Part shown: piece by piece, positions 1 through 64,000 of the stretch
Layout of the letters: every line of letters begins with the position of its first letter
Numbering within the stretch: the first letter of the stretch is position 1
Assembly (NCBI GenBank): GCA_963668625.2
Contig: CAXXKA010000008.1
Coordinates: 544,001-608,000, forward strand
Length of the DNA stretch: 64,000 nucleotides
Direction: 5' to 3'
Source of the DNA: an uncultured candidate division Zixibacteria bacterium
Lineage (GTDB): Bacteria; Zixibacteria; MSB-5A5; UBA10806; 4484-95
The notes under the pieces: generated by a model
Database searches by the model: none
What the model saw: only the letters and a program-made list of their open reading frames with translations
Told to the model about the DNA's origin: nothing
Translations under genes and position numbers: made by a program

Positions 1-829
1 CGGCTATGGCAACCTGACGGTAACATTCGTTTTTAACATCGCCGATAAACTGTATCAAGTTTCCGGCTAACAGATTTTCGAGGTTGCCAAGTACGCTGTC
101 CGATAAGAAACCAAGCTCGGGTTCGCGTCCTATTGCTATCACGAGATAATCAACCTTAGCATTGACTGAACCATCGGCCAATGCAATATCAAGTGATATA
201 CTTGAATCGACATTCCGCTTAATCCCAACCAGTTCTGCATTTTCGTGATAGGTAATAGTATCACATTCTCTGGCGCGACTCCGCAGAAGCGATAGAGATT
301 TGATATTGATACCGCGGTTATATATCGAGACTCTGTTATTTTTTGCAAGGTTTAATGCGTAATCGAAAGCGGCATCCCCGGCGCCTATAATCGCTATGTG
401 ACGGTTTGCGATTTCAGCAATCGAACTTATCTCGTACAATACTTTTCCGGCATAATCGGAGTCAACCACATCCCCGGTGTAGCGGTTGGCCCGTGTGCCG
501 GAGGCAACGAGTATATAATCGAAATCGTAGGTACTTTCATTGGTAGATAACGTAAAGCGGGAGCCATCATGAGTAACATTTAAGACAGCTTCGTGCCTGA
601 TATCTCTCTGGTGTTTCGCGAGATGTTTTTCGAATATTGTCACCAGTTCCGGTCCTGATATACCATCGGGGAACCCCGGATAGTTTTCCACCCGATTGGC
701 GTTCGATAACAGGCCACCTATAGAGGATTTTTCGAACAATGTTGGCTTGAGGCCATATCGGCTAAGCTGTATGGCGGCCGCGATACCAGCCGGTCCTGCG
801 CCGATTATTCCTATTGAGATATTACTCAT
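1..829 (-). CDS. Thioredoxin-reductase-like FAD-dependent pyridine nucleotide-disulfide oxidoreductase (3' end outside window)
   Basis: Manual translation from ATG at 829: MSNISIGIIGAGPAGIAAAIQL...FEKSSIGG...VENYPGFPDGISGPEL, later a second IIGAGDAA dinucleotide-binding motif; absent from ORF track because it runs off the window. Confidence 0.8.
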   Translation of the reverse strand, partial: MSNISIGIIGAGPAGIAAAIQLSRYGLKPTLFEKSSIGGLLSNANRVENYPGFPDGISGPELVTIFEKHLAKHQRDIRHEAVLNVTHDGSRFTLSTNESTYDFDYILVASGTRANRYTGDVVDSDYAGKVLYEISSIAEIANRHIAIIGAGDAAFDYALNLAKNNRVSIYNRGINIKSLSLLRSRARECDTITYHENAELVGIKRNVDSSISLDIALADGSVNAKVDYLVIAIGREPELGFLSDSVLGNLENLLAGNLIQFIGDVKNECYRQVAIA

Positions 830-847
830 ACGATCCAATTCTTTGAA

Positions 848-882
848 AATAAAAGTAGGGGCGCTCGATTGAACGCCCCTAT
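848..882 (-). terminator. Intrinsic terminator (GTAGGGGCG REP-like hairpin)
   Basis: TAGGGGCG-ctcgattgaa-CGCCCCTA inverted repeat followed on the minus strand by a T-rich run; downstream of 917..2044. Confidence 0.6.
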
Positions 883-916
883 TAGATTTTATGAAAATCC
901 GTTGTGTTACGGAATT

Positions 917-2044
917 CTATTCCTCGATCGCCTCGACATTGGCACGGGGTACGATAGCTTTCTCGCCATCGGGGAACTCCACACCCAGAACGCGAGCATG
1001 GGATTCCGATTCCAACTCCTGCAGCGGCGCGGGCAGATCGTAAACTTTGCCAAGTTTGCCGAAATAGGGTTCGCGGATAACACGAATATGAGAGCCGACA
1101 TTCAAGCCGACATTCTCTGTTTTAGCGAGATGCTCATCGACTTTGGCGTCCCCGGTTATCGGGATAACGACCTCGGGCCGGATTACGCCGGCGCGAATCT
1201 GGGTAGCCCCGTTTATACAGGCGAGCTTGCCCTCGTTGGCTTTTAACAGGTCGTAGGTTTTCTGGGCCATGGCGATCTCGCCGAAACCCTCGGTGACAAC
1301 CAGGGTGATACCTTTGGCCTCGTTACCGGTAATAGCAACGCCAAGGTCGTAGCCTAAGAAATCGCGGAGGTCTTTATCGTTGAAACCGCCGACTACGATA
1401 CCAACTGCGCCGACCTTGATAGCCTGGTTAAGGCCGTTTGCCGTTACCAGCTTGCCGCCGACAATCACGCAGCCCTTGCAGGACTCATCGATATCTTTCT
1501 CGCGAAGTACCTCATCGGTAGACTTGGAGACTATTTTGATCGGTCCGTGGGCCTCGCCACCGATACCGAAAATACCCTGGGCAAACGCACCCCAGGTAGT
1601 AACCGCCACACCCTCCTCGGAGAATATCTCGGTTACCTCGCCATCCAGGTAAGCCCTGACCTCAACCGGCATCGGGGCGCCGCGCAGAAGTACCTGGCCG
1701 GTGATACTGGATATATTCTCGATAGTGCCGGAAATCTTTGCCTTGGCGTTCGAGCTGAACAGCCCGAAGAATGATTTCGATTTGGCGATCTCATCACCCT
1801 GTTCAACGTAATCGCCCTCTTTACAGAGCATGGCCTCGAGTACATCCTCAGGTGGTACACCCAGGATATTAGCTACGTTGATCGGTTCCACCGGTCCGGG
1901 GATCTCGGTGCGGGCCACTACGGTTTCGGCCTCGACCTTATCGCCCACCTTAACCACGACATCGCCCTTAAGGGGCAGGATGCGTTTTTTAACTACTTTC
2001 GTCTTCAGGGTTACGCGAAGACCTGGTGTATATGCATGAGCCAT
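917..2044 (-). CDS. Uncharacterised protein (biotinyl/SBHM-like N-terminus, C-terminal KOW-like motif); probable partner of the GlmL-like ATPase
   Basis: 375-aa ORF; VVVKVGDKV/KEGDYVEQGDEIA hairpin-type repeats; C-terminal GSHIRVIREPYFGKLGKV KOW-like motif. Confidence 0.7.
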   Translation of the reverse strand: MAHAYTPGLRVTLKTKVVKKRILPLKGDVVVKVGDKVEAETVVARTEIPGPVEPINVANILGVPPEDVLEAMLCKEGDYVEQGDEIAKSKSFFGLFSSNAKAKISGTIENISSITGQVLLRGAPMPVEVRAYLDGEVTEIFSEEGVAVTTWGAFAQGIFGIGGEAHGPIKIVSKSTDEVLREKDIDESCKGCVIVGGKLVTANGLNQAIKVGAVGIVVGGFNDKDLRDFLGYDLGVAITGNEAKGITLVVTEGFGEIAMAQKTYDLLKANEGKLACINGATQIRAGVIRPEVVIPITGDAKVDEHLAKTENVGLNVGSHIRVIREPYFGKLGKVYDLPAPLQELESESHARVLGVEFPDGEKAIVPRANVEAIEE

Positions 2045-2351
2045 AAGCTTCCTCTATTTTTAAAATTCACATTACATGCCAATTACAAAGTGATATGATA
2101 ATAAATAAGGTTTTCAAAGGCAACAGGTTTTGTGGAGAGAATGGCTGACCGAGTCAAGGTTTATCTGGCCGGCGGCGGTGGCTGGGAAGGATTCCCGACA
2201 GCGTAGTGTTGGATATGTGGCAGCATTGGAGAACCGACGAAATCGCAACGAGTTAAAGCTTGGCAGACAGCTTGCAGCATCCAGTAAGGTTAAACTCTAC
2301 GCTATGTTCGGTGGTAAACATTTACGGATGAATTATAATCATTTAGATATT

Positions 2352-2605
2352 CACCACTGTCCGGCCTTTCCATCTCGTTACGAAACGCTGGATCGCAACG
2401 TGGCTTGTTTGCCTGCAGAATGCGCATTCTACATGACTCAAGAAGGTTTCCAGGCAGCGTTTGGAAACCAGGGAACTAAGCCTAACATCGACAGGATATA
2501 TCAGGATGCATGATACGCTGAATATATATTTATATCGGAAAATATCTTTTACTAACAATTTCAGGAAGAAATTTAAAATTTATCGAAAAACACCGGACAC
2601 TAGTG
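2352..2605. mobile_element. MITE-like element, copy 1
   Basis: Terminal inverted repeats CACCACTGTCCGG / CCGGACACTAGTG; 9-bp direct repeat TTAGATATT at 2343-2351 and 2606-2614; inverted homologue at 31088-31342. Confidence 0.85.
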
Positions 2606-2749
2606 TTAGATATTAGCAAATGATAAAGCTTCGATTTTAACGTACACACCGGCTGTGCAGGCGGTTTTTAATATTAACGAAAAAAAAACGCATCTATAAA
2701 ACAGCGACTTCTATCCGAATTATTCGAATGCGATATCTCCAGCTACCGC

Positions 2750-3706
2750 CTATTTCCTTACGGCAATGGCAATGTTGTTATAGCGTGAATCAACCCTATC
2801 AATTGGTATTTCACTGGGGCGAGTATCGAATAGATTTCTAAAAAACAGTGTTGTGTATATCGAAATCTTGTTGATTGCTTTCAAGCCATACATGGTATAT
2901 TTATACTTTTTGCTTTCCTCTAGTTTGCCTATCCATCCGAAAATTTTGGGATATGACCAGGGCAAGGTTTTATATTTAACTCCGTAATATTGTTTGCTAT
3001 CGAATCCCAGGCTTGTGAGCATGTTTTTCATATTTTCGCCGTTAAAAAAATATAAGTGCGTAGCCGGCGCTTTAAATGATATCCCTACACTACACAATTC
3101 ATAATCCTGATTAGGCACGTCGATGTACAAAAATCCACCATCTACGAGCAAGTTGTCATATATATATTTAATAGCTTCTTGTGGGTTCTCGATATGCTCG
3201 AGCACATGTGACATAATTACCAGATCGTATTTTTGTTTTAATCCGGCATTCTCCATATAATCCTGAATTACTGTTACATCAGGTATTAGGGATAAGATTG
3301 CGCAATGATTTTTATTGGGTTCAAGAGCCGTTATATTAATATTGGGATGATTTTTCCTAATTAATCTCAGTAAAACGCCATCACCGGAGCCTATTTCCAG
3401 AATATTACTTATGTTTTCTAAACCGATAGTGTATTGGATGAATCCATAATGATGTCTTGAGGCGGCTCTGGATTCCAGCCATGACGGCATTGGGGATTTA
3501 TCAACGTACTCCGATATAACATCTCTAACCATCTCCTGCCGGAACGCCTGTCCGCACGAGGCGCATCTATCGATTTGCGGATTGTTTCTGAAAACAGATA
3601 ACATCTCGCTTCCGCAAAAAGGGCAATTTTTATGCATTAATTTCGTATAATCAGCTAGCCTGTTAGTTTTATATTTATTTACTGTTATTAAATTAGTCAA
3701 TATCAC
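2750..3706 (-). CDS. Class I SAM-dependent methyltransferase with N-terminal Zn ribbon
   Basis: CPFC...RCASC, ILEIGSGDG motif I, YDLVIMSHVLEH; AT-rich; true start may be MHKNCPFC. Confidence 0.8.
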   Translation of the reverse strand: MILTNLITVNKYKTNRLADYTKLMHKNCPFCGSEMLSVFRNNPQIDRCASCGQAFRQEMVRDVISEYVDKSPMPSWLESRAASRHHYGFIQYTIGLENISNILEIGSGDGVLLRLIRKNHPNINITALEPNKNHCAILSLIPDVTVIQDYMENAGLKQKYDLVIMSHVLEHIENPQEAIKYIYDNLLVDGGFLYIDVPNQDYELCSVGISFKAPATHLYFFNGENMKNMLTSLGFDSKQYYGVKYKTLPWSYPKIFGWIGKLEESKKYKYTMYGLKAINKISIYTTLFFRNLFDTRPSEIPIDRVDSRYNNIAIAVRK

Positions 3707-3850
3707 CTCGCTTTTAAAAATAATATCGGAGAGTACGGCAAAAATTATAGTATAGAAATATTACTGTTCTAATAATTAACCGGTACACACATAAAAAAAA
3801 CCGCCTCTTATCACAGAGACGGTTTAATTGTTCAATACGAATTTTATGGC

Positions 3851-5719
3851 TTAATACTTGCTGATCAAATTCTCCAGACGGTCTTTGTCGTAGATATCCA
3901 TCTCGAGCATCCACTCTCTCAGCTTGGTTACCCGGACATTGGCATCCTCGGAAAGGTTAAATGGACGACCACGGCCATCCAGCACCACGCCGACTACGCC
4001 GCCTGAAACCATGCCCTCGATCTTGTTACCTTTGCCGGCGCCCAAATCGAATCCACGGGCGGGTTGGAACTCGGCTTTCGCTTTCGCCGGTAAACCTTTC
4101 TCGTCGATACCCAGCTTGATCAGTTTTAACTGGCCGAACTTGATCGTGCCCTGCTCGGTTTTACCATCGGGCATAGCGATTTTGTAGGTCATAATCTCTT
4201 TATCGATTTTGCCCTCGCCCACCGGCGCCACGCAGGTACCCAGGTGAATCAGGCAGTCCTTGGTAAACACCTCGGTAGCGGCTTTTTGGTGAAGAGCCGA
4301 GAGCACGCCGAGCTGCGGCATCATGAATATCGAGTCGACCGCCAGGCGGGTGATACCCTCGGGCAGGAACGAATCGATCATCATGAGAGCCGACTGCTGA
4401 CGGCGAGGAGCATGCGAGAGCACGCCGCCGGAACCGACCAGCATATCGAGTGTCATCATATTTACGAGCGAGGCTCCCGAGGTTGTTTGCTCGAAAGCAT
4501 CCGCGATAGTGCGTTGCTGTTGCACGCCTTTTAGCACCGTGGCAAACGACCTGTGCTGTACGAACGCCAGCCTCAAGGCCTCCTTGGCGATCGCCTGCTC
4601 CAGGATCAATTCCTCGAGCATCTGCGGGATTGTCGTGGGGCGCACCATTTTATTTTTGATACGGTTACGCAGGTCGCGCTCATCCATGTTGAACGGCACC
4701 CAGCGCATGACTTTCGGCAGTGTCGCCTCGGCGAACACGTTCGATACCGAGTAACTCATACCGAGGTTGGCCGAGACGGTACGGTTGAAAATGCCCTCGG
4801 CGCCCTCGGGGCGGAACACACTGAAAATATCAGTGGTAGCGCCGCCGATATCCACACCGACGACCTCTATATTTTCTATATCGGAAATTGTCTTGATAAT
4901 AAGTCCGACCGCACCTGGTGTCGGCATGATCGGCGCGTCGGTCCAGGTCATCAACTTGGAATAACCGGGGGCCTGAGCCATGACATGCTCCATGAACAGG
5001 TCGTGGATTTTCTCTCGTGCAGGAATCAGGTTCTCGCGTTCGAGCACCGGTCGAAGGTTATCCACGATATCCAGAGCCGTTTTCTTTTCCAGCGAATCTT
5101 TCACTGGCTGACGGGCATCAACATTACCGGCATAGATTACCGGCAGATTGTACCCGGAACCCAGACGGGGTTTAGGATCGGCCGCCGAAATAAGTTCGGC
5201 CAACTCGACTACGTGAGTAGTGGTACCGCCATCAATACCGCCGGAAAGCAGGATCATATCGGGTCTCAGGTGACGAATTCTTTCGATCTGCTGGTGCGGC
5301 AAGCGTTTATCGTTGGAGGCAATAACATCCATGACAATTGCGCCGGCGGTCATAGCGGCACGTTCGGCCGACTCGGCGGTCATCGAGCGCACGACACCGG
5401 CAACCATCATTTGAAGGCCACCACCTGCCGATGAGGTAGAGATATAAATATCAGTACCATCATTTCCTTTGGCGGGTGATATGATTTTATTGTCTTTGTC
5501 TAAAAGCTTACGGCCGGAAAGCTCCTCGACCTCACCGATAGCGTTAAGAACGCCCATCGTAACATCCTCGAACGGCGCCTCAACGGTGGTTGGAGCCTCG
5601 CCTCTTACAATCAGACGATATTCGCCGTCACGATATTCAATAAGAATCGCTTTTGTGGTGGTAGAGCCACAGTCGGTGGCTACGATAACTTTTATATCTT
5701 CAGGCTTTAGATTCTTCAT
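3851..5719 (-). CDS. Glutamate mutase L (GlmL/MutL-family) actin-fold ATPase
   Basis: TDCGSTTTK, SSAGGGL, LLSGGIDGG, MPTPGAV, VDIGGATTDIFS motifs. Confidence 0.8.
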   Translation of the reverse strand: MKNLKPEDIKVIVATDCGSTTTKAILIEYRDGEYRLIVRGEAPTTVEAPFEDVTMGVLNAIGEVEELSGRKLLDKDNKIISPAKGNDGTDIYISTSSAGGGLQMMVAGVVRSMTAESAERAAMTAGAIVMDVIASNDKRLPHQQIERIRHLRPDMILLSGGIDGGTTTHVVELAELISAADPKPRLGSGYNLPVIYAGNVDARQPVKDSLEKKTALDIVDNLRPVLERENLIPAREKIHDLFMEHVMAQAPGYSKLMTWTDAPIMPTPGAVGLIIKTISDIENIEVVGVDIGGATTDIFSVFRPEGAEGIFNRTVSANLGMSYSVSNVFAEATLPKVMRWVPFNMDERDLRNRIKNKMVRPTTIPQMLEELILEQAIAKEALRLAFVQHRSFATVLKGVQQQRTIADAFEQTTSGASLVNMMTLDMLVGSGGVLSHAPRRQQSALMMIDSFLPEGITRLAVDSIFMMPQLGVLSALHQKAATEVFTKDCLIHLGTCVAPVGEGKIDKEIMTYKIAMPDGKTEQGTIKFGQLKLIKLGIDEKGLPAKAKAEFQPARGFDLGAGKGNKIEGMVSGGVVGVVLDGRGRPFNLSEDANVRVTKLREWMLEMDIYDKDRLENLISKY

Positions 5720-5888
5720 TAATGCCTCACAATCTTAAGTCAATATCCGAATTACAATTTGAGAATATGATAAATTAGGATTACAAAGTCAAACAATTTC
5801 GGGGTATCCAGTTTGATATCGTAGAAAATTCATTTATGGAATGTTGACAATTGCCCGATAGAAATACTAGGGAGATATAGATATTTAA

Positions 5889-6077
5889 ATGATAAAGATG
5901 CCACAACTCATAATGGGGATATTCTTTGGCATGCTTGGACTTGCCATGATCATCCATTTCTGGGGAGATTTCGGGATTAAAGCCATCGTCTCCGATCTGG
6001 TGGGGTTATCACTGGTTTTAATGGGTACATTTAACTTTTATATGTATATCAAACAACGACGAGATGCCTTAAAATAG
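5889..6077 (+). CDS. Small two-TM membrane protein
   Basis: 62 aa, two hydrophobic segments, GGAG upstream. Confidence 0.5.
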   Translation: MIKMPQLIMGIFFGMLGLAMIIHFWGDFGIKAIVSDLVGLSLVLMGTFNFYMYIKQRRDALK

Positions 6078-6272
6078 TAAAAAGAAGTCCCAAATATAAT
6101 ACTTAAAGATGGGTTAGTAGTAAAAACAATTTGCGGCTTTCTTGAAATTGTGATAGAGAAAGTATCGGAATCGATCGAATAAATCGATTAAACTGCAATT
6201 ATTTGTAGCCAGAAAATAAGTCGCAGAACTTGATAAAATCGGGTGAGGCAACAATCAGGATTGGAATGAGGC

Positions 6273-7616
6273 GTGGTGGAAATTAGCGAACAGACCAGTA
6301 AGTTGAAACGTGATGCTCTGAAAGTAATCTGGCAGGCTATCGAATCGGTTAACCCGGAAAATGCAATCAACCGGAATTTCAGGCTAAAATACGAAAATCT
6401 CCATGTTGGTGACACCATTCTGAAACTCTCGGATTTTCAGAAAGTCCATATTGTCGGGGCGGGTAAAGCCTCCACCCAGATGGCTAAAGCGTTGGAAAAT
6501 ATTTTATTGAAACGTCTGACCGGAGGTATGGTATACACCAAGCGCGGCAGCGAGGTACCGCTTCATACGGTAAACGTATTTGCCGCGGATCACCCGGTGC
6601 CTGACCGCGACAGCTTGTTGGCAGCCCAGAGAACGATGGAATTCGCTAAAAATTGTGAGTTACAGGACTTGATTATTTGCCTGATTTCCGGCGGCGCCTC
6701 GGCCATGTGGAGTTTGCCGGTATCGGGAGTGAATTTCGAGGACAAGCAAAAGACAGTGGCGACACTTCTTAAATGCGGCGCGAATATTCACGAGATGAAT
6801 ACGATCAGGAAACATCTTTCGCGTATCAAAGGCGGTCATCTGGCCCAGATGGCGCATCCCGCCACCGTGGTTACGCTGGCTATTTCCGATGTCGTTGGGG
6901 ATGAGATATCATCCATAGGCTCCGGACCCACCGTGGGTGATCCCACCACATTCAAGCAGGCAATGGCGGTACTGGAAAAATATAATATCGCGTTGGAATT
7001 ACCATCATCGGTATTGGACTATTTATGGAACGGCGCCCAGCGTAAAAACAAGGAAACTCCTAAGCCATCGGATCCGCTATTCAAGAAAAATCCCGTATGT
7101 ATTATCAGTACCAATGGCGACGCTTTAAATACCGCTATGGAAACAGGCCGTCACCTGGGATACAAAACCTATATCCACACCGGCAAGCTAACCGGCGAGG
7201 CCTCGGTTATCGGGCCGAAACTGGTTCAGAAAATAAAGGAGATGGCAGCCTCTCGCCGCCCGGGCGATCAGCCTATCATGATGCTTTCAGGGGGTGAGAC
7301 GACTGTCACCGTGAAAGGTAACGGCAAAGGCGGACGAAATCAGGAACTGGCATTGGCCGCCGCTATCGCGCTCGAGGGTGAACACGAGATCATAGCCGCC
7401 TCCATAGGCACCGATGGTGTTGACGGCGAGACGGATGCCGCCGGCGCATTCGCCGATAGCACAACGATTACTCGCGGTAAGGCAAAAGGCCTTGATGCCG
7501 CCGCTTATCTGGCGGATAATAACAGCTACGAATATTTCAGTAACCTTGGCGATTTGATAAAAACCGGGCCCACCGGAACAAATGTCATGGATATTCAAGT
7601 ACTAGTAATCAGTTAA
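6273..7616 (+). CDS. Glycerate 2-kinase (TtuD/MOFRL family)
   Basis: GAGKAS, LISGGASA, RKHLSRIKGG, GGETTV, GGRNQE, GTDGVDG, TGPTGTNVMD. Confidence 0.9.
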   Translation: MVEISEQTSKLKRDALKVIWQAIESVNPENAINRNFRLKYENLHVGDTILKLSDFQKVHIVGAGKASTQMAKALENILLKRLTGGMVYTKRGSEVPLHTVNVFAADHPVPDRDSLLAAQRTMEFAKNCELQDLIICLISGGASAMWSLPVSGVNFEDKQKTVATLLKCGANIHEMNTIRKHLSRIKGGHLAQMAHPATVVTLAISDVVGDEISSIGSGPTVGDPTTFKQAMAVLEKYNIALELPSSVLDYLWNGAQRKNKETPKPSDPLFKKNPVCIISTNGDALNTAMETGRHLGYKTYIHTGKLTGEASVIGPKLVQKIKEMAASRRPGDQPIMMLSGGETTVTVKGNGKGGRNQELALAAAIALEGEHEIIAASIGTDGVDGETDAAGAFADSTTITRGKAKGLDAAAYLADNNSYEYFSNLGDLIKTGPTGTNVMDIQVLVIS

Positions 7617-7676
7617 AATATACAACCGGGCCAAACAATATTATATCCATTCCTTACTTTATCTCTGGGGGATATT

Positions 7677-8888
7677 ATGAGTGATTTTTTTCAGAATGGG
7701 ATAGTATCGACTTTTCATCGCCTGAACGCCACCGATTTAGAACGCCTGGAAAATGACCTTCTGGGGTTTTCCACTAAAAAACCGATTACGCTCGTTCTGC
7801 CTTCTCTATACTCAGAGATCCATGGTAAAGGTTTGAAGAAAATCGTACAGGAGCTTAAACATGTTAATTATCTCCGGGAAATCGTGTTGACCCTGGGCCC
7901 CGCCGACAAAGATCAGTTTTACGAGATAAAGAAATTCTTCTCGGAACTTCCCCAGGAGGTAAATATTATCTGGAATAGCGGTTCGCGTGTTAGCGCATTG
8001 TACGAGGAGTTAATAGAAAGCGGTCTCGATCCCGGCCCGGACGGCAAAGGACGCAGCACCTGGATGGCGTACGGCTATATACTGGCTAAGAGGGATAGCG
8101 AAGTCATCGCCCTGCACGATTGCGATATTATCACGTACTCGCGCGAGATGCTGGGTTGGCTTCTATACCCCGTCGCTTCCGACAGGCTCGACTACGAATT
8201 CTGCAAGGGATTCTACAGCCGTATCACAGATAAAATGCATGGCCGAGTTACCCGGTTGTTCGTATCTCCGTTGATCCAGGCGCTGATGAAAGTTGTTGGC
8301 AATCATGATATACTCCGCTATTTCAACAGTTTCCGCTATATACTGGCGGGTGAGTTTTCGATGACAACGGAGCTGGCAAGGATAAACAGGATACCCGCCG
8401 ACTGGGGCCTGGAGGTGGGAGTACTGGCCGAGATTTATCGGAATTGCTCCGTGAACCGTATCTGCCAGGCGGAGCTTTGCGATAATTACGAGCATAAACA
8501 TCAAACACTTTCTGCCGATGACAAAAATAAGGGTTTGAATAAGATGGCGATCGATATTGCCAAATCGATATTCCGAACCCTGGCCAGCGAGGGGGTTATA
8601 TACAACACGGGGTTCTTTAACACCTTAATAACAGCCTATCAACGCGTTGCCGAGGACTTGATAACCAAGTACCGGGGCGATGCCATGATTAACGGCCTCT
8701 TTTATGATAAGCACGAGGAGGAGGTGGCTGTTGGTGTTTTTTCGCAGGCGATAAAACACGCCGCGAATGTTATTCAGGATGATCCTCTAGGGCCGCCGAT
8801 GATACCAAATTGGACAAGGGTATTCTCGGCAATCCCCGACCTGGACCAAAAATTATTGGAGGCGGTAACCCTGGATAACAAGGATTGA
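7677..8888 (+). CDS. gpgS: Glucosyl-3-phosphoglycerate synthase-like glycosyltransferase
   Basis: MSDFFQNG start, GKGRSTW, HDCDI, GRVTRL, YILAGEF, DWGLEVG, YEHKHQ; operon with MpgP-type phosphatase. Confidence 0.75.
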   Translation: MSDFFQNGIVSTFHRLNATDLERLENDLLGFSTKKPITLVLPSLYSEIHGKGLKKIVQELKHVNYLREIVLTLGPADKDQFYEIKKFFSELPQEVNIIWNSGSRVSALYEELIESGLDPGPDGKGRSTWMAYGYILAKRDSEVIALHDCDIITYSREMLGWLLYPVASDRLDYEFCKGFYSRITDKMHGRVTRLFVSPLIQALMKVVGNHDILRYFNSFRYILAGEFSMTTELARINRIPADWGLEVGVLAEIYRNCSVNRICQAELCDNYEHKHQTLSADDKNKGLNKMAIDIAKSIFRTLASEGVIYNTGFFNTLITAYQRVAEDLITKYRGDAMINGLFYDKHEEEVAVGVFSQAIKHAANVIQDDPLGPPMIPNWTRVFSAIPDLDQKLLEAVTLDNKD

Positions 8889-8894
8889 GTCAAA

Positions 8895-10172
8895 ATGAAA
8901 TACTACACCTCGTTGAGACCCTATGTCTCTAAAAGAATCGAGTTAATCGAGAAGGCCGATATATTAGTCGGTATCCCGGCGTACAATAATATGGGAACTG
9001 TCGGGCATGTGATCGAGATGGTATCGAGTGGCCTGTATGATCATTTCAAGGATAAACGGTCGGTGATAATGATCGCAGACGGCGGTTCCACCGATGATAC
9101 CCGTGATGTTTGCGATACCACGCCGATTAAACCCTGGCAGGAGAAACTCGTTACGATATATCGAGGGCCGTCCGGTAAAGGTACCGCCCTGCGTTCGATA
9201 TTCGAGGCCGCCGACCGTCTGAAAGTAAAAGCCTGTATGGTGGTCGATTCGGATTTGCGCAGTATCACCGGCGACTGGGTAAAAAACCTGCTCGATCCGG
9301 TTATTCTCCAGGATTTCGATTTCGTCGCCCCAATATATTGCCGTCACAAATACGATGGCACTATCACCAATAACGTGGTGTACTATCTCACCCGCTCGCT
9401 ATACGGTAAACGCGTCCGTCAACCTATTGGCGGCGATTTCGCCATCTCGCAGCGTATGGCGAATTTCTATATGAACCAGGATGTCTGGGAGACCGATATC
9501 GCCAAGTTCGGCGTGGATATCTGGATGACTACCAGCGCTATCGTTAACGATTTCAAAACCTGTCAGGCTCATCTAGGGGTGAAAGTTCATGATGCAAAAG
9601 ACCCGGCGGTGCATCTGGCGCCAATGTACAGGCAGGTGGTAACTACGCTATTTGCCCTGATGGAACAATACGACAAGCATTGGCGAACAGTCGAAGGCTC
9701 GGAGCCTACTCCTATATTCGGCCAGGACCCGGGAATCGAGCCCGAGCCGATTACGGTGGATGTCAAAGCACTGGTCAGGAAATTCAGGTTCGGCTACAAA
9801 TATTTCGGTGTGCTCTGGCAAAAACTGTTTTCCGAGGGAGTATATGAGGAGATCAAGAAAGCCTCGAAACTTTCGGATGAGGAATTCACATTCGATATAG
9901 AGGTTTGGGCGAAGATATTATTCGAGATTGCCGCCACATTCCATAAATGGGAGCACAACAAATTCAAGCTGGTTGAACTTTCCACACCGTTGTACTATGG
10001 ACGTATCGCGTCGTTTATCAATAAGACGAAGGATTTATCCAGTCTGGAGGCCGAAAAGGTAGTCGAGAAAGATGCTGAAGTATACGAGAAGATGAAACCG
10101 GTACTTCTGGATTTATGGGATAGGCCGCTCGAAAATCATTTCGATACCGATCCGGAGCTTGATGATGTATAA
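8895..10172 (+). CDS. Glucosylglycerate/mannosylglycerate synthase-like GT2 glycosyltransferase
   Basis: VGIPAYNN, DGGSTDDT, GKGTAL, VDSDLRSI, RQPIGGDF, FGVDIWMT, KVHDAKDP. Confidence 0.75.
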   Translation: MKYYTSLRPYVSKRIELIEKADILVGIPAYNNMGTVGHVIEMVSSGLYDHFKDKRSVIMIADGGSTDDTRDVCDTTPIKPWQEKLVTIYRGPSGKGTALRSIFEAADRLKVKACMVVDSDLRSITGDWVKNLLDPVILQDFDFVAPIYCRHKYDGTITNNVVYYLTRSLYGKRVRQPIGGDFAISQRMANFYMNQDVWETDIAKFGVDIWMTTSAIVNDFKTCQAHLGVKVHDAKDPAVHLAPMYRQVVTTLFALMEQYDKHWRTVEGSEPTPIFGQDPGIEPEPITVDVKALVRKFRFGYKYFGVLWQKLFSEGVYEEIKKASKLSDEEFTFDIEVWAKILFEIAATFHKWEHNKFKLVELSTPLYYGRIASFINKTKDLSSLEAEKVVEKDAEVYEKMKPVLLDLWDRPLENHFDTDPELDDV

Positions 10173-10178
10173 TGAAGC

Positions 10179-10997
10179 ATGGGAAATTTTAAATACGTAA
10201 TCTTTACCGATCTGGACGGCACTCTTCTGGATAAAAAGACATTTCATCCTGGATCGGCGCTAAATACTCTTCAACGATGCTATCAATCAGATATACCCGT
10301 TATATTCGTTTCTGCTAAAACTCGAGTAGAGATAGAGTCGATACGCAGCGAATTAGATAATTTCCACCCGTTCGTCTCGGAAAACGGCGGCGGACTATAT
10401 ATCCCCGATAACTTATTCGATCGACCGGCTGGGTTTTCCCACGTTGGACAATATTGGGTAAGATGTGCCTCGGAGACCATAGCCGAATTGCGGCGGGCGT
10501 TGAAAGAGATTGCCGATGACCTGAGTATCGATATCAGGAATTTCAGTGATATGCATCCGGTCGAGATCGCTGCAATCACCGGTCTCGATCATATCAGGGC
10601 GAAACTTGCAGGACAGCGCGAATTCGATGAGCCTTTTCAAATAGTAGATGAGACTCCGGAGAAGATCGAAGCGGTTATAGCGCAAATCGTCAATCGTGGC
10701 TACCGTCACACCGAGGGCGGGATACTTCATCATATAACAGGTAATTTCAACAAAGGCGAGACGCTCGAGAACCTCAAACATCTATACGAAAATGACAATC
10801 CGAGCGTGAAATTTATCGGGTTGGGGGACGCTTTCAATGATATTCCCATGCTGAAAATCGTAGATCACCCGTTTCTCGTGCGCAAAAATGATGGTAGCGT
10901 TGAGCAAGTGGATGGTCTTGACAAGCTTAAGGTTACCTCGGGTATTGGCCCGGATGGTTTTGTTGAAGCGATTGAGCCGTTTTTGGGGAATAGCTGA
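10179..10997 (+). CDS. mpgP: Mannosyl/glucosyl-3-phosphoglycerate phosphatase (HAD IIB)
   Basis: FTDLDGTLL, SAKT, ENGG, REFDEPF, GLGDAFND. Confidence 0.85.
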   Translation: MGNFKYVIFTDLDGTLLDKKTFHPGSALNTLQRCYQSDIPVIFVSAKTRVEIESIRSELDNFHPFVSENGGGLYIPDNLFDRPAGFSHVGQYWVRCASETIAELRRALKEIADDLSIDIRNFSDMHPVEIAAITGLDHIRAKLAGQREFDEPFQIVDETPEKIEAVIAQIVNRGYRHTEGGILHHITGNFNKGETLENLKHLYENDNPSVKFIGLGDAFNDIPMLKIVDHPFLVRKNDGSVEQVDGLDKLKVTSGIGPDGFVEAIEPFLGNS

Positions 10998-11129
10998 TTT
11001 CGATAACTCACGAATAAGCTTCTCGTCACACATTATGTATCATATTTCCCTTTTTTGTTTTGTGATTGATCTTAAAATGTATATACTGACTTATTATATT
11101 GTTAAAAAAGGAGATGGTACGATAAAAGC

Positions 11130-11346
11130 ATCTTGCTAATCTATTCTGTTGGTGTTAGAGCTTCGGTAATGAATTTCTAACTGGAGCGGATAGGTTATAG
11201 GCTGAACTGAATGCTTGAGGCCAGACCTCGTAAAGGAGATTAATCAGACCTGTAACCGAATTGCCACCATAAGGCAAAGACCTTGAATAGGAGTTTGGTA
11301 GGCGCCGACAGAGAGTCTGCTCCAGTGATAACCATAGAATGGAGCA
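11130..11346 (+). ncRNA. Putative IS110 bridge RNA
   Basis: Structured left end (ggttataggctga/tcagacctgtaacc, ttgcc/ggcaa, tgctcca/tggagca stems) containing AAAGGAG (target-like), ATAGGAG and ACCAT (donor-like); boundaries approximate. Confidence 0.55.
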
Positions 11347-11351
11347 AGAAG

Positions 11352-12365
11352 ATGAGGTACTTAGGAGTAGACCTTCACACAAACAGTTTGACCGTGTGTT
11401 ACCTGACAGCCGGTGGTCGGGAGAGGATCAAGGAGTATCGGCTAAAGGATCTAAAGGAATTTAAACGAGGATTAAAAAAGACGGATTGTGTAGCGGTTGA
11501 GGCCACTGGCAACACTCGTTATTTCGTTGATGAGATATCGCATTTGGTCAAGCGAGTTGTTGTCGTCGATCCGAACAAATTTGAGATAATCAAATCATCA
11601 GTCAGTAAGACGGATGAAAACGATGCCAGGAACTTAGCCTATTTTATGAGCAAAGACATGTTGCCGAAAGCCCGATTAAAGACGAAAGATAAAGCGCAGA
11701 TCAGTTCACTTGTTGGGACACGGGACAAGCTGGTCAAGTTACGTACAGCTTTGAAGAATAAAATACACAACATACTCAATCATCATGGTATCAAGAGTAA
11801 AAAGGAGGCCTACTCCAGCAACAAGAGTTTGGAGCGGGTTCTAAAGATGAATTTTGATGAGGTTGTTTCTGTTGAGCTTGAGGTATTGGTTGATCAGATT
11901 CGCAGTTTGAATGAGGGGATAAAAAAGCTGGACAAACAGATAGAGGATCAGGGTCGCAAGTTGAACGGGCATAAGAACCTGACCAGCATCAAAGGAATCG
12001 GCAGCAAATCAGCTACAGTGTTGCTTTCGGTAATTGGTGATGTTGCTGATTTTTCGGACAAAGATAAATTGGCCTCATATTTTGGCGTAGTGCCGCGAGT
12101 TTCCAATTCAAACGAGATTCAGCATCATGGTCGGATTACCAAGCGTGGTTCTAAGATTGGTCGGACTACACTGGTGCAGTGTACGCTTGTTGCCATACGA
12201 TATAACCATTACTTGAGTAAATATTACAATCGTATAAAAAACCGTCGTGGCAGCGGTAAGGCTATCATTGCCACAGCCAGAAAATTACTGGGAATAATCT
12301 ATGACACCTTGAAAAATAATTGGGTGTTTGAAGATTTCCCTAACTTTGTGTTAGCAAACAGATAA
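11352..12365 (+). CDS. IS110 family transposase/recombinase
   Basis: YLGVDLH, VEATG, KTDENDA (DEDD RuvC-like); SIKGIG, ASYFGVVP..SNS, GRITKRG; ATG at 11352 with GGAG RBS preferred over the TTG start in the track. Confidence 0.93.
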   Translation: MRYLGVDLHTNSLTVCYLTAGGRERIKEYRLKDLKEFKRGLKKTDCVAVEATGNTRYFVDEISHLVKRVVVVDPNKFEIIKSSVSKTDENDARNLAYFMSKDMLPKARLKTKDKAQISSLVGTRDKLVKLRTALKNKIHNILNHHGIKSKKEAYSSNKSLERVLKMNFDEVVSVELEVLVDQIRSLNEGIKKLDKQIEDQGRKLNGHKNLTSIKGIGSKSATVLLSVIGDVADFSDKDKLASYFGVVPRVSNSNEIQHHGRITKRGSKIGRTTLVQCTLVAIRYNHYLSKYYNRIKNRRGSGKAIIATARKLLGIIYDTLKNNWVFEDFPNFVLANR

Positions 12366-12404
12366 CTGAAATTTGGAGTAGACTTTTATCATAGGAGTAA
12401 AATA

Positions 12405-13922
12405 ATGTCGGAAAAAGCTAAAAACGCGCTCGATGAATTAACCCGGGAAATTAAACAGATCAGCCTACTCGGTTCATGCTCGGCTTTGCTGGGATGGGAT
12501 GAACGTGCTTATATGCCGAGAAACGGCGCAGGTCATCGTGCGGAGCAGCACTCCCTGATAGCTGGGATGGCACATGAAAAATTCACCTCCTCGAAGATCG
12601 GCGATTTGTTGGGTGAAGTGGAAAACAGTGATTTAATCAGCGATCCGTTGTCAATCGCCGCGGTTAATGTTCGTGAAATCAGGCGAGCCTACGATAAAAA
12701 AGTGAAATTACCGAGAGATTTGGTCGAGCAGATCAGTAAAACCACTACGCTTTCGGAACATGCATGGGTGAATGCTCGCAAAAATTCCGATTTCACCGGT
12801 TTCGCGCCCTGGCTTTCCAAAATGATGGACCTTCGCATGCAAGAGGCCGAGGCGGTTGGATATAGTAATGAGCCATACGACGCTCTTCTGGATGATTACG
12901 AGCCGGGCGAGACCGCCGAAAATATCGCGAGCGTATTCGAAAACCTCAGAAAGGATTTGGTACCGTTGGTGGACGCCATAGCCAATGCCCCTAAAAAACC
13001 GGATGTCACCATACTCGAACGTGATTATCCGGTTGATTTGCAGAAGGTATTCGGGAAATCCGCCTCAGCCGCGATCGGTTTCGATTTTAACGGTGGCCGC
13101 CTCGATGTTACCACTCATCCGTTTTGCACCACTATCGGCGTGGGCGATATCAGGATATTGACTCGCTATAATCCCAACCACCTGGGGCAGGCTTTCTTCG
13201 GTACGCTTCACGAAAGCGGCCATGGCCTGTACGAGCAAGGCATGAATCCCGATCATTTCGGTACACCTATGGGAGAGACCATTTCGCTGGGTATACATGA
13301 ATCACAGTCGCGGTTGTGGGAAAATATCGTCGGCCGCTCCCGATCGTTCTGGCAGTATTTCTTCCCCCGTGCTCGCCAGGTCTTCTGGGATTCCTTAAAC
13401 GATGTCAGCCTGGATGATTTCTATTTCGCGGTTAACGATGTTCGTCCGTCTCTGGTGAGGGTCGAGGCCGATGAGGCTACCTACAACCTTCATATACTAA
13501 TCCGGTTCGAAATCGAGCACGCGATATTCAAGAAAGAGCTGAAAATCGAGGATATCCCCGGTATCTGGAACGAGAAATTCAAGAAGTACCTGGGTATCAC
13601 TCCCCCTGATGACGCCAACGGTTGTTTGCAGGATGTCCACTGGGCGGCTGGTTTGATCGGCTATTTCCCTACGTATACGCTGGGAAACCTCTATTCGGCC
13701 CAATTCTTCGCCAAAGCCCAAAAAGACCTTGGCAATCTTGACGAGCAGTTCGCAATGGGCAAATTCGATAGCTTGCTGGGCTGGCTGAGAGAGAATATAC
13801 ACAGCCACGGGCAGAGATACCGGGCGGAGGAGCTGGTTAAAAAAGTCACCGGCGAGCCTCTTTCTCATAGGTACCTGATCGATTATCTTAGGGAAAAATA
13901 TTCCCCTCTTTACGGTATCTAG
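12405..13922 (+). CDS. Carboxypeptidase Taq (peptidase M32)
   Basis: HPF, HESGH, HESQS, RVEADE, GCLQDVHW, GYFPTY. Confidence 0.93.
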   Translation: MSEKAKNALDELTREIKQISLLGSCSALLGWDERAYMPRNGAGHRAEQHSLIAGMAHEKFTSSKIGDLLGEVENSDLISDPLSIAAVNVREIRRAYDKKVKLPRDLVEQISKTTTLSEHAWVNARKNSDFTGFAPWLSKMMDLRMQEAEAVGYSNEPYDALLDDYEPGETAENIASVFENLRKDLVPLVDAIANAPKKPDVTILERDYPVDLQKVFGKSASAAIGFDFNGGRLDVTTHPFCTTIGVGDIRILTRYNPNHLGQAFFGTLHESGHGLYEQGMNPDHFGTPMGETISLGIHESQSRLWENIVGRSRSFWQYFFPRARQVFWDSLNDVSLDDFYFAVNDVRPSLVRVEADEATYNLHILIRFEIEHAIFKKELKIEDIPGIWNEKFKKYLGITPPDDANGCLQDVHWAAGLIGYFPTYTLGNLYSAQFFAKAQKDLGNLDEQFAMGKFDSLLGWLRENIHSHGQRYRAEELVKKVTGEPLSHRYLIDYLREKYSPLYGI

Positions 13923-13946
13923 AGGGTACGATACGGTCATAATTCT

Positions 13947-13977
13947 CGGTCGGGCGTCTGCCCGACCGTTTTTTATT
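13947..13977 (+). terminator. Intrinsic terminator
   Basis: CGGTCGGGC-gtct-GCCCGACCG followed by TTTTTT. Confidence 0.85.
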
Positions 13978-14190
13978 GGGAAAAACCGGCCTGAAGGGGG
14001 AAATAAAATCAAAAAAAGTGATGTTTTTTTTATTTTACATGTAATTTTTGTTTGATATTTATAAAATTTATCTCCTATAATTTTCATAAGAGCCGAAAGA
14101 CATATCAGTTATCTCAGCCTGGCGGCTTTAGACCCATGAAAATTGAAGACGTTTTGAATAACTAAACAACATCTAACAAGCGAGGAAAAC

Positions 14191-14724
14191 ATGCCGGCAA
14201 AAAAGAAAGCGGCAAAGAAGAAAGTCGCGAAGAAGAAAACGGCAAAGAAAAAAGTAGCTAAAAAGAAAGTTGCTAAGAAGAAAGTAACCAAGAAAAAAGT
14301 AACTAAGAAGAAAGCTACCAAGAAAAAAGTCGCGAAGAAAAAAGTAGCCAAAAAGAAAGTAACCAAGAAAAAAGCCACTAAGAAAAAAGTAGCCAAAAAG
14401 AAAGTTGCTAAGAAAAAAGTAGCCAAGAAGAAAACAACCAAGAAGAAAGCTACCAAGAAAAAAGCCAAACGTAAACCGAATCCGGCTTTCATGGCTCCCT
14501 GGAATATTTCCGAGACACTGGCCGCGGTCGTTGGAAGCAAGCCGCTTCCGAGAACCGAGATCACCAAGAAGCTATGGGGTTATATCAAGAAGAACAAACT
14601 TCAGGATAAAGTACAGAAGACCATGATCAATGCTGATGATGTTCTGAAAAAAGTATTCGGCGGCAAAGCCAAGGTCAGCATGTTCGAAATGACCAAGCTG
14701 ATTTCCAAGCATCTTTCGAAATAA
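14191..14724 (+). CDS. Histone H1-like Lys-rich protein fused to SWIB/MDM2 domain
   Basis: 18 x KKK(V/A/T)(A/T/K) pentapeptides followed by [28 protein letters not shown]...[13 protein letters not shown]. Confidence 0.88.
14200..14469 (+). repeat. 15-bp degenerate coding tandem repeat (18 units)
   Basis: aaraaraaagtngcn-type units encoding KKKxx. Confidence 0.85.
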
Positions 14725-14747
14725 ATCATCTGGTTATGAGCAGATTA

Positions 14748-14779
14748 GGCCGGGTTGAATCGATCCGGCCTTTTTTATT
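14748..14779 (+). terminator. Intrinsic terminator
   Basis: GGCCGGGTTG-aat-CGATCCGGCC followed by TTTTTT. Confidence 0.8.
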
Positions 14780-14942
14780 ATCAAATATGTTAGTCTAATT
14801 TAACAATCCGTAACTCGAATATTAAAATATGATGAAATCACGAGTAAAAAGTATTGGAATATACGTAATCTGTCGAACTATATTCGTAATGATTTCGTTA
14901 AAGCAAATGAATTAAATCGAACATAAAACTCAGGAGGGATAA

Positions 14943-16538
14943 ATGAACGGTACTGCTGAATTCGAATGCGGCCTGGACGAGTATGGGTTATCCAATATAG
15001 GACGACTGTTTTGCAATTACAATACGCCGCTTTTGTATGAGGAAATAATCAAACGCCGCGAGGGACAGATTGCCCATTTGGGGCCGATCGTCGTTCGCAC
15101 GGGCCAACACACCGGCCGAGCCGCTAAAGATAAATTCATCGTCGAGGAAAGCTCCAGCAAAGATAAAGTATGGTGGGGAAAGGTTAATATACCTTTCAAA
15201 CAGGAGAATTTCGATAGGCTTTACGCTCGCTTGATGGCATACCTTCAGGGAAAAGACTTGTTCGTGCAGGACTGCTATGCCGGCGCGGATGAGAAATACC
15301 GCATTCCGATAAGGGTGATAACCGAGACAGCCTGGCATAGCCTTTTCGCCAGGAATATGTTCATTCGCGCTCCACGAGGCAAAATCGAGGATCACAAACC
15401 GGAGTTCACCGTTATCCAGGCGCCAAATTTCATGGCTTTACCCTCCATGGATGGTACCCACTCGGAAACTTTCGTGATTCTCAATATCGAAAAACGCATT
15501 GTCATAATCGGTGGTACGAGCTATGCCGGTGAGATCAAGAAATCGGTGTTCACTTTCATGAACTACCTTCTGCCGCTGGAAAAGACTATGACCATGCACT
15601 GCTCCGCCAATATCGGCAAGGGCGGGGATGTCGCTTTGTTCTTTGGTTTATCCGGTACCGGAAAGACTACCCTGTCGGCTGACCCCGAGAGAAGCCTTAT
15701 CGGTGATGACGAGCATGGCTGGAGCGATAGCGGCGTGTTCAATTTCGAGGGCGGATGTTATGCCAAGGTTATCAAGCTTTCCGAGGAGGCCGAACCCGAA
15801 ATCTACCGGACTACCCGCAAGTTCGGCACCATACTTGAAAACGTGGCGATTAACTCCTGGAGCCGTCGCCTCGATTTGGACGATGACAACCTTACCGAAA
15901 ACACCCGGGCGGCTTATCCGCTTACCCATATACCCGACGTTTTTACCGGCACGAATGCCGGCCATCCCAAAAACATCATCATGCTCACCGCCGATGCTTT
16001 CGGGATCATGCCGCCTATCGCCAAACTCACGCCGGTGCAGGCGATGTACCATTTCATGTCCGGTTACACCGCCAAGCTGGCGGGTACCGAAAAAGGTGTC
16101 ACCGAACCGAAAGCTACATTCTCGGCCTGTTTCGGCGCGCCATTCATGGTACATCACCCATACACTTATGCTAAACTCCTGGATGAGAAAATCAGAGCTC
16201 ATAAAGCTAACTGCTGGTTGGTGAATACCGGCTGGACAGGCGGCCCTTATGGACAGGGCAACAGATTTAAAATCGCCTATACTCGGGCGATGGTGAAAGC
16301 CGCTCTTTCGGGCGCACTGGATAGTGTCGAAATGGAAACCGATCCGGTTTTCGGCTTATCGATTCCGAAATCGTGCCCCGATGTGCCCTCTGAGGTGTTG
16401 AAGCAGAAAAATACCTGGGCCGATAAAGCGGCTTATGATGCCAAAGCGAAAGAGCTGGCAGGGATGTTTATCGAAAATTTCAAGCAGTTCGAGGATGAAG
16501 CCCCCGAGGAGGTAAAGAAAGCCGGGCCGAAAATATAA
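14943..16538 (+). CDS. pckA: Phosphoenolpyruvate carboxykinase (ATP)
   Basis: YAGEIKK, MHCSAN, GLSGTGKTTLS, IGDDEHGW, FEGGCYAK, TENTRAAY. Confidence 0.96.
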   Translation: MNGTAEFECGLDEYGLSNIGRLFCNYNTPLLYEEIIKRREGQIAHLGPIVVRTGQHTGRAAKDKFIVEESSSKDKVWWGKVNIPFKQENFDRLYARLMAYLQGKDLFVQDCYAGADEKYRIPIRVITETAWHSLFARNMFIRAPRGKIEDHKPEFTVIQAPNFMALPSMDGTHSETFVILNIEKRIVIIGGTSYAGEIKKSVFTFMNYLLPLEKTMTMHCSANIGKGGDVALFFGLSGTGKTTLSADPERSLIGDDEHGWSDSGVFNFEGGCYAKVIKLSEEAEPEIYRTTRKFGTILENVAINSWSRRLDLDDDNLTENTRAAYPLTHIPDVFTGTNAGHPKNIIMLTADAFGIMPPIAKLTPVQAMYHFMSGYTAKLAGTEKGVTEPKATFSACFGAPFMVHHPYTYAKLLDEKIRAHKANCWLVNTGWTGGPYGQGNRFKIAYTRAMVKAALSGALDSVEMETDPVFGLSIPKSCPDVPSEVLKQKNTWADKAAYDAKAKELAGMFIENFKQFEDEAPEEVKKAGPKI

Positions 16539-16690
16539 CGAATCGAACGAAAATATCCATGTCGGCTGTCAGCCGGCTTGGAAATATTATAGACAGTTTT
16601 AATCGCAGCCAGATGAATAGTCACAAACCGGTTGTTAGTTCAGCCGGTTTGTGATAATATCTCCCCGGGAATTGAACTATAAATCACGAG

Positions 16691-18214
16691 GTGAACAGAA
16701 TGTCCGATGAATTCAATATCGAGGGATTGGACGAAAACGAAACCATAGCCAGACATATGAAATCATCAAAATATAAGAATTACTCTCCGGATGATAATTT
16801 CATTAATGATAACCGAATCAAGCTGGATTTTACCTATATACTCAGCCCCCTGGCCGGCAGGTCTTTTATCACCAGGGAGGAGCTGGACGGCCTCTCGGAT
16901 ACGATCATATCTCATTATGATGATCTGAAAAACTCCAGGGGTAATTGCCTGGATGGCAAAAACGCCATGCTCGGTTGGATGTCTATTCCCGATGAAATTA
17001 CGATTGATCAGTTGGAGCGGATTCAAAGCGCCACCGATGAGCTGTCGGGGAAAATTGATGCCTACGTATCGCTGGGAATCGGAGGTTCTTATCTCGGTAT
17101 AGAGGCGACTATGAAGGCGTTGACCCATACTTATTTCAATCAACTGCCTCGCGAACATAGAGGCGGCGCGCCCGAGATATATTTCCTGGGGCAGAATGTC
17201 GATCCGGACTACATTCGCAACACACTGGATATGCTGAAAGGCAAACGTGTCGGCATAAACGTAATCTCGAAATCCGGTACTACCGCCGAAACCGCCATAG
17301 CGTTTCGCATCCTGAGAAATATTCTGGAGCAAAGCGCGGGCGATAAATCCTCAGAATTTATTTTCGCCACCACCGATAAAGTCAAAGGCGCTTTGAGGAA
17401 ACTGTCCGATTCCAAAGGGTACAAAACGTTTATAGTGCCCGATAATATCGGCGGACGTTTTTCCGTGCTCTCGGATGTCGGCCTGGTGGGACTGGCAATG
17501 GCCGGGATCGATATATTCGAGTTCACGGCCGGTTTCCGTGAGATGAAGCGATATCTCGATACGGCTGATTTCTGGCATAATCCAGCCATGCTTCATGCCG
17601 CCATCCGCCATTTGGCACATACTAAAGGCAAGAAAATCGAGGTGGTGGCCACTAATTCCAGCGCGATATACCAGCTCACCCGGTGGATGGAACAGTTATT
17701 CCCGGAAAGCGAGGGGCATAATGGCTACGGCCTGTGGGTCTCGCCCTCGATGTATTCCGAGAAACTTCATGCAAACGGACAGATGGTGCAGCAGGGCGAG
17801 CGCAATCTGATAGAGACATTTATCAAACTGGCGCAAAGCGATAACACGGTCGCCGTGCCGAAGGACAACGACAATCTCGACGGCTTAAACTACCTGTCGG
17901 AGAACAAGCGTGATATGAATTATATCAATCAAAAAGTCATAGATGGCCCGGCTTATGCCCATTTCACCGGCGGCGTACCGAATATGACATTCGAGATGCC
18001 GAGACTGAACGCTTTCAATATCGGGCAGTTCTACTACCTGATGGAACTATCGGTTGCCTTAAGCGGATATCTTGCCGGGCATAATCCATTCGTACAACCG
18101 GGAGTCGAGGACTATAAAAAAGCTATGTTTGCCATGCTGGGTAAACCCGGCACCGAAAAACAGATGTCCGAGATTCAGGCAGAAATAGATAAATTCGAAC
18201 GTTATATAGTATAA
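16691..18214 (+). CDS. pgi: Glucose-6-phosphate isomerase
   Basis: GIGGSYLG, ISKSGTT, IGGRFSV, PESEG, QPGVEDYK; start may be ATG at 16700. Confidence 0.9.
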   Translation: MNRMSDEFNIEGLDENETIARHMKSSKYKNYSPDDNFINDNRIKLDFTYILSPLAGRSFITREELDGLSDTIISHYDDLKNSRGNCLDGKNAMLGWMSIPDEITIDQLERIQSATDELSGKIDAYVSLGIGGSYLGIEATMKALTHTYFNQLPREHRGGAPEIYFLGQNVDPDYIRNTLDMLKGKRVGINVISKSGTTAETAIAFRILRNILEQSAGDKSSEFIFATTDKVKGALRKLSDSKGYKTFIVPDNIGGRFSVLSDVGLVGLAMAGIDIFEFTAGFREMKRYLDTADFWHNPAMLHAAIRHLAHTKGKKIEVVATNSSAIYQLTRWMEQLFPESEGHNGYGLWVSPSMYSEKLHANGQMVQQGERNLIETFIKLAQSDNTVAVPKDNDNLDGLNYLSENKRDMNYINQKVIDGPAYAHFTGGVPNMTFEMPRLNAFNIGQFYYLMELSVALSGYLAGHNPFVQPGVEDYKKAMFAMLGKPGTEKQMSEIQAEIDKFERYIV

Positions 18215-18241
18215 AAATCAAACAGCAGGAGGCGACCCGAT

Positions 18242-19042
18242 ATGGGGATTCCGCGCGGGACGGGTCAAAATAACAATATCAAAAATTTAATCATATTCCT
18301 TTCCGGCCCCATTCTATGGATTTCGCTTTTTACTATAGCTAAAATATCGATTCCATTGCTTTATATGGTAATTTATCAAACTGTTTTATCGGTCTGGTTT
18401 TTCCTGAAACGTCCCGAGTTGTTTATCCCCAGCCTGTTTTTTGTCATTTTACTGGGTTCGACCTATTTACCTATCTCTGAGAATCTCTGGGTTGCCAGGA
18501 TACTCATAGCGGTTGGTGTATTAGTATTGATTTCATGGTTAATACCCTCGGTGCGGAAAATAATGCCGGCCTTTAAGCTGGGCAAAATAGATCGTGCCGG
18601 GTTTATGTATGCTATACTAACCGTTATTGTCAGCACGGCTGCTTTATTTGCCTGGAAAACGCTGGCCAAACCTGATATAGCGGGATTCATCACTACGGCT
18701 ATGGATATAGACTCGCGATTAATACTCCCGGCAATAATAGTATTCCCTATTTTTAATGCTATTGCCGAGGAGTTGATGTTTCGATGGCTATTCTGGGAGG
18801 CATTAGAGCAACTAATCGATAAATCGGCGGTGATAATCCTTATCCAGGCGATTATTTTCGGTCTCGCTCATTACGCCGGTTTTCCCAGTGGTTGGCTGGG
18901 GGCGGGTATGGCTTTCTGTTACGGTCTGATGCTGGGATTCATACGATTTAAAAACAAAGGCTTGCTGATGCCAACGATTACCCATATTTTCGCCGATTTG
19001 GTTATTATAATAATCGTATTCAGCAGTGCAGGTATATTATAA
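18242..19042 (+). CDS. CPBP (CAAX/Abi) intramembrane metalloprotease
   Basis: AEELMFR, FGLAH, THIFAD; multiple TM helices. Confidence 0.85.
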   Translation: MGIPRGTGQNNNIKNLIIFLSGPILWISLFTIAKISIPLLYMVIYQTVLSVWFFLKRPELFIPSLFFVILLGSTYLPISENLWVARILIAVGVLVLISWLIPSVRKIMPAFKLGKIDRAGFMYAILTVIVSTAALFAWKTLAKPDIAGFITTAMDIDSRLILPAIIVFPIFNAIAEELMFRWLFWEALEQLIDKSAVIILIQAIIFGLAHYAGFPSGWLGAGMAFCYGLMLGFIRFKNKGLLMPTITHIFADLVIIIIVFSSAGIL

Positions 19043-19143
19043 AGGAGATGGCATATCCTGACGATAAATTAATAATGATATAGCAAATGAACCAATTGAT
19101 AGTACTTTAAGTTTTAGTATTACTAACCAAGCAACCGGAGAAT

Positions 19144-21750
19144 GTGATGGCCAAAGCATTTGATACATTTTTAATAAAAGCAGTCCTGCCACCCGAACTC
19201 GAGCCGCTCAAGGAGCTGGCATATAATTTACATTGGTCGTGGAATTACGATTCTATCGAGCTGTTCAGGTATCTCGATCGTGATTTGTGGCGAGCCTCGG
19301 GCGGTAATCCGGTGAAGATGCTGGGGATGATTAAGCAGGATAAATTAAGCCAGGCCCTTAATGACGAGGGTTTCATGGCCCAACTAGAGCGGGCATACTC
19401 GAACTTGAAAAACTACCTGATGGAGAAAACCTGGTTCGAACATAAATACGGTAAGTACAATAAACCGATTATCGCTTATTTTTCGATGGAGTTCGGCATT
19501 TCCGAAAGTCTGCCCATCTATTCCGGCGGTCTTGGAGTTTTAGCGGGCGATCATTTGAAATCCGCAAGTGAGTTGGGCATACCGTTGGTTGGTGTGGGTC
19601 TACTCTACCAGAAAGGCTATTTCCAGCAATATCTCAACGCCGATGGCTGGCAGCAGGAACGTTATCCCGATAACGATTTCTATAACATGCCTATAGAACT
19701 CATGACCAACGGCGAGGGACTGCCCATACTGGTGGATGTCGATTTCCCGGGACGCACCGTGTATTGCCGTATCTGGAAAGTACAGGTCGGCAGAATTGCA
19801 TTATATCTACTGGATACGAATACCTCCGAGAATAACTATACCGACAGAAAGATTACCCATCAATTATACGCCGGTGATAAAGAGACCAGAATACAGCAGG
19901 AATTGATTCTCGGCATAGGCGGCATGTTGGCTCTTCGCAAGCTCGATTTGCATGTGCATGTCTGCCACATGAACGAGGGACATGCCGGTTTCATGGCTAT
20001 CGAGAGGATGCGCCGGCGGGTTCAATCGAATGGTCTGACTCCCGATGAAGCGGCCGAGATAGTCAAAAGCGGCACGATATTCACCACCCATACGCCGGTA
20101 CCGGCAGGTATCGATTTGTTTCACCCGATGATAGTAGAGAAATACCTGACCAATATTTTCCGCGAACTGGGTATGAAAAAGAGCAATTTCCTGAGCCTGG
20201 GACGTTACAACTCCACGGACGACCACGAACCGTTCAATATGGCCCTGCTGGCTCTTCGCACTACGGCTTTCGCCAACGCGGTCAGTGAACTTCACGGTGA
20301 AACCTCGCGCAAGATGTTCCATTCCATATGGCCGAATGTCTCGCTGGATGAGGTGCCGATCGATCATATTACCAATGGTATACATACGCGCACCTGGATC
20401 GCTCACGAGATGGGCGAGCTGTTCTCGCGATACCTGGGCCCGAACTGGATAAATAAACCCGCCGACCAAACGATCTGGCAGCGTGTCGAACGTATCCCCG
20501 ATGTCGAATTGTGGCGTATACACGAGCGAAGGCGGGAGAGGATGGTATCGTTTACACGCAAGAAATTGGCCGATCAGCTTACGAATCGCGGCGCCAGTCC
20601 TAAAGAGGTGGAAGTCGCCGCCGAGACCTTGAACCCGGAGGCGCTGACAATCGGTTTCGCCCGACGGTTCGCGACATACAAAAGAGCGGCGTTACTGCTT
20701 CGCGATCCCGAAAGGTTGAAACGTCTGCTGAAGAACCCGGACCATCCCGTGCAATTCATATTCGCCGGTAAGGCGCATCCACTTGATAACGGAGGCAAGG
20801 ATCTTATAAAGCAGATAGTCCATTTCGCCCGTCAGGAGGATGTCAGAAAGCATATTATTTTCCTGGAGAATTACGATATCAATGTCGCCCGCTACCTGGT
20901 GCAGGGCGTCGATCTGTGGGTGAACAATCCCCGCAGGCCGCATGAGGCCTCCGGTACCAGCGGTATGAAAGTAGTCCCTAACGGTGGACTCAACCTGAGC
21001 ATACTGGATGGCTGGTGGTGCGAGGGTTATAATGTCGATGTCGGCTGGGCCATAGGCGCCGGCGAGGAATACGATGATCCCAATTACCAGGATGAGGTCG
21101 AAAGTAAGGCATTGTTCGATGTTATAGAAAACGAGATCATCCCGCTTTTCTACAATCTCTCCAGTGATGGTTTACCACGCGACTGGATCAAGCGTATGAA
21201 AAAATCATTAATGGAATTGTCACCGGTATTCAATACTAACCGTATGGTGCAGGAATACACCGAAAAATTCTACATGAAAGCTCGCGAAAACTGGGAAAAA
21301 CTTTCGGCCGATGATTTCACTAAAGTTAAAGACCTGGTTAGATGGAAACAAAACGTAAAGGAAAACTGGAACCAGGTGAAAATAGTCAACGCCGGTGTGC
21401 AGAAAAAAGAGGTCGAGGTCGGTTTCGCGCTCAAGGTGGAAACCGAGATCAAACTCGGCAATCTCAAGCCCGAGGATGTCAGGGTGCAGGTTTTAAGCGG
21501 CCCGCTCGATTCGGATTTCAATATCCTGTCCTCGGAAAAAGAGCAGATGAAATGTATCGGTTCGGTACATGAGGATCTGTATAAATATGAGGGCTACGTC
21601 CCTTGCGATGAAAGCGGCCTGTTCGGTTATTCACTGCGGATCATGCCCGATCACCCGGATATGACAGACCAGTTTGGCCTGGAACTAATGCGCTGGATAG
21701 GCGAAGAGACCGGTTCGACCGAATTCCGGATGGAAAAGGTTAGTGTCTAA
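19144..21750 (+). CDS. glgP: Alpha-glucan (glycogen) phosphorylase
   Basis: YSGGLGVLAGD, NEGH, FTTHT, ARRFATYKR, EASGTSGMK. Confidence 0.95.
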   Translation: MMAKAFDTFLIKAVLPPELEPLKELAYNLHWSWNYDSIELFRYLDRDLWRASGGNPVKMLGMIKQDKLSQALNDEGFMAQLERAYSNLKNYLMEKTWFEHKYGKYNKPIIAYFSMEFGISESLPIYSGGLGVLAGDHLKSASELGIPLVGVGLLYQKGYFQQYLNADGWQQERYPDNDFYNMPIELMTNGEGLPILVDVDFPGRTVYCRIWKVQVGRIALYLLDTNTSENNYTDRKITHQLYAGDKETRIQQELILGIGGMLALRKLDLHVHVCHMNEGHAGFMAIERMRRRVQSNGLTPDEAAEIVKSGTIFTTHTPVPAGIDLFHPMIVEKYLTNIFRELGMKKSNFLSLGRYNSTDDHEPFNMALLALRTTAFANAVSELHGETSRKMFHSIWPNVSLDEVPIDHITNGIHTRTWIAHEMGELFSRYLGPNWINKPADQTIWQRVERIPDVELWRIHERRRERMVSFTRKKLADQLTNRGASPKEVEVAAETLNPEALTIGFARRFATYKRAALLLRDPERLKRLLKNPDHPVQFIFAGKAHPLDNGGKDLIKQIVHFARQEDVRKHIIFLENYDINVARYLVQGVDLWVNNPRRPHEASGTSGMKVVPNGGLNLSILDGWWCEGYNVDVGWAIGAGEEYDDPNYQDEVESKALFDVIENEIIPLFYNLSSDGLPRDWIKRMKKSLMELSPVFNTNRMVQEYTEKFYMKARENWEKLSADDFTKVKDLVRWKQNVKENWNQVKIVNAGVQKKEVEVGFALKVETEIKLGNLKPEDVRVQVLSGPLDSDFNILSSEKEQMKCIGSVHEDLYKYEGYVPCDESGLFGYSLRIMPDHPDMTDQFGLELMRWIGEETGSTEFRMEKVSV

Positions 21751-21810
21751 ACCGTAAATTTGAGCCGGAATAGCGATAAATATTTTTAAAAATCAATCAT
21801 CTGTTTTGCC

Positions 21811-21838
21811 TTGACTTGATGGTTGATTTTTTTATATT
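21811..21838 (+). promoter_or_regulatory. Sigma70-type promoter for tRNA-Glu
   Basis: TTGACT ... TATATT just upstream of the tRNA. Confidence 0.55.
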
Positions 21839-21849
21839 GACAGGCACAT

Positions 21850-21925
21850 GGCGCTATCGTCTAGTGGACTAGGACGGGTGGTTCTCAGCCATCAAACCGG
21901 GGTTCGATTCCCCGTAGCGCTACCA
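21850..21925 (+). tRNA. tRNA-Glu(CTC)
   Basis: Acceptor GGCGCTA/TAGCGCT, anticodon loop TTCTCAG, GGTTCGATTCC T-arm, encoded CCA. Confidence 0.95.
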
Positions 21926-22054
21926 TTTTTAATAGCCCCTAACCCATTGAAACACAACGCTATGTACTGTATTTATAAGGGTTTACAACAAAAAAATTGT
22001 TGGGCCAGAAACGGGCAAAAAAGGCCACTTACGGCGGGTAATGTCGCGATTTTG

Positions 22055-22489
22055 TCACCTTTTGAACTGTAGTTTGGCTATTTCTTTTTTATGGATGTTT
22101 GGGGATAGATGAGCATATATCATTGTTGTTGAGATTGACGAATGTCCAAGAAATTCCTGAATTACAGGTATTGGGGTTCCAGCCATGGCCAGGTGTGATG
22201 CAAAAGTATGCCGGAGATCATGCGGCCTACCCTTTAGTTGGAGCCTTTTCATTAATCTGGGGAATTCCCTGCTAAATTGATATTTACTCATAAATGAGTT
22301 TGCTAAACGATCATCAGCATTGTACCCCTTCGATAATTCCATCAGTATGTTTTTCACATCTACTGACATTGGGATTTGGCGGGGACGTTTTCCCTTTGGG
22401 CAGTATCCATCATAGGGCCAAACCCTGATACTTTCTGCTTTAAAATCAACGTTGCGCCAACGAAGATTAAAAAATTCACCTTTTCTCAT
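22055..22489 (-). pseudogene. Truncated tyrosine recombinase/integrase (catalytic C-terminal half)
   Basis: (G)MRKGE, HDLRHTFAS, LGHSSISTTMIY; N-terminal domain missing. Confidence 0.85.
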
Positions 22490-22496
22490 TCCGCTG

Positions 22497-22682
22497 TTAA
22501 CGAGAATTATTATAGCTGATCTTAAAGGTTCTGAAGACGTACAATTTATCAGTTTTTACAAACAACCCGGGAGCAACAGGAATAGTATGAGGAGCTACGA
22601 CGATTGTATTAATACCGTTATCGTTTAAATATTTTGCCAGATGATAACCGAAATTGCCCGCTTCATAATCAGCTCTTTTCAA
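22497..22682 (-). pseudogene. IS110 transposase fragment
   Basis: YEAGNFGY...VVAP..IP...VKTDK, part of the DEDD domain only. Confidence 0.7.
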
Positions 22683-23075
22683 TAAGTTATAAGGAATTTT
22701 AATGAATCATGCTTTTCTCAATAACTACCGCGAGAACAATACGCTAACAACTATACAATAAAACACTCCTAAAATCGATACGCTCTGTCAATGCGCCTGT
22801 AAACTCCCCCTTTTATATAATCTTCCCCATTATTTCTCTCCAATTTTAATTTCTTTAAAGGAGATGAAAGGGCAATCCGAAAGCTACTTTTTTGGTATGG
22901 GCTATCTGGAAACAGCCGATTAGGTCAGATTGGATTCCCTTATATATTAGTGTAAGTTATAATGACACAACTATTTATAATTTTACACTTGACAAATAAT
23001 AGAAGTAATATAAATTACTGTTGTATATGTCTTGTATATACACATACATATAACAATAAATGCGAGGTGGATTAA

Positions 23076-24002
23076 ATGATAAATGTAAAACATCTTAAAA
23101 TAGTTAAAAAAATGGGACTCTCTGAGAATGAATCGAAGTGCTATTTGGCGTTAATGGAAAGACAATCTTTATCCGTTGCTGAAATAGCTAAATTAACCGG
23201 TATTGCAAGACCAAATGTCTATGAGGCCACAGAGAGGCTATTAATCAAAGGATTAAGTGTTGAATTGCCGGGAAAGGCTAAATGCTTTTCTGCCTCTGAT
23301 CCTAAGATACTCCAGGAAAAAGCATTGGCAAATATTAATGAAACCCGCAAGGTGGAACTTGAAAACTTTGAAAAGAAGAGAAAAGAAATCGTCGACCTCA
23401 GTGATGAAATAAGTGAATTAAATGCTCTATATAATCAGAACCGTGGCAATAGCGGTCCGCTTGATTATATAGAAATTCTTAAAAATCCCGACCAGATTCA
23501 TCGACGATTTTTACAGCTCTGCAATGAATCCCAAAAAGAAATTTTAGGATTTTCGAAACCTCCATATGTTGCCAGCACTTCGGAACGAGAAGCCGGACAA
23601 GGTTCCGTACAGGCTGAAGCTTATCACGAAAGGGGAGTGAGCTTAAGAAGCATTTATGAGATTCCGAGCGACGAAGTGGAAAAAGAGAGCTTCTTCAAAC
23701 GATTATGCGATGGTTATGAACCTGAAAAAGAGCAAATAAAAATTATGGATAAACTCCCTATGAAAATGATAATCTTCGATGAAGAGACGGTTTTATTTAC
23801 TCTTGAAGATCCTGTTCAGGGGATACCCTCAATAACTTCCCTTTGCGCAAAACACCATGCCTTGGCAGAAGGTCTTAAAACAATGTTTGAGGTATATTGG
23901 GGGTTGGCCAGCGACTACTTCATGCTCAAAGATCGCGAATACTATATGCCTGAGCTTGGAAAAATCAGAAGCAAAAAAAACGGCCGCAAATCGGATGATT
24001 AA
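23076..24002 (+). CDS. TrmB-family transcriptional regulator
   Basis: GLSENESKCYLAL...IAKLTGIARPNVYE wHTH; C-terminal LPMKMIIFD effector domain; TTGACA promoter and GAGG RBS upstream. Confidence 0.85.
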   Translation: MINVKHLKIVKKMGLSENESKCYLALMERQSLSVAEIAKLTGIARPNVYEATERLLIKGLSVELPGKAKCFSASDPKILQEKALANINETRKVELENFEKKRKEIVDLSDEISELNALYNQNRGNSGPLDYIEILKNPDQIHRRFLQLCNESQKEILGFSKPPYVASTSEREAGQGSVQAEAYHERGVSLRSIYEIPSDEVEKESFFKRLCDGYEPEKEQIKIMDKLPMKMIIFDEETVLFTLEDPVQGIPSITSLCAKHHALAEGLKTMFEVYWGLASDYFMLKDREYYMPELGKIRSKKNGRKSDD

Positions 24003-24136
24003 GCGGTATCCGAACGGATTTACAGGGACTGGCCGATACTTAATTGACACTTCGGAATCGGATATGAGGGGAGATTCTCTATCAAATAAAAGAGATTAAT
24101 AAAATTAAGCCGTTTTTAGAGAAAGGAAGGAATAAG

Positions 24137-27100
24137 ATGCATAAAATTCTACGGCCGCTGTCTGTTCTGGTGATTTGTTTTGAGATGTTCGCCGGAACCA
24201 TGGCCTACGAATCAGAAATTGAGAGTTCAAGAATCCCAAAGTCGGTTTCTATCAAGTCCAATTCTTTGATTCAATCGAATTCTACATCTGATAATCCCGA
24301 TCTTACATCCAGGAATCCGAACGCATCTCAGTTCCCGCCGAGCATTAGTAGTAACGTTTTATCGGATAGAGAATCCGGGGAAATCGATTTGAGTGTGAAT
24401 AATAGTGATTCACCGAACGTTATTCCTGTAGATTTTAACGATATATCCGAAACTGAACCTAATGATAATTGCGCTACGGCTAATACCCTGACTTTAGGCG
24501 ATCGTATTTATTGCGGCCATCTTGATCTGGACGCCGGAGACCCGGCTGACTTTTTCCAATTCACGTTGGATGATTCATATGAGCTGTGGACTGTCGCATG
24601 CTCTACCTCGGCGCCGAATTATTTAACGGAATGTGACCCACCTATAGGTATTAATAAGCTCTACTTATACGACAGCGACTGCTATACTGTTTTAGGCTAT
24701 GATGATAATATCGATAGCGTCATGTTTGGGAAAGTCCATACAGTAATCAGGACGGACTTATCGCCTGGCATTTATAAAATCAAGGTTATGCCTATTGCAT
24801 CGAATCGCAGCGGTTACTATCATTTAGACTTTACAGCGGGCGCTTATCAGCCACCTGGAAATCCGATTTCTGAAACGGAACCAAACAATACCTACCTTAA
24901 CGCCAATTTAATGTCGTGCGGCGACTATGTCCATTGCGCTAATGTAACGGCTAATTCCGATACCGCCGACTATTTCAAATTCACTCTAGACAACACCTAT
25001 GATTATTGGGCTGTCACATGTTATACTACCGCTCCTACTCCCGCGGATTGTTCACCGGTTTTAGCCGATACCAGACTTTGGTTGTATAATTCCGATTGTT
25101 CGACCTTAATCCAATTTGATGACGAGGGGGGGAATGATCACTATTCTCTTATTAGTCAACTCCATCTCGAACCAGGTACGTACGTGATCAAGGCAAATCA
25201 ATATCGTCCTACTGCTCTCTCAGGTCATTATGATATGGTACTCACCTGCGAAGAGGGGATACCCTATGGTCTCCTAAATGACGAGTGCGAAAATGCCGAG
25301 GTTATTACCGGTCCATATCCGGTTACGGTTTCAGGCACTAACATAGAAGCGACCATCGATTGTCCCGGCTATCTGGATTGGGATGCCATATGGTATAAAA
25401 TCGAGTTGCCTTACGCATTTAATAACCTTACTATCGATTGGACACCGACCTGTGAAATAGATGGTTATTTCAATGAGATCGGCGCGATATACATGCCGGA
25501 CTGCTCCTGCAACAGTCATGTGAACTTGAACTGCAGATGGCAAAGTTGCCCCGAACCGTATGATCCTGTTATAAGCTTTCCTGTTATGTCAAGCGCTGCT
25601 CCTATAGCAGGACCGGCTATGATTTACTATCCTGTTAATCCTGATCGCCAAACGATCTTCCGCTTCATTGTCGACGTGACTGAAGCCGCCTCATGTGATC
25701 TTGAGTGCCCACCCGACGGTATTCCTGAGGGCGAACCGGATTGCGGCCCGAATTATGTAGATAATTATAACGGTGGCTGTGAGTCGTATCCGAATGTGTT
25801 TCAATCTGTCGAGGCCGGCGATATTATATGCGGAACGTCGGGCACTTATATGGTCGGTGACACCCTTTATCGGGATACCGATTGGTATGAACTGACCACC
25901 ACTGATCACAGAGTTATTCAAATAAAAGCCATCGCGGATTTCCCCCTGGAATTGTACATCTTAGATGCCGTATGTCCTACTCCTACTATTCTTGCAAGCG
26001 CTGTGGGACAGCCATGTGATTCTTTGCGTATCTATTATAACGCCCCCGCCGGTACATACAGGTTTGTCGTGTGTCCAAGTCTTTTGCCCGGGTACGATTG
26101 CACAAAAAATTATGTTGCCTGGTTCTATACTACGGAACTGGCATCTCCGATTCCCATTACCGCTCCGGGAACCTGGGTGGGCGATAATACTTGTGACGGC
26201 GTCAGTAATTGTAACCTGTTAGATTATAACGGCCCCGATGTCCCTTACGAAGTTACTATACCGTTCGATGGTCAATGGACGTTCACATTGTGCAACAGTC
26301 CTGTCGTGTGGGATTCATATATTGCTCTTGGCTCAACACTATGTTCGATAGACATCGCACATGGTGATCAAGACGCTTGTGGTGATGCTTGGGGTCATGA
26401 TAAGTTTACTGCCGAACTTTACGCCGGCATCTACTATCTGACAGTTTTTAGCGGGCTTGTTAATGATTGTGGCCCATATCAACTCGATATCACCGGCGAG
26501 CCGTTTTGGCCTAATGACGAATGCACAGGTGTTACTCCCGGGGAACTTATTCCCGGCGGCGCTTTAACGTTTACCGGCAATAATACCGGCGCGGCTTCCA
26601 TAAACGACTGCACCGAATCCTCCATCGGTAGATTCCCTAATGTGTGGGAAGCCTTTACGACCAGTGACTGGTTGGATGTAACGATCGATTACTGCGGAAC
26701 AACTCCAGCGTATTCCACAGTGCAGCTTGAATTGGCTGTTGATTGTCCTTGTAACGATTATGTTTCACCTACTGAATATGACAACACTACATGCGGCGAT
26801 GGCAACTCTACCATAAAATATTCCACACTCCCGCCGGGCACTTACTATATCCCTGTAGCATGGACACCCGATTCCGAAGGTCCATACACCATTCATGTCA
26901 ATGCCGATTCCGCTACGATGCCGGAAATTTCTGTTTACCCGACAGAGATCATTGAAGGCGCTGACTCGGGACAATCTGTTTCTGCTAATCTGATGGTTTC
27001 CAATAGCGGTGGAGCCGACCTTGTTGCCAACGCAAGCATATTTATCAACGAAATACAAGACTTGCGGGCTAATCTCAAGCTGTCGCATGTTCAAAACTTC

Positions 27101-28612
27101 GACCCGCTGTCAAAGGTCAATGGTCTCGAATATGACGCATTGCATTGCGAAATCAATACTCCTCCTGGCTTGTTTGAAGTGCTTCAGGGCGGCGAAAATA
27201 TAAGCTCGGCCATGTCCATCATATCGCTGCCGTTTAGCGATAATGGGACAACCGAGGGGTATCTGGATGATTATGATGTCGCTTATCCTTTCACGTCGAG
27301 TTCTCCCGATGTTGTTTATTCCTTTGTGCCCGATGAGAATACCCTCCTCGATATCAGCCTTTGTCGCAACTCCACCTACGATACCAAACTTTATGTATTC
27401 AAAAACAGCCCTGATACGGTGGTCGCGGTCAACGATGATGCTTTTAATTCCCTTTCAATGGTGAGTAATGTGCCTGTAGCCACCGGTAATACTTATTACA
27501 TTGTGGTTGATGGCAGTCGGGATCAATCCGGCACTTACACTATCGATGTTGCCTATGGGAATCCGCCGCCAGCATGTGATGATGACGCTTTGTTCAGTCA
27601 GAATCCTTCTATACAGAATGATTTCTGGACATTTATGGCCTCCGACATCCAAACCAGTTATGCGATTGCCGATAATTTCTCTCTCGTGTTCGGCAACATC
27701 AATCAAATTAAATGGTATGGTGTTGATCTTGGGAATTCTGGAGGCGGTTGGCAAGAGTGTGATTTTGATGAACCGTCGCTATTTCAAATAAGTTTTTGCA
27801 ATGATGCCGACGGTTTTCCCGGTGATACGGTAGCAAGTTATCTTGTTCAAACCACCGGCGTCCCTACCGGTCAGATATTCTTTGGCGAAGTACCATATGA
27901 ACAAAAGGAGTGGGTTGCAGATATATCGCCTGCTGTTGCGCTCAATGAAGGGTGGGTTATCATTCAAGGAATGGGGAATAATGCTTGTAAGTTCCTCTGG
28001 CAGAATTCCGGCTCGGACGATGCGATGCGGTACTATAGCGATGATAACTTTTGGGCAGTTACCGATTGCGGTATCGCATTCTGTTTACTTGGCGATTATA
28101 TTGAGCCCTGGTTGACTATAGGCGACAGCAATATCGAGATGAACATTTCCATTCCTGCAAACGGGCCAAATATCAATATACCGCTAAGCTTGAATGCGAC
28201 TAATCTGGCGGCCGGTTTATATCATGGCGGTGTTCATTTCGTCACGAATGATGCAGCCCATCCGGAATTTGATATACCCGTGACGTTTGATGTTGTTAGA
28301 GTCGGTATAGACAATGAACCAGCGGAATTGCCCTCGGTTTTCAGTTTATCTCAGAACTACCCGAATCCCTTCAATGCTACGACCTCAATTAATTTCTCTT
28401 TGAAAAATAATGGGGAAGTTACCTTGACAATTTATGATATCCTCGGAAAGCGGGTAAATACACTCTATAACGGAGCTCTTCCAGCAGGTCAACACAGTTT
28501 GATTTGGAATGGCATTGATGATTCGGGGAAGGTTGTTACGTCTGGTATTTATTTCTACCGGCTTGAGAGCGACGAGGGTTCAATTATTAAAAAAATGGTG
28601 ATGTTGAAATAG
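24137..28612 (+). CDS. Large Cys-rich secreted protein with ETEPN/PPC-like repeats and C-terminal T9SS/FlgD-type sorting domain
   Basis: Signal peptide; 2x ISETEPN modules; NDEC-type modules; LSQNYPNPFN...IYDILGKRV..SGIYFYRL..KKMVMLK. Confidence 0.85.
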   Translation: MHKILRPLSVLVICFEMFAGTMAYESEIESSRIPKSVSIKSNSLIQSNSTSDNPDLTSRNPNASQFPPSISSNVLSDRESGEIDLSVNNSDSPNVIPVDFNDISETEPNDNCATANTLTLGDRIYCGHLDLDAGDPADFFQFTLDDSYELWTVACSTSAPNYLTECDPPIGINKLYLYDSDCYTVLGYDDNIDSVMFGKVHTVIRTDLSPGIYKIKVMPIASNRSGYYHLDFTAGAYQPPGNPISETEPNNTYLNANLMSCGDYVHCANVTANSDTADYFKFTLDNTYDYWAVTCYTTAPTPADCSPVLADTRLWLYNSDCSTLIQFDDEGGNDHYSLISQLHLEPGTYVIKANQYRPTALSGHYDMVLTCEEGIPYGLLNDECENAEVITGPYPVTVSGTNIEATIDCPGYLDWDAIWYKIELPYAFNNLTIDWTPTCEIDGYFNEIGAIYMPDCSCNSHVNLNCRWQSCPEPYDPVISFPVMSSAAPIAGPAMIYYPVNPDRQTIFRFIVDVTEAASCDLECPPDGIPEGEPDCGPNYVDNYNGGCESYPNVFQSVEAGDIICGTSGTYMVGDTLYRDTDWYELTTTDHRVIQIKAIADFPLELYILDAVCPTPTILASAVGQPCDSLRIYYNAPAGTYRFVVCPSLLPGYDCTKNYVAWFYTTELASPIPITAPGTWVGDNTCDGVSNCNLLDYNGPDVPYEVTIPFDGQWTFTLCNSPVVWDSYIALGSTLCSIDIAHGDQDACGDAWGHDKFTAELYAGIYYLTVFSGLVNDCGPYQLDITGEPFWPNDECTGVTPGELIPGGALTFTGNNTGAASINDCTESSIGRFPNVWEAFTTSDWLDVTIDYCGTTPAYSTVQLELAVDCPCNDYVSPTEYDNTTCGDGNSTIKYSTLPPGTYYIPVAWTPDSEGPYTIHVNADSATMPEISVYPTEIIEGADSGQSVSANLMVSNSGGADLVANASIFINEIQDLRANLKLSHVQNFDPLSKVNGLEYDALHCEINTPPGLFEVLQGGENISSAMSIISLPFSDNGTTEGYLDDYDVAYPFTSSSPDVVYSFVPDENTLLDISLCRNSTYDTKLYVFKNSPDTVVAVNDDAFNSLSMVSNVPVATGNTYYIVVDGSRDQSGTYTIDVAYGNPPPACDDDALFSQNPSIQNDFWTFMASDIQTSYAIADNFSLVFGNINQIKWYGVDLGNSGGGWQECDFDEPSLFQISFCNDADGFPGDTVASYLVQTTGVPTGQIFFGEVPYEQKEWVADISPAVALNEGWVIIQGMGNNACKFLWQNSGSDDAMRYYSDDNFWAVTDCGIAFCLLGDYIEPWLTIGDSNIEMNISIPANGPNINIPLSLNATNLAAGLYHGGVHFVTNDAAHPEFDIPVTFDVVRVGIDNEPAELPSVFSLSQNYPNPFNATTSINFSLKNNGEVTLTIYDILGKRVNTLYNGALPAGQHSLIWNGIDDSGKVVTSGIYFYRLESDEGSIIKKMVMLK

Positions 28613-28820
28613 TCCGGGGAACCAACGGATTTAAAATATGAACGATTTAATTAAAATAGATCTTTTAACAATAAATTGTAGGGAATCAGGTAAAACAATG
28701 GCTGTTCGGTGTTTCCGAACAGCCCAGTTTAAGTACACCCGGAAGAGTTCTTTCGAGTGTGAAAGAAATTATAGTTAAACTAACATGAAAAACAAGTCAA
28801 AAAAGCTGGAGAAGTGAGTT

Positions 28821-30869
28821 ATGAGAAAACTCTTCTTATTATCCGTAATTTTAATTTTCTCTTGTTTCAGCGCTGCGGATATTTATGCTGATCCACCACC
28901 CAACAATGATTGTGTTAACGCTACCGATGCCGGGACCTTAAGTCTGGATACTCCTGTTCAACTCACCGGTACGACTGTTGAAGCAACTCCATATTGTGAG
29001 TCGCTAATACAAGATGATGCATGGATAAAATTTACTATCACATCTTGTATGGATATAATCATTGACTTCTGTGATGACCCGAATAAAGTTGATGAATTTG
29101 GCACGTTTTTATTCGCTGACTGTTCTTGTGATATATTCGCTAACTACAATCAGGTAGTCAATAGTTGTCTTAACGGTAATCCCTCTATATCCTGGTATGG
29201 CCTGGAAGCGGGCACCTATTACTATCGGATTATCCCACCCGAGGGTTTGGGAGATTCATATGTTTTAAATATTGTAGGCACCGAATGCGCGCCGCCGCCG
29301 ACAGGCGCTTGCTGCTATATGCAAGAAGAACAGATAATGTGTTTCGTGACCGACAATCAGAGCAGTTGCGATGAAGTAAACGGTACATTCCATTTAAACG
29401 CAAACTGTGATGACGTTGATCCGCGCAACGGCATTGCCGATATTTGCGAAACAGGTGCACAGGAAGGCGCTTGCTGCTACATGCAAGAAGAGCAGATAAT
29501 GTGTTTCGTGACTGACAATCCGGACAGTTGCGATGAAGTAAACGGTACATTTCATCTAGACGCAAACTGTGATGACGTTGATCCGCGCAACGATATTGCC
29601 GATATTTGCGAAACGGTTGTGCAGGAAGGCGCTTGTTGTATCAATGATGGTATGGATTGCACCGATGGTGTAACCGAAACTGATTGTTTCGATGTTTACC
29701 GCGGTGTCTGGATGGGCGAAGGTTCTACCTGTGGCTCTTTCGATCCTGAAGAGGGCTGGTCAGGCTGCCAGATTACCCCGATTGGCGCTTGTTGCATGAA
29801 TGATGGTATGGATTGCACCGATGGTGTAACCGAAACTGATTGTTTCGATATTTACCGCGGTGTCTGGATGGGAGCCAGCTCTTCCTGCGGCTCTTATAAT
29901 CCGGAAGAGGGCTGGTCAGGCTGCCAGACTACTCCGACTGGCGCTTGCTGTATGAATGATGGCATGGATTGCACCGATGGTGTAACCGAAACTGATTGTT
30001 TTGATATGTACCGAGGTGTCTGGATGGGCGAAGGTTCTACCTGCGGCTCTTATAATCCGGAAGATGGCTGGTCAGGCTGTCAGACTACTCCGACTGGCGC
30101 TTGCTGTATGAATGATGGCATGGATTGCACCGATGGTGTAACCGAAACTGATTGTTTCGATATGTACCGAGGTGTCTGGATGGGCGAAGGTTCTACCTGC
30201 GGCTCTTATAATCCGGAAGATGGCTGGTCAGGCTGCCAGACTACTCCGACTGGCGCTTGCTGTATGAATGATGGTATGGATTGCACCAATGGTGTAACCG
30301 AAACTGATTGTTTCGATATGTACCGAGGTGTCTGGATGGGTGAAGGTTCTACCTGCGGCTCTTATAATCCGGAAGATGGCTGGTCAGGCTGCCAGACTAC
30401 TCCGACTGGCGCTTGCTGTATGAATGATGGTATGGATTGCACCAATGGTGTAACCGAAACTGATTGTTTCGATATGTACCGAGGTGTCTGGATGGGTGAA
30501 GGTTCTACCTGCGGTGAATACGATGAAGAAACCGGTTGGTCGGGTTGCAGCGTCACTACTACCTATGAATACCTCCCCGGTGATGCTAACATGGCTGCCG
30601 GCTCGTGGCCGCCGAATGTAATCGGCGCGGATGTCACCTACCTGGTGAACTATTTCCGGGCTATCGCCGCGCCGTGTCTGGTCGGTGGTTTCTATAACTC
30701 GGCTGATGCTAACGGTGATTGTTCGGTAATCGGCGCTGATGTCACTTACCTGGTACAATATTTCCGAGGCGCGAACGAATTACATTTCTGCCCGGACTAT
30801 GAGCCAACCTGGCAAAGCAGCGGTGATTTACCGCCCGAGGCTCCCGATGGCTGGCCGAATTGTGAATGA
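28821..30869 (+). CDS. Secreted Cys-rich GACC-repeat protein with C-terminal dockerin-like (GDAN) domain
   Basis: Signal peptide; 2x54-aa and 6x52-aa GACC repeats; YLPGDAN...IGADVTYLVNYF / ADANGDC..IGADVTYLV. Confidence 0.85.
   Translation: MRKLFLLSVILIFSCFSAADIYADPPPNNDCVNATDAGTLSLDTPVQLTGTTVEATPYCESLIQDDAWIKFTITSCMDIIIDFCDDPNKVDEFGTFLFADCSCDIFANYNQVVNSCLNGNPSISWYGLEAGTYYYRIIPPEGLGDSYVLNIVGTECAPPPTGACCYMQEEQIMCFVTDNQSSCDEVNGTFHLNANCDDVDPRNGIADICETGAQEGACCYMQEEQIMCFVTDNPDSCDEVNGTFHLDANCDDVDPRNDIADICETVVQEGACCINDGMDCTDGVTETDCFDVYRGVWMGEGSTCGSFDPEEGWSGCQITPIGACCMNDGMDCTDGVTETDCFDIYRGVWMGASSSCGSYNPEEGWSGCQTTPTGACCMNDGMDCTDGVTETDCFDMYRGVWMGEGSTCGSYNPEDGWSGCQTTPTGACCMNDGMDCTDGVTETDCFDMYRGVWMGEGSTCGSYNPEDGWSGCQTTPTGACCMNDGMDCTNGVTETDCFDMYRGVWMGEGSTCGSYNPEDGWSGCQTTPTGACCMNDGMDCTNGVTETDCFDMYRGVWMGEGSTCGEYDEETGWSGCSVTTTYEYLPGDANMAAGSWPPNVIGADVTYLVNYFRAIAAPCLVGGFYNSADANGDCSVIGADVTYLVQYFRGANELHFCPDYEPTWQSSGDLPPEAPDGWPNCE
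29304..30563 (+). repeat. Intragenic tandem repeats: 2 x 162 bp then 6 x 156 bp
   Basis: Unit starts at 29304, 29466, then 29628, 29784, 29940, 30096, 30252, 30408; inner copies nearly identical. Confidence 0.92.
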
Positions 30870-30943
30870 ACTCCCTGATTCGAGTAATTAAACTCAGCTA
30901 CTACTTCTTAAAAGTGCTCTAACACTTTGACCTTGATCTACCG

Positions 30944-30971
30944 AAGGCGGCCTTAACGGGCCGCCTTTTTT
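30944..30971 (+). terminator. Intrinsic terminator
   Basis: AAGGCGGCC-ttaacg-GGCCGCCTT followed by TTTT. Confidence 0.8.
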
Positions 30972-31087
30972 GAGTTAACAATACGGCAACAATTTTGGTA
31001 TATCTGTGGTGTTTTCTGGTGCTTTCTGGTGAAGATAAAAAAATGACGGAGCACTTATAACCCCGTCATTTATATTATATCAATTTG

Positions 31088-31342
31088 CACTAGTGTCCGG
31101 TGTTTTTCGTTAAATTTTAAATTTCTCCTTGGAATTGTTAATGAAAAATATTTTCAGATATAATTATTTTATTCAGCGTATCATTCATCCTGACATATCC
31201 TGCCGATGTTAGGCTTGGTTTTCTGGTTTCCAAGCGCTGCTTGGAAACCTTCTTGAATCATGTAGAATGCGCATTCTGCCGGCAAACAAGCCACGTTGCG
31301 AAGCAGCGCTTCGCAACGAGATGAAAAGACCGGACAGTAGTG
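31088..31342. mobile_element. MITE-like element, copy 2 (inverted relative to copy 1)
   Basis: TIRs CACTAGTGTCCGG / CCGGACAGTAGTG; 9-bp TSD ATCAATTTG at 31079-31087 and 31343-31351. Confidence 0.88.
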
Positions 31343-31580
31343 ATCAATTTGGGAAAATTAATATGTAATTTTCGTCACGATTTTGTCACCTGGTGTTGTA
31401 ACTTGTTGTGTTACAAGGAGGTTTATGGGGCTCGATTCCCCGTAGCGCTACTTTTCAATTAGGGTTTGCTGAATAATTATTAACATCATAGTTTAGCGAT
31501 AGATAGCTTTGTTCTATAGTCATGCAAGTGAACGTGATTTTGAATAAATGAGCCTAAAAGTTTGCGCCTTGAGATCGAAG

Positions 31581-31875
31581 ATGTATCGTAAAACCAATTC
31601 AAATCAACTTAAATTCTAGAATTATTACTTACCATTTGACGGTAAACAAAGAAATGATAATCGGTGAGTAATTTTATCGAAGCAGATACCATGGGCAGAG
31701 ATTGAACAGAAGTATACATCCAATTTTTCCGAGAGCAGTAATACAGGTTGTCCTCCCTGATCGGCTCGTATTGCTTTAGGAGCGCTTATTATCATGGAGC
31801 GTCTGGTTCTAACTGATCGGGAGACGGTGCAGCAGATATCGGAGAATCCTTATCTTCAATACTTTCTTGGACTTT
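31581..31875 (+). pseudogene. IS5-family transposase remnant
   Basis: Manual translation MYRK...DNR*VILSKQIPW...RIALGALII..RL.LTDRETVQQISENPYLQYFLGL with internal stops, truncated. Confidence 0.75.
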
Positions 31876-32175
31876 ACATTTATAGTTAAGAAATCATTAC
31901 TATTTATTTGATTGCTATGACACAATAAATCTGTTGACGAGTTTTCGTTTTTAAAATATAAACAGTCAGGGCAATTACAATCACAAGCAAAGCATTCATT
32001 ATAAAAAGTCCTTATGCTGATACGGTTAGCTTATCGTGTTTAATGATTCGGCCGGTGACGGGTTTGTTTTATGTATATATGATGTCCGCTAACTTTAAAT
32101 CGAAGGAGGTTACAGGCTTTATAGATTCGTTACCGGTAATTCGGCTTATTGAAAATCAATAAGGGAGGTTTATTA

Positions 32176-32412
32176 ATGGCAGTGAAAAGAAAAGCTGTTA
32201 CCGTACGCAGACCCAAAGGTGGGGGATTTCGGATACCCAAATCGTTGCTCGAGGAGTTCACCAGAGCGCCTATTATCGATTTGGGGGGCGCTGCGGGTTA
32301 CTGGCCTATCGCACCGGCTCTATTGAAACGAGCCGATTTTTTCAAGAAGCTGGCAACCGATAAGCAGTTTTTGAAAGAATTCGATGTCATGATCGTACCC
32401 AAGGCGCGTTAG
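32176..32412 (+). CDS. Small basic protein, putative radical-SAM substrate/precursor
   Basis: 78 aa from ATG 32176 with GGAGG RBS; directly upstream of the rSAM gene. Confidence 0.7.
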   Translation: MAVKRKAVTVRRPKGGGFRIPKSLLEEFTRAPIIDLGGAAGYWPIAPALLKRADFFKKLATDKQFLKEFDVMIVPKAR

Positions 32413-32421
32413 TAACTACTC

Positions 32422-32461
32422 AGGGGGAGAGAGGTGGCTCTACTGCGCCTCTCCCCTTTTT
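32422..32461 (+). terminator. Intercistronic hairpin / attenuating terminator
   Basis: GGGGAGA...TCTCCCC followed by TTTTT, between small ORF and rSAM. Confidence 0.6.
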
Positions 32462-32496
32462 AAGCGAAACAAATTCCATATAAGGCGGATATTATC

Positions 32497-33549
32497 ATGG
32501 CCGTAAAATTCGAGCATCTCGATTTTTTACGAAACATAGCATTCATGCTGACCTACAAATGCTTTATCGCTTGCCCTCATTGCCTGTTCGATTCCGGCCC
32601 GGCACGCAAAGAACAGATGCGTCTGGCTGATGTTTCCGAGTGGCTTACCGGGGCGGCGGCTTACCGGGATGGTCATATCGGCGGGCTGGCGCTGACAGGC
32701 GGCGAGCCATTTGCCAGCCTCGATTTGCTGGAGAAAGTATCACGATGGGGCGCCCGGCTGGGATTCGTGCAGTCGGTTGTTACCAATGGCTACTGGGCCG
32801 GCAGTTACCTCAAGGCTTTGGCCACGCTCAAACGATTTCCGGCAATCAAGCTCATAGCATTAAGCACCGATGAGTACCATCAGAAATTCATCCCGATAGA
32901 GAATATCGAGAACGCCATACGCGCTGCTGACGAGTTGGGGCGAATCCATAGCCTGTCGGTTTGCACCGATAATTACGATAACCCGGCGTACAAGCGTACT
33001 ATCGATAAGCTTCAGCAAATAACCGAGCCGGAAAATATCCGTACGACGATTACCTTTCCTGTCGGTCGGGCGGAGCGAAAGGTTGATGGTTACCAGTATC
33101 GTATGAGCGCCGAGCCGGTGGTTTCGGTATGCTCGATGGCCAGCTCGCCGGTAATTTTCCCCGATGGCCGGGTGACCGGTTGTATCGGGCCGGTCGCAGT
33201 CAAGCTCGAGGGCAACCATCCGCTTGCCTGGGGCAGCCTTCGCGAAAACACATTAGCGGAGATACTGGATCGCGCCGAGTGTGACCCGGTGTTTCATGCT
33301 CTTCGCATATGGGGCCCGCATAAGCTGGTGTCGATCATCCGCGAGGCCGGCAAAGATAGCTGGCTGCCCAAAGAGTATCAAGCAGGCAGTATTTGCGATG
33401 TGTGTTACCGTCTGTTTAGGGATGACCGCATACTTGGTTTTTTGGATGATCTCCGCCGGGATGAGCAGTTCACGGAGAAGGTAGCCTACGGGCGGGTGTA
33501 CTATCTCGATGAGCCGCGGATGGCGGAGATGCTGGGAGTGGGAGTGTGA
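32497..33549 (+). CDS. Radical SAM enzyme with twitch-like C-terminus, EpeE/YydG-like
   Basis: CFIACPHC, TGGEP, TNGYW, STDEYH, SVC...PDGRVTGC, SICDVC. Confidence 0.85.
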   Translation: MAVKFEHLDFLRNIAFMLTYKCFIACPHCLFDSGPARKEQMRLADVSEWLTGAAAYRDGHIGGLALTGGEPFASLDLLEKVSRWGARLGFVQSVVTNGYWAGSYLKALATLKRFPAIKLIALSTDEYHQKFIPIENIENAIRAADELGRIHSLSVCTDNYDNPAYKRTIDKLQQITEPENIRTTITFPVGRAERKVDGYQYRMSAEPVVSVCSMASSPVIFPDGRVTGCIGPVAVKLEGNHPLAWGSLRENTLAEILDRAECDPVFHALRIWGPHKLVSIIREAGKDSWLPKEYQAGSICDVCYRLFRDDRILGFLDDLRRDEQFTEKVAYGRVYYLDEPRMAEMLGVGV

Positions 33550-33550
33550 A

Positions 33551-33958
33551 TTAACTTCTCAAGAACGCTTCGATTTTATCGATCGTACTTTCGAAATCAT
33601 CTTTGATAGAATGTTCCCAGACGACTAATACTTGCCATCCGAGTGAACGTAACTGTCTATTCTTTCTTTGATCTCTCGCTCTGTTCTGGGTGATTTTCTC
33701 TCGCCAAAAGTCGCTCGACAGTTTAGGTTCCCATCTGGGGTATTGCCAGCCATGCCAAAAGTCACTATGAATAAATACGGCTTTTTTCTCCGATGGCTTT
33801 GCTATGTCCGGTGTGCCTGGTACTCTTTTATAGTGTTTTTGGAAATATATTTTACGTTTCCTTAATGCGGAGAAAACCATTAGCTCGATCTTGCTATTCT
33901 TAGGCCGAACACGGCTCATCAAATAGCTACGTTGCTTTTTAGTGAGGCGATCTGTCAT
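33551..33958 (-). CDS. vsr: Very short patch repair endonuclease
   Basis: MTDRLT..QRSYLMSRVR..NSKIE, PGTPDI, FIHSDFWHG, FW..KI..N..RD, GWQVLVVWE. Confidence 0.92.
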   Translation of the reverse strand: MTDRLTKKQRSYLMSRVRPKNSKIELMVFSALRKRKIYFQKHYKRVPGTPDIAKPSEKKAVFIHSDFWHGWQYPRWEPKLSSDFWREKITQNRARDQRKNRQLRSLGWQVLVVWEHSIKDDFESTIDKIEAFLRS

Positions 33959-34000
33959 AAAACAACATATATGAGTTCGCCAAAAATTAAAAGTCAATTC

Positions 34001-35650
34001 TTAATCAGTTTTTAAAAGCGTTATTAATCGCCCTTTTATATTGTGATATACCGTTGTTAATTTTTCTTTTGCTTCGGATTGCAACAATGCTGTATGCATC
34101 AAAGCATCTCGGATTGGTTTATATTGTTTAGAATCATTTGTAAGCCCAATACTAGGGCCACCCTTATGTGGATCAATTGTACTAGCAAGATTATCCATAT
34201 CAAGATAACTCAACTTGCTTTTGTTTTGTCTTAATTCAATATTTACATTACCACGTAATTTATTATTTTTTTCCTTTTCTAATAATTCTTCGAATCTTTT
34301 TTCTATTGGGGCAGGGAGGAGTATTTTTTCATTCTCAATATATAATCTTAATAGATTTTCAGATATAAAACAATCAGCATAAGAGCTAAAATTAAACGTT
34401 GCATCAGAATGTAGCAAATTTACCCAATCTTTTATCTTTTTTGCACTTTTAGTATCCGCTGATAAGGCGTACTCATCAGCCACTGCATTAAACAATTCTT
34501 CAGACTTGCGATCTTTTGGTGTAATGCTTGGATTGTCTGGATCGCCATCCTTTTTATGATCCCTTCTAAGTTTATCCCACTGATCAAATATTATTGCAAT
34601 TACTTCTGATTTAAAAATCTCCAAGAAACTATTAAATTTAGGATCATCTGATACTATATTTTCTCTACTACTAGTAAATCTATCCTTTTCATCATCCAAT
34701 TCATTATAATGAATTTGTCCATATAGGTAACTCTCAACAACCCGAGCTGTTGGTATATGTTTCAATATATCTTTTTCTCTTAATCTTCCATTAACGAATA
34801 AATCTACACTTACTTTATGGTCAGTTGATCTTATCTTTAGATCTTTAGGTTTTTCAACTGAGGCTATAAATCCCTTAATTGGATGTTTAACCTTTAGCTC
34901 AATAATTTTTACTTTAATATTCTTTAGTCTGGTTCTTATAAAAGGATCATCTAAATTATTTAAATTCCATACGAACTCGGTTTTTGTTGCTAAATCATCT
35001 AAATCATCGAAATTTATTATTTTGTTATCAAAGTAAATATTAAAAGTCTTGTCAATTAAAGAGAATCGAAAATTTAACGCTACGATTTTTCTTAAATACT
35101 CAACTCTATTATATATGCCTTCGCGAATATGTTCAAAATATATAATTGTCCCTTGCGAATGATCTTTAGTCAATTCAGCGAACGAGTCTAATTTAATCTC
35201 TTCAAGGGGATATTTATCTGGGGTAAGATCTTGTTCGATTGCTTTATCAAGACCACTATTGTCAATTATTCCGCCGGTGTAGTCAGTAGCTTTTGTTTTA
35301 GATATAATTGTTATTTTTTCAGCGCATGATAATAATGCGAGCTTCCCAATGCCTTTTCTGCCGATGAAAGGCCTCCCCTTCCTAGACTTAAAGTGGCCAT
35401 CTTTTCTCTTTGAATATCCTATCTTAAGAAACATATTCTGAAAATCATCAGTATTCATACCTTTTCCATCATCTTTTATTATCATACTGCTTGAATCTCT
35501 GTTAATATAAACCCAAACGTTTTTCGCGTCAGCATCCCAGGAATTAGATATTGCTTCACCTAATACTGTCATAAAACTTCTATATAAATTTCTTCCAAGA
35601 TGATTTAGAACACTTAATGATATTTCAAAAGTAAAACGATCCTTAGCCAT
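34001..35650 (-). CDS. GHKL (MORC/HATPase_c-like) ATPase with C-terminal putative HEPN domain
   Basis: EAISNSWDADA, DDGKGM, GRKGIGKLA, QGT boxes; C-terminal ENLLR...YLDMDNL...IRDALMH. Confidence 0.8.
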   Translation of the reverse strand: MAKDRFTFEISLSVLNHLGRNLYRSFMTVLGEAISNSWDADAKNVWVYINRDSSSMIIKDDGKGMNTDDFQNMFLKIGYSKRKDGHFKSRKGRPFIGRKGIGKLALLSCAEKITIISKTKATDYTGGIIDNSGLDKAIEQDLTPDKYPLEEIKLDSFAELTKDHSQGTIIYFEHIREGIYNRVEYLRKIVALNFRFSLIDKTFNIYFDNKIINFDDLDDLATKTEFVWNLNNLDDPFIRTRLKNIKVKIIELKVKHPIKGFIASVEKPKDLKIRSTDHKVSVDLFVNGRLREKDILKHIPTARVVESYLYGQIHYNELDDEKDRFTSSRENIVSDDPKFNSFLEIFKSEVIAIIFDQWDKLRRDHKKDGDPDNPSITPKDRKSEELFNAVADEYALSADTKSAKKIKDWVNLLHSDATFNFSSYADCFISENLLRLYIENEKILLPAPIEKRFEELLEKEKNNKLRGNVNIELRQNKSKLSYLDMDNLASTIDPHKGGPSIGLTNDSKQYKPIRDALMHTALLQSEAKEKLTTVYHNIKGRLITLLKTD

Positions 35651-36722
35651 AATTTCTCACATGTTCTTTTATACTTTTCCCTATAACTTTGCCCAATCTA
35701 ACCGGTACTGCGTTTCCAATAAACTTGGCAATTTGTGCGATTTGAATAGTGTTACCGGGCTCATAAAATCTATAGTACTTGGGGAAGGTCTGAAAAATAG
35801 CAGCTTCCCTGAGGCTGATTGCCCTGTCTTGCTCGGGATGACCGAATCTACCATTGCCCAATCCGATACATTGTGTTGTCATAGTTGGTGCAGGTTCATC
35901 CCATTTCATCCTGCCATAAACAGAGCAGCGATATGTTTTACCTGATTTTTTCTTATGACAAGGCAGTTGCAAATCCTCACTCCAACTTTTAGAGCTACCA
36001 CCATCATGGGGTGTTGCTTTTATTCTCTTTACATTTTCAGCGCTAAGCTTTCTAGTTCGGTGAAGTGGATCCTTGGGATGAACATCCCCGTCTTTTATGG
36101 GTGGTAATTTATAAATTACATCCCTGACATGGATTTTATTATTTTCGTGAGTTTTTTGGACAAGCGAAATATCACCGAATCTCGAAGCCAGTAATACTAA
36201 ACGCTTTCTCCTTTGCGGAACACCATAATCTGATACATCTACTATTTTATATTCTGTTTTATATCCACATCTATCCAAGGTATCCAGAAATGTTTTAAAG
36301 ATGGGATATTTCTTGGTATCGGCCAAATTGCTTACGTTTTCCATGGATACTATATCCGGTAGCACTTGCTCTATAAGTTGAGCGAATTTCTCTAGTGGTT
36401 GAAGTTGTTGTTTGGTTACTCTCCTTAAATTATAACTGGAAAAAGGCTGGCAAGGAGCACACCCGGCTAGTACGCGAATAGTATCATCCTCATTTCCGAA
36501 CAATTCATTGATATCTTTCGCTTTCACATCTAAAATATCTTTACCAATGAAATTGGAATTGTTGTTGTACTCGAAACCGTATCTGCATGATTCATCATTA
36601 TCAATACCGGCGACCACATCCAATCCCTGTTTGATGAGACCATGTGTTAAGCCACCAATCCCACAAAATAAATCTATTACTTTTATTTTTGGTCTAAACT
36701 TTTTCATTTGTTTGTTACTCAT
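35643..36722 (-). CDS. dcm: DNA (cytosine-5)-methyltransferase
   Basis: DLFCGIGG, APCQPFS, MENV, VPQRRKR, REAAIFQTFP, IGNAVP; start uncertain (36707-36770). Confidence 0.92.
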   Translation of the reverse strand: MSNKQMKKFRPKIKVIDLFCGIGGLTHGLIKQGLDVVAGIDNDESCRYGFEYNNNSNFIGKDILDVKAKDINELFGNEDDTIRVLAGCAPCQPFSSYNLRRVTKQQLQPLEKFAQLIEQVLPDIVSMENVSNLADTKKYPIFKTFLDTLDRCGYKTEYKIVDVSDYGVPQRRKRLVLLASRFGDISLVQKTHENNKIHVRDVIYKLPPIKDGDVHPKDPLHRTRKLSAENVKRIKATPHDGGSSKSWSEDLQLPCHKKKSGKTYRCSVYGRMKWDEPAPTMTTQCIGLGNGRFGHPEQDRAISLREAAIFQTFPKYYRFYEPGNTIQIAQIAKFIGNAVPVRLGKVIGKSIKEHVRNYG

Positions 36723-36956
36723 TTGTTGTCTGATTTTAGTTCGATGTAACAAGTTAACCCAAAACACCAAAATATACCCTGTTATCTAAGATCGATCAAG
36801 TAGTTTTTCATTTTTTTTAAAATGCGATTAATGGTTTTAAATCAGAGGGATGAAATATATTTAGTTCGCCCCCCCGGAATAACGCGAATATTCCATTGTA
36901 TCATTATCAGAAAATATTTATCTTATACCAGTCGGATCTAACTTACGGAGGTTGTT

Positions 36957-37505
36957 TTGAGATATCTTGCCTTTAATATAATACTCGCTGTAATGCTTCT
37001 CCCCCTCGGCTGTGATGATAACCCCACCGGGCCGGAAAACGTGCTGGTGCTCTCCGATGGTTTCGAACGTCTGGGTAGCCCCACCTATACCGGCTGGCAG
37101 ATCGCGCAGGACTCGATCGAGTTTGATATCGATACGCCTGTCGAGGGTAGTGTCTACTCGTTGATGCTTCGACCGGGCAATGATATCGCCGGCACAGCCG
37201 AGAAGTTTCTCGATAACGAACATGGCAGCGGGATTTATCAATTCTCGGTGTGGGCTAAGATGTCCTCAGGCCAGCCATCGCAGACAGGCTACGTACAGTT
37301 CGGCGTGTTTGCCGGGGATGTCGTAACACAGGCGAAATCGACCCCGTTGACCGATACCTCCTGGGCATGGATTACGATTACCGATACCCTGACATTAGGC
37401 CAGGATGAACAGTTGTACCTGAAACTCTCCTGCGGCGCGGGTCACACCGGCGATCAGTGGTATTCTCTTTTCGATGCTGTCAGGCTGGAGAAAATTAACA
37501 GGTAA
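36957..37505 (+). CDS. Lipoprotein with probable beta-sandwich (CBM-like) domain
   Basis: Lipobox LPLGC; GGAGG RBS; YQFSVWAK...FDAVRL pattern. Confidence 0.6.
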   Translation: MRYLAFNIILAVMLLPLGCDDNPTGPENVLVLSDGFERLGSPTYTGWQIAQDSIEFDIDTPVEGSVYSLMLRPGNDIAGTAEKFLDNEHGSGIYQFSVWAKMSSGQPSQTGYVQFGVFAGDVVTQAKSTPLTDTSWAWITITDTLTLGQDEQLYLKLSCGAGHTGDQWYSLFDAVRLEKINR

Positions 37506-37717
37506 GGATATTCCCGAAAGCGCTCCAGACGGTTAGTGGCTGTTGCTATGGCTCGGCTTATCCCCGACTGGTACAATTCCAGGTAATAAATACTTTCTTG
37601 TATATAATTTATCGATAGATCAATATTTCATCTACTGTTCCAAAATAAGGCGGCCTTTTTTAAGAGCGCCTTATAATTTGCCGAAAACCAAGTAAGACAT
37701 ATATTTTGGAGGACTAA

Positions 37718-38590
37718 ATGCGCACTCTTCAGGTGATAACTGCAATTCGCGTGATCGAGAAAATCTACGATAATGAAACCAAAGATGCTATATTCGGTGG
37801 CGGTCTTATCTCGGCTGCTCAAAGCAACGAATCGGATTTCCTTCAACGCTTTATTACCGCTACTCATGAGTTGGCTCGCGCCTCGGCAGTGCTGCAGCAA
37901 AACTCCGATGTTATAAAGGTTCTCAAGGCATTCGATCTCGAGCCTCTTATCGACAGGGATTTTATAACAAACCTGGCGCTTTCGGCCTCGCAGGGTACCG
38001 GCAGCGATAAGCTCATATCACTTCTGCAGATGGTGGTCGATCCGTGGCGGGCCATGACCGGCTGTACCAGCGCCCTTGATAGCTTGACGATCCCGGATGA
38101 TTTACGTCGCGCCCAGGCCGAAAAAAATGTCATTTCGATAGAACTTCACTATAAAGAATACCACTACCCGACTTTAACCGAGACGATTAAAGTAGTGGAT
38201 TTGCTCAACCAGTTGTACCAGGTGGTCGCCGCTATCTATGGCAAGGCCAACCAGGCTGATTTGACATTGGTGAAAATCGATAGCGGTTCCTCGATACGTT
38301 TCGATTGCAAGGGTATCAAAGAGCTGATTCAGCCGATAAAGGCGTTTATGATCGAGGCCTGGAATGAGCTTCGCCATAAAGGTATAGATAAACTTCTGGG
38401 GGATAACAAGGCCATGCTCTCCAGCTTACCGATAATGGATCAGCTTGCCAAGCGCGAGCAGGATAAATCCATCGATATAGAGAAAGCGGAGCAATTGCGC
38501 AGGAAAATACTCGGTACTACACTCGGTTTATTCGCCCAGGGAGCCAGGATGTCTAACACCGCACCCTGTCGACCTCAAAATCCGGTATAG
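37718..38590 (+). CDS. Hypothetical protein
   Basis: 290-aa ORF with GGAGG RBS; C-terminus looks atypical, possibly truncated. Confidence 0.6.
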   Translation: MRTLQVITAIRVIEKIYDNETKDAIFGGGLISAAQSNESDFLQRFITATHELARASAVLQQNSDVIKVLKAFDLEPLIDRDFITNLALSASQGTGSDKLISLLQMVVDPWRAMTGCTSALDSLTIPDDLRRAQAEKNVISIELHYKEYHYPTLTETIKVVDLLNQLYQVVAAIYGKANQADLTLVKIDSGSSIRFDCKGIKELIQPIKAFMIEAWNELRHKGIDKLLGDNKAMLSSLPIMDQLAKREQDKSIDIEKAEQLRRKILGTTLGLFAQGARMSNTAPCRPQNPV

Positions 38591-38884
38591 TACTATATCG
38601 AACTACCCCTTGCGGGTGATTTTTAGAGATGGCAATATAGCCGCTAACACAATATATCACAAGCAAATAGAGGCATATCCAGGATTTAAAAAAATCCGAG
38701 ATCGATAAAATCATTTTTATCAATGATACGTATAATTCCCATATCAAGACAGAATCGAGCAATGGTGGCTATCTGTTTTTAAAAGTATTGCAATTTTAGA
38801 TATCTCAGGAAAGACCGATAAAACCATTGACCATAAGTATAATACTATTATCTTGTACTTATGAATTTATCGTAAACGGAGGTT

Positions 38885-39754
38885 GTGATGAGACAAACTA
38901 AATTAACTATTGTTGCACTGTTGGTATTACTGGTTTCCGTGTCGTCCTACGGCTCATATAAATCCGAGGAGATTAGCGCCGCCAAGAAAGCTTACGATCT
39001 TGGCAAGTACGATGAATGTGCCGAGCACTACAAAGCGGCGATTAAGATCGATTCTGATTCCGGGGAGTTGTATTATAAATATGCTGCCTGCCTGGCTTTG
39101 CAAGGCAATTTGGATGGGGCATTTGAAAACCTGGAGAAAGCCCTGGAAAACGGTTTTATCGCTATTGACGATTTGAAGAAAAATAACGATTTTGCGTTTC
39201 TTGCCGGTGACAAACGCTGGCTGGTTATAGTCAGCAAAGGCGAAAAGTACCTGAAAAAATATCTCGATTCGGTAAATATCTGGGTCTACCAGATGTTCGA
39301 ATCGGACAGGCTCGACCGGAAAAATTTCGGCAGGAAAGATGACTGGTCGCTGGTTGCCAAGAAAGATAGTATGCGTCGCGAAAGAATCAAAGGTATCATG
39401 GCTAAAAGCGAGTTGAAGGTATCCGACGATTACTATCACGCCGCCATGATAATGCATCACGGAACGGACTCCACCGATTATAGAATAGCCAACGAACTGG
39501 CCGCCAAAGCTGTCGAGTTGGATTCCAAGAACGAAAAAGCCAGATGGTTATTCGCGGCCTCAAAAGACCGTCACCTGCTGGCAACGGGTAAACCGCAGAT
39601 TTACGGTACGCAGTACAATTATGTAAACGGCAGGTATACGTTGGACCCATTCGATCGAAAAGCGATCAGCGATAAGCAGCGTAAAAAATGGGGAGTACCG
39701 TCCCTGGATGAGACGCAGAAAAAGATAGCCCGACTAAACGGCATAAAAAAATAA
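38885..39754 (+). CDS. Secreted TPR protein with DUF6624-like C-terminal domain
   Basis: Signal peptide, TPR helices, DR.L...GKPQIYGTQY...R.KWGV.SL. Confidence 0.7.
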   Translation: MMRQTKLTIVALLVLLVSVSSYGSYKSEEISAAKKAYDLGKYDECAEHYKAAIKIDSDSGELYYKYAACLALQGNLDGAFENLEKALENGFIAIDDLKKNNDFAFLAGDKRWLVIVSKGEKYLKKYLDSVNIWVYQMFESDRLDRKNFGRKDDWSLVAKKDSMRRERIKGIMAKSELKVSDDYYHAAMIMHHGTDSTDYRIANELAAKAVELDSKNEKARWLFAASKDRHLLATGKPQIYGTQYNYVNGRYTLDPFDRKAISDKQRKKWGVPSLDETQKKIARLNGIKK

Positions 39755-39779
39755 AACTCTACTGCCCCGAGGAGGGGAA

Positions 39780-40229
39780 ATGAAATCAATTATACTTTTG
39801 TTGCTTGCTCCTTTGCTATTTGCTTTTGCATGTAGTAAAACCAAGGTCGATATCGAGCAGGAAAAGGCCGATTTGCTCGATACCGATAGAGCTTTTGCCG
39901 CCGCCTCCATCGAAAAAGGCGCGGCCGAGGCATTCAGGATGTATTTAACCGAGGACGCTCTTCAGTTGCCACAGGGGGGCGCGCCGCTTATGGGCCGGGA
40001 GTCTATCTACCAGAATATGGCTAAATCTACATTGGATTATACACTGGCCTGGACACCGCAACAAGCCGAGGTTGCCCGGGCCGGAGATATGGGCTGGTCC
40101 TGGGGATTGTATAAAATGAACTGGGTAGATAAAGACGGTGAGCCCAAAGAGAGTAACGGCAAGTATCTGAATATCTGGCGCAAGATGGATGACGGCAGCT
40201 GGCGCGTTGTTGTTGATATGGGGAATTGA
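39780..40229 (+). CDS. SnoaL/DUF4440-like lipoprotein
   Basis: Lipobox AFAC; GDMGWSWG, GKYLNIWRKMDDGSWRVVVD. Confidence 0.8.
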   Translation: MKSIILLLLAPLLFAFACSKTKVDIEQEKADLLDTDRAFAAASIEKGAAEAFRMYLTEDALQLPQGGAPLMGRESIYQNMAKSTLDYTLAWTPQQAEVARAGDMGWSWGLYKMNWVDKDGEPKESNGKYLNIWRKMDDGSWRVVVDMGN

Positions 40230-40248
40230 TATCTAATCGATTAACCAA

Positions 40249-41247
40249 TCACTCGCTTTTTGTTTCGCGTAAATACCTGGCCGCCGATTCGGGAGCTACC
40301 GTGTTTATATAAATGCCGGTACCTATCTCGAATCCCGCCGCGGTCGATACCTTGGGAATTATCACCATATACCAGTGAAAATACCGGGTGTTCTCATCCC
40401 CTATCGGCGAGGAACGAATTACGAAATTGTAATCCGGATTATCCAGGCAGACATATATTTTATTCAGTGTGTTCCTGAGCATCCAGGCCATCTCCTCGAT
40501 CTCCTCATCATCTATAAGCATAAAGCTTGCCTGGTGATGTTTTGGATAGATTCTGGTCTCGAATGGAGTTCTTGAGGCAAACGGACAGAAAGCGATAAAA
40601 TTATCGGAGTCGAACACGACGCGCTCTTTTTGCCTTAGTTCCTCACGAAGTATATCGCAGTAAACACACGAACCATACTTATCATAATGTGCCACTGCCT
40701 GCTCTATGGGGTACCTGACATGCGGGGGCACGATAGGCGTGGCAATTATCTGGGAATGAGGGTGCTCCAGAGATGTTCCAGCCAGGGGGCCGTGATTTCT
40801 GAATATAGTAACGAGATTTATGTTCTCGTTCTTGCTGATTGCCAGCTGCCTTTCCCGATAAGCCTTGAGAACATCCGCGACCTCTGTTAAACCCATAGTG
40901 GCCAGAGTTTGATTGTGTTGAGGAGATTCGATTACCACCTCGGCTATACCGAATCCTTTTGCGGCTAAAAAATCACCGACCCGGGTACGGGTGGTTGCCA
41001 GATCATCCTGTAAAGCAGCGAATTTATTCGGTACCACTCTTACCCGCCAACTCTCGCTATTTCCATGTTCCAGTAAAGACTCTGGCGTGTTAGCCTCATT
41101 CCCCGGACAAAACGGGCAATCATCCTTATGCTCGGGGGGCAATTTTCGTTTGGATTTCTTTTTGGCGAAATCGTTCGGCCTACGGCCTCGTTCAGTTGCG
41201 ACTACGACCCATTCTTTGGTGGCCTTGTTCTGGCGAAACTCAGGAAT
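40249..41247 (-). CDS. galT: Galactose-1-phosphate uridylyltransferase
   Basis: CPFCPGNE, VVPNKF, AGTSLEHPHSQ; frame extends upstream to (I)PEFRQN...EWVVVATERGRRP, with ATT at 41247 six nt after AAGGAG. Confidence 0.88.
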   Translation of the reverse strand: MPEFRQNKATKEWVVVATERGRRPNDFAKKKSKRKLPPEHKDDCPFCPGNEANTPESLLEHGNSESWRVRVVPNKFAALQDDLATTRTRVGDFLAAKGFGIAEVVIESPQHNQTLATMGLTEVADVLKAYRERQLAISKNENINLVTIFRNHGPLAGTSLEHPHSQIIATPIVPPHVRYPIEQAVAHYDKYGSCVYCDILREELRQKERVVFDSDNFIAFCPFASRTPFETRIYPKHHQASFMLIDDEEIEEMAWMLRNTLNKIYVCLDNPDYNFVIRSSPIGDENTRYFHWYMVIIPKVSTAAGFEIGTGIYINTVAPESAARYLRETKSE

Positions 41248-41374
41248 AATAATCTCCTTATTTTAAAAATTAAGTATTCGAATTTTATGCTAATACACGT
41301 CTGATTTCAATAAATAAAACGAATTAGAGGAAATTAAAATTGAAAATACCCATAAAGATAAATATAATATCGAT

Positions 41375-42961
41375 ATGCGATTAAATCTCGACCATCATTA
41401 TTGCTTTGCGCGGGAACCGGTTATGGCCGGCAATATCGTGGCGACCTCTCAACCTCTGGCAGCCCGCGCCGGTTTGCGAACGATAGAAAACGGCGGCAAC
41501 GCTGTTGATGCAGCTATTGCTACAGCGATTACCCTGACAGTGGTTGAGCCGGTGAATAACGGTATTGGCGGGGACGCGTTCGCTATTATCCATGCTGATG
41601 GTAAGCTATATGGCATTAACGGCTCAGGCAAATCACCCGAGTCGTGGAGTTATGAATATTTCAAATCGAAATATAAGACAATGCCTCAACTGGGATGGGA
41701 TGGCGTTACCATACCCGGAGCGGTATCGGTATGGCGAGAAATTCATGATAGATTCGGTAAACTGCCGTTTGTCGACCTGTTCGAGCCGGCTATCGTTTAT
41801 GCCGAAAGAGGATTTCCGGTATCTCCTAAAACTGCATATCTCTGGGAGCTAGCGGAAAAACTATATGCCGGTTATGAGAATTTCGGAACCGCATTTCTCC
41901 TCAAGGGCCGAGCCCCGCGGGTTGGTGAAACATTCAGATGTGTTGATATGGCACGCACACTGAGAGAGATTGCCGAAACCGGTGGTGAGTCTTTCTATAG
42001 AGGCAGACTGGCCGATTTGATAGCATCTACCTCGAAAAAGCAGGGCGGGATGATAAAATCAAAGGATTTATCCTCGCATAAGCCATTCTGGGTCGAGCCT
42101 ATCGCACAAAGCTATCGTGGATATGATTTATGGGAGATCCCACCTAATGGACAGGGCATTGCTGCGCAGATAGCGCTTGGTATCCTGAATAATCTCAACC
42201 TGGCAGAGCACGCTGTCGATTCGGCAGATAGCATCCATATTCAAGCCGAGGCTATGAAATTGGCTTTCGCGGATATAGTGGAGCATCTGGCAGACCCAGA
42301 ATTTATGAGTGTGACCTCGGAGATTCTTCTGGATAGTAACTATCACAAAGAGCGAGCTAAACTTATCGATATGAAATCGGCCTCGATACCGGCTACCGGT
42401 CTGCCTCGGGATCGGGGCACCGTTTACCTCTCCACCGCCGATAGCTCGGGTATGATGGTATCCTTCATTCAGTCGAATTTCCACGGGTTCGGCTCCGGTG
42501 TGGTTATTCCCGGTACCGGTATAGCTATGCAGAATCGCGGTTTTGGTTTCAACCTGATCGAGGGTCATCCTAATTGTGTCGATGGCGGCAAACGGCCGTA
42601 TCATACTATTATCCCGGCGTTCGTTACTCGGGATAGTATGCCGGTCATGTCTTTCGGGGTGATGGGCGGGCATATGCAGCCACAGGGTCAGGTTCAGGTG
42701 ATGGCCCGAATGTTCGATTATGGACAGAATCCGCAGGCTGCTATTGATGCGCCTCGATGGTTGATCACCGAACAGGGCAAATTGGCTGTAGAGCCGGGTC
42801 TCGAGCCGGAGGTAGTCGATGAGCTTGGATCACGCGGTCATGATATCATAGTCGATTTGCCCGAACGATATTTCGGCGGGGCGCAGATGATTTACAAGCT
42901 GGAGGATTGTTACCTCGGCGCCTCGGATTGCCGCAAGGACGGTTTGGCGATGGGTTTCTAG
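41375..42961 (+). CDS. ggt: Gamma-glutamyltransferase family protein (YwrD-like)
   Basis: GGNAVDAAIA, GIGGDAF, GTVYLS nucleophile Thr, KRPYHTIIP, GVMGG. Confidence 0.9.
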   Translation: MRLNLDHHYCFAREPVMAGNIVATSQPLAARAGLRTIENGGNAVDAAIATAITLTVVEPVNNGIGGDAFAIIHADGKLYGINGSGKSPESWSYEYFKSKYKTMPQLGWDGVTIPGAVSVWREIHDRFGKLPFVDLFEPAIVYAERGFPVSPKTAYLWELAEKLYAGYENFGTAFLLKGRAPRVGETFRCVDMARTLREIAETGGESFYRGRLADLIASTSKKQGGMIKSKDLSSHKPFWVEPIAQSYRGYDLWEIPPNGQGIAAQIALGILNNLNLAEHAVDSADSIHIQAEAMKLAFADIVEHLADPEFMSVTSEILLDSNYHKERAKLIDMKSASIPATGLPRDRGTVYLSTADSSGMMVSFIQSNFHGFGSGVVIPGTGIAMQNRGFGFNLIEGHPNCVDGGKRPYHTIIPAFVTRDSMPVMSFGVMGGHMQPQGQVQVMARMFDYGQNPQAAIDAPRWLITEQGKLAVEPGLEPEVVDELGSRGHDIIVDLPERYFGGAQMIYKLEDCYLGASDCRKDGLAMGF

Positions 42962-43044
42962 TATCGCCTCCGGAGCCGGGAAGTAGTAACTTGATTCATA
43001 GAAACGATTACAAGTACATTTAATCAATATCAAGGAGGTTTACG

Positions 43045-44070
43045 ATGGCGATGGACATTTCCAAGAAACGGATAATCATGATTCATGGGCTGGCCTCTAA
43101 GCCGCCGGAGAAGGATTTCTACGAGCAATGGAAACGATGTGTTATCGAGAATATCAAAGTCATTGACGATAAGTATCTCAAATCCCCGGTTGCCAAAGAG
43201 CTGGCCGGTCGGTTGGAGCAGAATCCGGAGACTTTCGTTTCGGCATATTGGGCTAACGCCACGCCTCATCACATTGAGGATGATACGACTTACGTGAAAA
43301 AGCTGAAAGTACAGATAGATGAAGTAATCAAAGAGCGTAAACGTATTAAAGACAAATTCCATGTTGGCACGAAAGAAAAAGTCGGTTCGTTTTTCAAAAG
43401 CCGAGGTCTTGATTTGGCGAATATCCTGACCAGCGCCCTGACTATCAAGGATGATGTCATGGAAAGGTTCCTTCGCGAGACCGAGCTTTACAATAGGGAT
43501 CAGTACATAGCGGATCGTATGCGCGGGCCGCTCGAAGCCGCCCTCAGAAATGCCTGGAAAGACAACTGTGATGTGGCGATACTTTCGCACAGTATGGGAA
43601 CCTTTATCGCTTATGATGTTCTCTGGAGATTTTCACATCGCACGATAGAGGCGTTCAAGAAATTCCACAACAAACGAGTACAGTTGTTCGTCACGATGGG
43701 GTCCCCGCTGGGCGATTCGGCAATCAGGGGGATGCTCTTTAGCCGTCACCATAAAAAAGGCGGTAAACGTCAGTTCCCAACCAATATTGATTTCTGGCAT
43801 AACTACTCCTGCCTCGGCGATGTCGTGGCTCATCATAATAATTTTAGTGATGAGTATTACGAGCCGATGAGGAAGCTCAACATATTCCCGGACAAACCGA
43901 AATTCAGAGCGATCGACTATACCAACCTTCATAATCCATTCGAGGTTGTCAGTCATTCGGGTAATAAGGAAAAGGAGAAGCGCAACCCGCATAAATCGTA
44001 TGGCTACCTGGTGCAGCCGAGGTTGGGAAGCTGGCTGGCGGATTTTCTTCTGGGACGGCTGAGACACTAG
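43045..44070 (+). CDS. Alpha/beta-hydrolase-fold protein
   Basis: IHG, SHSMG nucleophile elbow, TMGSPLG, GDVV, NPHKSYGY. Confidence 0.7.
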   Translation: MAMDISKKRIIMIHGLASKPPEKDFYEQWKRCVIENIKVIDDKYLKSPVAKELAGRLEQNPETFVSAYWANATPHHIEDDTTYVKKLKVQIDEVIKERKRIKDKFHVGTKEKVGSFFKSRGLDLANILTSALTIKDDVMERFLRETELYNRDQYIADRMRGPLEAALRNAWKDNCDVAILSHSMGTFIAYDVLWRFSHRTIEAFKKFHNKRVQLFVTMGSPLGDSAIRGMLFSRHHKKGGKRQFPTNIDFWHNYSCLGDVVAHHNNFSDEYYEPMRKLNIFPDKPKFRAIDYTNLHNPFEVVSHSGNKEKEKRNPHKSYGYLVQPRLGSWLADFLLGRLRH

Positions 44071-44348
44071 AGTTCATTTAAATTCGGGTGAAAATAAACG
44101 AATTTTCCAGGATAGCCCGGTCCATCGGTCCCGCGCCGGCCGAAAGACTCAGTTATAAAGTAATAAAAATAGCGCTGAAATTTTCACCGATTCCGATCAG
44201 GAGATGCAACTTAGTTGATCGAGGTCACTAAATCTCGATGATACGCTTTATTAGGGAATCTGTTCTAATTAGCAATAGAACAGAATTGAAAAACAATGGT
44301 GTAATGAAATTGCGTTTTGTTGCGCGAGATATCGAATATTAATATGAT

Positions 44349-45269
44349 TTAAAATCTGAATGAATATCTAATTCCCGGAGCGTTGCCAACCGAACCGACA
44401 GTGACATCCGACATCAAACCATCATGTCTTTTCAATATGGCGTGCGAGCTGAACCATCCCAGCAGCGCCGCGATATAAACATCCGAGGGCCAATGCGCGC
44501 CATCCGCTATACGTTGAAGGCATATAGAACCGGCTACGGTATAGGCGGCAACCGAAAGCGGTAGAAATTTTACACGATAGCTGATAACATCCGCAAACTG
44601 CATAACTACCGCGCTATGCCCAGATGGAAACGAGGAACCATCATTGAGCTTGAAAAAGTATGGGCCGTCATCCTGGTATGGCCTGTGACGACCACCACCG
44701 TAATTCATCACGTTTTTAGCCGCGCCCTCGATGAAATGGCCTTCGAGTATCTCAGCCGGGATTACGACCAGAGGCTCGTATTTCAAAAGGTACCCCAGCG
44801 CGATAGAGCCGAAATAAAACTTATTGGTAAAACCCATAAATCCCAGACGTTCCGTGTTCTCCCCCAGATCGAGAACCGGTTTTAATAGCTTATGATCTTT
44901 GTTTCGTATGACAGCATCGTATATTTCCTGATCGTAAGCGAAAATCACTCCGCCTACGGCGGTTATCCCAAGCAGCCAAAGGGCGCTTTTTTTGTTGATA
45001 CGGGCCGGCGAGGAGTAGACGTGTTTGAAATCATCGATGAAAATCTTACCGGCGTTATAGGTATCGCGAAATACGCTGCGGCTGCTTACCCAACTTCGTG
45101 ATTCGGATCGATCCTCCTCCTCGGGCATTGGACCTCCGGGTAATGGATTTAGTGCGAGGGTTGGTTCGCTTGAGTTACTATTATGTCTCAGAAGGAAATC
45201 AGCTTGCTGGGCGGCGGCCGTAGAACATAATGCTAAAACGAATACAGCTATCAGAATTTTAATTGTCAT
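44349..45269 (-). CDS. PAP2-family phosphatase
   Basis: K...GRHRP, SFPSGH, QRIADGAHWPSDV. Confidence 0.88.
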   Translation of the reverse strand: MTIKILIAVFVLALCSTAAAQQADFLLRHNSNSSEPTLALNPLPGGPMPEEEDRSESRSWVSSRSVFRDTYNAGKIFIDDFKHVYSSPARINKKSALWLLGITAVGGVIFAYDQEIYDAVIRNKDHKLLKPVLDLGENTERLGFMGFTNKFYFGSIALGYLLKYEPLVVIPAEILEGHFIEGAAKNVMNYGGGRHRPYQDDGPYFFKLNDGSSFPSGHSAVVMQFADVISYRVKFLPLSVAAYTVAGSICLQRIADGAHWPSDVYIAALLGWFSSHAILKRHDGLMSDVTVGSVGNAPGIRYSFRF

Positions 45270-45283
45270 AGGAATGTTCTCGA

Positions 45284-45790
45284 TTAATCGTTGTTGGTTT
45301 TCTTCAACCCCTGCTTACCCGTAATACTCTCGATATCTAACTTGAGCACGTGCATTTTGTCGTATGTTTTATCATCCTTTAAAAAACGGGCTTTAGTTTC
45401 ATCCGGGTTTTCCTCCAGATGGTCTATCAATATATCTATCCCCTGTTTACTTTCCTCGAGTGTTTCGACGATACCGATATTGCCGCGCAGGACTATCGAG
45501 CGATAATAATGTTCGCAATCACCGTGACCGTAGCCCAGGTCCTCAATAACCGTTCCGCAAACAGCCGGGTTGCGCGAGATCATGTCGAGCTTATCTCCCT
45601 CTAGAGCACAATGAAAAAATAATGCCTTGGAGTTTTTATCATAACCGTAATTCATGGTGACTATATACGGTTGATTTTCGTAACAAAGCGCGAGTGTGAT
45701 ATACCGACCTTTTTTCAGTATCGCCTCATGCTCGGCCGGATCGGTCAGTTCTTTATCTTTACGCTTCACATGATACTTGGATTCGGTCAA
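45284..45790 (-). CDS. Pyridoxamine 5'-phosphate oxidase-like (NimA/flavin-binding) protein
   Basis: PYIVTMNYG, FFHCALEGDK, NPAVC, YRSIVLRG, ITGK. Confidence 0.85.
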   Translation of the reverse strand: MTESKYHVKRKDKELTDPAEHEAILKKGRYITLALCYENQPYIVTMNYGYDKNSKALFFHCALEGDKLDMISRNPAVCGTVIEDLGYGHGDCEHYYRSIVLRGNIGIVETLEESKQGIDILIDHLEENPDETKARFLKDDKTYDKMHVLKLDIESITGKQGLKKTNND

Positions 45791-47082
45791 GGTAAGTATT
45801 CCAGTATTTGAACGCCGTTCGAACCATCCGCTACATAAATATAATCATTAGTTACGAATAAATCGCGCGCCTGACCGGGTGAGTTATATGAGGCAACCAG
45901 GTTAGGCGGGATTGCATCATCAAGCATGTATATACCCGATGAGGACGAGGCCAGGTACGAGTATCCGCCGTAATGCCAGATATCGTAAGAGTAGCCGGTA
46001 AGGTTTTTGGAGGCAACTAATGTCGGGTTAGCGGGGTCGGTGATATCTATCAGCTTGTAGCCATGAGAGCCATTAGCGATATGAACGAACAGGGAACCAT
46101 CAACCTCCTCGGCAAAAACAGCCTCAACTATGCCGGGCGGATTGTAATTGCCCACTACTACCGGTTGCTCTTTGTTCGAGATATCAACGATATATACACC
46201 GAAACTGAGACATCCCAGTACGATGTAATTCTGCACCTTATCGATTGACTCGCTTAAAACCGACTGAATATGAAGGCTGCCGACCGTATCGGGATCCAGC
46301 GGGTTATGGACATTCACGATCTGCAGGTCGGCGGTATCGCAAACGACGTATACCCAGTCGGAATCGACTACCGCCGCGTGCGGTTCAGGCGGCAACGGGA
46401 CATATCCATCAGTCCGGGGTATAAATGGATTACCGATATCGACTACTAATAGTGCGCTGTTCCGCGAATCGGGAAGGTACATATAAGTGCCATCAACCTG
46501 CACATCCTCGGTGTACATGTCGAGGAATTCATAATATGACATATAAAACGGAGTCGATTGGTTCGAGACATCGAATATCTCCACGCCGTAATTTCCCTCG
46601 GCGACATATAACTCATCCCTGATTTTGAATACGCCCCGGGCGTAATCGTGCGTTAAAATACTGCTGACTTTATATAATCCCGATGCTCGGACGGTGGAAA
46701 ACGATTGTACCTCCGATTCGGCCGTTTCTTCGAGGATATCAATGGCCCTTACTTTCCAGTAATAGGTAGTTTCGCGATCCAGCGAATCGGATATCGTATA
46801 GACCGTATCGGTTAAATCCTCCCGGTATAGCGATGGCGGATTGAGAGTATCGAGATATAGTTCGTAATGCAGGGAATCACCCTCGGGATCGGAGCATTGC
46901 CAGCTCAGGGAGATATTGATATCGACTTCGGTTGCGCCATCGGCCGGCGCCAGGTTGGAGGGTATATTCGGTGGATCGTTGGTGGCGCTCGTGGTCTCGT
47001 CCTCGCAAGCGCATATTAACAACAATAGTAATAATAAAATCGACGGAATAAATTTAAGTAAAGCGCGATGCATTCTCATCAT
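45787..47082 (-). CDS. Lipoprotein with FN3-like domain and LVIVD repeats
   Basis: Lipobox ICAC; TTYYWKVRA; repeated YVA.G..GV.I.DVS. Confidence 0.8.
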   Translation of the reverse strand: MMRMHRALLKFIPSILLLLLLLICACEDETTSATNDPPNIPSNLAPADGATEVDINISLSWQCSDPEGDSLHYELYLDTLNPPSLYREDLTDTVYTISDSLDRETTYYWKVRAIDILEETAESEVQSFSTVRASGLYKVSSILTHDYARGVFKIRDELYVAEGNYGVEIFDVSNQSTPFYMSYYEFLDMYTEDVQVDGTYMYLPDSRNSALLVVDIGNPFIPRTDGYVPLPPEPHAAVVDSDWVYVVCDTADLQIVNVHNPLDPDTVGSLHIQSVLSESIDKVQNYIVLGCLSFGVYIVDISNKEQPVVVGNYNPPGIVEAVFAEEVDGSLFVHIANGSHGYKLIDITDPANPTLVASKNLTGYSYDIWHYGGYSYLASSSSGIYMLDDAIPPNLVASYNSPGQARDLFVTNDYIYVADGSNGVQILEYLP

Positions 47083-47105
47083 ATAAGCTGAAAATTTAAC
47101 AATTG

Positions 47106-47591
47106 CTACAGTTTTTTATACATCCAACGAAGAAGCGTGCTGTAACCCATCTTCTCCCAGAATTGAACAGTGTTCTCGTTACCATTGGCAACCAGAAGTT
47201 CGATCTGTTCGATTTTCTTGCGTTTGAAAAAATCCAGGGCGTCATCCACCAGTAAACGGCCGAAACCTTTACGGCGATGTTCCTCCTGTACGAACAGGTC
47301 TCCGATCAGTCCGAACTTGCCGATTTTGAAAAAATACGGCTTCTTGGATATATAAGAGAAACTGTATCCGACAAGTTCTTTATCAAATTCGGCCACCGCC
47401 AGGCGGTAGTTAGGGTCATCGATACGGTTTTGCAGCTCGCGCGCGAACCGTCCCGTGATTTTGTCCTGCACTTCGAACGAATTATCGAACTGAGCGTTGT
47501 ATGCCATGAACTGCTGCCAGAGTTTGGATATCGCCAGGACATCCTCCGGCAGCGCCACTCGTATTATCACATCCGTTTTGTTTTTAGACAT
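47106..47591 (-). CDS. GNAT family N-acetyltransferase
   Basis: LFVQEEHRRKGFG, FWEKMGY; likely start MSKNK at 47591 overlapping the end of glnA. Confidence 0.85.
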   Translation of the reverse strand: MSKNKTDVIIRVALPEDVLAISKLWQQFMAYNAQFDNSFEVQDKITGRFARELQNRIDDPNYRLAVAEFDKELVGYSFSYISKKPYFFKIGKFGLIGDLFVQEEHRRKGFGRLLVDDALDFFKRKKIEQIELLVANGNENTVQFWEKMGYSTLLRWMYKKL

Positions 47592-49014
47592 CGTAGTAAA
47601 GCCTGAACTCCCATGGATGAGGGCGCACTTTAATTTGATGCACCTCATTCAGTTTAATTTTAACCCACATATCGATTAGTTCAGGTGTAAATACATCATC
47701 AGCGCGTAAGAAATCAAGGTCATTCTGCATGGCGTCCAAAGCGCGCTCCAACGAGCTGGGCAGAAGCGGGTATTTCTGGATTTCCTTTTCAGACAGCTCG
47801 GAGAAATCGACATTGAGCGCCGAACCGGGATCGATCTTGTTCTTGATACCATCCAGGCCAGCCATCAACATAGCCGCGAACATCAGGTAAATATTGGCAG
47901 TGCCATCCGGGGGACGGAACTCCATGCGCATGACATCAGGATCCTTGATATAGCCGGGAATTCTCACCGCGGCCGTACGATTGCCTACCGAATAGCTGGC
48001 GCGAATCGGCGCCTCGAAACCGGGCACGAGACGTTTGAACGAGTTGGTGGAGGGATTGGAGAACGCCAGAATAGCCGGGGCGTGTTTGAGTATACCGCCG
48101 AGATAGTATCGGCCGGTTTCGGAGAGATTCAACTCCTGCGATTTATCGAAAAATATCGATTTGCCGTCTTTAGCTAAAAACTGATGTACATGCAGGCCCG
48201 AGCCGGGTTCCATGAACAGCGGTTTGGGCATGAAACTGGCCGATTTTCCGCATACAACCGCGCCGTTTTTAATCAGGTACCTGGCCAGCATCGATTTATC
48301 AGCCATTTCGAGCATCGGCGCGAACCCGACCTCGATCTCCTGCTGGGCGGCCCCGCCTACCTCGTGATGGTGATATTTTACCGAGATACCCGCCTGCTTG
48401 AACAACTGGCAGATATACGAGCGCACCTCGTGGCTTTTATCGCGCGGGGGAGCGGCATGGTAGCCCTCCTTGTAGCGTATCTGATGGCCTCGGTTGACAC
48501 CGGCGCCCTCGCCAAACGGTGAGGCATCCCGGGATTTCCACTCGGCCTCCTCGGCATCGAGGAAATAGAACGCCTTGTTGGGGTCCTGGTTGTAACGTAC
48601 CTCATCGAACAGGTAGAACTCGAACTCCGGCCCCATCAGGGCCTCCACACCCGGCAGCATTTTCTCGAGCACCTTGACCGCTTTCTGGGCGGTGAAACGG
48701 GGATCGCGGGGATGCGGCTCAGTCGGGTTGACCTCGCAGATTTTTGCCAGCACCGACATGGTTTTGGCTTTATAGAACGGGTCATCGAAGTAAAATGACG
48801 GCTCGGGCAGAAGTATCATATCGCCGGCCTTGACCGACAGGAAACCGATCGAGGAGCCATCCACGCCTATACCATCGACGAACGTTTTCTCGGAGAATTG
48901 ATCGGCGGGTATTGTAATGTGACGCCAGGAGCCGAGGATATCGGAGAATTTAAAGTCTACGAACTCATATTGTTCGTTTTTGACTTTTTTGAGTAATTTT
49001 TCAATCAAATCCAT
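47584..49014 (-). CDS. glnA: Glutamine synthetase type I
   Basis: DGSS, GPEFEFYLF, HHEVG, FMPKP..GSGLHVH, NSFKRLVPGFEAP, NRTAAVRIP. Confidence 0.95.
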   Translation of the reverse strand: MDLIEKLLKKVKNEQYEFVDFKFSDILGSWRHITIPADQFSEKTFVDGIGVDGSSIGFLSVKAGDMILLPEPSFYFDDPFYKAKTMSVLAKICEVNPTEPHPRDPRFTAQKAVKVLEKMLPGVEALMGPEFEFYLFDEVRYNQDPNKAFYFLDAEEAEWKSRDASPFGEGAGVNRGHQIRYKEGYHAAPPRDKSHEVRSYICQLFKQAGISVKYHHHEVGGAAQQEIEVGFAPMLEMADKSMLARYLIKNGAVVCGKSASFMPKPLFMEPGSGLHVHQFLAKDGKSIFFDKSQELNLSETGRYYLGGILKHAPAILAFSNPSTNSFKRLVPGFEAPIRASYSVGNRTAAVRIPGYIKDPDVMRMEFRPPDGTANIYLMFAAMLMAGLDGIKNKIDPGSALNVDFSELSEKEIQKYPLLPSSLERALDAMQNDLDFLRADDVFTPELIDMWVKIKLNEVHQIKVRPHPWEFRLYYDV

Positions 49015-49069
49015 ATTTCTACACCATCCTTCAAGAGGCAGTTATCGCTATTTAGTTATACCGGTTGTG

Positions 49070-49098
49070 AAGATACGGATTTGGGGGGGGGGGGTCAA
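49070..49098 (-). promoter_or_regulatory. Putative glnA promoter with C12 homopolymer
   Basis: Minus strand TTGACC-17 nt-TATCTT; G12 at 49083-49094 spans the -35 edge and the spacer. Confidence 0.6.
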
Positions 49099-49165
49099 GG
49101 GGTTTTGGGGGGGATAAAGATTGGGGGCATAATGTAAGGATTGGTCTCATCTGCTTGGGGGCGAA

Positions 49166-49387
49166 CGTCAGGATGTCGCGTCGCTATCCTTCCTGACGCA
49201 TGTGGTTCATTCTATACAGATTACCGTTGTAGTTTACTTACTGCTAATCTGCCTCACATACCTCAGGATGGAAGGAACGACATCCTGAGGTTGGCGTTAG
49301 TAGTAAGTTGCCCCCTGTTGCGTTTGCAGCTCTGGCGGGGGCAGCGTCAGGATGTCGCTTCGCTACCCTCCTGACGCATGTGGTTCT
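49166..49387. repeat. REP triplet block A
   Basis: Three palindromes: CGTCAGGA..TCCTGACG (49166), CCTCAGGATG..CATCCTGAGG (49261), GCGTCAGGA..TCCTGACGC (49344). Confidence 0.85.
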
Positions 49388-49397
49388 TTCAGGCAGA

Positions 49398-49964
49398 CTA
49401 AATCTGCAATTTGCTTATAGGTAATCCCGTTAGGCTTTGATCATAGTAGCATTTATAGCTTGAGTGTTCCCAATTTTCCGGGGATGAACATAAACCTTTT
49501 CGGACAGGGTTATTATGTATATATTCAGCTTTTTGCTTTATATGATTGGGTTTAGTCAGGGGGATTACTCTGGGTTTTTCTTTCCAGAATCTGAATTCCG
49601 ATTTTCCTGCTGTTTTCAAATAGAACGACTCGGGATTGACTTCATGCTTCACATAGTAGTCATGAAGCCGTTTATCGTTTTTTTCAATTAAACTTCGTGC
49701 TTTCCCCGATACTGCTCGTCTAGCGCCCATAAGGAATTTTAAAACATTATCACCTGTACTATTTTGGGCTAATAAGTGAAAATGCTCTGGCATGATAATA
49801 AAAGCATACAGTTTGATATCCCATCTTATGATCAGACGGTTGAATTCCAGATAGAAAATATCTAAAATTGGTTGATATAGTAAAATTGGCTGCCAGTTAT
49901 GGACAGTCCCAGTGATATGATGAATAGCATAATCAACATAGATATTTGTCCAATTCTTTGCCAT
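49398..49964 (-). CDS. REP-associated tyrosine transposase (RAYT)
   Basis: HHIT, AFIIMPEHFHLL (HUH), FW, YIHNNPVRKGL...WEHSSY; start MAKNW at 49964. Confidence 0.88.
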   Translation of the reverse strand: MAKNWTNIYVDYAIHHITGTVHNWQPILLYQPILDIFYLEFNRLIIRWDIKLYAFIIMPEHFHLLAQNSTGDNVLKFLMGARRAVSGKARSLIEKNDKRLHDYYVKHEVNPESFYLKTAGKSEFRFWKEKPRVIPLTKPNHIKQKAEYIHNNPVRKGLCSSPENWEHSSYKCYYDQSLTGLPISKLQI

Positions 49965-49987
49965 AATTGCCTTCTGGTGTGTGGTGA

Positions 49988-50205
49988 GCGTCAGGATGTC
50001 GCTTTGCTTTCCTCCTGACGCAGGTGGTTCAATATACACCGATTACTGTTGTAATTTGCTTACTGGTAATCTACCACACATACCTCAGGATGGAAGGAAC
50101 GACATCCTGAGGTTGGCATTAGCAGTCAGCCGCCCTCTGTTACGTTTGCCTGGCTGGCGGGGTTAGCGTCAGGATGTCGCTTCGCTATCCCTCCTGACGC
50201 AGGTG
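49988..50205. repeat. REP triplet block B (direct copy of block A)
   Basis: Same three palindromes at 49988, 50083, 50166 with conserved linkers. Confidence 0.85.
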
Positions 50206-50273
50206 AACGATACCAATATCAATTTATTATCACCTGATTATATTCCACCCCTTTCTCGTTTGACCAATACCAT

Positions 50274-50362
50274 AAAGATAACCCACCTTTACAAAAGAGT
50301 CAACCCCAAATAACTCCACAATGCTATATGACGATCTTGATGTTTGGTAATGCCGGGTGGTG
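50274..50362 (-). repeat. 89-bp promoter-containing direct repeat, copy 1
   Basis: Two mismatches to 50926-51014; minus strand TTGACT-17-TATCTT. Confidence 0.85.
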
Positions 50363-50495
50363 AATTGCCCCCTTGCGCTGGACAGGAATGTCCAGCCTCT
50401 TAAGTTTTTTTTTATTCATTTTTACTGACCTTGCGCTGGAAGGTACGACATTCTGATGTTCTATTTTTACGTATTCTGTTTGCTATTCCTGGTTT

Positions 50496-50876
50496 TCAAC
50501 TCGGGAATATAATTTCTGGATCACCCGAGCTAACATCAAAAAAGCCAACGGAGTATTTTGTTGCCAACTCCCGAACCTTAGAATATGCCTCTTCGACCAT
50601 GCCCCATGAAAATCCAGAATAAATAACATACCTTCCGATGCTATAGCTAGTGAGCCCTGGATGGTCATCATTATCACGAGAAGCAAGCGGTCCATTCATT
50701 GGTGGGAACTCCTTGATCATTTCCATATACCAGTTTTGTAATGCTTTTGATGCAACAGTATGGTCCTGATAATTGTGATCTTCAGACCACTCTGTTTGCT
50801 CATCATACCATTCCATAAACTCATCCTCTGATTTTGGAGCTGCTGACGGCTCAAAAACCATTAAGTCATAACTCAT
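50496..50876 (-). CDS. Hypothetical acidic protein
   Basis: 126 aa, GGAG RBS, MSYDLMVF...VGFFDVS. Confidence 0.7.
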   Translation of the reverse strand: MSYDLMVFEPSAAPKSEDEFMEWYDEQTEWSEDHNYQDHTVASKALQNWYMEMIKEFPPMNGPLASRDNDDHPGLTSYSIGRYVIYSGFSWGMVEEAYSKVRELATKYSVGFFDVSSGDPEIIFPS

Positions 50877-50925
50877 AATTCACTCCATATTTATTTTAAT
50901 GCTAGTGTCACCTCCAACCAATTAG

Positions 50926-51014
50926 AAAGATAACCCACCTTTACAAAATAGTCAACCCCAAATAACTCCACAATGCTATATGATGATCTTGATGTTTGGT
51001 AATGCCGGGTGGTG
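50926..51014 (-). repeat. 89-bp promoter-containing direct repeat, copy 2
   Basis: Near-identical to 50274-50362; lies upstream of 50496..50876. Confidence 0.85.
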
Positions 51015-51135
51015 GCTAGCTCCCCCGCGTCCCCTCCCCGGGCGTATGTCGATACGCCCCTACGGCTGGTGACCAACCTAATGCAATTTTGGATTTGGGC
51101 TTGATACATTTTCTTTCATGTGATATAAATTGTAC

Positions 51136-51408
51136 ATGGGGAAGATTATTGATAAGCTCAAATCCGCTAACTTTCAGGTTGAGATTGCGGCTGGTGTCAG
51201 CATTATCATGCTGGCGGTTGCCAATAAATACTGGCTGGGCAGGTCCCTTAGCTACCTCGAGTTGAGCATCGATGCCATACTGATCGTGTTCTACGAGGCG
51301 CTGGCTCGAAATAGGAGGACCGCCCACCACTGGTTCGCAAAGCCGATACTCTGGACTATCGCTATAATCGTAGCAACGGCGGTTATAATAGTTGTTCATC
51401 TGATTTAA
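51136..51408 (+). CDS. Small three-TM membrane protein
   Basis: Hydrophobic 90-aa ORF from ATG 51136. Confidence 0.55.
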   Translation: MGKIIDKLKSANFQVEIAAGVSIIMLAVANKYWLGRSLSYLELSIDAILIVFYEALARNRRTAHHWFAKPILWTIAIIVATAVIIVVHLI

Positions 51409-51465
51409 AGATACCTCGCCCACTCCCGGGCTTATTCGCTTACCCGGTCGTGGAAGGATACGTAC

Positions 51466-51963
51466 CTACTCCAGCGTGAATTTATCCAGCAGGTCGGCCT
51501 CATCAATGAGGAATTGCATCGAAGATTTGTTATCGGTATTATCACTGATCGTTATAATTAGCTCACGATGTAATATCATCTGTCTCAGCTTATCGTAGTT
51601 TTTGATATGTTTTCGGGGATGAGAGGCGTTAAATCGCAAAACAGCGGTATCGTGTGATGACTGAAAGCCCTCGTAACTGTAATCGCTTTTATTGATACTG
51701 ATATCGTTCTCGGTGATTGTGATATCCTTACCATCGACACGCTGAATCATGACAAGCAAACCATCACCATAGTTGCCGACCTTAAATTGGCCGGTGATCT
51801 TATGGTCGGTATCATACAGCAATATTGTCTGAGTTGTATCTATAATATCATCAGTCGTTATTTTTACCTTGGAATACCATGATTGGTACCCCGGATTACC
51901 ACAGTTGAATAGAAGCACCGCGAATAAAAATAATTGAAGAAAAAAAACTGCTTTCCTTGGCAT
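51466..51963 (-). CDS. Hypothetical lipoprotein
   Basis: Signal peptide ending LLFNC. Confidence 0.6.
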   Translation of the reverse strand: MPRKAVFFLQLFLFAVLLFNCGNPGYQSWYSKVKITTDDIIDTTQTILLYDTDHKITGQFKVGNYGDGLLVMIQRVDGKDITITENDISINKSDYSYEGFQSSHDTAVLRFNASHPRKHIKNYDKLRQMILHRELIITISDNTDNKSSMQFLIDEADLLDKFTLE

Positions 51964-52109
51964 ACTATAAGTATAAGTAAAATTATGTTAGAATCAATGA
52001 TCAAAAATATTAATCTTGATAATAATGACCTAAACTGTTAATTTTCAGCTATATTATTGAGCTCGTTACAAGTAAGGGTTTTCTTTTAATTTAAGGCTCA
52101 TAAAACAAG

Positions 52110-54080
52110 GTGAGAGATATGATTAGAATTACATTTTTCATTATATTACTGACACAATTACTATATGCCGGTGATAACTTCGATTGGTATATACCAACAT
52201 ATGATCTTCTACATCAGGAAGTATGCCCGATTGATTCCTCGGCGGATGCCATGGTGGTACTGAAAGAGGTGGAATACTACATAATCAGCGAACGAGGCTT
52301 TCGACCCTACCTGAAAACCATCCTGAAAAAGCGGATAAAGATATACACCGAGAGCGGATTGGATCATGCGGAGCATAAGGTGTTTTTCAGCAAGCAGACT
52401 GATATCAAAGAAATAAAAGCGACCTGTTTCCGTCCGAATGGACCGACAAGGGAGCTTTCGAAATCTGATATCAACGAGGAATATGTAGTTAAGGATAAAA
52501 AGCGTGATATCAAGGTGAAATCCAAATCGTTTGCGGTTCCGGGGGCGGTTCCTGGATGCGTTATTGACATCACTATAGAGATAGATCATAAAAATTTGTT
52601 ATTTTTACCCGTATTTCGTTTTCAGGAGGATATGCCTGTGCTTCACGCTTCGTTCAAGCTCAACCTTCCACCCTATTTCACATACTCGTATGTAATAAAC
52701 AACGAAGGTTTGATATCAGTAAGAAGGGAGAGGAAGGAGCTGGTCAATGTCGGCAGTATCAGGGGCAATCTTCTATTTACCTGCGAAGCCGATAGTATAA
52801 GGGCGTTGGAGGACGAGCAATACCGGCCGCCGGATAGGAATTTATCAACGGATATATTCTTGACACTCGAGGGCTATAATAATGGCAACAACAATTTCGA
52901 TTTCGCCAGCAGTTGGTCAAAATTAACAAGTCATTATACCGAATATTTCGAGAAATCGATCAAAAGTTCAAAAAGGGCACGACATTTCGCGGACAGTTTG
53001 AAAAGCTTGTATTCGGACGCCGATGATTTAATCGAGCATTCTTTTAAATATGTCAGGGACAACTGGCAGAACAGCGGTACCTGGGGAATTTCAGCGCCAT
53101 CGGATAATGTTGATAAAATGATGGAGTGGAAAGCTCTCGACGCGGTGGATAAATCAACAATACTTTGCGCGATATTTAAACATCTGGATATTGAAAGTGA
53201 GGTAGTGTGGATTTGCACCGAAAACTCCGATTATTCGCCGGTGAGTTTGCCGATGCTGACCATGTTCGATCACGCTATGGTGATACTACCGGCACATGGT
53301 ATATATTTAGATCCCTCGGATTTCGGGTCGGAAGTTAATTCATTGGACTACTCGCTTTCGAAGAGATTCATGTGCCGTCCAATGTATGATGACGCCAGCC
53401 CTATTGGTCATACCCGGGAATTCGAAAAATTGTTTGGTACCATGGTGGATTTGCATCTGGCAATAGGTGATAATAACAGCCTGTCAGGCACGGGTACTAT
53501 TTCGTTTTATAACCAGGCGGCGATTGATATAAAGCGAGATTTCAGGACTAATAGCCAGGCTGAATTAAAAGAGATAATAAGCGGCTACATATTCAGCGAG
53601 AGAGATTGTATGGTAGACTCAGTGGAGGCTGTTGATGATTCACTGGCGCCGCCCGATCAATATACCGTTAAATTCAGTGTGAATTCGGAAAAATATTTCG
53701 ATGATGATTTTTCAATGATAGAGCTGCAGATTTACCCCGGTCCGAGTTTTTCTACGACTATAACCGATTCGAATCCACCCCGGCTGTACCCGTTGTATTT
53801 CGACACTAATATTATTGATGTCTATACGGTAGAATGGGATATAGGCGATAATTTCGAGCCGGTAGAATCGAATACGATTAACGCCCGGGAAAGTATCGGT
53901 TCTATTACGTATACTATCATGTCTAATTACGATCAGGAAACAAACAAGTTCTTGATGAGAAGGCAGTACACCAGGGGGGATGATTTTTACAGAAAAACTA
54001 TGGCGAATGAAATTGAGAATATCTGGCAAAAGGGCTCGAAACACGATTTATTCACCGTGTTATTGGAGACGAAAGAATGA
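52110..54080 (+). CDS. DUF3857 domain protein with degenerate transglutaminase-like domain
   Basis: KRIKIYT..G, FAVPG..PGCVID, FQED.PV, FDH....YLDP; no GDC catalytic motif. Confidence 0.75.
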   Translation: MRDMIRITFFIILLTQLLYAGDNFDWYIPTYDLLHQEVCPIDSSADAMVVLKEVEYYIISERGFRPYLKTILKKRIKIYTESGLDHAEHKVFFSKQTDIKEIKATCFRPNGPTRELSKSDINEEYVVKDKKRDIKVKSKSFAVPGAVPGCVIDITIEIDHKNLLFLPVFRFQEDMPVLHASFKLNLPPYFTYSYVINNEGLISVRRERKELVNVGSIRGNLLFTCEADSIRALEDEQYRPPDRNLSTDIFLTLEGYNNGNNNFDFASSWSKLTSHYTEYFEKSIKSSKRARHFADSLKSLYSDADDLIEHSFKYVRDNWQNSGTWGISAPSDNVDKMMEWKALDAVDKSTILCAIFKHLDIESEVVWICTENSDYSPVSLPMLTMFDHAMVILPAHGIYLDPSDFGSEVNSLDYSLSKRFMCRPMYDDASPIGHTREFEKLFGTMVDLHLAIGDNNSLSGTGTISFYNQAAIDIKRDFRTNSQAELKEIISGYIFSERDCMVDSVEAVDDSLAPPDQYTVKFSVNSEKYFDDDFSMIELQIYPGPSFSTTITDSNPPRLYPLYFDTNIIDVYTVEWDIGDNFEPVESNTINARESIGSITYTIMSNYDQETNKFLMRRQYTRGDDFYRKTMANEIENIWQKGSKHDLFTVLLETKE

Positions 54081-55879
54081 TTGATAAATTGCTTTGTCTT
54101 TTCATTGTTTTATCGGTTATCGGTATCTCTCATGCTGATGAGAACCGTATAATCAGTAGAAAGGTAACAATCAAATTCTCCAATGGGGAAAAAACTATCA
54201 AGGTGAAAAATATAGTACAGATAAATGAGGCGAACGCTGTTGAGGATTACGGTGAATTTAACCTGGATTTTCCGTATAATGGCAAAATCAAGGATGTGGA
54301 AATCGAGATCATAAGCCCCAATTCTAAACATAAAAAATTCCATCATAAAGATGCTACCGTATATACCAACCAGACAACCAGTACTTTGGCCTCGGATGCT
54401 AAGTACTATCACTGGGATATCGGTAAAGTGCCGGCTAACAGCCGAATCGAGTACTATTATGAGATAGAGTTAAAGGATGCCTCTTACGGTTCTTTTGTCA
54501 ACGCTATGTCCTCACTGGCCGTGGATACCACGAGCATAATTGTTTATTACGATTCTGATAAATGGCGATTAAAGTACAGCAAAGACAATGATGAGGTTCG
54601 ATGCATTGCTCAAAATGAGCCTATGGTTTTCCGATGGTATTATTTACCACGATTGAAGGATTCGGATTACAAAGACGCTCCCAGAGATATGTGTCCTGGA
54701 TTATGGTATGCTTTCGAATCGTTGGATGGCAAAGATGACTTCTCGGAGTGGAGCGACATCTACGAGTGGTCAAAGGACTACTACGAAAATAACTCGAAAT
54801 TCGGAACCCCTGATATACTATTGGGGATGGCCGATACCGCTGAGGATATATTCTACGAAATCATGAAAAAGTGCCGTTATATAGCAGTCGAAATCGACGA
54901 GGGCAGGTTTTGCCCGCCATCGCCGGAGGATATATGGCGAAACGGTTATGGCGATTGTAAAGGTTTATCACACATTTTTGTAAGCTGGTTGAAACTGGCA
55001 GGCTATGAGGCCTGGCCGGTACTGGTTTATACGAAATCCGATAAGATCGGGAATCCTGATTTTCCATCGCCATATGTTTTCAATCATGTAATCGCGGCTT
55101 TCGTTGATGAGAGTGGTGATACTGTCTATCAGGATATGACCACGAAGAGATTGCCATACGGATATTTTCCTATTACGCAGTACGGAGCATTCGCGCTGCC
55201 CCTGGTACCCGGATGCCAATCTATCAGGCTTAGTTATTCCCCGAAATGGCCCGATACCGTAACCTGTACACTGGAGGGTGTTGTTGATGTTGGGGGGAAT
55301 CTATCGGGTAAGCTAAATACTGTTCTTACTGGAAGACAAGCTTTCACGCTGGAATGGCTGGATAATTACTCCTCCGAACATGATATCGAGGTGACTGCTT
55401 ACAAATATATCGAGCAGTCGATACCCAGAGCGCATATAGAAAATGTCAGCTACAATAATCAGGAAAGCAGTAAAATCAAGCTTTCCGCGGATGTTACGGT
55501 ATCAAAATTCGCCTACTGCAAAGACTCTTTAGTAATGTTCAGGCCCAATGTTTTCGAGCTAAGTCATTTGGATGTCAGCCCTGACTCTTCATGTTCGTGG
55601 CCGGTGACTCTTCGTAGAAACATTATCGAGAATATCGAATTCCGAGTGCTGGCCGATTCATGTAAATTCAATAATTCCGTTGATAGCGTAAGTTACGAGG
55701 GCAACGGTTATTCTTATAATTACATAAATAGATCCCATTCGGATTCACTGATTTTAGATTACTCATACTATTGTTACCCTGATATTTTGCAGCCGGAGGA
55801 ATTCATCGAATATTGCTTTAAGATTAATACCGTGAAGAAGTCATTTTTCAGGAATGTTAAAGGTCATAAGTCCAGGTAA
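54077..55879 (+). CDS. DUF3857 and transglutaminase-like domain protein
   Basis: RYIAVE, GYGDCKGLS, FPSPYVFNHVI, YQDMT (Cys-His-Asp triad); ATGA overlap with upstream gene. Confidence 0.82.
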   Translation: MIDKLLCLFIVLSVIGISHADENRIISRKVTIKFSNGEKTIKVKNIVQINEANAVEDYGEFNLDFPYNGKIKDVEIEIISPNSKHKKFHHKDATVYTNQTTSTLASDAKYYHWDIGKVPANSRIEYYYEIELKDASYGSFVNAMSSLAVDTTSIIVYYDSDKWRLKYSKDNDEVRCIAQNEPMVFRWYYLPRLKDSDYKDAPRDMCPGLWYAFESLDGKDDFSEWSDIYEWSKDYYENNSKFGTPDILLGMADTAEDIFYEIMKKCRYIAVEIDEGRFCPPSPEDIWRNGYGDCKGLSHIFVSWLKLAGYEAWPVLVYTKSDKIGNPDFPSPYVFNHVIAAFVDESGDTVYQDMTTKRLPYGYFPITQYGAFALPLVPGCQSIRLSYSPKWPDTVTCTLEGVVDVGGNLSGKLNTVLTGRQAFTLEWLDNYSSEHDIEVTAYKYIEQSIPRAHIENVSYNNQESSKIKLSADVTVSKFAYCKDSLVMFRPNVFELSHLDVSPDSSCSWPVTLRRNIIENIEFRVLADSCKFNNSVDSVSYEGNGYSYNYINRSHSDSLILDYSYYCYPDILQPEEFIEYCFKINTVKKSFFRNVKGHKSR

Positions 55880-56104
55880 TTTCCTGATATGCGAGAACTC
55901 GAAAATTCATGTTATCAGATGAACGATTTTTGATTTGATAAGTTACTCATTCATAACCTGATACACAGGTTAACACTATTACCATATTTAGATAAAATAA
56001 ATGTTTTAATACGATTTTAGAAACTTTTATGGTGTGGTTACACTTCTATTAAATCGATAGGTTTATTTAATGATCGGATATTAAACGCGAAAAGGGGATC
56101 GAAA

Positions 56105-57292
56105 TTGAAGAAAGTAATTCTATTCTCGGCACTCTTAGTACTCGGGCTTTTCATATCACAATTTCTGGATGATATTACGGGTAATTCCTATAAGGTCGGT
56201 GAAATTGTCCGCATACTCACAATGGTAATGCTCGGCTTTATTATGATACATGTCGGTTACGAATTCGAGATAGACCGATCCCGATTGAAAAGCTATGGAT
56301 TCGATTACCTTATTGCCGCCACTGCCGCGACATTCCCCTGGATATTCAGTGCGATTTATTTTGTGTTGATATTTTATGATTCATCTCAATGGGGCACATT
56401 CGATGCCTGGACAGAGGCGCTTCTTGCGGGACGGTTTGCCGCACCGACCTCAGCGGGTGTGCTGTTTTCGATGTTGGCCGCGGCAGGATTATCGGCTACG
56501 TGGTATTTTAAGAAAATAAGGATACTGGCAATATTCGATGATTTAGATACGGTACTGCTTATGATACCATTGAAAATGCTTATCGTAGGTTTTCGATGGC
56601 AACTGGGTGTTGTTATAGTGATAATGGTAGTACAGTTATGGTTCGCCTGGAGATATCTTCACAGGATTAGAATACCCGTTACCTGGCCATGGGTTATTGG
56701 TTATGCCGCGTTTATTACTCTGATTTCGGAGATTATCTACAAAGCCAGTAAAATTCTTAACGATGTCGTGCCGATTCATATCGAGGTATTACTGCCGGCT
56801 TTCGTACTGGGTGTAATTATGGCCCGGCCAGGTGGCAGCAACCCTCATGTAGATGACAGCCGTGATGGGCATCAAGAGGGGCCCGAAAACGTTAAAGAGC
56901 AGAAAGTCGCCACGATCATATCAGCGGCGTTTATGGTGCTGGTTGGGCTTTCGATGCCGCCGATCTCATTGGAGGGTGGCAACTGGCAGTGGATAGCCTT
57001 TCATGTTTTAATCATTACGGTTTTAGCCAACATCGGTAAGATGTTTCCCCTGTTTGTTTACCGGAAAAAGGCTCATTGGAGAGAGCGGCTGGCGCTATCT
57101 ATCGGCATGTGGCCGCGCGGTGAGGTTGGCGCCGGTGTGCTCATTATCTCATTGGGATATGGTATCGGCGGAGATATGGTCACGGTAGCGGCATTATCAC
57201 TGGCGTTAAACCTTCTGTTGACAGGCGTATTTATAATTATAGTGAAGCGATTATTAAACAATGAAGCGGTTAAAGCATTCAGGAATACTTAA
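56105..57292 (+). CDS. Cation:proton antiporter-like membrane protein
   Basis: Many TM segments; APTSAG, AIFDDLD, IGK, MWPRGEVG. Confidence 0.8.
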   Translation: MKKVILFSALLVLGLFISQFLDDITGNSYKVGEIVRILTMVMLGFIMIHVGYEFEIDRSRLKSYGFDYLIAATAATFPWIFSAIYFVLIFYDSSQWGTFDAWTEALLAGRFAAPTSAGVLFSMLAAAGLSATWYFKKIRILAIFDDLDTVLLMIPLKMLIVGFRWQLGVVIVIMVVQLWFAWRYLHRIRIPVTWPWVIGYAAFITLISEIIYKASKILNDVVPIHIEVLLPAFVLGVIMARPGGSNPHVDDSRDGHQEGPENVKEQKVATIISAAFMVLVGLSMPPISLEGGNWQWIAFHVLIITVLANIGKMFPLFVYRKKAHWRERLALSIGMWPRGEVGAGVLIISLGYGIGGDMVTVAALSLALNLLLTGVFIIIVKRLLNNEAVKAFRNT

Positions 57293-57297
57293 TATAA

Positions 57298-58671
57298 ATG
57301 ATGGCACAGACAGTTAATCCAAATAGAATTCACACCCTGGTTGAAGGTGAGATCGGCGCCGGCCCGGTCGTATACTGGATGAGCCGCGATCAGCGGGTCG
57401 CCGATAACTGGGCGTTATTATACGCCAAAAAACTTGCCGATGAAACCCGTTCGCCGCTGGCCGTGATATTTAATCTGGCGCCGGAATTTTTAGATGCAAC
57501 GACCCGTCACTATGAATTTATACTTAATGGGATGGAACAGGTTGAAATCGATCTGCTCAAGCTCAATATCCCAATGTTTTTGCTACCGGGGAATCCCGAA
57601 AAGACTATACCATCATTTGTAAAAAAACAGAAAATAGCCTCGCTTGTGACCGATTTCAATCCCCTGAAAATATCAAAGGGCTGGAAAAATCAGGTCAGAT
57701 CGAAAATCACCATACCATTTTACGAGGTGGATGCCCATAACATAGTTCCGGTATGGATCGCCTCGAATAAACAGGAATACGCCGCCTACACAATCAGGCC
57801 GAAAATCCATAAGCATCTGGATGAGTATTTAACCGATTACCCGAAACTGTACAAACATAAACACAAATGGCCGGGTGAAACTGCCCATATCGACTGGCGC
57901 AAAGCCCGCAAAACATTGAAAGTCGATAACTCCGAGGGCGAGGTTGACTGGCTTAAACCGGGAGAGCATGCGGCTGTGAAAGCGATGTCTTCGTTTTTTA
58001 AAAAACGATTGCCGGACTACTACAGCAAGCGCAACGATCCCAACCACGAGGCCCAATCGAATCTATCACCTTACCTTCATTTCGGGCAGCTTTCGGCGCA
58101 AAGGCTGGCGTACGAGACCCAGCGATTCGATGCCGATATAACCTCGCAGGAGGCGTTTCTAGAGGAGTTGATTATCAGGCGGGAGCTTGCCGATAACTAC
58201 TGCCACTATGCTTCCGACTACGATAATTTCGATGGTTTACCGGCCTGGGCCCGAGATACCTTAGAAGCCCATAGCCGCGACAAACGCGAGTATATCTACA
58301 CCCTCGATCAATTCGAGTCCGGCGTAACCCATGATGAATTGTGGAATGCCGCTCAGCGTGAAATGGTAATAACCGGTAAGATGCATGGCTATATGCGTAT
58401 GTACTGGGCTAAAAAAATACTCGAATGGACTGAAACCCCGAGGCGCGCGCAGGAGATTGCCATATATCTTAACGATAGAAATTCCCTCGATGGCCGAGAC
58501 CCGAACGGCTATGCCGGTATCGCCTGGAGTATCGGTGGGCTGCACGACCGCGCCTGGGCCGAGCGTAAGATATTTGGCAAAATCAGATATATGAATTATA
58601 ATGGTTGTAGACGGAAATTCGATGTACCGGCGTATATCGACAGGATCAATAATATCAGGATCGATAAGTAA
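57298..58671 (+). CDS. phrB: Class II CPD photolyase
   Basis: YWMSRDQRVADNWAL, SNLSPYLHFGQ, RRELADN, GKMHGYMRMYWAKKILEW, LDGRDPNG. Confidence 0.93.
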   Translation: MMAQTVNPNRIHTLVEGEIGAGPVVYWMSRDQRVADNWALLYAKKLADETRSPLAVIFNLAPEFLDATTRHYEFILNGMEQVEIDLLKLNIPMFLLPGNPEKTIPSFVKKQKIASLVTDFNPLKISKGWKNQVRSKITIPFYEVDAHNIVPVWIASNKQEYAAYTIRPKIHKHLDEYLTDYPKLYKHKHKWPGETAHIDWRKARKTLKVDNSEGEVDWLKPGEHAAVKAMSSFFKKRLPDYYSKRNDPNHEAQSNLSPYLHFGQLSAQRLAYETQRFDADITSQEAFLEELIIRRELADNYCHYASDYDNFDGLPAWARDTLEAHSRDKREYIYTLDQFESGVTHDELWNAAQREMVITGKMHGYMRMYWAKKILEWTETPRRAQEIAIYLNDRNSLDGRDPNGYAGIAWSIGGLHDRAWAERKIFGKIRYMNYNGCRRKFDVPAYIDRINNIRIDK

Positions 58672-58673
58672 TA

Positions 58674-59132
58674 ATGAAAACCTACTCTTTACAAAGAAAG
58701 CAACTGATCAAAAGACCTCTCGATGAGGTGTTCGAGTTTTTCAGTCGCCCCGAGAACCTGACAGTTATCACGCCGACCTCTCTGGGATTCGATATGCTAA
58801 CCCCCCTCCCGCTGGATATGCAGGTCGGCACCCTGATTGACTACACGGTCAAACCAATGATGTTTCCTCTGCGCTGGCGAACGCTGATTACCGAATACGA
58901 TCCGCCACACAAATTCATCGACCAACAGTTGAAAGGACCCTACAGTTTCTGGCATCACACCCACACTTTCGAGCATACACCGGAGGGCACGCTAATAACC
59001 GATGACCTGGTTTACGCTATTCCGTTCGGTATTATAGGAAGGTTGGCGCATGCGTTATTCGTCAAAAATAAACTTAAAATGATATTCGATTACCGGGTGA
59101 AAGCGATCTCCGGATATTTCGAGAGCAAGTAA
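58674..59132 (+). CDS. SRPBCC family protein
   Basis: FFSRPENL..ITP, FIDQQLKGPYSFWHHTHTF, IFDYR. Confidence 0.85.
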   Translation: MKTYSLQRKQLIKRPLDEVFEFFSRPENLTVITPTSLGFDMLTPLPLDMQVGTLIDYTVKPMMFPLRWRTLITEYDPPHKFIDQQLKGPYSFWHHTHTFEHTPEGTLITDDLVYAIPFGIIGRLAHALFVKNKLKMIFDYRVKAISGYFESK

Positions 59133-59209
59133 GCCGTTGTCGCGGATTCTGGAAATATTCCGACAGGATTCCTGACTGACATTTTAACAGAGGGAATGAT
59201 AATTACGAC

Positions 59210-60115
59210 ATGAAAATAGTACTGGCTGGATGTACGGGGTTTATCGGGGGTAGTTTGACTGAATCATTGGCTTCCGATGGTCATGAGATTATCAGTTTGA
59301 CAAGAGATCCCGGTAAATATGATGGATTCAAAAATGTTACCTATATCAAGTGGGATGCTCGTGCCGCCGGTGATTGGACCAAGCATATAAACGGAGCGGA
59401 TGCTGTAGTGAACCTGGCGGGAGAGCCGCTTGCCGAGAAGCGCTGGACACGTTACCAGAAAGAATGGATTCTTAACAGCCGGGTGGAAAGTACGAAAGCG
59501 ATCGTTCAGGCAATCGCTGCAACCGGTAGCAAACCCGCCACACTCATTAACGCCTCGGCTGTGGGTTATTATGGCAATGTTAAAACCGGCGAGGTGGATG
59601 AGAGCCACGAAAGAGGCGAGGGCTTTTTAGCCGATGTATGCTTGCAGTGGGAAAACGAGGCCTCGAAAGTAGTTGAATTCGGTACGCGGCTGGTAATTCT
59701 ACGAACAGGGGTAGTATTGGAAAAGGACGGCGGCGCTTTAAAAAGTATGCTCTCGGCATTTAATTCGTATGCCGGTGGTACGCCTGGTTCGGGCAAACAA
59801 TGGGTACCCTGGATACATCGTGAGGATGTTATATCTGCCATAAAGTATACACTGGCGAACGCTTCACTGGAGGGCGCGATAAATCTAAGTTCGCCTAATC
59901 CTGTAACCATGAAAGAACTGGCTACGACCATTGGCAGAGTGATTAAAAAGCCGATGTGGGCTCAGGTGCCGTCACTGGTAGTAAAAGCCGCCCTGGGCGA
60001 AATGGCGGATATGCTTCTAACCGGCCAGAAAGCGATACCGCGAAAACTTACCCGCGTCGGGTTCGAGTTCAAGTTCCCGCAATTGGCGGGTGCCTTGAAA
60101 GATATTCTGTTATAG
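59210..60115 (+). CDS. TIGR01777 family NAD-dependent epimerase/oxidoreductase
   Basis: GCTGFIG, VVNLAGE, SAVGYYG, FLADVC..WE, GSGKQWVPWIH. Confidence 0.9.
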   Translation: MKIVLAGCTGFIGGSLTESLASDGHEIISLTRDPGKYDGFKNVTYIKWDARAAGDWTKHINGADAVVNLAGEPLAEKRWTRYQKEWILNSRVESTKAIVQAIAATGSKPATLINASAVGYYGNVKTGEVDESHERGEGFLADVCLQWENEASKVVEFGTRLVILRTGVVLEKDGGALKSMLSAFNSYAGGTPGSGKQWVPWIHREDVISAIKYTLANASLEGAINLSSPNPVTMKELATTIGRVIKKPMWAQVPSLVVKAALGEMADMLLTGQKAIPRKLTRVGFEFKFPQLAGALKDILL

Positions 60116-60119
60116 GGAG

Positions 60120-61097
60120 GTGGCAAGTATGGTCACGGTACAAAACGAGGATAAGATCAGGATCGGTATCAGCTCTTGTTTGTTAGGGGAGAATGTCCGT
60201 TACGATGGTGGGCACAAACGCGATAAATACATTCTGGATGTTCTGGGGCCACACCTTAAATTCGTGCCGGTCTGCCCGGAGGTCGAGGTTGGTATGGGTG
60301 TTCCTCGCGAGTCGGTTCGTCTGACCGGGGAGTTCGATTCGCCGAGAATGGTGGGCAATAAAACGGGCGAGGACTGGACCGAACGCATGATAAAGTTTCG
60401 AGAGCAACGCCTGAAACAACTGGAAAAATACCGGCTCAGTGGTTACATTTTCAAAAAGAAATCTCCGAGCTGCGGCATGGAGAGAGTGAAAGTGTATTCC
60501 GAAAGCGGACGGGCGGAAAATAAAGGTCGGGGATTGTGGGCCGGCGCGCTTCAGAAACGTTTCCCCCTGCTGCCGGTAGAGGAGGAGGGACGGCTAAACG
60601 ATTTGAAACTTCGAGAGAATTTCATCGTCCGGGTTTTCGCTTATAGTAGTCTTCTAGAAGTATTCGATAAGGTGCGGTTCGAACGGGGTGAGATCGTAAA
60701 ATTTCATACCGCCCACAAGCTTCTACTTATGGCGCACAGTCCTAAGCACTATAAAGAACTGGGAAAACTCGTGGCTGGTATCTCCAAAATTAAACCCTCG
60801 GAATTCGGGACACGATACCGTGATTTATTCATGACCGCGCTAAAACTGAAAGCCACCAGCAAGAAAAATACCAATGTTCTACATCACATGATGGGCTATC
60901 TGAAAAAGTATCTGGATAAAACCGAAAAGGAAAACATTCTGGACACCATAAACGACTACCATAAGGAATTGGTACCGCTCATCGTGCCGCTTACATTATT
61001 GAAACACTATATCAGTAAATTCAAAATCGAATATCTCGAAAACCAATCATATCTCAATCCTCATCCCAAGGAACTGATGCTGAGAAATCACGTTTAG
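60120..61097 (+). CDS. DUF523 + DUF1722 (YbgA-like) protein
   Basis: GISSCLLGENVRYDGGH, VCPEVE, KSPSCG, EEEGRL, KLLLMAH, YLNPHPKELMLRNH. Confidence 0.9.
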   Translation: MASMVTVQNEDKIRIGISSCLLGENVRYDGGHKRDKYILDVLGPHLKFVPVCPEVEVGMGVPRESVRLTGEFDSPRMVGNKTGEDWTERMIKFREQRLKQLEKYRLSGYIFKKKSPSCGMERVKVYSESGRAENKGRGLWAGALQKRFPLLPVEEEGRLNDLKLRENFIVRVFAYSSLLEVFDKVRFERGEIVKFHTAHKLLLMAHSPKHYKELGKLVAGISKIKPSEFGTRYRDLFMTALKLKATSKKNTNVLHHMMGYLKKYLDKTEKENILDTINDYHKELVPLIVPLTLLKHYISKFKIEYLENQSYLNPHPKELMLRNHV

Positions 61098-61321
61098 GAT
61101 ATTTTCCGTGTAGTATCGTATATATTTTTTGAATTATATATCGGAAGTTTCACCGAGCCGCCTTTACATGTCAATTAATATAATATTCGGTACCGGTCAC
61201 GAATCTTATATTAAGTTGTCAACAAAAGATCGTGTACGCTATAATCTTATAAGGTCATAAACACTAATCAATTAAGCATCATCGCTACTGCCCGGCCTTT
61301 CCGTCTCGTTGCGAAGCACTG

Positions 61322-61571
61322 GGGTTTCACTATTTCGAACCGGCTAAATTCATCGCAGTTATTACTCCTGGCTAAATCAGCCAGCCTGGGCCGGATTCAG
61401 GGAAGGTTCAACTCATACGAGTCGGTGGCGGGGTTGATCGGCGCCGGCGGTATAGTCTGGAAACTGTTCGGACATGAGACTACATTCATTGCCGGGGCGG
61501 TAATTGTCTTTATCGATATGCTATTCGCTTTCAAGATTCCCGGACGCGGGGTTATCAAGGCAACTGAATAG
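61322..61571 (+). pseudogene. MFS transporter remnant (frameshifted, internally deleted), preceded by a MITE end at 61283-61322
   Basis: GFHYFEP / SQLLLL..LGRIQGRFNSYESVAGLIGAG / GIVWKLFGHETTFIAGAVIV; no start codon. Confidence 0.5.
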
Positions 61572-61645
61572 GTATATTAGATAGATATATCCCAAAAACT
61601 AATTCATCTTATTAAGAAATTCTACAAATTATCTTTAAAAACCGC

Positions 61646-61674
61646 TTGACATTAAATGAACGATCATTTATTAT
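61646..61674 (+). promoter_or_regulatory. tetR promoter with palindromic operator
   Basis: TTGACA-17-TATTAT; TAAATGA-acga-TCATTTA palindrome in the spacer. Confidence 0.75.
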
Positions 61675-61680
61675 AAGGCC

Positions 61681-62253
61681 GTGAGAATTAAGGATGAACA
61701 TAAACAAGAGGCAATAATCACGGCCACCATAAAATTGGTTAATGAAATCGGCTTTGTCGCCAGTTCCGTTTCTAAAATTGCCGCCGAGGCCGAGGTTTCA
61801 CCGGCAACGTTGTATATCTATTACAAGAATAAGGAGGATTTATTGGTCTCTACTTATGTCGATATCAAGAAAAACCTCAGTGATGCCATGCTGAAAGGTT
61901 TTGACAACGATCAACCTATTCGGGACATATTACGCAAAATATGGCTGAAAACATTCGCCTACATCTCGGAAAACGGAGAATACTTTAAATATACCGAACA
62001 ATTCGCCAATTCACCTTATTCCGGACTCGTCAATATGGAACAGGTCAATCAGTATTTCGAGCCATTGAAAAAGGTATTCCGAAGAGGTATTGAACAGAAA
62101 ATCATCAAGGATGTCGACATCGACCTCCTGTGGATTTTCATGATTCATCCTATACTGGCTTTAGCCAATCCCCGGCTATGTAAAAATTTTGAGATGACTG
62201 ACGAGAGTGTGGAGGCAGCGTTCAACCTGGCCTGGGATGCTATCAAATTATAG
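61681..62253 (+). CDS. TetR/AcrR transcriptional regulator
   Basis: GF...SVSKIAAEAEVSPATLYIYYKNKEDL. Confidence 0.92.
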   Translation: MRIKDEHKQEAIITATIKLVNEIGFVASSVSKIAAEAEVSPATLYIYYKNKEDLLVSTYVDIKKNLSDAMLKGFDNDQPIRDILRKIWLKTFAYISENGEYFKYTEQFANSPYSGLVNMEQVNQYFEPLKKVFRRGIEQKIIKDVDIDLLWIFMIHPILALANPRLCKNFEMTDESVEAAFNLAWDAIKL

Positions 62254-62272
62254 ATTTTTTTTGCGAGTTTTA

Positions 62273-62292
62273 TTAAATGAATGTTCACTTAA
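62273..62292 (+). promoter_or_regulatory. Second TetR-type operator copy
   Basis: TTAAATGAATGTTCACTTAA, similar to the tetR promoter palindrome, upstream of the AKR. Confidence 0.6.
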
Positions 62293-62343
62293 TAGGTCAG
62301 TACATTAGACATCATTTGTCTATTTAAAAAAGGAGAGACGAAA

Positions 62344-63381
62344 ATGCAATACAAACCACTGGGAAACACCGGTCTTTATATCTCTGAGATTACTCTGGGA
62401 GCGATGACTTTCAGTTATAAGGATGATCCGTTCGGCTCGATGATCGGGCAGGTCGATCTCAAGGCCACTACGAAGATGATCGATATCTCGATAGAGCATG
62501 GCGTTAACCTGATCGATACCGCTAATATGTATTCCAACGGCCAATCCGAGGAGCTAGTCGGCAAGGCTCTGGGTGATCGCCGCAAGGACATGCTGGTAGC
62601 CACTAAAGTGTATTTCCCGGCTAGCCCGGAGATCAACGCTATGGGCACGAGCCGTCTGGCAATAATGCGCGAGGTAGAGCTTAGCCTCAAAAGGTTGAAT
62701 ACCGACTGGATCGATCTTTACCAGGTACATCGTTTTGATGAGACCACGCCGATCGAGGAAACCCTGCGTTCTCTGGATGACCTGGTTCGCCAGGGCAAAG
62801 TACGTTATATCGGCCTGTCGAATTTTTCCGCCTGGCAGATAGCCAAGGCAATCGGAATATCCGAGCGCTGGGGCTGGGAGAAATTCTGCTCGGTACAAGC
62901 GTACTATTCGCTGGCGGGACGAGAGCTGGAACGAGAGATAATCCCGGTTGCCAGGGATAACGGCATGGGCATACTGGTATGGAGTCCGCTGGCCGGCGGT
63001 TTCCTGGCCGGTAAATACACTCGCGAGGATGAGGGCGAGGGCCGTCGTAAGAAATTCGATTTCCCGCCGGTAAACAAAGAACGGGGCTTCGATATCATCG
63101 ATAAACTCAAGGAGATCGGCAAGGCGCATGATGCCAGCGCGGCACAGATTGCGCTAGCCTGGTTAAACCATAAATCAAGTGTAACCAGTATCATCATTGG
63201 AGCTACCAAGGAAAACCAGCTTATAGATAATCTCAAGTCGGTGGAGATTAAATTAAGTGTTGAGGAGATGACCGTTCTCGATGAGGTCAGCGCATTCAAG
63301 CCTGAGTACCCCAACTGGATGATGCCTGTGGAGCGAGGTAAAGACCCCTGGGCTCGTCACCGTAATAATATTAAGGAGTAA
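62344..63381 (+). CDS. Aldo/keto reductase
   Basis: LGAMTF, IDTANMYS, ATKV, IDLYQVH, GKVRYIGLSN, WSPLAGG, IIGA. Confidence 0.93.
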   Translation: MQYKPLGNTGLYISEITLGAMTFSYKDDPFGSMIGQVDLKATTKMIDISIEHGVNLIDTANMYSNGQSEELVGKALGDRRKDMLVATKVYFPASPEINAMGTSRLAIMREVELSLKRLNTDWIDLYQVHRFDETTPIEETLRSLDDLVRQGKVRYIGLSNFSAWQIAKAIGISERWGWEKFCSVQAYYSLAGRELEREIIPVARDNGMGILVWSPLAGGFLAGKYTREDEGEGRRKKFDFPPVNKERGFDIIDKLKEIGKAHDASAAQIALAWLNHKSSVTSIIIGATKENQLIDNLKSVEIKLSVEEMTVLDEVSAFKPEYPNWMMPVERGKDPWARHRNNIKE

Positions 63382-63429
63382 TTGCCATCTTCGGTAAGTG
63401 ATAAATCCCTGCTATACCATTAGCTGGAA

Positions 63430-63460
63430 GCCGTCAGGTATATGCCTGACGGTTTTCGTT
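63430..63460. terminator. Terminator hairpin between convergent genes
   Basis: GCCGTCAGG-tatatg-CCTGACGGT followed by TTT. Confidence 0.7.
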
Positions 63461-63495
63461 TGAGTGGAGATTAGAATTTTCCTCGATCGGTTTTT

Positions 63496-64000
63496 CTATT
63501 TAGAACTATGCCACATCGGAAATCGATATAGTTTATTTTTAATTATATAAATGGTTAATACCAGGGAGATAATAGAACACAAGCAGATTGCCGGCAGAGA
63601 GGCCTCGATCCCAAAGGCTCCTCCGGTTAACAAGTGTCGCCCGTTTAAAGCTGATTTCAATAAACCGGTAGTTTCCACGCCCGAGACAGTTATTCCATAG
63701 ATACCGCCCATCGTAAAATTCCAGGCAAAATGAAATCCTATTATTAGCCATAACCGCCTTGTTATCAAATATAACAACGTTAACATAACACCGAATTCTA
63801 ACGATACGGCCAGAGTGCTGAATGTGTTTGCCCCGGGATTTGTCGCGTGAGTGATTCCAACCTCGAAGGCGCAAACAATCAATGCCAACCAGCTTCCTAT
63901 ACCCTCCTCGAGTAATCTGAATATAATACCGCGAGTAAAAAGTTCCTCAAGGAAACCAATCACTATATTCATCAGCAAAAACATTATAGTGAGTGAACTG
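63496..64000 (-). CDS. CPBP (CAAX/Abi) intramembrane metalloprotease (5' end outside window)
   Basis: EELFTRG, H..NP, GFHFAWNF, TGGAFGIEAS. Confidence 0.85.
   Translation of the reverse strand, partial: SSLTIMFLLMNIVIGFLEELFTRGIIFRLLEEGIGSWLALIVCAFEVGITHATNPGANTFSTLAVSLEFGVMLTLLYLITRRLWLIIGFHFAWNFTMGGIYGITVSGVETTGLLKSALNGRHLLTGGAFGIEASLPAICLCSIISLVLTIYIIKNKLYRFPMWHSSK

Follow-up and report, generated by a model that had tools for sequence, protein, structure and literature searches.

IS900 of Mycobacterium avium subsp. paratuberculosis, a member of the IS110 family of insertion sequences, reportedly targets translation-initiation signals, according to the title of a 1997 paper by Doran and colleagues.

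The accessible text of PMC8141618 gives the target motif of IS900 as CATGNNNNNNTCTCCTT, a sequence that reads on its complementary strand as a Shine-Dalgarno (SD)-N6-start-codon site, and describes the element as seldom disrupting coding sequence. For IS621, the accessible part of Durrant et al. (2024, PMC11208160) reports guides (LTG/LDG) that pair in the same sense as proposed here and a promoter formed across the right and left ends (RE-LE) of the kind considered here.

A 64,000-nt stretch of DNA (hereafter the window) from an uncultured candidate division Zixibacteria bacterium (assembly GCA_963668625.2, contig CAXXKA010000008.1, positions 544,001 to 608,000) was analysed, in which an IS110-family element lies between a host SD and the start codon of a carboxypeptidase gene. 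The segment 11114-12397 is read as an active bridge-recombinase-type IS110 insertion sequence that enters next to SD motifs by RNA-guided, GGAG-sharing insertion, with a probability of roughly 0.8 for this explanation as a whole.

Identity and junctions of the element

The element in the window is intact, and its left end (238 nt), far longer than the right end (32 nt), precedes the gene for a 337-aa transposase (Table 1). Family membership is evident from the protein: the N-terminal DEDD RuvC-like domain PF01548 scored 49.4 bits against a cut-off of 29 bits, and the PDB matches included ISCro4 and IS621 at E ~1e-12. The acidic motifs GvD, EAT, and KTDxxDA align with ISCro4, and the serines of PRVSNS, candidates for the conserved serine of the C-terminal domain PF02371, align with the ISCro4 stretch PRRYESGSS. 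The longest antisense ORFs within the element span 75 and 52 aa, and a scan of its + strand for terminator-like sites returned none.

Eleven copies of the element occur in the genome, differing pairwise by at most one SNP and retaining every ORF intact. A unitig over 11107/11108-12397 reached a depth of 51 in run X1 against 5.6-6.4 in the flanks, and in run X3, which left the flanks uncovered, the depth was 17.1; the two runs represent one sample. A second IS110-family element, present in five copies in the same genome, occupies sites that are not GGAG.

The left flank reads ...GTTAAAAAAGGAG and includes AAAGGAG at 11107-11113, followed by ATGGTACGAT (11114-11123). On the other side, TAGACT (12379-12384) is followed by TTTATCAT, AGGAG (12393-12397), TAAAATA, and ATG (12405-12407), which starts a 505-aa Peptidase_M32 ORF, and the terminal CATAGGAG (12390-12397) provides the SD of this downstream gene. 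The initial annotation of the window had described an IS110 element inserted exactly into an SD site and restoring it, and had asked whether other copies sit likewise; the sequence is as described, and the same junctions recur in 11/11 copies. Each copy lies directly 3' of (A/T)AAGGAG with ATGG... as its first letters, and terminates in CATAGGAG followed by N5-7 and an ATG in the orientation of the gene, with which the transposase is co-directional in every case. The ORFs downstream of nine copies are 116-758 aa long, with Pfam domains in 7 of the 11, and the other two sites start ORFs of 34 and 39 aa only. Promoter-like sites for the host gene lie just 5' of the interrupted 5' UTR, and the orthologue of this gene in G001 is likewise preceded by a similar TATATACT box.

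The repeat shared by the two junctions, first taken to be AGGAG, is GGAG at most, since the preceding base differs between left flank and right end in the relatives L081, L043, and L069, where it tracks the target at the left junction and the element at the right one. The termini are not inverted repeats of each other, and only GGAG is common to both junctions across relatives; the crossover position lies somewhere within it. It is highly improbable that the flanking AGGAG words arose as an ordinary target-site duplication, left by unguided transposition at a preferred word. Such a duplication would agree with the 5-nt repeat at all 11 copies of the genome, a repeat that is by itself uninformative because the genome contains 7,222 AGGAG sites. 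The unequal base in the three relatives argues against it, as does the conservation of CATAGGAG as the element terminus across phyla. Moreover, the accessible texts describe the family as recombining at a shared short core (PMC11208160) and as making no flanking direct target repeats (PMC8141618).

Table 1. Positions of the element, its parts, and the adjoining host features in the window
Feature	Position	Strand	Basis or remark
Two overlapping host-gene promoter-like sites, TTGTGA-16-TATACT / TTAAAA-17-TATATT	11060-11100	+	Consensus scan only
Host SD AAAGGAG, left target half, now cut off from start codon	11107-11113	+	All 11 copies (A/T)AAGGAG
IS110-family element	11114-12397	+	1,284 bp with right-hand GGAG included
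Non-coding left end, bridge-RNA-like structured RNA (predicted)	11114-11351	+	238 nt; fold and covariation
-10-like TACGAT (11118-11123) in left inverted-repeat arm	11118-11128	+	Repeat I14
5' stem-loop of RNA, variable among relatives	11155-11180	+	Fold/alignment
Closing helix P1	5' strand 11183-11190, 3' strand 11316-11323	+	Helix 1
Target-arm helix, 5' strand	11193-11205 (pairs with 11244-11257)	+	Helix 2
Target-arm inner hairpin	11217-11229	+	Helix 4: 5 pairs, 4 compensatory
Guide 1 (UAAAGGAGAU), predicted single-stranded, 3' side of first loop	11231-11240	+	Covariation
Donor arm: helix 5 (11264-11270 with 11296-11302), inner hairpin, Guide 2	11264-11302	+	Helices 5, 6
Guide 2 (AAUAGGAGUU), bulge, 3' side of donor arm	11286-11295	+	Sense of right end ATAGGAG
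Transposase/recombinase, 337 aa	11352-12365	+	PF01548 (5.7e-13), PF02371 (5.4e-22)
Right end	12366-12397	+	-35-like TAGACT (12379-12384), inverted-repeat right arm (12383-12393), terminal CATAGGAG (12390-12397)
Right target half: 7-nt spacer and Peptidase_M32 carboxypeptidase gene, ATG at 12405	12398-13922	+	ORF and Pfam

Structured left-end RNA and its proposed guide segments

The predicted fold of the left end has an MFE of -80.5 kcal/mol (z = -5.4), with 0/200 shuffles folding as well; Rfam matched no family to it apart from a chance match to osmY (E = 0.99). For comparison, 80 homologous loci of 52-64% identity were kept, which are not independent and derive mostly from MAG contigs, and which are spread over Acidobacteriota, Omnitrophota, Spirochaetota, Alphaproteobacteria, Nitrospira, Planctomycetota, and others. 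Homologues number roughly 4,768 in total. In the consensus RNA structure, 94.5% of cells were paired compared with 86.3% after shuffling (0/500) and 32-46% in slid controls, and compensatory changes occurred in 24 of the 37 pairs. Helix 1, with 95.9% of cells paired, had six of its eight pairs changed on both sides, and helix 2 had eight of 11.

Covariation with the target and the element end identifies Guides 1 and 2 as putative left target and left donor guides, respectively. Guide 1 runs in the same sense as the AAAGGAG of the left target and the 2 nt with which the left end begins. It matched the left flanks of the relatives in 138/150 cells against 112.1 +/- 2.7 when shuffled (0/10,000), including retargeted variants such as CACGGAG, AGAGGAG, TTAGGAG, and AATGGAG. 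Its 2-nt extension agreed with these two opening letters of the left end in 93/94 cells (0/10,000 shuffles) and tracked AT versus AC at the left-end start in 46/47 rows. Guide 2 matched the right end in 96/96 cells (1/10,000 shuffles) and in 32/32 non-redundant rows including the A/G position, its covariation resting on this one variable position with a variant that occurs in one acidobacterial group.

The extension of Guide 2 gave no signal against the right flank (42/120 cells versus 38.4 shuffled), and the right flanks of the 11 near-identical copies vary. In the alignment of relatives, no segment was found that could guide to the right flank or to the left end past its first 2 nt. When the first loop's 5' strand and the CCAU of helix 5 were inspected by eye, neither covaried consistently with the left-end start and the right flanks.

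The GGAG-containing RNA segments might instead be protein- or ribosome-binding regulators that mimic an SD, the target being picked by the recombinase protein. Both segments are indeed strongly SD-like within an mRNA leader, right-hand guides were not found, and the loop position is unlike that in IS621. Nevertheless, the first segment changes with the left flank even for non-SD words (CACGGAG), its extension follows the left-end start as stated above, and neither segment has a start codon at SD spacing, which makes such regulators improbable.

In the preferred guide reading, the left end would encode a structured RNA in which two guide segments are single-stranded, and RNA-DNA pairing would include that of Guide 2 (AUAGGAG) with the element's own right end. 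Recombination would take place within the GGAG common to the target and the joined ends, and entry would therefore fall directly 3' of an SD, in the orientation of the gene, with GGAG at both junctions. The downstream gene would retain an SD at the original spacing, and the host promoter would read directly into the guide RNA and the transposase gene.

Joined ends and the candidate promoter

Upon excision, the joined right and left ends of a putative circle would place a -35-like and a -10-like box 17 nt apart, and the resulting promoter would fire into the left end. On the joined ends of the window's own element, TAGACT and TACGAT are separated by 13 nt + 4 nt = 17. Among 45 end pairs, the spacer was 17 nt in 32 and 18 nt in 13, and the -35-like box, whose distance from the right end is fixed, matched at a mean of 4.6/6 positions versus 2.5 in slid windows. 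The initial annotation had proposed this junction promoter as well spaced; the 17-nt spacing is as described and the -35-like box is conserved, whereas the window's own hexamers agree at only 8/12 positions against a threshold of 9/12 in the scan tool. Conservation of the -10-like box is confounded because a sub-terminal inverted repeat (I14, 11118-11128 with 12383-12393; 91% complementary over 11 nt) encloses the box, and may serve protein binding instead. The arms of this repeat, 9-14 nt long, covary in 44 end pairs. A promoter across the joined ends is thus supported at the sequence level only. A search of Logan contigs from four runs, which drop rare forms, revealed no right-end-to-left-end joint.

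In addition, the left end has ATG at +6 to +8 in 32/45 end pairs, so that the joined ends resemble SD-5 nt-ATG; the window's own left end has ACG at this place.

Target sites in the genome and among relatives

With sites classed on a crude gene map, 11 of 180 SD-type [AT]AAGGAG sites are occupied versus none of the 660 that are not SD-type (one-sided Fisher test, p = 3.4e-8); restricted to non-genic sites on the same map, the chance that 11/11 are SD-type is 0.485^11 = 3.5e-4. The pattern is not due to chance, because the junctions are identical at 11/11 copies, an ATG follows at 5-7 nt in 11/11, and occupancy is 11/180 against 0/660. Uninterrupted forms of the site, AAAAAGGAG-N6-ATG and CAAAGGAG-N5-ATG, were present in same-genus genomes at two of four loci tried, as had been predicted for the empty allele; at two further loci, the same-genus orthologue was not found with the queries used. 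The element was not found in 30 relatives at E <= 1e-40, in genomes whose fragmentation often leaves repeats unassembled, and Logan contigs of four runs, which lose rare forms, contained none that skips the element.

Among the homologues, 50 of 65 distinct right flanks have an ORF-opening start codon 3-12 nt past GGAG, which is ATG in 47 of the 50. The proposal in the initial annotation that ribosome-binding sites serve as ubiquitous, low-damage targets is supported by these flanks together with the 11 copies and the empty alleles. That the SD is chosen because the element's own end re-supplies it is a reasonable inference; restoration is also automatic, because the GGAG crossover core is common to donor and target.

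The 7-nt match alone is insufficient for 11/11 SD-plus-ATG sites. SD-only occupancy is somewhat more probably than otherwise explained by loss, through selection, of insertions elsewhere, and a further determinant read at insertion is a serious possibility. The AT-richness of the flanks was rejected as a cause, as with it the SD fraction climbs merely from 0.21 to 0.32-0.47.

It is possible, though less likely than not, that more than the 7-nt guide match is read at insertion and that SD-only occupancy reflects targeting, not survivorship. In that case, the start codon or some other trait of the translation-initiation region would be sensed as well, whether by the protein, by a guide not recognised so far, or by way of the state that a transcribed AT-rich 5' UTR is in. 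The 0/660 occupancy of non-SD 7-mer sites and the 3.5e-4 for non-genic sites alone point in this direction. So does the presence of ATG even where only short ORFs follow, namely at two of the 11 own sites and in 10/15 homologue flanks without a long ORF, against a rough expectation of ~15% for a 10-position window; 10 homologue sites start ORFs of merely 3-46 aa. T at +1 in 9/11 occupied sites (23% background, P = 6e-5), the ATG in most left ends, and the CATG contained in the IS900 target motif as given in the accessible text of PMC8141618 are further points in favour.

Targeting of this kind must be weighed against the GGAG-to-ATG spacing of 4 to 11 nt in homologues, which speaks against base-pairing in a fixed register, and against the lack of an RNA segment covarying with the right flank in the alignment. 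Furthermore, the short ORFs are possibly real small genes, AT-rich flanks fail to account for the pattern, and the CACGGAG-targeting subgroup has no nearby ATG in 3/4 distinct right flanks; the window's own left end has ACG at +6 to +8.

It is rather doubtful that this multi-phylum clade recognises the entire translation-initiation region through a determinant beyond the two visible guides. An SD combined with a start codon, or else a transcribed 5' UTR in its open state, would then be recognised, and the joined ends would mimic an initiation region (GGAG-5 nt-ATG in most members). If so, sense entry between promoter and start codon would let the host promoter drive guide RNA and recombinase, with the host gene still translatable after each such entry. 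The SD is nearly universal in bacteria, and such a site would therefore be a host-independent landing pad, which could explain the spread across phyla.

Significance and comparison with known systems

In the reading of an SD-directed, guide-bearing element, a guide that spells a ribosome-binding motif would offer hundreds of landing sites in nearly any bacterium, with little damage on insertion, since the gene keeps an SD through the shared GGAG. This strategy differs from the long, rare targets of IS621 and is consistent with the wide spread of the relatives. For annotation, insertions within 5' UTRs would make the host gene co-transcribed with the transposase; for engineering, the clade would offer a bridge system that has short guides, is apparently half-specified, and carries the guides on the opposite side of the loops.

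As far as the accessible parts of PMC11208160 and Hiraizumi et al. (2024, PMC11208158) describe IS621 and the bridge-RNA IS110 elements, the present element shares with them a DEDD and Ser recombinase with both Pfam domains, a long non-coding left end, a structured two-loop RNA, guides in the sense of left target and left donor with the core included, a promoter divided between right and left ends (here a candidate), and a multi-copy, site-specific lifestyle. The protein is only distantly related to that of IS621 (E ~1e-12). On the same partial basis, the guides lie on the 3' side of the loops here and on the 5' side for the LTG/LDG of IS621, and no right-target or right-donor guide was found here, unlike in IS621. 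The left target guide covers 7 nt, compared with an IS621 target of 11-14 nt, and the left target and left donor are almost one word (AAAGGAG and ATAGGAG), which is not so in IS621. The shared core is possibly up to 4 nt (GGAG) in place of the CT dinucleotide, and the target is a functional gene motif instead of a REP element. The sub-terminal repeats of 9-14 nt also differ from the papers' account, in the parts seen, of long repeats in the IS1111 group and repeats of 2-3 bp in the IS110 group.

Sub-terminal inverted repeats and RNA-guided target choice are shared with the IS1111 group and its seekRNA, according to the accessible text of Siddiquee et al. (2024, PMC11187229). The RNA of that group sits downstream of the gene encoding the transposase, whereas here it is upstream, the arrangement of the IS110 group. 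In the literature seen, no bridge or seek RNA aimed at an SD motif was found, although the natural targets tabulated in supplements to the bridge-RNA papers may include some.

IS900 was compared by description only, as the 24-letter motif taken from the accessible text of PMC8141618 had 0 loci in genome contigs. Translation-initiation signals are targeted by IS900 as they are here, and the host signals reportedly act for hed, an element-spanning ORF that runs opposite to the transposase, whereas the present element has no long antisense ORF. From the strand of hed, the transposase of IS900 and the gene it targets would thus run in opposite senses, in contrast to the co-directional arrangement found here. 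IS900 is an older precedent for aiming at translation start signals, and the guide-bearing RNA proposed here is a possible explanation, at the RNA level, of how it does so.

Insertion of the element at Shine-Dalgarno sites

The initial annotation had described an IS110-family insertion sequence that splits and restores a Shine-Dalgarno (SD) site ahead of a carboxypeptidase gene, and the SD, both junctions and the downstream ATG are present in the window as described. The protein of the element matched the ISCro4 and IS621 transposases, whose structures are solved, only distantly (E about 1e-12), and its GvD, EAT and KTDxxDA motifs lined up with ISCro4 in a pairwise alignment. A gene pair for a GT2 glycosyltransferase and a HAD-type hydrolase (8895-10997, +) lies immediately upstream, and the HAD-carboxypeptidase adjacency is also present in the relatives G001, G002 and G005. 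On the other side, a 177-aa protein (14191-14724, +) carries a long Lys/Ala/Thr/Val-rich repeat followed by a SWIB/MDM2 domain (PF02201, 1.1e-27).

Features of the IS110-family element at the window locus and copies of a second element in the same genome
Feature	Position	Strand	Remarks
Left target half AAAGGAG	11107-11113	+	followed by ATGGTACGAT
Left end, non-coding, 238 nt	between AAAGGAG and ORF	+	from sequence
Sub-terminal inverted repeat	11118-11128 with 12383-12393
Guide 1	11231-11240	+	UAAAGGAGAU; conserved, single-stranded, 3' side of loop
Guide 2	11286-11295	+	AAUAGGAGUU; conserved, single-stranded, 3' side of loop
Transposase ORF, 337 aa	11352-12365	+	PF01548 and PF02371
Right end, 32 nt	3' of transposase ORF	+	from sequence
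TAGACT of right end	12379-12384	+	then TTTATCAT, AGGAG (12393-12397), TAAAATA, ATG at 12405
Peptidase_M32 gene, 505 aa	ATG at 12405	+	opens 7 nt after right junction
Second IS110-family element	C1:622959, C4:59231, C5:25155, C6:580873, C8:130667		outside window

The assembly of this genome (4.3 Mb, 45% GC, 10 contigs) contains 11 copies of the element, all with an intact transposase ORF; the 1,279-bp core is identical in eight, and the remaining three share a single A-to-G change, located at the equivalent of position 11401. As the claim of SD targeting had it, all 11 follow (A/T)AAGGAG, terminate in CATAGGAG and are succeeded after 5-7 nt by an ATG that points the same way as the transposase gene. 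Nine copies precede ORFs of 116-758 aa and the other two precede ORFs of 34 and 39 aa; seven of the 11 downstream ORFs encode Pfam domains (M32 and M14 carboxypeptidases, SnoaL-like, PSCyt1, BNR/sortilin repeats, glyoxalase and FG-GAP). In contigs from two sequencing runs of one sample the element forms a unitig (11107/11108-12397), with a depth of 51 against 5.6-6.4 for its flanks in run X1, and of 17.1, the flanks being without coverage, in run X3. Pieces identical to the window's element occur in run X4, and a contig from a wetland metagenome (run X5, record 21), aligned on 11108-12398, holds a diverged relative that shares both ends and is succeeded by AGGAG, 4 nt and ATG.

With the copies removed in silico, the genome contains 840 [AT]AAGGAG sites, 180 of which are SD-type, meaning that an ATG follows after 5-7 nt and begins an ORF of 30 codons or more. 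The element occupies 11 of these 180 and none of the 660 others, though the same 7-mer is present there (Fisher p = 3.4e-8); this occupancy and the recurrence of the same two junctions in every copy establish the initial observation as real. On a rough gene map, built from ORFs of at least 100 aa and covering 85.8% of the genome, 328 of the 660 sites are genic and in sense, 141 are genic and antisense, and 191 are non-genic; the probability that all 11 copies fall at SD-type sites by chance is still 3.5e-4 when only non-genic sites are considered. AT-rich flanks were rejected as the cause of the SD-only occupancy, since matching AT lifted the SD fraction merely to 0.32-0.47. A second IS110-family element provided a within-genome control: its five near-identical copies of about 1.46 kb carry TTGACA near the right end, have left flanks ending ...CAG or similar and do not lie at GGAG, and the SD pattern is therefore specific to the window's element. 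T is found at +1 in 9 of the 11 occupied sites versus 23% of unoccupied SD-type sites (P = 6e-5, uncorrected for the 18 positions), a preference that was absent, when compared by eye, from the right flanks of three multi-copy relatives. The same T is the first base of the Guide 2 extension.

At E <= 1e-40 the element was undetected in 30 relatives, two of the same genus included. The empty sites sought by the initial annotation appeared at two loci as an uninterrupted SD-spacer-ATG in same-genus orthologues, the comparison being one of orthologues at about 70% DNA identity and not of same-strain alleles. The carboxypeptidase orthologue of G001 (76% aa identity; the HAD gene upstream likewise) is preceded by an uninterrupted ATTAAAAAGGAG-AAAAAT-ATG, and that of G002 has AAAAAAGGAG upstream of its start. 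At the locus of the copy on contig C1, orthologues in five relatives are without the element and have GGAG a few nt ahead of the start, in G001 as CAAAGGAG-ACGTG-ATG. For two further copy loci, no same-genus orthologue was found.

Homologous elements in other genomes

A scan of one genome per species yielded 160 relatives, and the analysis was continued with the best 80 of 160 loci, which show 52-64% identity, come from many phyla and lie mostly on MAG contigs. Among these 80, the left junction reads GGAG followed by A(T/C)G... in 70, the other ten lacking the junction or the flank. The right-flank count left out 12 of the 80 that had no recognisable right end within 260 nt past the stop codon and three with too little flank. 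The expectation that close homologues also sit before start codons was borne out by 50 of the 65 distinct right flanks from these best 80 of 160 loci, in which a start codon (ATG in 47) 3-12 nt past the terminal GGAG opens an ORF of 60 or more codons (30 or more where it runs to the end of the locus); of the remaining 15, ten have an ATG whose ORF spans 3-46 codons only, one a TTG and four no such start. Three of these four, plus L079, which belongs to the 50 by virtue of a TTG 12 nt past GGAG, form an acidobacterial subgroup (L069, L075, L077, L079) that has CACGGAG both as left flank and in Guide 1. Its insertion site is CACCACGGAG, more CACGGAG-like units stand in the right flank of three of the four, and the target of this subgroup appears to be a short tandem repeat and not an SD.

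At the right junction of L025, a 16-nt copy of the element's end (ending CATAGGAG) is directly repeated ahead of the spacer and ATG, which may be the footprint of an earlier insertion or excision. About ten copies (L036-L058) reside in one complete alphaproteobacterial MAG chromosome; their transposase ORF reaches the very end of the element, with the stop codon overlapping the terminal ATAGGAG, and the right flanks of L042 and L049 are nearly the same, so the targeted gene itself is repeated. A wider protein search returned 4,768 proteins (E <= 1e-30), which, where named, are only called 'IS110 family transposase'.

Left-end RNA and its probable guides

Folding of the left end gave z = -5.4, better than 200 of 200 shuffles, and a search of Rfam with its sequence returned no matching family. 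The window's left end was aligned with 39 of 59 distinct ones (at most 300 nt, near-identical rows thinned), and the consensus structure of these 40 was derived by RNAalifold, together with our own count on a slightly edited structure. Paired cells amounted to 94.5% versus 86.3% in shuffled alignments (0/500) and 32-46% with partners slid, and 24 of 37 pairs changed on both sides. Beyond a closing helix, the structure has two arms: the target arm, with a long helix, an internal loop and an inner hairpin, and the donor arm, with a helix and its own inner hairpin.

Over the three positions preceding GGAG, Guide 1 and the left flank had the same base in 138 of 150 cells (50 non-redundant rows) versus 112.1 +/- 2.7 in the shuffled control, where 0 of 10,000 reached 138; retargeted Guide 1/flank pairs include CACGGAG, AGAGGAG, TTAGGAG, AATGGAG and TTAAGGAG, and the fourth base upstream of GGAG matched in just 9 of 50. 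Past GGAG, the two-base extension of Guide 1 was identical to the opening dinucleotide of the left end in 93 of 94 cells (AT-AT 37 times, AC-AC 9 times, one miss). Guide 2 agreed with the right end in 96 of 96 cells, its sole variable position (ATAGGAG or ATGGGAG) varying within one acidobacterial group, and its extension did not track the right flank (42/120 versus 38.4). Both guides are in top-strand sense, and the bottom strand would be their predicted pairing partner. No counterpart of the right target or right donor guide (RTG, RDG) of IS621 was found in the RNA of the element.

The base preceding GGAG varies with the target at the left junction and with the element at the right one, which limits the shared core to GGAG at most; the same difference between the sides led to the rejection of target duplication as the origin of the repeat. 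The SD is restored because the GGAG core is shared and the element ends in AT(A/G)GGAG. From these sequence comparisons, the predicted mechanism is the one used by bridge-RNA IS110 elements, here with a guide that is unusual, very short and spells the SD.

Joined ends and transcription

The -35-like box was examined across the joined ends of 45 distinct end pairs, as the hexamer that precedes a -10-like box by 16-18 nt. It matched TTGACA at a mean of 4.6 of 6 positions versus 2.5 in windows slid 4-29 nt, with an optimal spacer of 17 nt for 32 pairs and of 18 nt for the other 13. In the -10-like position the hexamer reads TAYGAT, TATGAA or CATGAA, with at least four matches to TATAAT in 25 of 45 pairs; the window's own pair, TAGACT and TACGAT, has 8/12 consensus matches. 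Sub-terminal inverted repeats, of 9-14 nt in relatives, flank the joined ends, and their arms covary (391 of 528 cells in 44 pairs from L015-L088, versus 296.8 +/- 11.1 shuffled, 0/5,000). The -10-like box lies inside the inverted repeat, so that its conservation alone is no argument for a promoter, and the -35-like box lies mostly outside. The junction promoter proposed in the initial annotation stands as a putative one, favoured by the conserved -35-like box and the 17-18-nt spacer, whereas its -10 conservation is confounded by the repeat. The + strand of the element contains no terminator-like site, and the host gene has promoter-like sites 15-50 nt ahead of the insertion point, so host transcription should run through and would cover guide RNA, transposase gene and host gene alike.

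Comparison with known systems

Literature searches at the level of abstracts and main text turned up no bridge or seek RNA reported to be directed at an SD. IS900 reportedly targets translation-initiation signals, according to the title of a 1997 article by Doran et al. The excerpted text of PMC8141618 gives the IS900 target motif as CATGNNNNNNTCTCCTT. In IS900, the ORF that the host signals reportedly serve is encoded opposite to the transposase, on the other strand. Unlike IS900, for which this implies the opposite orientation, the transposase here is co-directional with the gene, and the antisense strand of the element is without a long ORF. In the excerpts of PMC11208160, IS621 and earlier elements are described as having a promoter divided between their two ends, and the left target and left donor guides (LTG, LDG) of IS621 are top-strand sense, pair with the bottom strand and lie on the 5' side of their loops; the guides here have the same sense and, unlike those of IS621, lie on the 3' side. 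Long sub-terminal repeats are described, in partial source text, for the IS1111 group, which the element resembles in its sub-terminal inverted repeats, while it resembles the IS110 group in having its RNA upstream of the transposase. Recent preprints on IS621-type elements describe, in the portions consulted, copy-out excision and 'half-match' recombination, and both would suit an element that is present in many copies and whose visible specificity is confined to one half.

Follow-up and report, generated by a model that had tools for sequence, protein, structure and literature searches.

Introduction

What leads an insertion sequence to settle, copy after copy, directly ahead of the start codons of its host? 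The question is raised by an IS110-family element on the forward strand of the window, by which we mean the whole stretch of 64,000 nucleotides analysed here, from an uncultured candidate division Zixibacteria bacterium. The IS110 and IS1111 groups are known to encode bridge or seek RNAs (Durrant et al. 2024, PMC11208160; Hiraizumi et al. 2024, PMC11208158; Siddiquee et al. 2024, PMC11187229), and large surveys report many structural variants of these RNAs. The original prediction for this locus, made from the sequence letters, was that the left end of the element encodes a bridge RNA naturally programmed with the Shine-Dalgarno consensus.

The results described here make it very probable that positions 11114-11351, the left end of the element, encode a bridge (seek) RNA by which the insertion site is chosen. 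All copies are found just before start codons because the segment of this RNA that would read the target spells the ribosome-binding-site consensus. The test was comparative: guide, target and donor vary together among homologous left ends.

The element and its ends

The element and the parts of it that bear on recombination are as follows.

11114..12397, forward strand: IS110-family insertion sequence, 1284 bp including one copy of the common AGGAG at its right end
11352..12365, forward strand: transposase gene, 337 aa, with the Pfam domains DEDD_Tnp_IS110 and Transposase_20 and its own GGAG ahead of the gene at 11341-11344
11121..11128 and 12383-12390, forward strand: 8-bp subterminal inverted repeat, GATAAAAG and CTTTTATC, read from the sequence
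12391..12397, forward strand: right end ATAGGAG, consisting of the donor half and the common bases, from the sequence and the copy flanks
11118..11123, forward strand: TACGAT, a −10-like hexamer, part of a candidate junction promoter reading into the RNA that agrees with 8 of 12 consensus positions

The genome carries 11 identical copies, and the limits of the element were obtained by comparing their flanks. This comparison placed the start at 11114 (ATGGTA) rather than at 11116, which gives a non-coding left end of 238 nt (11114-11351) and a right end of 32 nt. Every copy has the same junctions, with host AAGGAG running directly into ATGGTACG on the left, and CATAGGAG running into a variable host base on the right. 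AGGAG is common to both junctions, and no other bases are duplicated. Because these five bases are shared, the 2-nt core is not placeable from the junctions; the crossover probably falls somewhere within AGGAG.

The family assignment of the protein is clear. The transposase matches PF01548 (DEDD, RuvC-like) in its N-terminal part with an E value of 5.7e-13 and PF02371 (Transposase_20) in its C-terminal part with an E value of 5.4e-22, and it scores 242.7 bits against the NCBIfam model NF033542, 'IS110 family RNA-guided transposase', for which the cutoff is 140. A threonine occupies the position aligned with the catalytic serine of ISCro4 and ISEc11, so the chemistry of strand exchange may differ.

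When the ends are joined, the arms of the subterminal repeat bracket a 14-nt donor site. Among homologues the subterminal words differ between elements, yet within each element they are complementary to one another. Further, a circular form would bring TAGACT, a −35-like hexamer at 12379-12384, to a position 17 nt before TACGAT (11118-11123), and a straddling promoter-like pair that agrees with at least 8 of 12 consensus positions is found at 23 of 56 distinct junctions. Both the circle and its junction promoter are candidates only, proposed from sequence. The element assembles in the source sample as a repeat contig at about 51x depth, as against about 6x for its flanks, and near-identical copies with other contexts and different loose ends are present in three other metagenome runs. 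The contigs of these 4 sequencing runs contained neither a circle joint nor a contig bridging an empty site.

Insertion sites and the genes behind them

Two further features define the site that is occupied in the window.

11107..11113, forward strand: host Shine-Dalgarno AAAGGAG, the left target half and the bases common with the donor, from the sequence and the flanks
12405..13922, forward strand: host gene for an M32 carboxypeptidase (Peptidase_M32, E 3e-186), whose ribosome-binding site is the target

The pattern seen at this site is repeated throughout the genome. AAGGAG lies directly before every one of the 11 copies; 5-7 nt beyond the right-hand GGAG there is always an ATG, and transposase and downstream gene are co-directional in each case. 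The ATG opens a frame of at least 116 aa in nine copies; the frames of the other two are 34 and 39 aa. Among the unoccupied AAGGAG words of the same genome, an ATG at 5-7 nt spacing is found at 280 of 1563 (17.9%), and against this background the 11/11 pattern is far from random. A start codon 3-10 nt on that opens a frame of at least 80 aa follows 423 of the same 1563 words.

At the window site the right end restores an AGGAG Shine-Dalgarno sequence 7 nt before the ATG at 12405. Because the right end closes with AGGAG, each host gene keeps its Shine-Dalgarno sequence at the original spacing. The right flanks beyond this point differ among the 11 copies, with one regularity: T stands directly after GGAG in 9 of the 11 occupied sites, as against 21% of unoccupied Shine-Dalgarno-type sites (P 2.6e-5).

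A conserved RNA structure in the left end

The left end folds at −81 kcal/mol, whereas shuffled versions reach −57.9 ± 4.2 (z −5.5; none of 200 shuffles was as good). Relatives were sought by scanning one genome per species, which gave 160 stretches, and the best 80 of these 160, at 52-64% identity, were kept; these best 80 belong to genomes and MAGs whose labels span more than ten phyla. The homologous left ends have about 155 nt of core in common, and a covariance model, R1, was built from an alignment of 39 distinct cores. Its consensus holds 36 base pairs, 21 of which show compensatory changes among the 39 cores. The structural features of the RNA are listed below.

11176..11328, forward strand: conserved bridge-RNA core, matched by covariance model R1 at 138 bits, E 2e-34
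11183..11190 and 11316-11323, forward strand: outer stem P1, GGAGCGGA and TCTGCTCC, with both-side changes in 6 of 8 pairs
11193..11204, forward strand: 5′ strand of target-loop stem P2, partner 11249-11257, with both-side changes in 8 of 12 pairs (helices 2 and 3)
11205..11216, forward strand: 5′ side of the target loop, AACUGAAUGCUU, the second target guide family-wide, with no match in its own sites
11217..11229, forward strand: inner hairpin P3 of the target loop (GAGG CCAGA CCUC; helix 4), with 100% of cells paired and 4 of 5 pairs with both-side changes
11266..11269, forward strand: donor-loop stem P4, ACCA, pairing with UGGU at 11296-11299 (consensus columns 112-115 and 158-161)
11270..11285, forward strand: inner hairpin P5 of the donor loop (helix 6), with both-side changes in 5 of 7 pairs

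The model R1 has 78 matches, located in the window and in 76 of the best 80 homologous loci, and it matched none of ten distant IS110 loci of the same phylum at about 30% identity. An enlarged alignment of 67 distinct rows, which was fitted to R1 and hence leans towards the R1 structure, has 95.1% of cells paired, compared with 86.2% after shuffling and at most 48.7% with the partners slid, and both-side changes occur in 24 of its 36 pairs. Several G-U pairs are nearly invariant (for example, columns 30/79 in 39 of 39 rows of the 39-core alignment and in 64 of 65 of the 67-row set), which identifies the transcribed strand as that of the transposase. An Rfam scan of 10900-12500 with E values up to 10 gave two unrelated sub-threshold matches, the better at E 0.94.

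The RNA consists of an outer stem around two pseudo-symmetric internal loops. Both loops follow the same order: stem, 5′ strand, inner hairpin, an invariant G, one further base, a 7-nt guide, a 2-nt dinucleotide and the closing stem. The predicted arrangement of a target-binding loop first and a donor-binding loop second is borne out. The predicted stem around AAAGGAG (GGTTATAGGCTGA at 11193-11205 and TCAGACCTGTAACC at 11244-11257) is present and shows compensatory changes in homologues, as is the inner hairpin of GAGG (11217-11220) and CCTC (11226-11229), which is likewise kept through compensatory changes. Within P2, CUG pairs with the bases just 3′ of the target guide. P3 is followed by G-U, then by AAAGGAG (11232-11238) and AU, and P5 is followed by A, then by AUAGGAG (11287-11293) and UU.

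The target guide and the handshake dinucleotide

The 3′ side of the target loop contains two elements that relate to the insertion site.

11232..11238, forward strand: target guide AAAGGAG, equal to the left flank plus the common bases, with covariation at −7, −6 and −5
11239..11240, forward strand: AU, a handshake-type dinucleotide that repeats the two bases with which the element begins, as in 42 of 43 distinct elements

The word AAAGGAG, predicted to match the left flank and core, is indeed at 11232-11238. A 7-mer found in a 238-nt end is by itself weak evidence, and AAAGGAG occurs 11 times in the window compared with 7.9 ± 2.8 expected. The two AGGAG words are raised above chance by their equivalent structural positions and by their covariation with flank and end. 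For each loop, the 10 nt on its 3′ side were tabulated against the flanks or ends at every locus with a defined boundary. Among 64 site pairs, target guide and left flank carry the same base 54 times at −7, 62 times at −6 and every time at −5; permuted means are 31.8, 56.4 and 56.4, and the observed values were reached in none of 5000 permutations. The relation stops there, as position −8 agrees in 15 of 64 pairs against 15.3 expected.

Lineages that have changed their target show the relation most directly. One carries the guide ACACGGAG with the flank CCACGGAG and sits in CACGGAG repeats, not in ribosome-binding sites; two carry the guide UAGAGGAG with a (T/G)AGAGGAG flank; and further guide and flank pairs are UUGAGGAG with TGAGGAG, UAAUGGAG with AAATGGAG, and AUUAGGAG with CTTAGGAG. 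The covariation counts take in related sequences, and independent retargeting events are estimated at only about 6-8. The misses consist of ten mismatches at −7 (e.g. L016, L017, L067 and L070), and one guide has a G-to-U change at −3 (L046).

The dinucleotide that follows the target guide is tied to the donor. For IS621, the published reports describe two handshake bases that pair with donor positions 6-7 after strand exchange, and cognate handshake pairing that blocks exchange (PMC11208160, PMC11208158). Among the 43 distinct elements studied here, the dinucleotide and the first two bases of the element form 34 AT/AT pairs and 8 AC/AC pairs, with a single CT/AT exception. The motifs thus covary with target and donor across homologues, the very test that the original prediction had proposed for itself, and the reading of the left-end RNA as a bridge RNA whose target guide spells the Shine-Dalgarno consensus is supported by this comparison of sequences.

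The donor guide and the ACCAT words

The donor loop has corresponding elements, and a further word downstream of it concerns the same question.

11287..11293, forward strand: donor guide AUAGGAG, equal to the right end of the element, with covariation at the variable position
11294..11295, forward strand: UU, a handshake-type dinucleotide of the donor loop, whose first U has its counterpart directly behind GGAG in 9 of 11 occupied sites
11331..11335, forward strand: second ACCAT, a chance word, present in 1 of the 48 distinct left ends compared, that of the element itself

The predicted identity of ATAGGAG at 11287-11293 with the right end of the element (12391-12397) is confirmed. Donor guide and right end agree at their sole variable position in all 69 pairs (56 with A, 13 with G), so that AUAGGAG occurs with CATAGGAG and AUGGGAG with CATGGGAG; position −8 shows no meaningful match between guide and right end. 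The donor-loop dinucleotide equals the first two bases of its own element in none of the 43 distinct elements, as the IS621 rule against cognate pairing predicts. The T at +1 in 9 of the 11 genomic sites fits the handshake U of the donor loop. Family-wide, the dinucleotide agrees with the right flank in 26 and 25 of 67 cases at its two positions, where 23.0 and 21.7 are expected, which is not significant. At one of the 11 sites GGAG is followed immediately by AT, an arrangement that the handshake 'lock' rule would disfavour.

ACCAT, the reverse complement of the left-end ATGGT, had been noted in two hairpin loops. Both words exist (11266-11270 and 11331-11335). The first lies in a hairpin loop only in the single-sequence fold, and in the consensus its ACCA pairs with UGGU; the second lies, in the single-sequence fold, within the stem of a small hairpin. 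The first ACCAT is best read as a stem strand. It does stand at the place of an IS621-type left donor guide in the inverted frame, where 5 of 7 donor bases match, and a role in a short invariant contact to the ATG(G) conserved at the left end is possible but unsupported.

The proposal of ACCAT as a donor guide was rejected for want of covariation with the first bases of the element. Positions 3, 4 and 6 of the supposed guide match in 10, 13 and 10 of 23 distinct pairs, against permuted values of 11.2, 11.4 and 11.7, and an unregistered longest-run comparison was null (3.85 vs 3.85).

The start-codon side of the target

The original prediction had found no guide for the right target flank. This stands for the copy in the window and does not hold for the family, where the spacer ahead of the ATG and the 5′ side of the target loop vary together. 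The family 5′ strand has the form N-A-U followed by about eight variable bases. When sites are anchored on the ATG, loop positions 2-3 are complementary to its T and A in 97% and 82% of 72 sites, and at loop positions 4-7 the complementarity extends to the last four spacer bases, with z values of 5.7, 3.9, 2.3 and 3.8, while at offsets of 2 or 3 the z values are below 1. Collapsing the set to 40 distinct loops gives a complementary fraction of 0.482 against 0.315 ± 0.026, a value as high being reached in none of 5000 permutations. Two loci, L044 and L052, have 7 contiguous 5′-loop matches each, and spacers across the family range from 4 to 11 nt.

The ATG-anchored register is clean, whereas a core-anchored matrix of 5′ loop against right flank gives a diffuse and partly compositional signal. 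A shuffle test of the 5′ loop against the right flank gave 3.73 vs 3.30 in antiparallel orientation (0 of 1000), and the non-physical parallel control was also raised (3.48 vs 3.31, p 0.035); the conclusion is based on the ATG-anchored register and the collapsed-loop permutation, not on the shuffle test. Judged from these alignments, the family appears to read both the Shine-Dalgarno sequence and the start-codon side.

The element in the window departs from its family, as its own loop, AACUGAAUGCUU, compared with its own 11 sites, gives 0.36 against a permuted mean of 0.315 and matches no site. The association of all 11 copies in this genome with an ATG seems to reflect the 7-nt guide together with selection against intragenic insertions, or something unrecognised.

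Some smaller regularities of the occupied sites may be recorded here. ATGAAT begins 4 of 11 occupied genes and 5 of 241 unoccupied ones, a comparison made post hoc. The target loop holds UGAAU, which is identical, not complementary, to the ATGAAT strand. The preferences for T at +1 and for ATGAAT hint at something beyond the 7-nt guide.

Proposed mechanism and alternative explanations

A mechanism can be proposed on this basis. The left end would be transcribed and the resulting RNA would be bound by the transposase. The 3′ guide of the target loop, AAAGGAG, would pair, at a host Shine-Dalgarno sequence, with the strand that is antisense to the transposase, and the 3′ guide of the donor loop, AUAGGAG, would pair likewise with the right end of the element. 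The AU after the target guide could then pair with the AT that adjoins the donor core, in the manner of an IS621-type handshake guide. Insertion would restore the Shine-Dalgarno sequence and its spacing for the downstream gene because AGGAG is common to donor and target. The element would come to lie in a 5′ untranslated region, where host transcription may read through the RNA, the transposase and the host gene.

The simplest alternative is that the AGGAG words are chance Shine-Dalgarno-like words, or ribosome-binding sites of small internal frames, with no part in targeting. AAAGGAG by itself shows no enrichment in the window (11 vs 7.9 ± 2.8), and AGGAG-type sites are widely used by this organism, as seen in the 423 of 1563 unoccupied AAGGAG words that precede a start codon and a frame of at least 80 aa. 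However, no ATG, GTG or TTG lies 4-12 nt after either word, the words occupy equivalent positions in two covarying loops, and both covary with flank and end, including the lineage whose word, ACACGGAG, is no longer Shine-Dalgarno-like; coincidence of this kind is scarcely credible. The identity of the internal words with the DNA at both junctions would also be expected if they were transposase-binding sites in double-stranded DNA, recognised without any RNA. Recognition at the DNA level is very unlikely, given that the helices keep their pairing through compensatory changes and that the near-invariant G-U pairs would be C-A on the other strand. In addition, the protein passes an NCBIfam model named for RNA-guided IS110 transposases, and the RNA is essential in both tested relatives, IS621 and ISEc21/ISEc11.

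The question that divides the evidence more evenly is how much of the site the RNA reads. It may guide the element only to AAGGAG, with the position before start codons arising from purifying selection and no second guide involved. The loop of the window element does no better on its 11 right flanks than permuted loops (0.36 vs 0.315), these flanks vary between the 11 copies, and recombination at half-matched sites is reported for IS621. The family as a whole speaks against such half-site recognition, with a 5′ loop that changes in step with the spacer ahead of the ATG (0.482 vs 0.315 ± 0.026, 0 of 5000), in-register z values of 5.7, 3.9, 2.3 and 3.8, and an A-U at loop positions 2-3 that faces the first two bases of the ATG in 97% and 82% of cases; the occupied sites are also enriched for T at +1 and for ATGAAT. 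We consider recognition of the half site alone a real possibility, if a slightly disfavoured one. The chances are about even for the fuller reading, namely that a clade found in genomes and MAGs bearing the labels of more than ten phyla reads the translation-initiation region as such, with a Shine-Dalgarno guide and an A-U/spacer guide. Its inverted cassette would land co-directionally in the 5′ untranslated region, restore the ribosome-binding site and ride host transcription. The window element, whose second guide matches no site, would then be a case of natural half-site recombination at a 7-nt word of which each genome holds hundreds.

Significance

A literature search combining IS110, Shine-Dalgarno and bridge RNA found a single mention, which concerns a riboswitch; the supplements of Durrant 2024 and of the 2026 survey may list the clade. 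Relative to the literature compared, three points are new. These are a target guide written as the Shine-Dalgarno consensus and backed by covariation; a second guide that covaries with the spacer by the start codon, with a conserved A-U opposite the AT of ATG; and an upstream RNA with IS1111-type polarity in an element that lands co-directionally and restores the split site.

Insertion between the Shine-Dalgarno sequence and the start codon has been known since the 1990s in some IS110-family elements, and an RNA guide offers an explanation for it at the sequence level. It also indicates that a bridge RNA in nature can be programmed with a generic signal found throughout the genome, and not with a rare repeat. 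The clade provides about 43 natural sets of guide, target and donor, including retargeted lineages, with a conserved handshake dinucleotide, and most of the specificity is carried by the 3′ strands of the loops. This bears on the minimum pairing needed by a bridge recombinase, and hence on the off-target behaviour of engineered systems. For genome annotation, an insertion sequence placed in this way need not silence the downstream gene.

Comparison with known systems

Many features are shared with IS621. The RNA lies upstream of a DEDD/Tnp recombinase in an element with a long left end and a short right end, the target loop precedes the donor loop, and each loop consists of a stem, a 5′ strand, a stem-loop, a G-N linker, a 3′ guide covering the core and 5 bases, a 2-nt handshake and the closing stem. 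A G follows each inner hairpin, comparable to G72 and G155 of IS621, and a candidate −35/−10 pair would be joined in a circle. Read on the antisense strand, the 14-nt donor GTACCAT-CT-CCTAT (7 bases, the CT core and 5 bases) lies within the subterminal repeat and the target is N7-CT-CCTTT, with 7-nt 3′ guides that cover the core and 5 bases, as in IS621.

There are also differences. In IS621 it is the 5′ side of the target loop that repeats the left flank, and the 3′ side holds the complement of core and right flank (PMC11208160, PMC11208158), whereas the left-flank guide here is on the 3′ side (11232-11238); the prediction that the layout differs from that of IS621 was therefore correct. Here, in contrast to IS621, the cassette of RNA and transposase is turned round with respect to the CT-core frame, and hardly any of the donor loop's 5′ strand is free. 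The subterminal repeat measures 8 bp here and 2-3 bp in IS621, a threonine replaces the catalytic serine, and the target is a generic translation signal where that of IS621 is a REP element.

The IS1111-type systems share other features with the present element. Their seekRNAs have the top-strand complement first and the bottom-strand complement second, and the RNA lies downstream of the transposase (PMC11187229); the subterminal inverted repeats of the group measure 7-17 bp. As in ISEc11, the top-strand complement here is 5′ of the bottom-strand complement in the RNA and the transposase has about 340 aa, and the 8-bp subterminal repeat falls within the range of the group. Unlike in the IS1111 group, the RNA is upstream, in the left end, which is the IS110-type position, and the right end has only 32 nt. 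Protein similarity was compared pairwise with the IS621 and ISEc11 proteins: that of IS621 is distant (49.8 bits, C-terminal half only), while the ISEc11 transposase is similar over its full length (26% identity over 327 aa, 88 bits). The combination of an inverted cassette and an upstream RNA blurs the distinction between IS110 and IS1111.

The closest parallel in site choice comes from Mycobacterium avium, where IS900 and IS901 insert between the Shine-Dalgarno sequence and the start codon (PMC2942039, citing Doran 1997 and Inglis 2003). IS900 is an IS110-family element, and the present element resembles both in its point of insertion. The transposase of IS900 is antisense to the target gene, with the target written as CATGN4-6*CNCCTT, and the IS900 and IS901 proteins belong to a larger size class. 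The IS900 arrangement would correspond to the standard IS621 frame for the same site, whereas the element here is co-directional with the gene. Taken together, the element is a variant of the known bridge-RNA system and not a new kind of system; as far as the sequences indicate, the recombination geometry looks conserved, with the RNA-transposase cassette inverted within the IS621 frame.

Target sites

Among the homologous IS110-family loci from other genomes (the best 80 of 160 stretches), four, L069, L075, L077 and L079, form a single lineage whose target has moved off ribosome-binding sites. The target guide of the putative bridge RNA in this lineage is ACACGGAG, the 5' side of the target loop is likewise altered, now to GGCUUGUGCCA, and the flanks read CCACGGAG, followed by further CACGGAG-like repeats. 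No ATG lies 4-11 nt from these sites. GGCAC(A) occurs 8-13 nt downstream in L077 and L079, and L075 has only GCAC, at +1 to +4; neither form is present downstream in L069.

The insertion sequence in the window itself contains two full matches to its 7-nt target guide AAAGGAG, one inside the transposase gene (11801-11807) and one in the guide-coding DNA (11232-11238). No copy carries an insertion at either of them. The guide-coding match is directly followed by AT, and because of this it might, speculatively and by analogy with the handshake rule of IS621 (cognate pairing of the dinucleotide after the guide blocks strand exchange), be a poor target.

RNA region and atypical loci

In many homologues a hairpin lies 5' of the RNA core (region corresponding to window 11155-11182), and its 3' strand overlaps the CGGAG of the outer stem, so that two mutually exclusive pairings are possible, which might bear on RNA processing or switching.

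Several loci are unusual in other ways. In L022, L058, L080 and L087 the transposase and right end look intact, and the RNA position holds unrelated or truncated sequence (covariance model score at most 47.9 bits, or no match); these may be decayed or rearranged copies. In L025 (2545-2580), a tandem second copy of the last ~16 bases of the right end (ACAAACATCATAGGAG) follows the right end and may have been left behind when an element previously inserted into, or was excised from, this site. L021, a clade member on a 2.8-kb contig, comes from a MAG labelled Bathyarchaeota archaeon and has a target of bacterial type (AAGGAG-N6-ATG); the contig may have been binned wrongly, or the host could truly be an archaeon.

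Transposase and neighbouring gene

12108-12122, protein motif GRITKRGS, within the transposase gene
14191-14724, reading frame for a lysine-rich repeat protein (KKKVAKKK...)

The C-terminal region of the latter product appears to resemble a SWIB/MDM2-type domain. In the transposase, Thr occupies the position aligned with the catalytic Ser in 64 of 81 loci (the window motif plus L012-L091), and His is found there in L023, L026 and L030 (IHKRG). L017 and L024 read ITR-G, which retains Thr yet falls outside the search pattern. The catalytic Ser used for this alignment is that of the SKxG motif of ISCro4 and ISEc11; the window transposase has Thr at the aligned residue.

Follow-up and report, generated by a model that had tools for sequence, protein, structure and literature searches.

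The locus raises the question of whether the 78-aa protein encoded just ahead of a radical SAM (rSAM) enzyme is the substrate of that enzyme and, if so, what would be done to it. The window, which is the whole stretch of 64,000 nucleotides that was analysed, contains both genes on the forward strand. The original prediction had taken the small protein for a substrate with an internal core, modified by a chemistry other than epimerisation, for example a crosslink around Tyr-Trp-Pro. In the present analysis, the two genes were considered to form a self-contained, horizontally mobile enzyme–substrate pair in which the 78-aa protein is the substrate, with a probability of about 65%.

The small gene and the spacer behind it

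The features of the small gene and of the spacer were as follows.
32161..32168, + strand: ribosome-binding site (RBS) AAGGGAGG, 7 nt 5' of the start codon ATG, as seen in the sequence itself
32176..32412, + strand: 78-aa small ORF, putative enzyme substrate, from a family of stand-alone proteins of 56–174 aa
32227..32259, + strand: residues 18–28 (FRIPKSLLEEF), predicted docking helix, with nearly invariant Pro21 and Phe28 and with contacts in the complex model
32272..32313, + strand: residues 33–46 (IIDLGGAAGYWPIA), predicted strand and core loop surrounding the nearly invariant Gly41
32296–32298, + strand: codon of Gly41, which is Gly in 160 of 162 domains
32380..32403, + strand: residues 69–76 (FDVMIVPK), conserved hydrophobic C-terminal motif of the family consensus
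32422..32461, + strand: terminator-like hairpin and T-run between the genes (fold −21.9 kcal/mol, z = −4.0)

The small ORF had been described as having a strong RBS, a basic N-terminus, GGAAGYWPIAPALL in the centre and FDVMIVPK at the C-terminus. All of these were present: the basic N-terminal part contains MAVKRKAVTVRRPK, GGAAGYWPIAPALL lies in the middle of the protein and FDVMIVPK in its C-terminal part. Only the start of the ORF had to be corrected, since position 32164, where it had been placed, falls within the RBS and the ATG is at 32176. The 78-aa protein had no match in Pfam, NCBIfam or PADLOC, and the protein atlas search with it gave no usable match. When 49 alignment members were compared with Pfam at E ≤ 1, isolated single matches were obtained, the best being SspB (2 members, E 0.022). 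An AbrB/MazE-like fold, suspected from the I-P-x-x-L motif, was supported by no search. The profile of 49 homologues retrieved 225 cluster representatives at E ≤ 0.001 among 1.84 billion proteins, and all of the 150 listed representatives were 56–174 aa long. Given a family of this size, the small ORF is, on sequence grounds, more than a chance reading frame. Furthermore, Rfam gave no match at E ≤ 1 in 30800–33800, hence no known RNA element within the operon or ahead of it, and no tRNA was found within 28000–40000.

The terminator-like hairpin that had been noted between the small ORF and the rSAM gene was found. It consists of a G+C-rich 10-bp stem and an inner 4-bp stem (about 32422–32458) and runs into TTTTT at 32457–32461. 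The energy of −21.9 kcal/mol belongs to the best 45-nt fold, with z = −4.0 against mononucleotide shuffles; the fold of the full 96-nt spacer reached a z of −1.33 only, and the hairpin was absent from the list given by a simple promoter/terminator scan. Among 61 homologous spacers, 28 had a strong hairpin (z ≤ −3), with no conservation of its sequence, and the other 33 had no strong hairpin; many of these 61 loci are related, and the null was again mononucleotide shuffling. None of the sequencing runs listed for the stretch was recorded as RNA. The hairpin or T-run would probably allow the message of the small protein to outnumber that of the enzyme.

Relation of the enzyme to EpeE

The features of the enzyme gene were as follows.
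32497..33549, + strand: radical SAM enzyme of 350 aa with an EpeE-like fold, comprising the rSAM core and a one-cluster C-terminal domain
32560..32583, + strand: motif segment aligned with the EpeE motif, invariant in 120/120 homologues
32962..32964, + strand: Cys156, candidate catalytic residue by inference, present in 120/120 homologues; the aligned EpeE residue is Thr
33184..33186, + strand: Ile230, at the position of the EpeE H-atom donor Cys223, aligned with high posterior probability
33478..33507, + strand: C-terminal helix 328–337 (KVAYGRVYYL), predicted docking site from conservation and complex-model contacts

The 350-aa ORF matched Pfam PF04055 with an E of 5.7e-10. Its best NCBIfam match was TIGR04078 (YydG; E 5.1e-21, profile positions 4–305 of 309), with a score of 75.4 bits against a curated cutoff of 300 bits, and by this profile the enzyme is not a member of the YydG family. 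The best PDB sequence matches were 8AI1–8AI6 (EpeE, E about 1e-12). The best fold match was also EpeE (E 1.3e-17, TM 0.72–0.78), whose chains took all of the top nine places in Foldseek (E about 1e-17, TM 0.71–0.78), and the next fold was BlsE (E 1.9e-8). Sequence and fold both show the peptide epimerase EpeE/YydG from B. subtilis to be the closest relative. To our knowledge, EpeE is the only solved rSAM enzyme of its fold.

The motif order CX3CX2C, GGE, NG[FY]W, S-x-DEYH, DG...C and SIC-x-VC had been said to parallel that of EpeE/YydG, and residue-by-residue alignment to PDB 8AI1–8AI6 confirmed it. The aligned pairs (enzyme/EpeE) were CFIACPHC/CNASCDHC, LTGGE/FTGGE, TNGYW/SNGFW, STDEYH/SYDEYH, PDGRVTGCIGP/HDGEIYPCCSP and SICDVC/SICGVC. 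The enzyme also resembles EpeE of the epeXEPAB system in having one auxiliary-cluster domain and no RRE domain, and in having the putative substrate gene directly upstream, whereas the identity between the two enzymes is about 20%. At least 354 homologues of the enzyme were collected, each of about 350 aa, and conservation was counted in 120 of them. Eight cysteines were invariant in 120/120 homologues. Among the invariant ones are Cys22, Cys26 and Cys29 of CX3CX2C, and four others (Cys212, Cys229, Cys300 and Cys303) align with or adjoin EpeE cysteines and are predicted to bind a cluster.

In EpeE, the H-atom donor is Cys223, for whose regeneration Asp210 and the auxiliary cluster have been proposed; the peptide has SAH on one side and Cys223 with the auxiliary cluster on the other (PMC13012085). 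The predicted loss of the donor cysteine held: the position of Cys223 is taken by Ile230, an Ile in 119/120 homologues, and the preceding Cys229 aligns with EpeE Cys222. In addition, Asp210 aligns with Ser217 (Ser in 106/120). The window family further differs from EpeE in the extra invariant Cys156, which is located on a barrel strand.

Two other rSAM classes were rejected for the enzyme. For a glycyl-radical activase with its glycyl-radical protein, the best activase-family score was that of the PFLE_PFLC subfamily, with 14 bits against a cutoff of 174, and the small protein had no Pfam match. For prokaryotic viperin (pVip), the match was confined to the rSAM core (residues 14–130) with 31 bits against 180.

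Linkage, neighbourhood and spread of the two genes

The presence of a homologous small ORF ahead of rSAM homologues had been set as a test of the original prediction. A small-ORF HMM matched at 60 of 75 related genome loci, and also in the window. All 74 HMM matches lay on the strand of the enzyme, upstream of it within about 560 bp, and none was found elsewhere in the six-frame translation of the DNA of those loci. As for the 15 loci without a match, three had no upstream DNA and two were enzyme fragments. Seven, all from Bathyarchaeota, had a divergent ORF of 85–100 aa in the same place, whose profile matched the family profile with an hhalign probability of 41% and an E of 2.7e-4. One more had another divergent ORF at the small-ORF position, and two were tandem enzyme paralogues with a different ORF of 71–78 aa ahead; divergent small ORFs thus precede the enzyme in 10 loci beyond the 60. 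In the reverse direction, 39 metagenome loci were found by the small-protein motif alone, and 35 were assessable after leaving out two chance matches and two loci with less than 120 bp downstream. The enzyme followed 70–190 bp downstream on the same strand in 32 of the 35; the other three had the small ORF with no enzyme within 391–704 bp of downstream sequence. The distance between the two genes was 36–390 bp, commonly about 80–130 bp. The two genes are a recurrent unit in very different bacteria and archaea.

The test was therefore passed, and the linkage of a precursor gene to a modifying enzyme, as looked for in a RiPP system, was found in both directions (60/75 plus the 10 divergent; 32/35 in reverse). 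Linked genes for leader removal or export were not found in the loci examined, nor was an operon of the EpeX/YydF type with precursor, peptidase and ABC transporter. Clustering of 811 neighbouring ORFs gave the enzyme (73 loci) and small-ORF groups only, and hence no third conserved gene. A Pfam scan of 147 of the 258 nearest neighbours showed unrelated and mostly housekeeping functions, and the loci examined carried no conserved protease or transporter within about 6 kb. In the window, the pair is preceded by a 1.3-kb stretch without long ORFs and followed by a type II restriction-modification system in convergent orientation, which bore out the earlier remark that no protease, transporter or RRE gene is adjacent. 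A transposase remnant also lies near the pair in the window. Some other loci adjoin TIR-STAND, Mrr, integrase, transposase or PLD genes.

The module was found in many bacterial phyla and in archaea (Bathyarchaeia, an Asgard archaeon, methanogens and Archaeoglobus). A quick tree of the enzyme divided by small-protein subtype and not by taxonomy, and the gene was found in 0 of 40 relatives of the host genome. The pair has spread by horizontal transfer. Phage or plasmid carriage was rejected because the matches were only generic or of low identity: the viral contig scan gave no family member (4 matches to the generic core, 32–35% identity over fewer than 100 residues) and neither did the plasmid search (8 matches, none above 27% identity). 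The epe locus is reportedly, from the title of one paper, widely distributed in Firmicutes. In PMC8326336, epipeptide clusters are described for B. subtilis and a small number of Gram-positive species only, and the window family differs in its spread over many bacterial phyla and archaea. Our literature search yielded nothing on this small-protein/enzyme family.

A selfish or defence module of the toxin-antitoxin or abortive-infection kind, with the rSAM enzyme as effector and the small upstream protein as its restraint, was judged highly improbable. It would agree with a pair that stands alone, is highly mobile across bacteria and archaea and was found in none of the 40 relatives searched, and with neighbours such as the restriction-modification system and transposase remnant of the window or the TIR-STAND, Mrr, integrase, transposase and PLD genes of some other loci. 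Moreover, toxin-antitoxin loci usually have such a layout, in which a small gene precedes a large one and its product is in surplus. However, PADLOC gave only generic matches of the rSAM core to pVip (33 and 26 bits), neither the viral contig scan nor the plasmid search contained a family member, and most neighbourhoods held housekeeping genes. The two genes are also 36–390 bp apart with a hairpin, whereas most toxin-antitoxin pairs overlap, and the nearest relative of the enzyme modifies peptides.

Predicted binding and possible chemistry

The small protein was moderately conserved over its whole length, with no hypervariable core, and its only nearly invariant residues were Pro21 (154/155 aligned domains), Phe28 (144/159) and Gly41. 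It is unrelated to EpeX and differs from it in being conserved along 60–70 residues. Position 42 was invariably hydrophobic (I88, L47, Y12, V10, M3), and the C-terminal motif had the family consensus F-[ED]-[VI]-[VM]-[IL]-[VMT]-P-[KR]. The crosslink around Tyr-Trp-Pro that had been suggested was not supported as family chemistry and was rejected: position 42 was Tyr in 12 of 162 aligned domains and position 43 was Trp in 49 of 162, and any Cys was present in only 18 of 152 small proteins. A general chemistry of thioether or aromatic crosslinks is thereby excluded.

A model of the complex of the two proteins was compared with controls. The score was 0.65 (median of 3 runs) against 0.00 (best of 3 controls), a mark that 58 of the 80 solved complexes and 2 of the 110 mismatched pairs attained, although this calibration is not strictly applicable because custom alignments were used. 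The runs shared at least 59% of contacts, and the pLDDT of the small protein was at least 47, being under 50 in one run. The predicted interface was made of conserved residues on both proteins, including Ser217 and Ile230 at the positions of EpeE Asp210 and Cys223. The lowest expected error (1.5–2.1 Å) was obtained for the contacts of residues 18–28 with enzyme residues 328–336, in a helix whose Tyr331, Arg333, Tyr336 and Leu337 are invariant or nearly so. Residues 33–36 were paired with enzyme residues 208–211, and residues 37–43 were placed against enzyme residues 119, 152, 184, 217 and 230, which is the same predicted place for the peptide as in EpeE. FDVMIVPK was without confident placement. 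The model may lean on solved EpeE–peptide complexes. The check by complex prediction, which the original prediction had called for, thus supports binding through the N-terminal helix, and the proposed internal core between leader and follower is matched by an internal segment modelled at the active site.

The same data bear on whether the small protein might be an accessory subunit, chaperone or specificity factor in place of a recognition domain, with the true substrate (a peptide, protein or metabolite) encoded elsewhere. Nearly invariant Pro, Gly and Phe are typically structural, so that a folded partner fits as well as a substrate. The conservation along the whole length and the lack of a linked protease or exporter point the same way, and the tight predicted interface with the invariant C-terminal helix would equally fit a stable subunit. 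On the other hand, tandem copies of the small gene ahead of one enzyme gene (loci L020, L023, L026 and L096) and fused two-repeat forms of the small protein occur, which is usual for substrates but not for subunits. The model sets the central loop at the positions of the EpeE catalytic residues, the small protein modelled alone gave a low-confidence fold (pLDDT 62.5, pTM 0.29), and no third conserved gene was found as a source of substrate. An accessory role was considered distinctly unlikely, and we infer that the small protein is the substrate.

For the enzyme–substrate pair, a binding mode is predicted in which the small protein would dock through its amphipathic helix (I-P-x-x-L-L-x-x-F, residues 18–28) on the invariant C-terminal helix of the enzyme (A-Y-G-R-x-Y-Y-L, 328–337), which would substitute for the missing RiPP recognition element. 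Residues 33–36 would add a strand beside enzyme residues 208–211, and the loop of Gly41 and hydrophobic residue 42 would have the SAM-binding cluster on one side and the auxiliary cluster on the other, like the EpeX core in EpeE. The 5'-deoxyadenosyl radical would then take a backbone (C-alpha) or C-beta hydrogen from this loop. Since the hydrogen-return residues of EpeE are replaced (Cys223 by Ile230 and Asp210 by Ser217), the radical would have to be resolved in another way. Two options were considered. The invariant Cys156 could, judging from its conservation, be a relocated H-atom donor, and the reaction would still be epimerisation. Alternatively, the retained auxiliary cluster may oxidise the radical, leading to dehydrogenation, hydroxylation or backbone scission.

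The first option corresponds to an ordinary epimerase of a distant epipeptide-like system, in which Cys156 would donate the hydrogen and the residue after Gly41 or the C-terminal V-M-I-V residues would become D-amino acids. This is possible, if somewhat unlikely. The EpeE fold and motif order speak for it, as do Cys156, whose strand also carries the Ser152 that contacts the small protein in the model, and a position 42 that is Ile, Leu, Val, Tyr or Met, given that EpeE epimerises Val and Ile (PMC8326336). However, both members of the Cys223/Asp210 pair proposed for EpeE are replaced, a peptidase or ABC transporter of the epeXEPAB type is lacking, and the score is far under the YydG family cutoff. 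In the second option, hydrogen would be abstracted at or next to Gly41 and, for want of a thiol donor, the backbone radical would be oxidised by the auxiliary cluster. The outcome would be a protease-free cut or a stable backbone modification of the small protein, and this detailed reading is tentative and rather unlikely. Peptide breakage has been described for EpeE mutated at Cys223 (PMC8326336), so that, on that report, the scission route is chemically open in this fold.

Comparable situations are met in other rSAM systems. The SPASM/twitch maturases and oxidases were weak fold matches (anSME 6.4e-8, SuiB 1.5e-7, SkfB 2.9e-7 and PqqE 2.1e-7); they have an auxiliary [4Fe-4S] cluster beside the substrate and no Cys donor, as predicted for the window enzyme, and BtrN is likewise counted among them. 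Their auxiliary cluster is thought to accept an electron from the substrate radical. Nevertheless, EpeE is a much closer relative than these enzymes, two auxiliary clusters are present in most of them and an RRE in many, and the shared chemistry is only an analogy. In the case of PFL-AE with GrcA/YfiD, an rSAM activase acts on a small glycyl-radical protein. As proposed for the window pair, the target is a loop of the partner protein in which a hydrophobic or aromatic residue comes after an invariant Gly, but the small protein of the window is too small and too poorly ordered to shield a radical and has no glycyl-radical domain match. The proteusin epimerases PoyD and OspD, with NHLP-type precursors, resemble the proposed system in that an rSAM enzyme attacks the C-alpha-H of the backbone in precursors that are long and structured in part. 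Their H donor is a critical Cys, they lack the auxiliary cluster and they have a C-terminal RRE, as given in PMC8326336, and they were absent among the sequence matches of the window enzyme.

The pair is an uncharacterised module whose enzyme most likely modifies the small protein, be it by epimerisation or by oxidation of a peptide radical. Classical RiPP clusters such as epeXEPAB have a linked protease and exporter, and the window pair differs from them in having neither a peptidase nor an ABC transporter. The wide spread in bacteria and archaea, together with the lack of a linked protease or exporter, suggests a role other than that of a classical secreted antimicrobial peptide. Few rSAM pairs that modify a peptide or protein are common to bacteria and archaea, and this would be one of them. 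A family of at least 354 members keeps the EpeE fold and, by prediction, the auxiliary cluster while both key residues are replaced. It is therefore a natural experiment on the fate of a peptide radical on the EpeE scaffold without the hydrogen-return path, and the linked partner family (225 representative clusters) is a defined candidate substrate. If the reading of scission or backbone modification is true, this would be an rSAM reaction not yet described, and a two-gene unit common to bacteria and archaea would make a modified small protein or peptide.

Layout of the locus

The pair consisted of a small ORF, whose 78-aa product is the putative substrate, and the gene of a 350-aa radical SAM protein (the enzyme). 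The features in and around it were as follows.

31761–31886, + strand: DUF772 transposase-domain piece, 42 aa from stop to stop (E 3.4e-7)
32161–32168, + strand: ribosome-binding site AAGGGAGG, upstream of the ATG at 32176
32176–32415, + strand: small ORF, 78 residues, from the ATG at 32176 to a TAG-TAA double stop at 32410–32415
~32422–32458, + strand: G+C-rich hairpin, ten bases past the small ORF, running into TTTTT at 32457–32461
32497–33549, + strand: enzyme ORF, 350 aa, with Radical_SAM as its sole Pfam match
33551–33997, − strand: Vsr nicking endonuclease, part of a convergent type II restriction-modification system (33551–36770)
34001–35650, − strand: HATPase_c_3 protein, a HATPase-type restriction enzyme matched by PADLOC REase_II models
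35643–36770, − strand: C5 cytosine methylase of the same type II system as Vsr

The enzyme ORF ended one base before the convergent Vsr gene. The G+C content of the pair was 53.9%, compared with a window mean of 45.4% (sd 4.4%, equal-sized windows), and that of the restriction-modification genes was 31–40%, well under the mean. The 1.3 kb upstream of the small ORF (30870–32175) contained no long ORFs and had 37% G+C. The DUF772 piece, preceded in the same frame by 31668–31757 (+) before a stop, is what remains of an insertion sequence and lies about 290 bp ahead of the small ORF. Farther upstream, two large predicted secreted proteins were encoded at 24137–28612 (+) and 28821–30869 (+). The first (1491 aa) has a C-terminal end that we take to resemble a type IX secretion sorting domain. 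The second, of 682 aa, had no firm Pfam match; it carried some eight nearly identical repeats rich in Cys (GACC...DCTDGVTETDCF...WSGCQ), and its C-terminus was dockerin-like.

Family spread and linkage of the two genes

A word-based search for enzyme relatives (4994 candidates, threshold E ≤ 0.001) yielded 354 homologues at E ≤ 0.001. Among the 120 matches listed, all were 345–400 aa long, and their identity to the window enzyme was 46–79%, the window's own protein excepted. The one-genome-per-species scan gave 75 loci (92 pattern matches). The bacterial loci belonged to Chloroflexota, Nitrospirota, Acidobacteriota, Bacteroidota, Cyanobacteriota, Chlorobiota, Myxococcota, Verrucomicrobiota, Zixibacteria and delta-proteobacterial bins, and the archaeal loci to Bathyarchaeia, an Asgard archaeon, Methanoperedens, Methanothrix, Methanoregula and Archaeoglobus. 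In the window's genome the enzyme gene was single-copy, and it was absent from all 40 relatives searched (2 from the same genus, 7 from the family, 14 from the order and 17 from the class; 32 of them at least 90% complete). It is therefore an accessory gene that this genome acquired horizontally.

For the small protein, the word-based search found just two relatives, and an HMM was built iteratively on six-frame translations of all genome loci. It matched 60 of the 75 genome loci and the window. All 74 matches lay on the enzyme strand, from the enzyme to about 560 bp upstream, and none was found on the opposite strand or elsewhere in the flanks in six frames of all loci. The 15 loci lacking a match included three with no upstream DNA (L040, L064 and L070; L-numbers denote related loci from the genome or metagenome scan) and two enzyme fragments (L067 and L074). 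Seven Bathyarchaeota loci carried an ORF of 85–100 aa in the equivalent place, which shared the I-P, G and F-x-x-x-F-x-V anchors with the small-protein family (hhalign probability 41%, E 2.7e-4), and L050 carried another divergent ORF there. In L058 (delta-proteobacterial bin) and L062 (Nitrospiraceae bin), a different ORF of 71–78 aa (type MK..VSVKYTDLFVD...) was followed by two tandem, overlapping enzyme paralogues (4919–7050 and 4920–7077, respectively), possibly a version of the system that uses two enzymes.

The reverse test was performed by scanning metagenome contigs with the motif of one small-protein subtype (16 of 49 aligned sequences), and gave 39 loci. Two chance 20-residue matches inside another gene and two loci ending less than 120 bp past the ORF were excluded. 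The enzyme lay 70–190 bp downstream on the same strand in 32 of the remaining 35 loci; in L088, L096 and L102, no enzyme was present within 621, 391 and 704 bp downstream, respectively. L096 held two tandem small ORFs (540–982), and its next gene (minus strand, ~1064–1369) resembles, by its motif, that of S-adenosylhomocysteine hydrolase.

A quick maximum-likelihood tree of 69 enzyme sequences was built (the careful search was unfinished), leaving out L051, which had an X or stop in its translation, and six matches under 900 bp in length. A 33-row clade (SH-aLRT 97) contained all 15 G-x-W-P small-protein types, the 9 double-unit types and the 7 Bathyarchaeota types. None of the 17 G-I-P-V-P types fell within it; all were in the opposite half of the midpoint-rooted tree, a half that itself had only weak support (SH-aLRT 6). 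The small-protein labels required 11 changes, compared with a shuffled mean of 41.6; since related sequences share labels, the fit shows no more than that the two genes move together. Taxonomy was scrambled on the tree: Bathyarchaeia and Chloroflexota occurred in both halves, Archaeoglobus was paired with a bin of Acidobacteriota, and the locus from the Asgard archaeon was sister to a Bathyarchaeota clade.

In the window hairpin, the best 45-nt fold reached −21.9 kcal/mol (z = −4.0 vs mononucleotide shuffles). The whole 96-nt spacer was less striking (z = −1.33 vs dinucleotide shuffles), and a simple terminator scan did not list the hairpin. Among 61 spacers, 28 had a best 45-nt hairpin with z ≤ −3 (30 mononucleotide shuffles), related loci not being independent, and 33 contained nothing strong. 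Perfect stems of 10–18 bp, for example in L007, L011, L045, L047, L061 and L066, were unrelated in sequence. Runs of T are what archaeal termination uses, and four Bathyarchaeia spacers had runs of 5–7 T and no hairpin. The spacer structure may tune the ratio of the two messages.

Clustering of 811 ORFs located up to about 6 kb from the enzyme showed only the enzyme (73 loci) and small-ORF groups or antisense shadows to be broadly conserved; a few extra clusters were each common to 3–5 related genomes. The Pfam scan (147 of the 258 nearest neighbours) returned unrelated functions, with only an occasional ABC transporter or peptidase. Mobile or defence neighbours included a TIR-STAND protein (L003), Mrr (L005), an integrase (L006), a HATPase_c_3 protein (L009), transposases (L041 and L058), a PLD-domain protein (L062) and a patatin-like protein (L001). 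A reading of the pair itself as a toxin–antitoxin or defence module is very unlikely. The HATPase_c_3 protein was found near the pair twice, in the window (34001–35650, −) and in the Asgard locus (L009, 2624–4384, −), probably by chance or through a common defence-island context. In addition, some archaeal loci had an extra radical SAM gene beside the pair (L027, 7071–8129; L050, 3003–4085; L016, 3553–4986; L023, 2768–4549); it lay directly downstream in the two Methanotrichaceae loci, and a B12-binding radical SAM gene lay upstream in one Bathyarchaeia and one Methanoperedens locus.

Conserved residues and the predicted complex

Among 1.84 billion representatives searched with a profile, 225 small-protein relatives had E ≤ 0.001, 80 of them at ≤ 1e-10. 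Among the 150 matches listed, all were 56–174 aa, the longer ones containing two full repeats of the unit, and none was fused to another domain. Over 162 aligned domains, Pro21 was retained in 154/155, Phe28 in 144/159, Gly41 in 160/162 and Pro44 in 114/162. Position 33 was Arg in 144/161 domains and Ile in the window, and position 42 was hydrophobic throughout (I 88, L 47, Y 12, V 10, M 3). The window's Tyr42 and Trp43 were not conserved, Cys was absent from 134 of 152 small proteins, and the C-terminal consensus was F-[ED]-[VI]-[VM]-[IL]-[VMT]-P-[KR]. Tandem small genes preceded one enzyme gene in L020, L023 and L026, with L096 also tandem, and the Bacteroidota loci encoded a fused double unit. 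Modelled alone, the small protein gave low confidence (pLDDT 62.5, pTM 0.29) and a few helices.

The original prediction had likened the enzyme to the Bacillus subtilis peptide epimerase EpeE/YydG, and this resemblance is real, because three kinds of comparison all led to EpeE/YydG. The best NCBIfam match, an end-to-end alignment, was to the YydG epimerase model (75 bits vs a cutoff of 300); the best solved relatives by sequence were the six entries 8AI1–8AI6 (E ~1e-12); and with the AlphaFold model (pLDDT 86.6), the top nine Foldseek matches were all EpeE (E ~1e-17, TM 0.71–0.78), the next fold being BlsE (1.9e-8). According to passages of PMC13012085, one face of the EpeE peptide is turned towards SAH and the radical SAM cluster and the other towards Cys223 and the auxiliary cluster; Cys223 gives a hydrogen back to the C-alpha radical, and it was proposed that the auxiliary cluster reduces the thiyl radical while Asp210 supplies a proton. 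In the alignment, EpeE HDGEIYPCCSP corresponded to PDGRVTGCIGP. The first Cys of the EpeE pair was retained as Cys229, whereas Cys223 was replaced by Ile230 (Ile in 119/120 homologues) and Asp210 by Ser217 (Ser in 106/120). Eight cysteines were invariant in the 120 homologues (22, 26, 29, 156, 212, 229, 300 and 303). Four of the five non-core ones aligned with or adjoined EpeE cysteines; Cys156, aligned with an EpeE Thr, was specific to this family.

The small protein–enzyme complex, run with own alignments for both proteins, scored 0.65 as the median of three runs (0.66, 0.58 and 0.65), and the best of three controls scored 0.00. Solved complexes reached this score in 58 of 80 cases and mismatched pairs in 2 of 110, counts that are only rough here because own alignments were supplied; the model may also have remembered solved EpeE–peptide complexes. 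Contact agreement between the runs was at least 59% and partner pLDDT at least 47. Small-protein residues 18–28 were predicted to lie on enzyme residues 328–336, the invariant A-Y-G-R-x-Y-Y-L helix (errors 1.5–2.1 Å), residues 33–36 beside the strand 208–211 just ahead of Cys212, and residues 37–43 with Leu119, Ser152, Thr184, Ser217 and Ile230. This three-part interface would therefore bring together the residues best conserved in each protein. The model placed the Gly41 loop where EpeE has Asp210 and Cys223. An accessory-subunit role for the small protein is an unlikely reading.

Possible chemistry of the pair

Two chemical routes may be proposed. In the first, Cys156 would act as a relocated donor and the reaction would be an epimerisation; this is a tentative and rather doubtful assignment. 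In the second, the radical would be oxidised via the auxiliary cluster, leading to dehydrogenation, hydroxylation or scission. Scission in an EpeE-like fold is chemically plausible, because mutation of EpeE Cys223 is reported to have led to peptide breakage in the review PMC8326336. Literature searches found no description of this enzyme and small-protein family, which may be published elsewhere. We consider, with a probability of roughly 0.65, that the two genes encode an enzyme–substrate pair of the RiPP type in the broad sense, which would use an EpeE-like scaffold and binding mode without the EpeE hydrogen-return residues.
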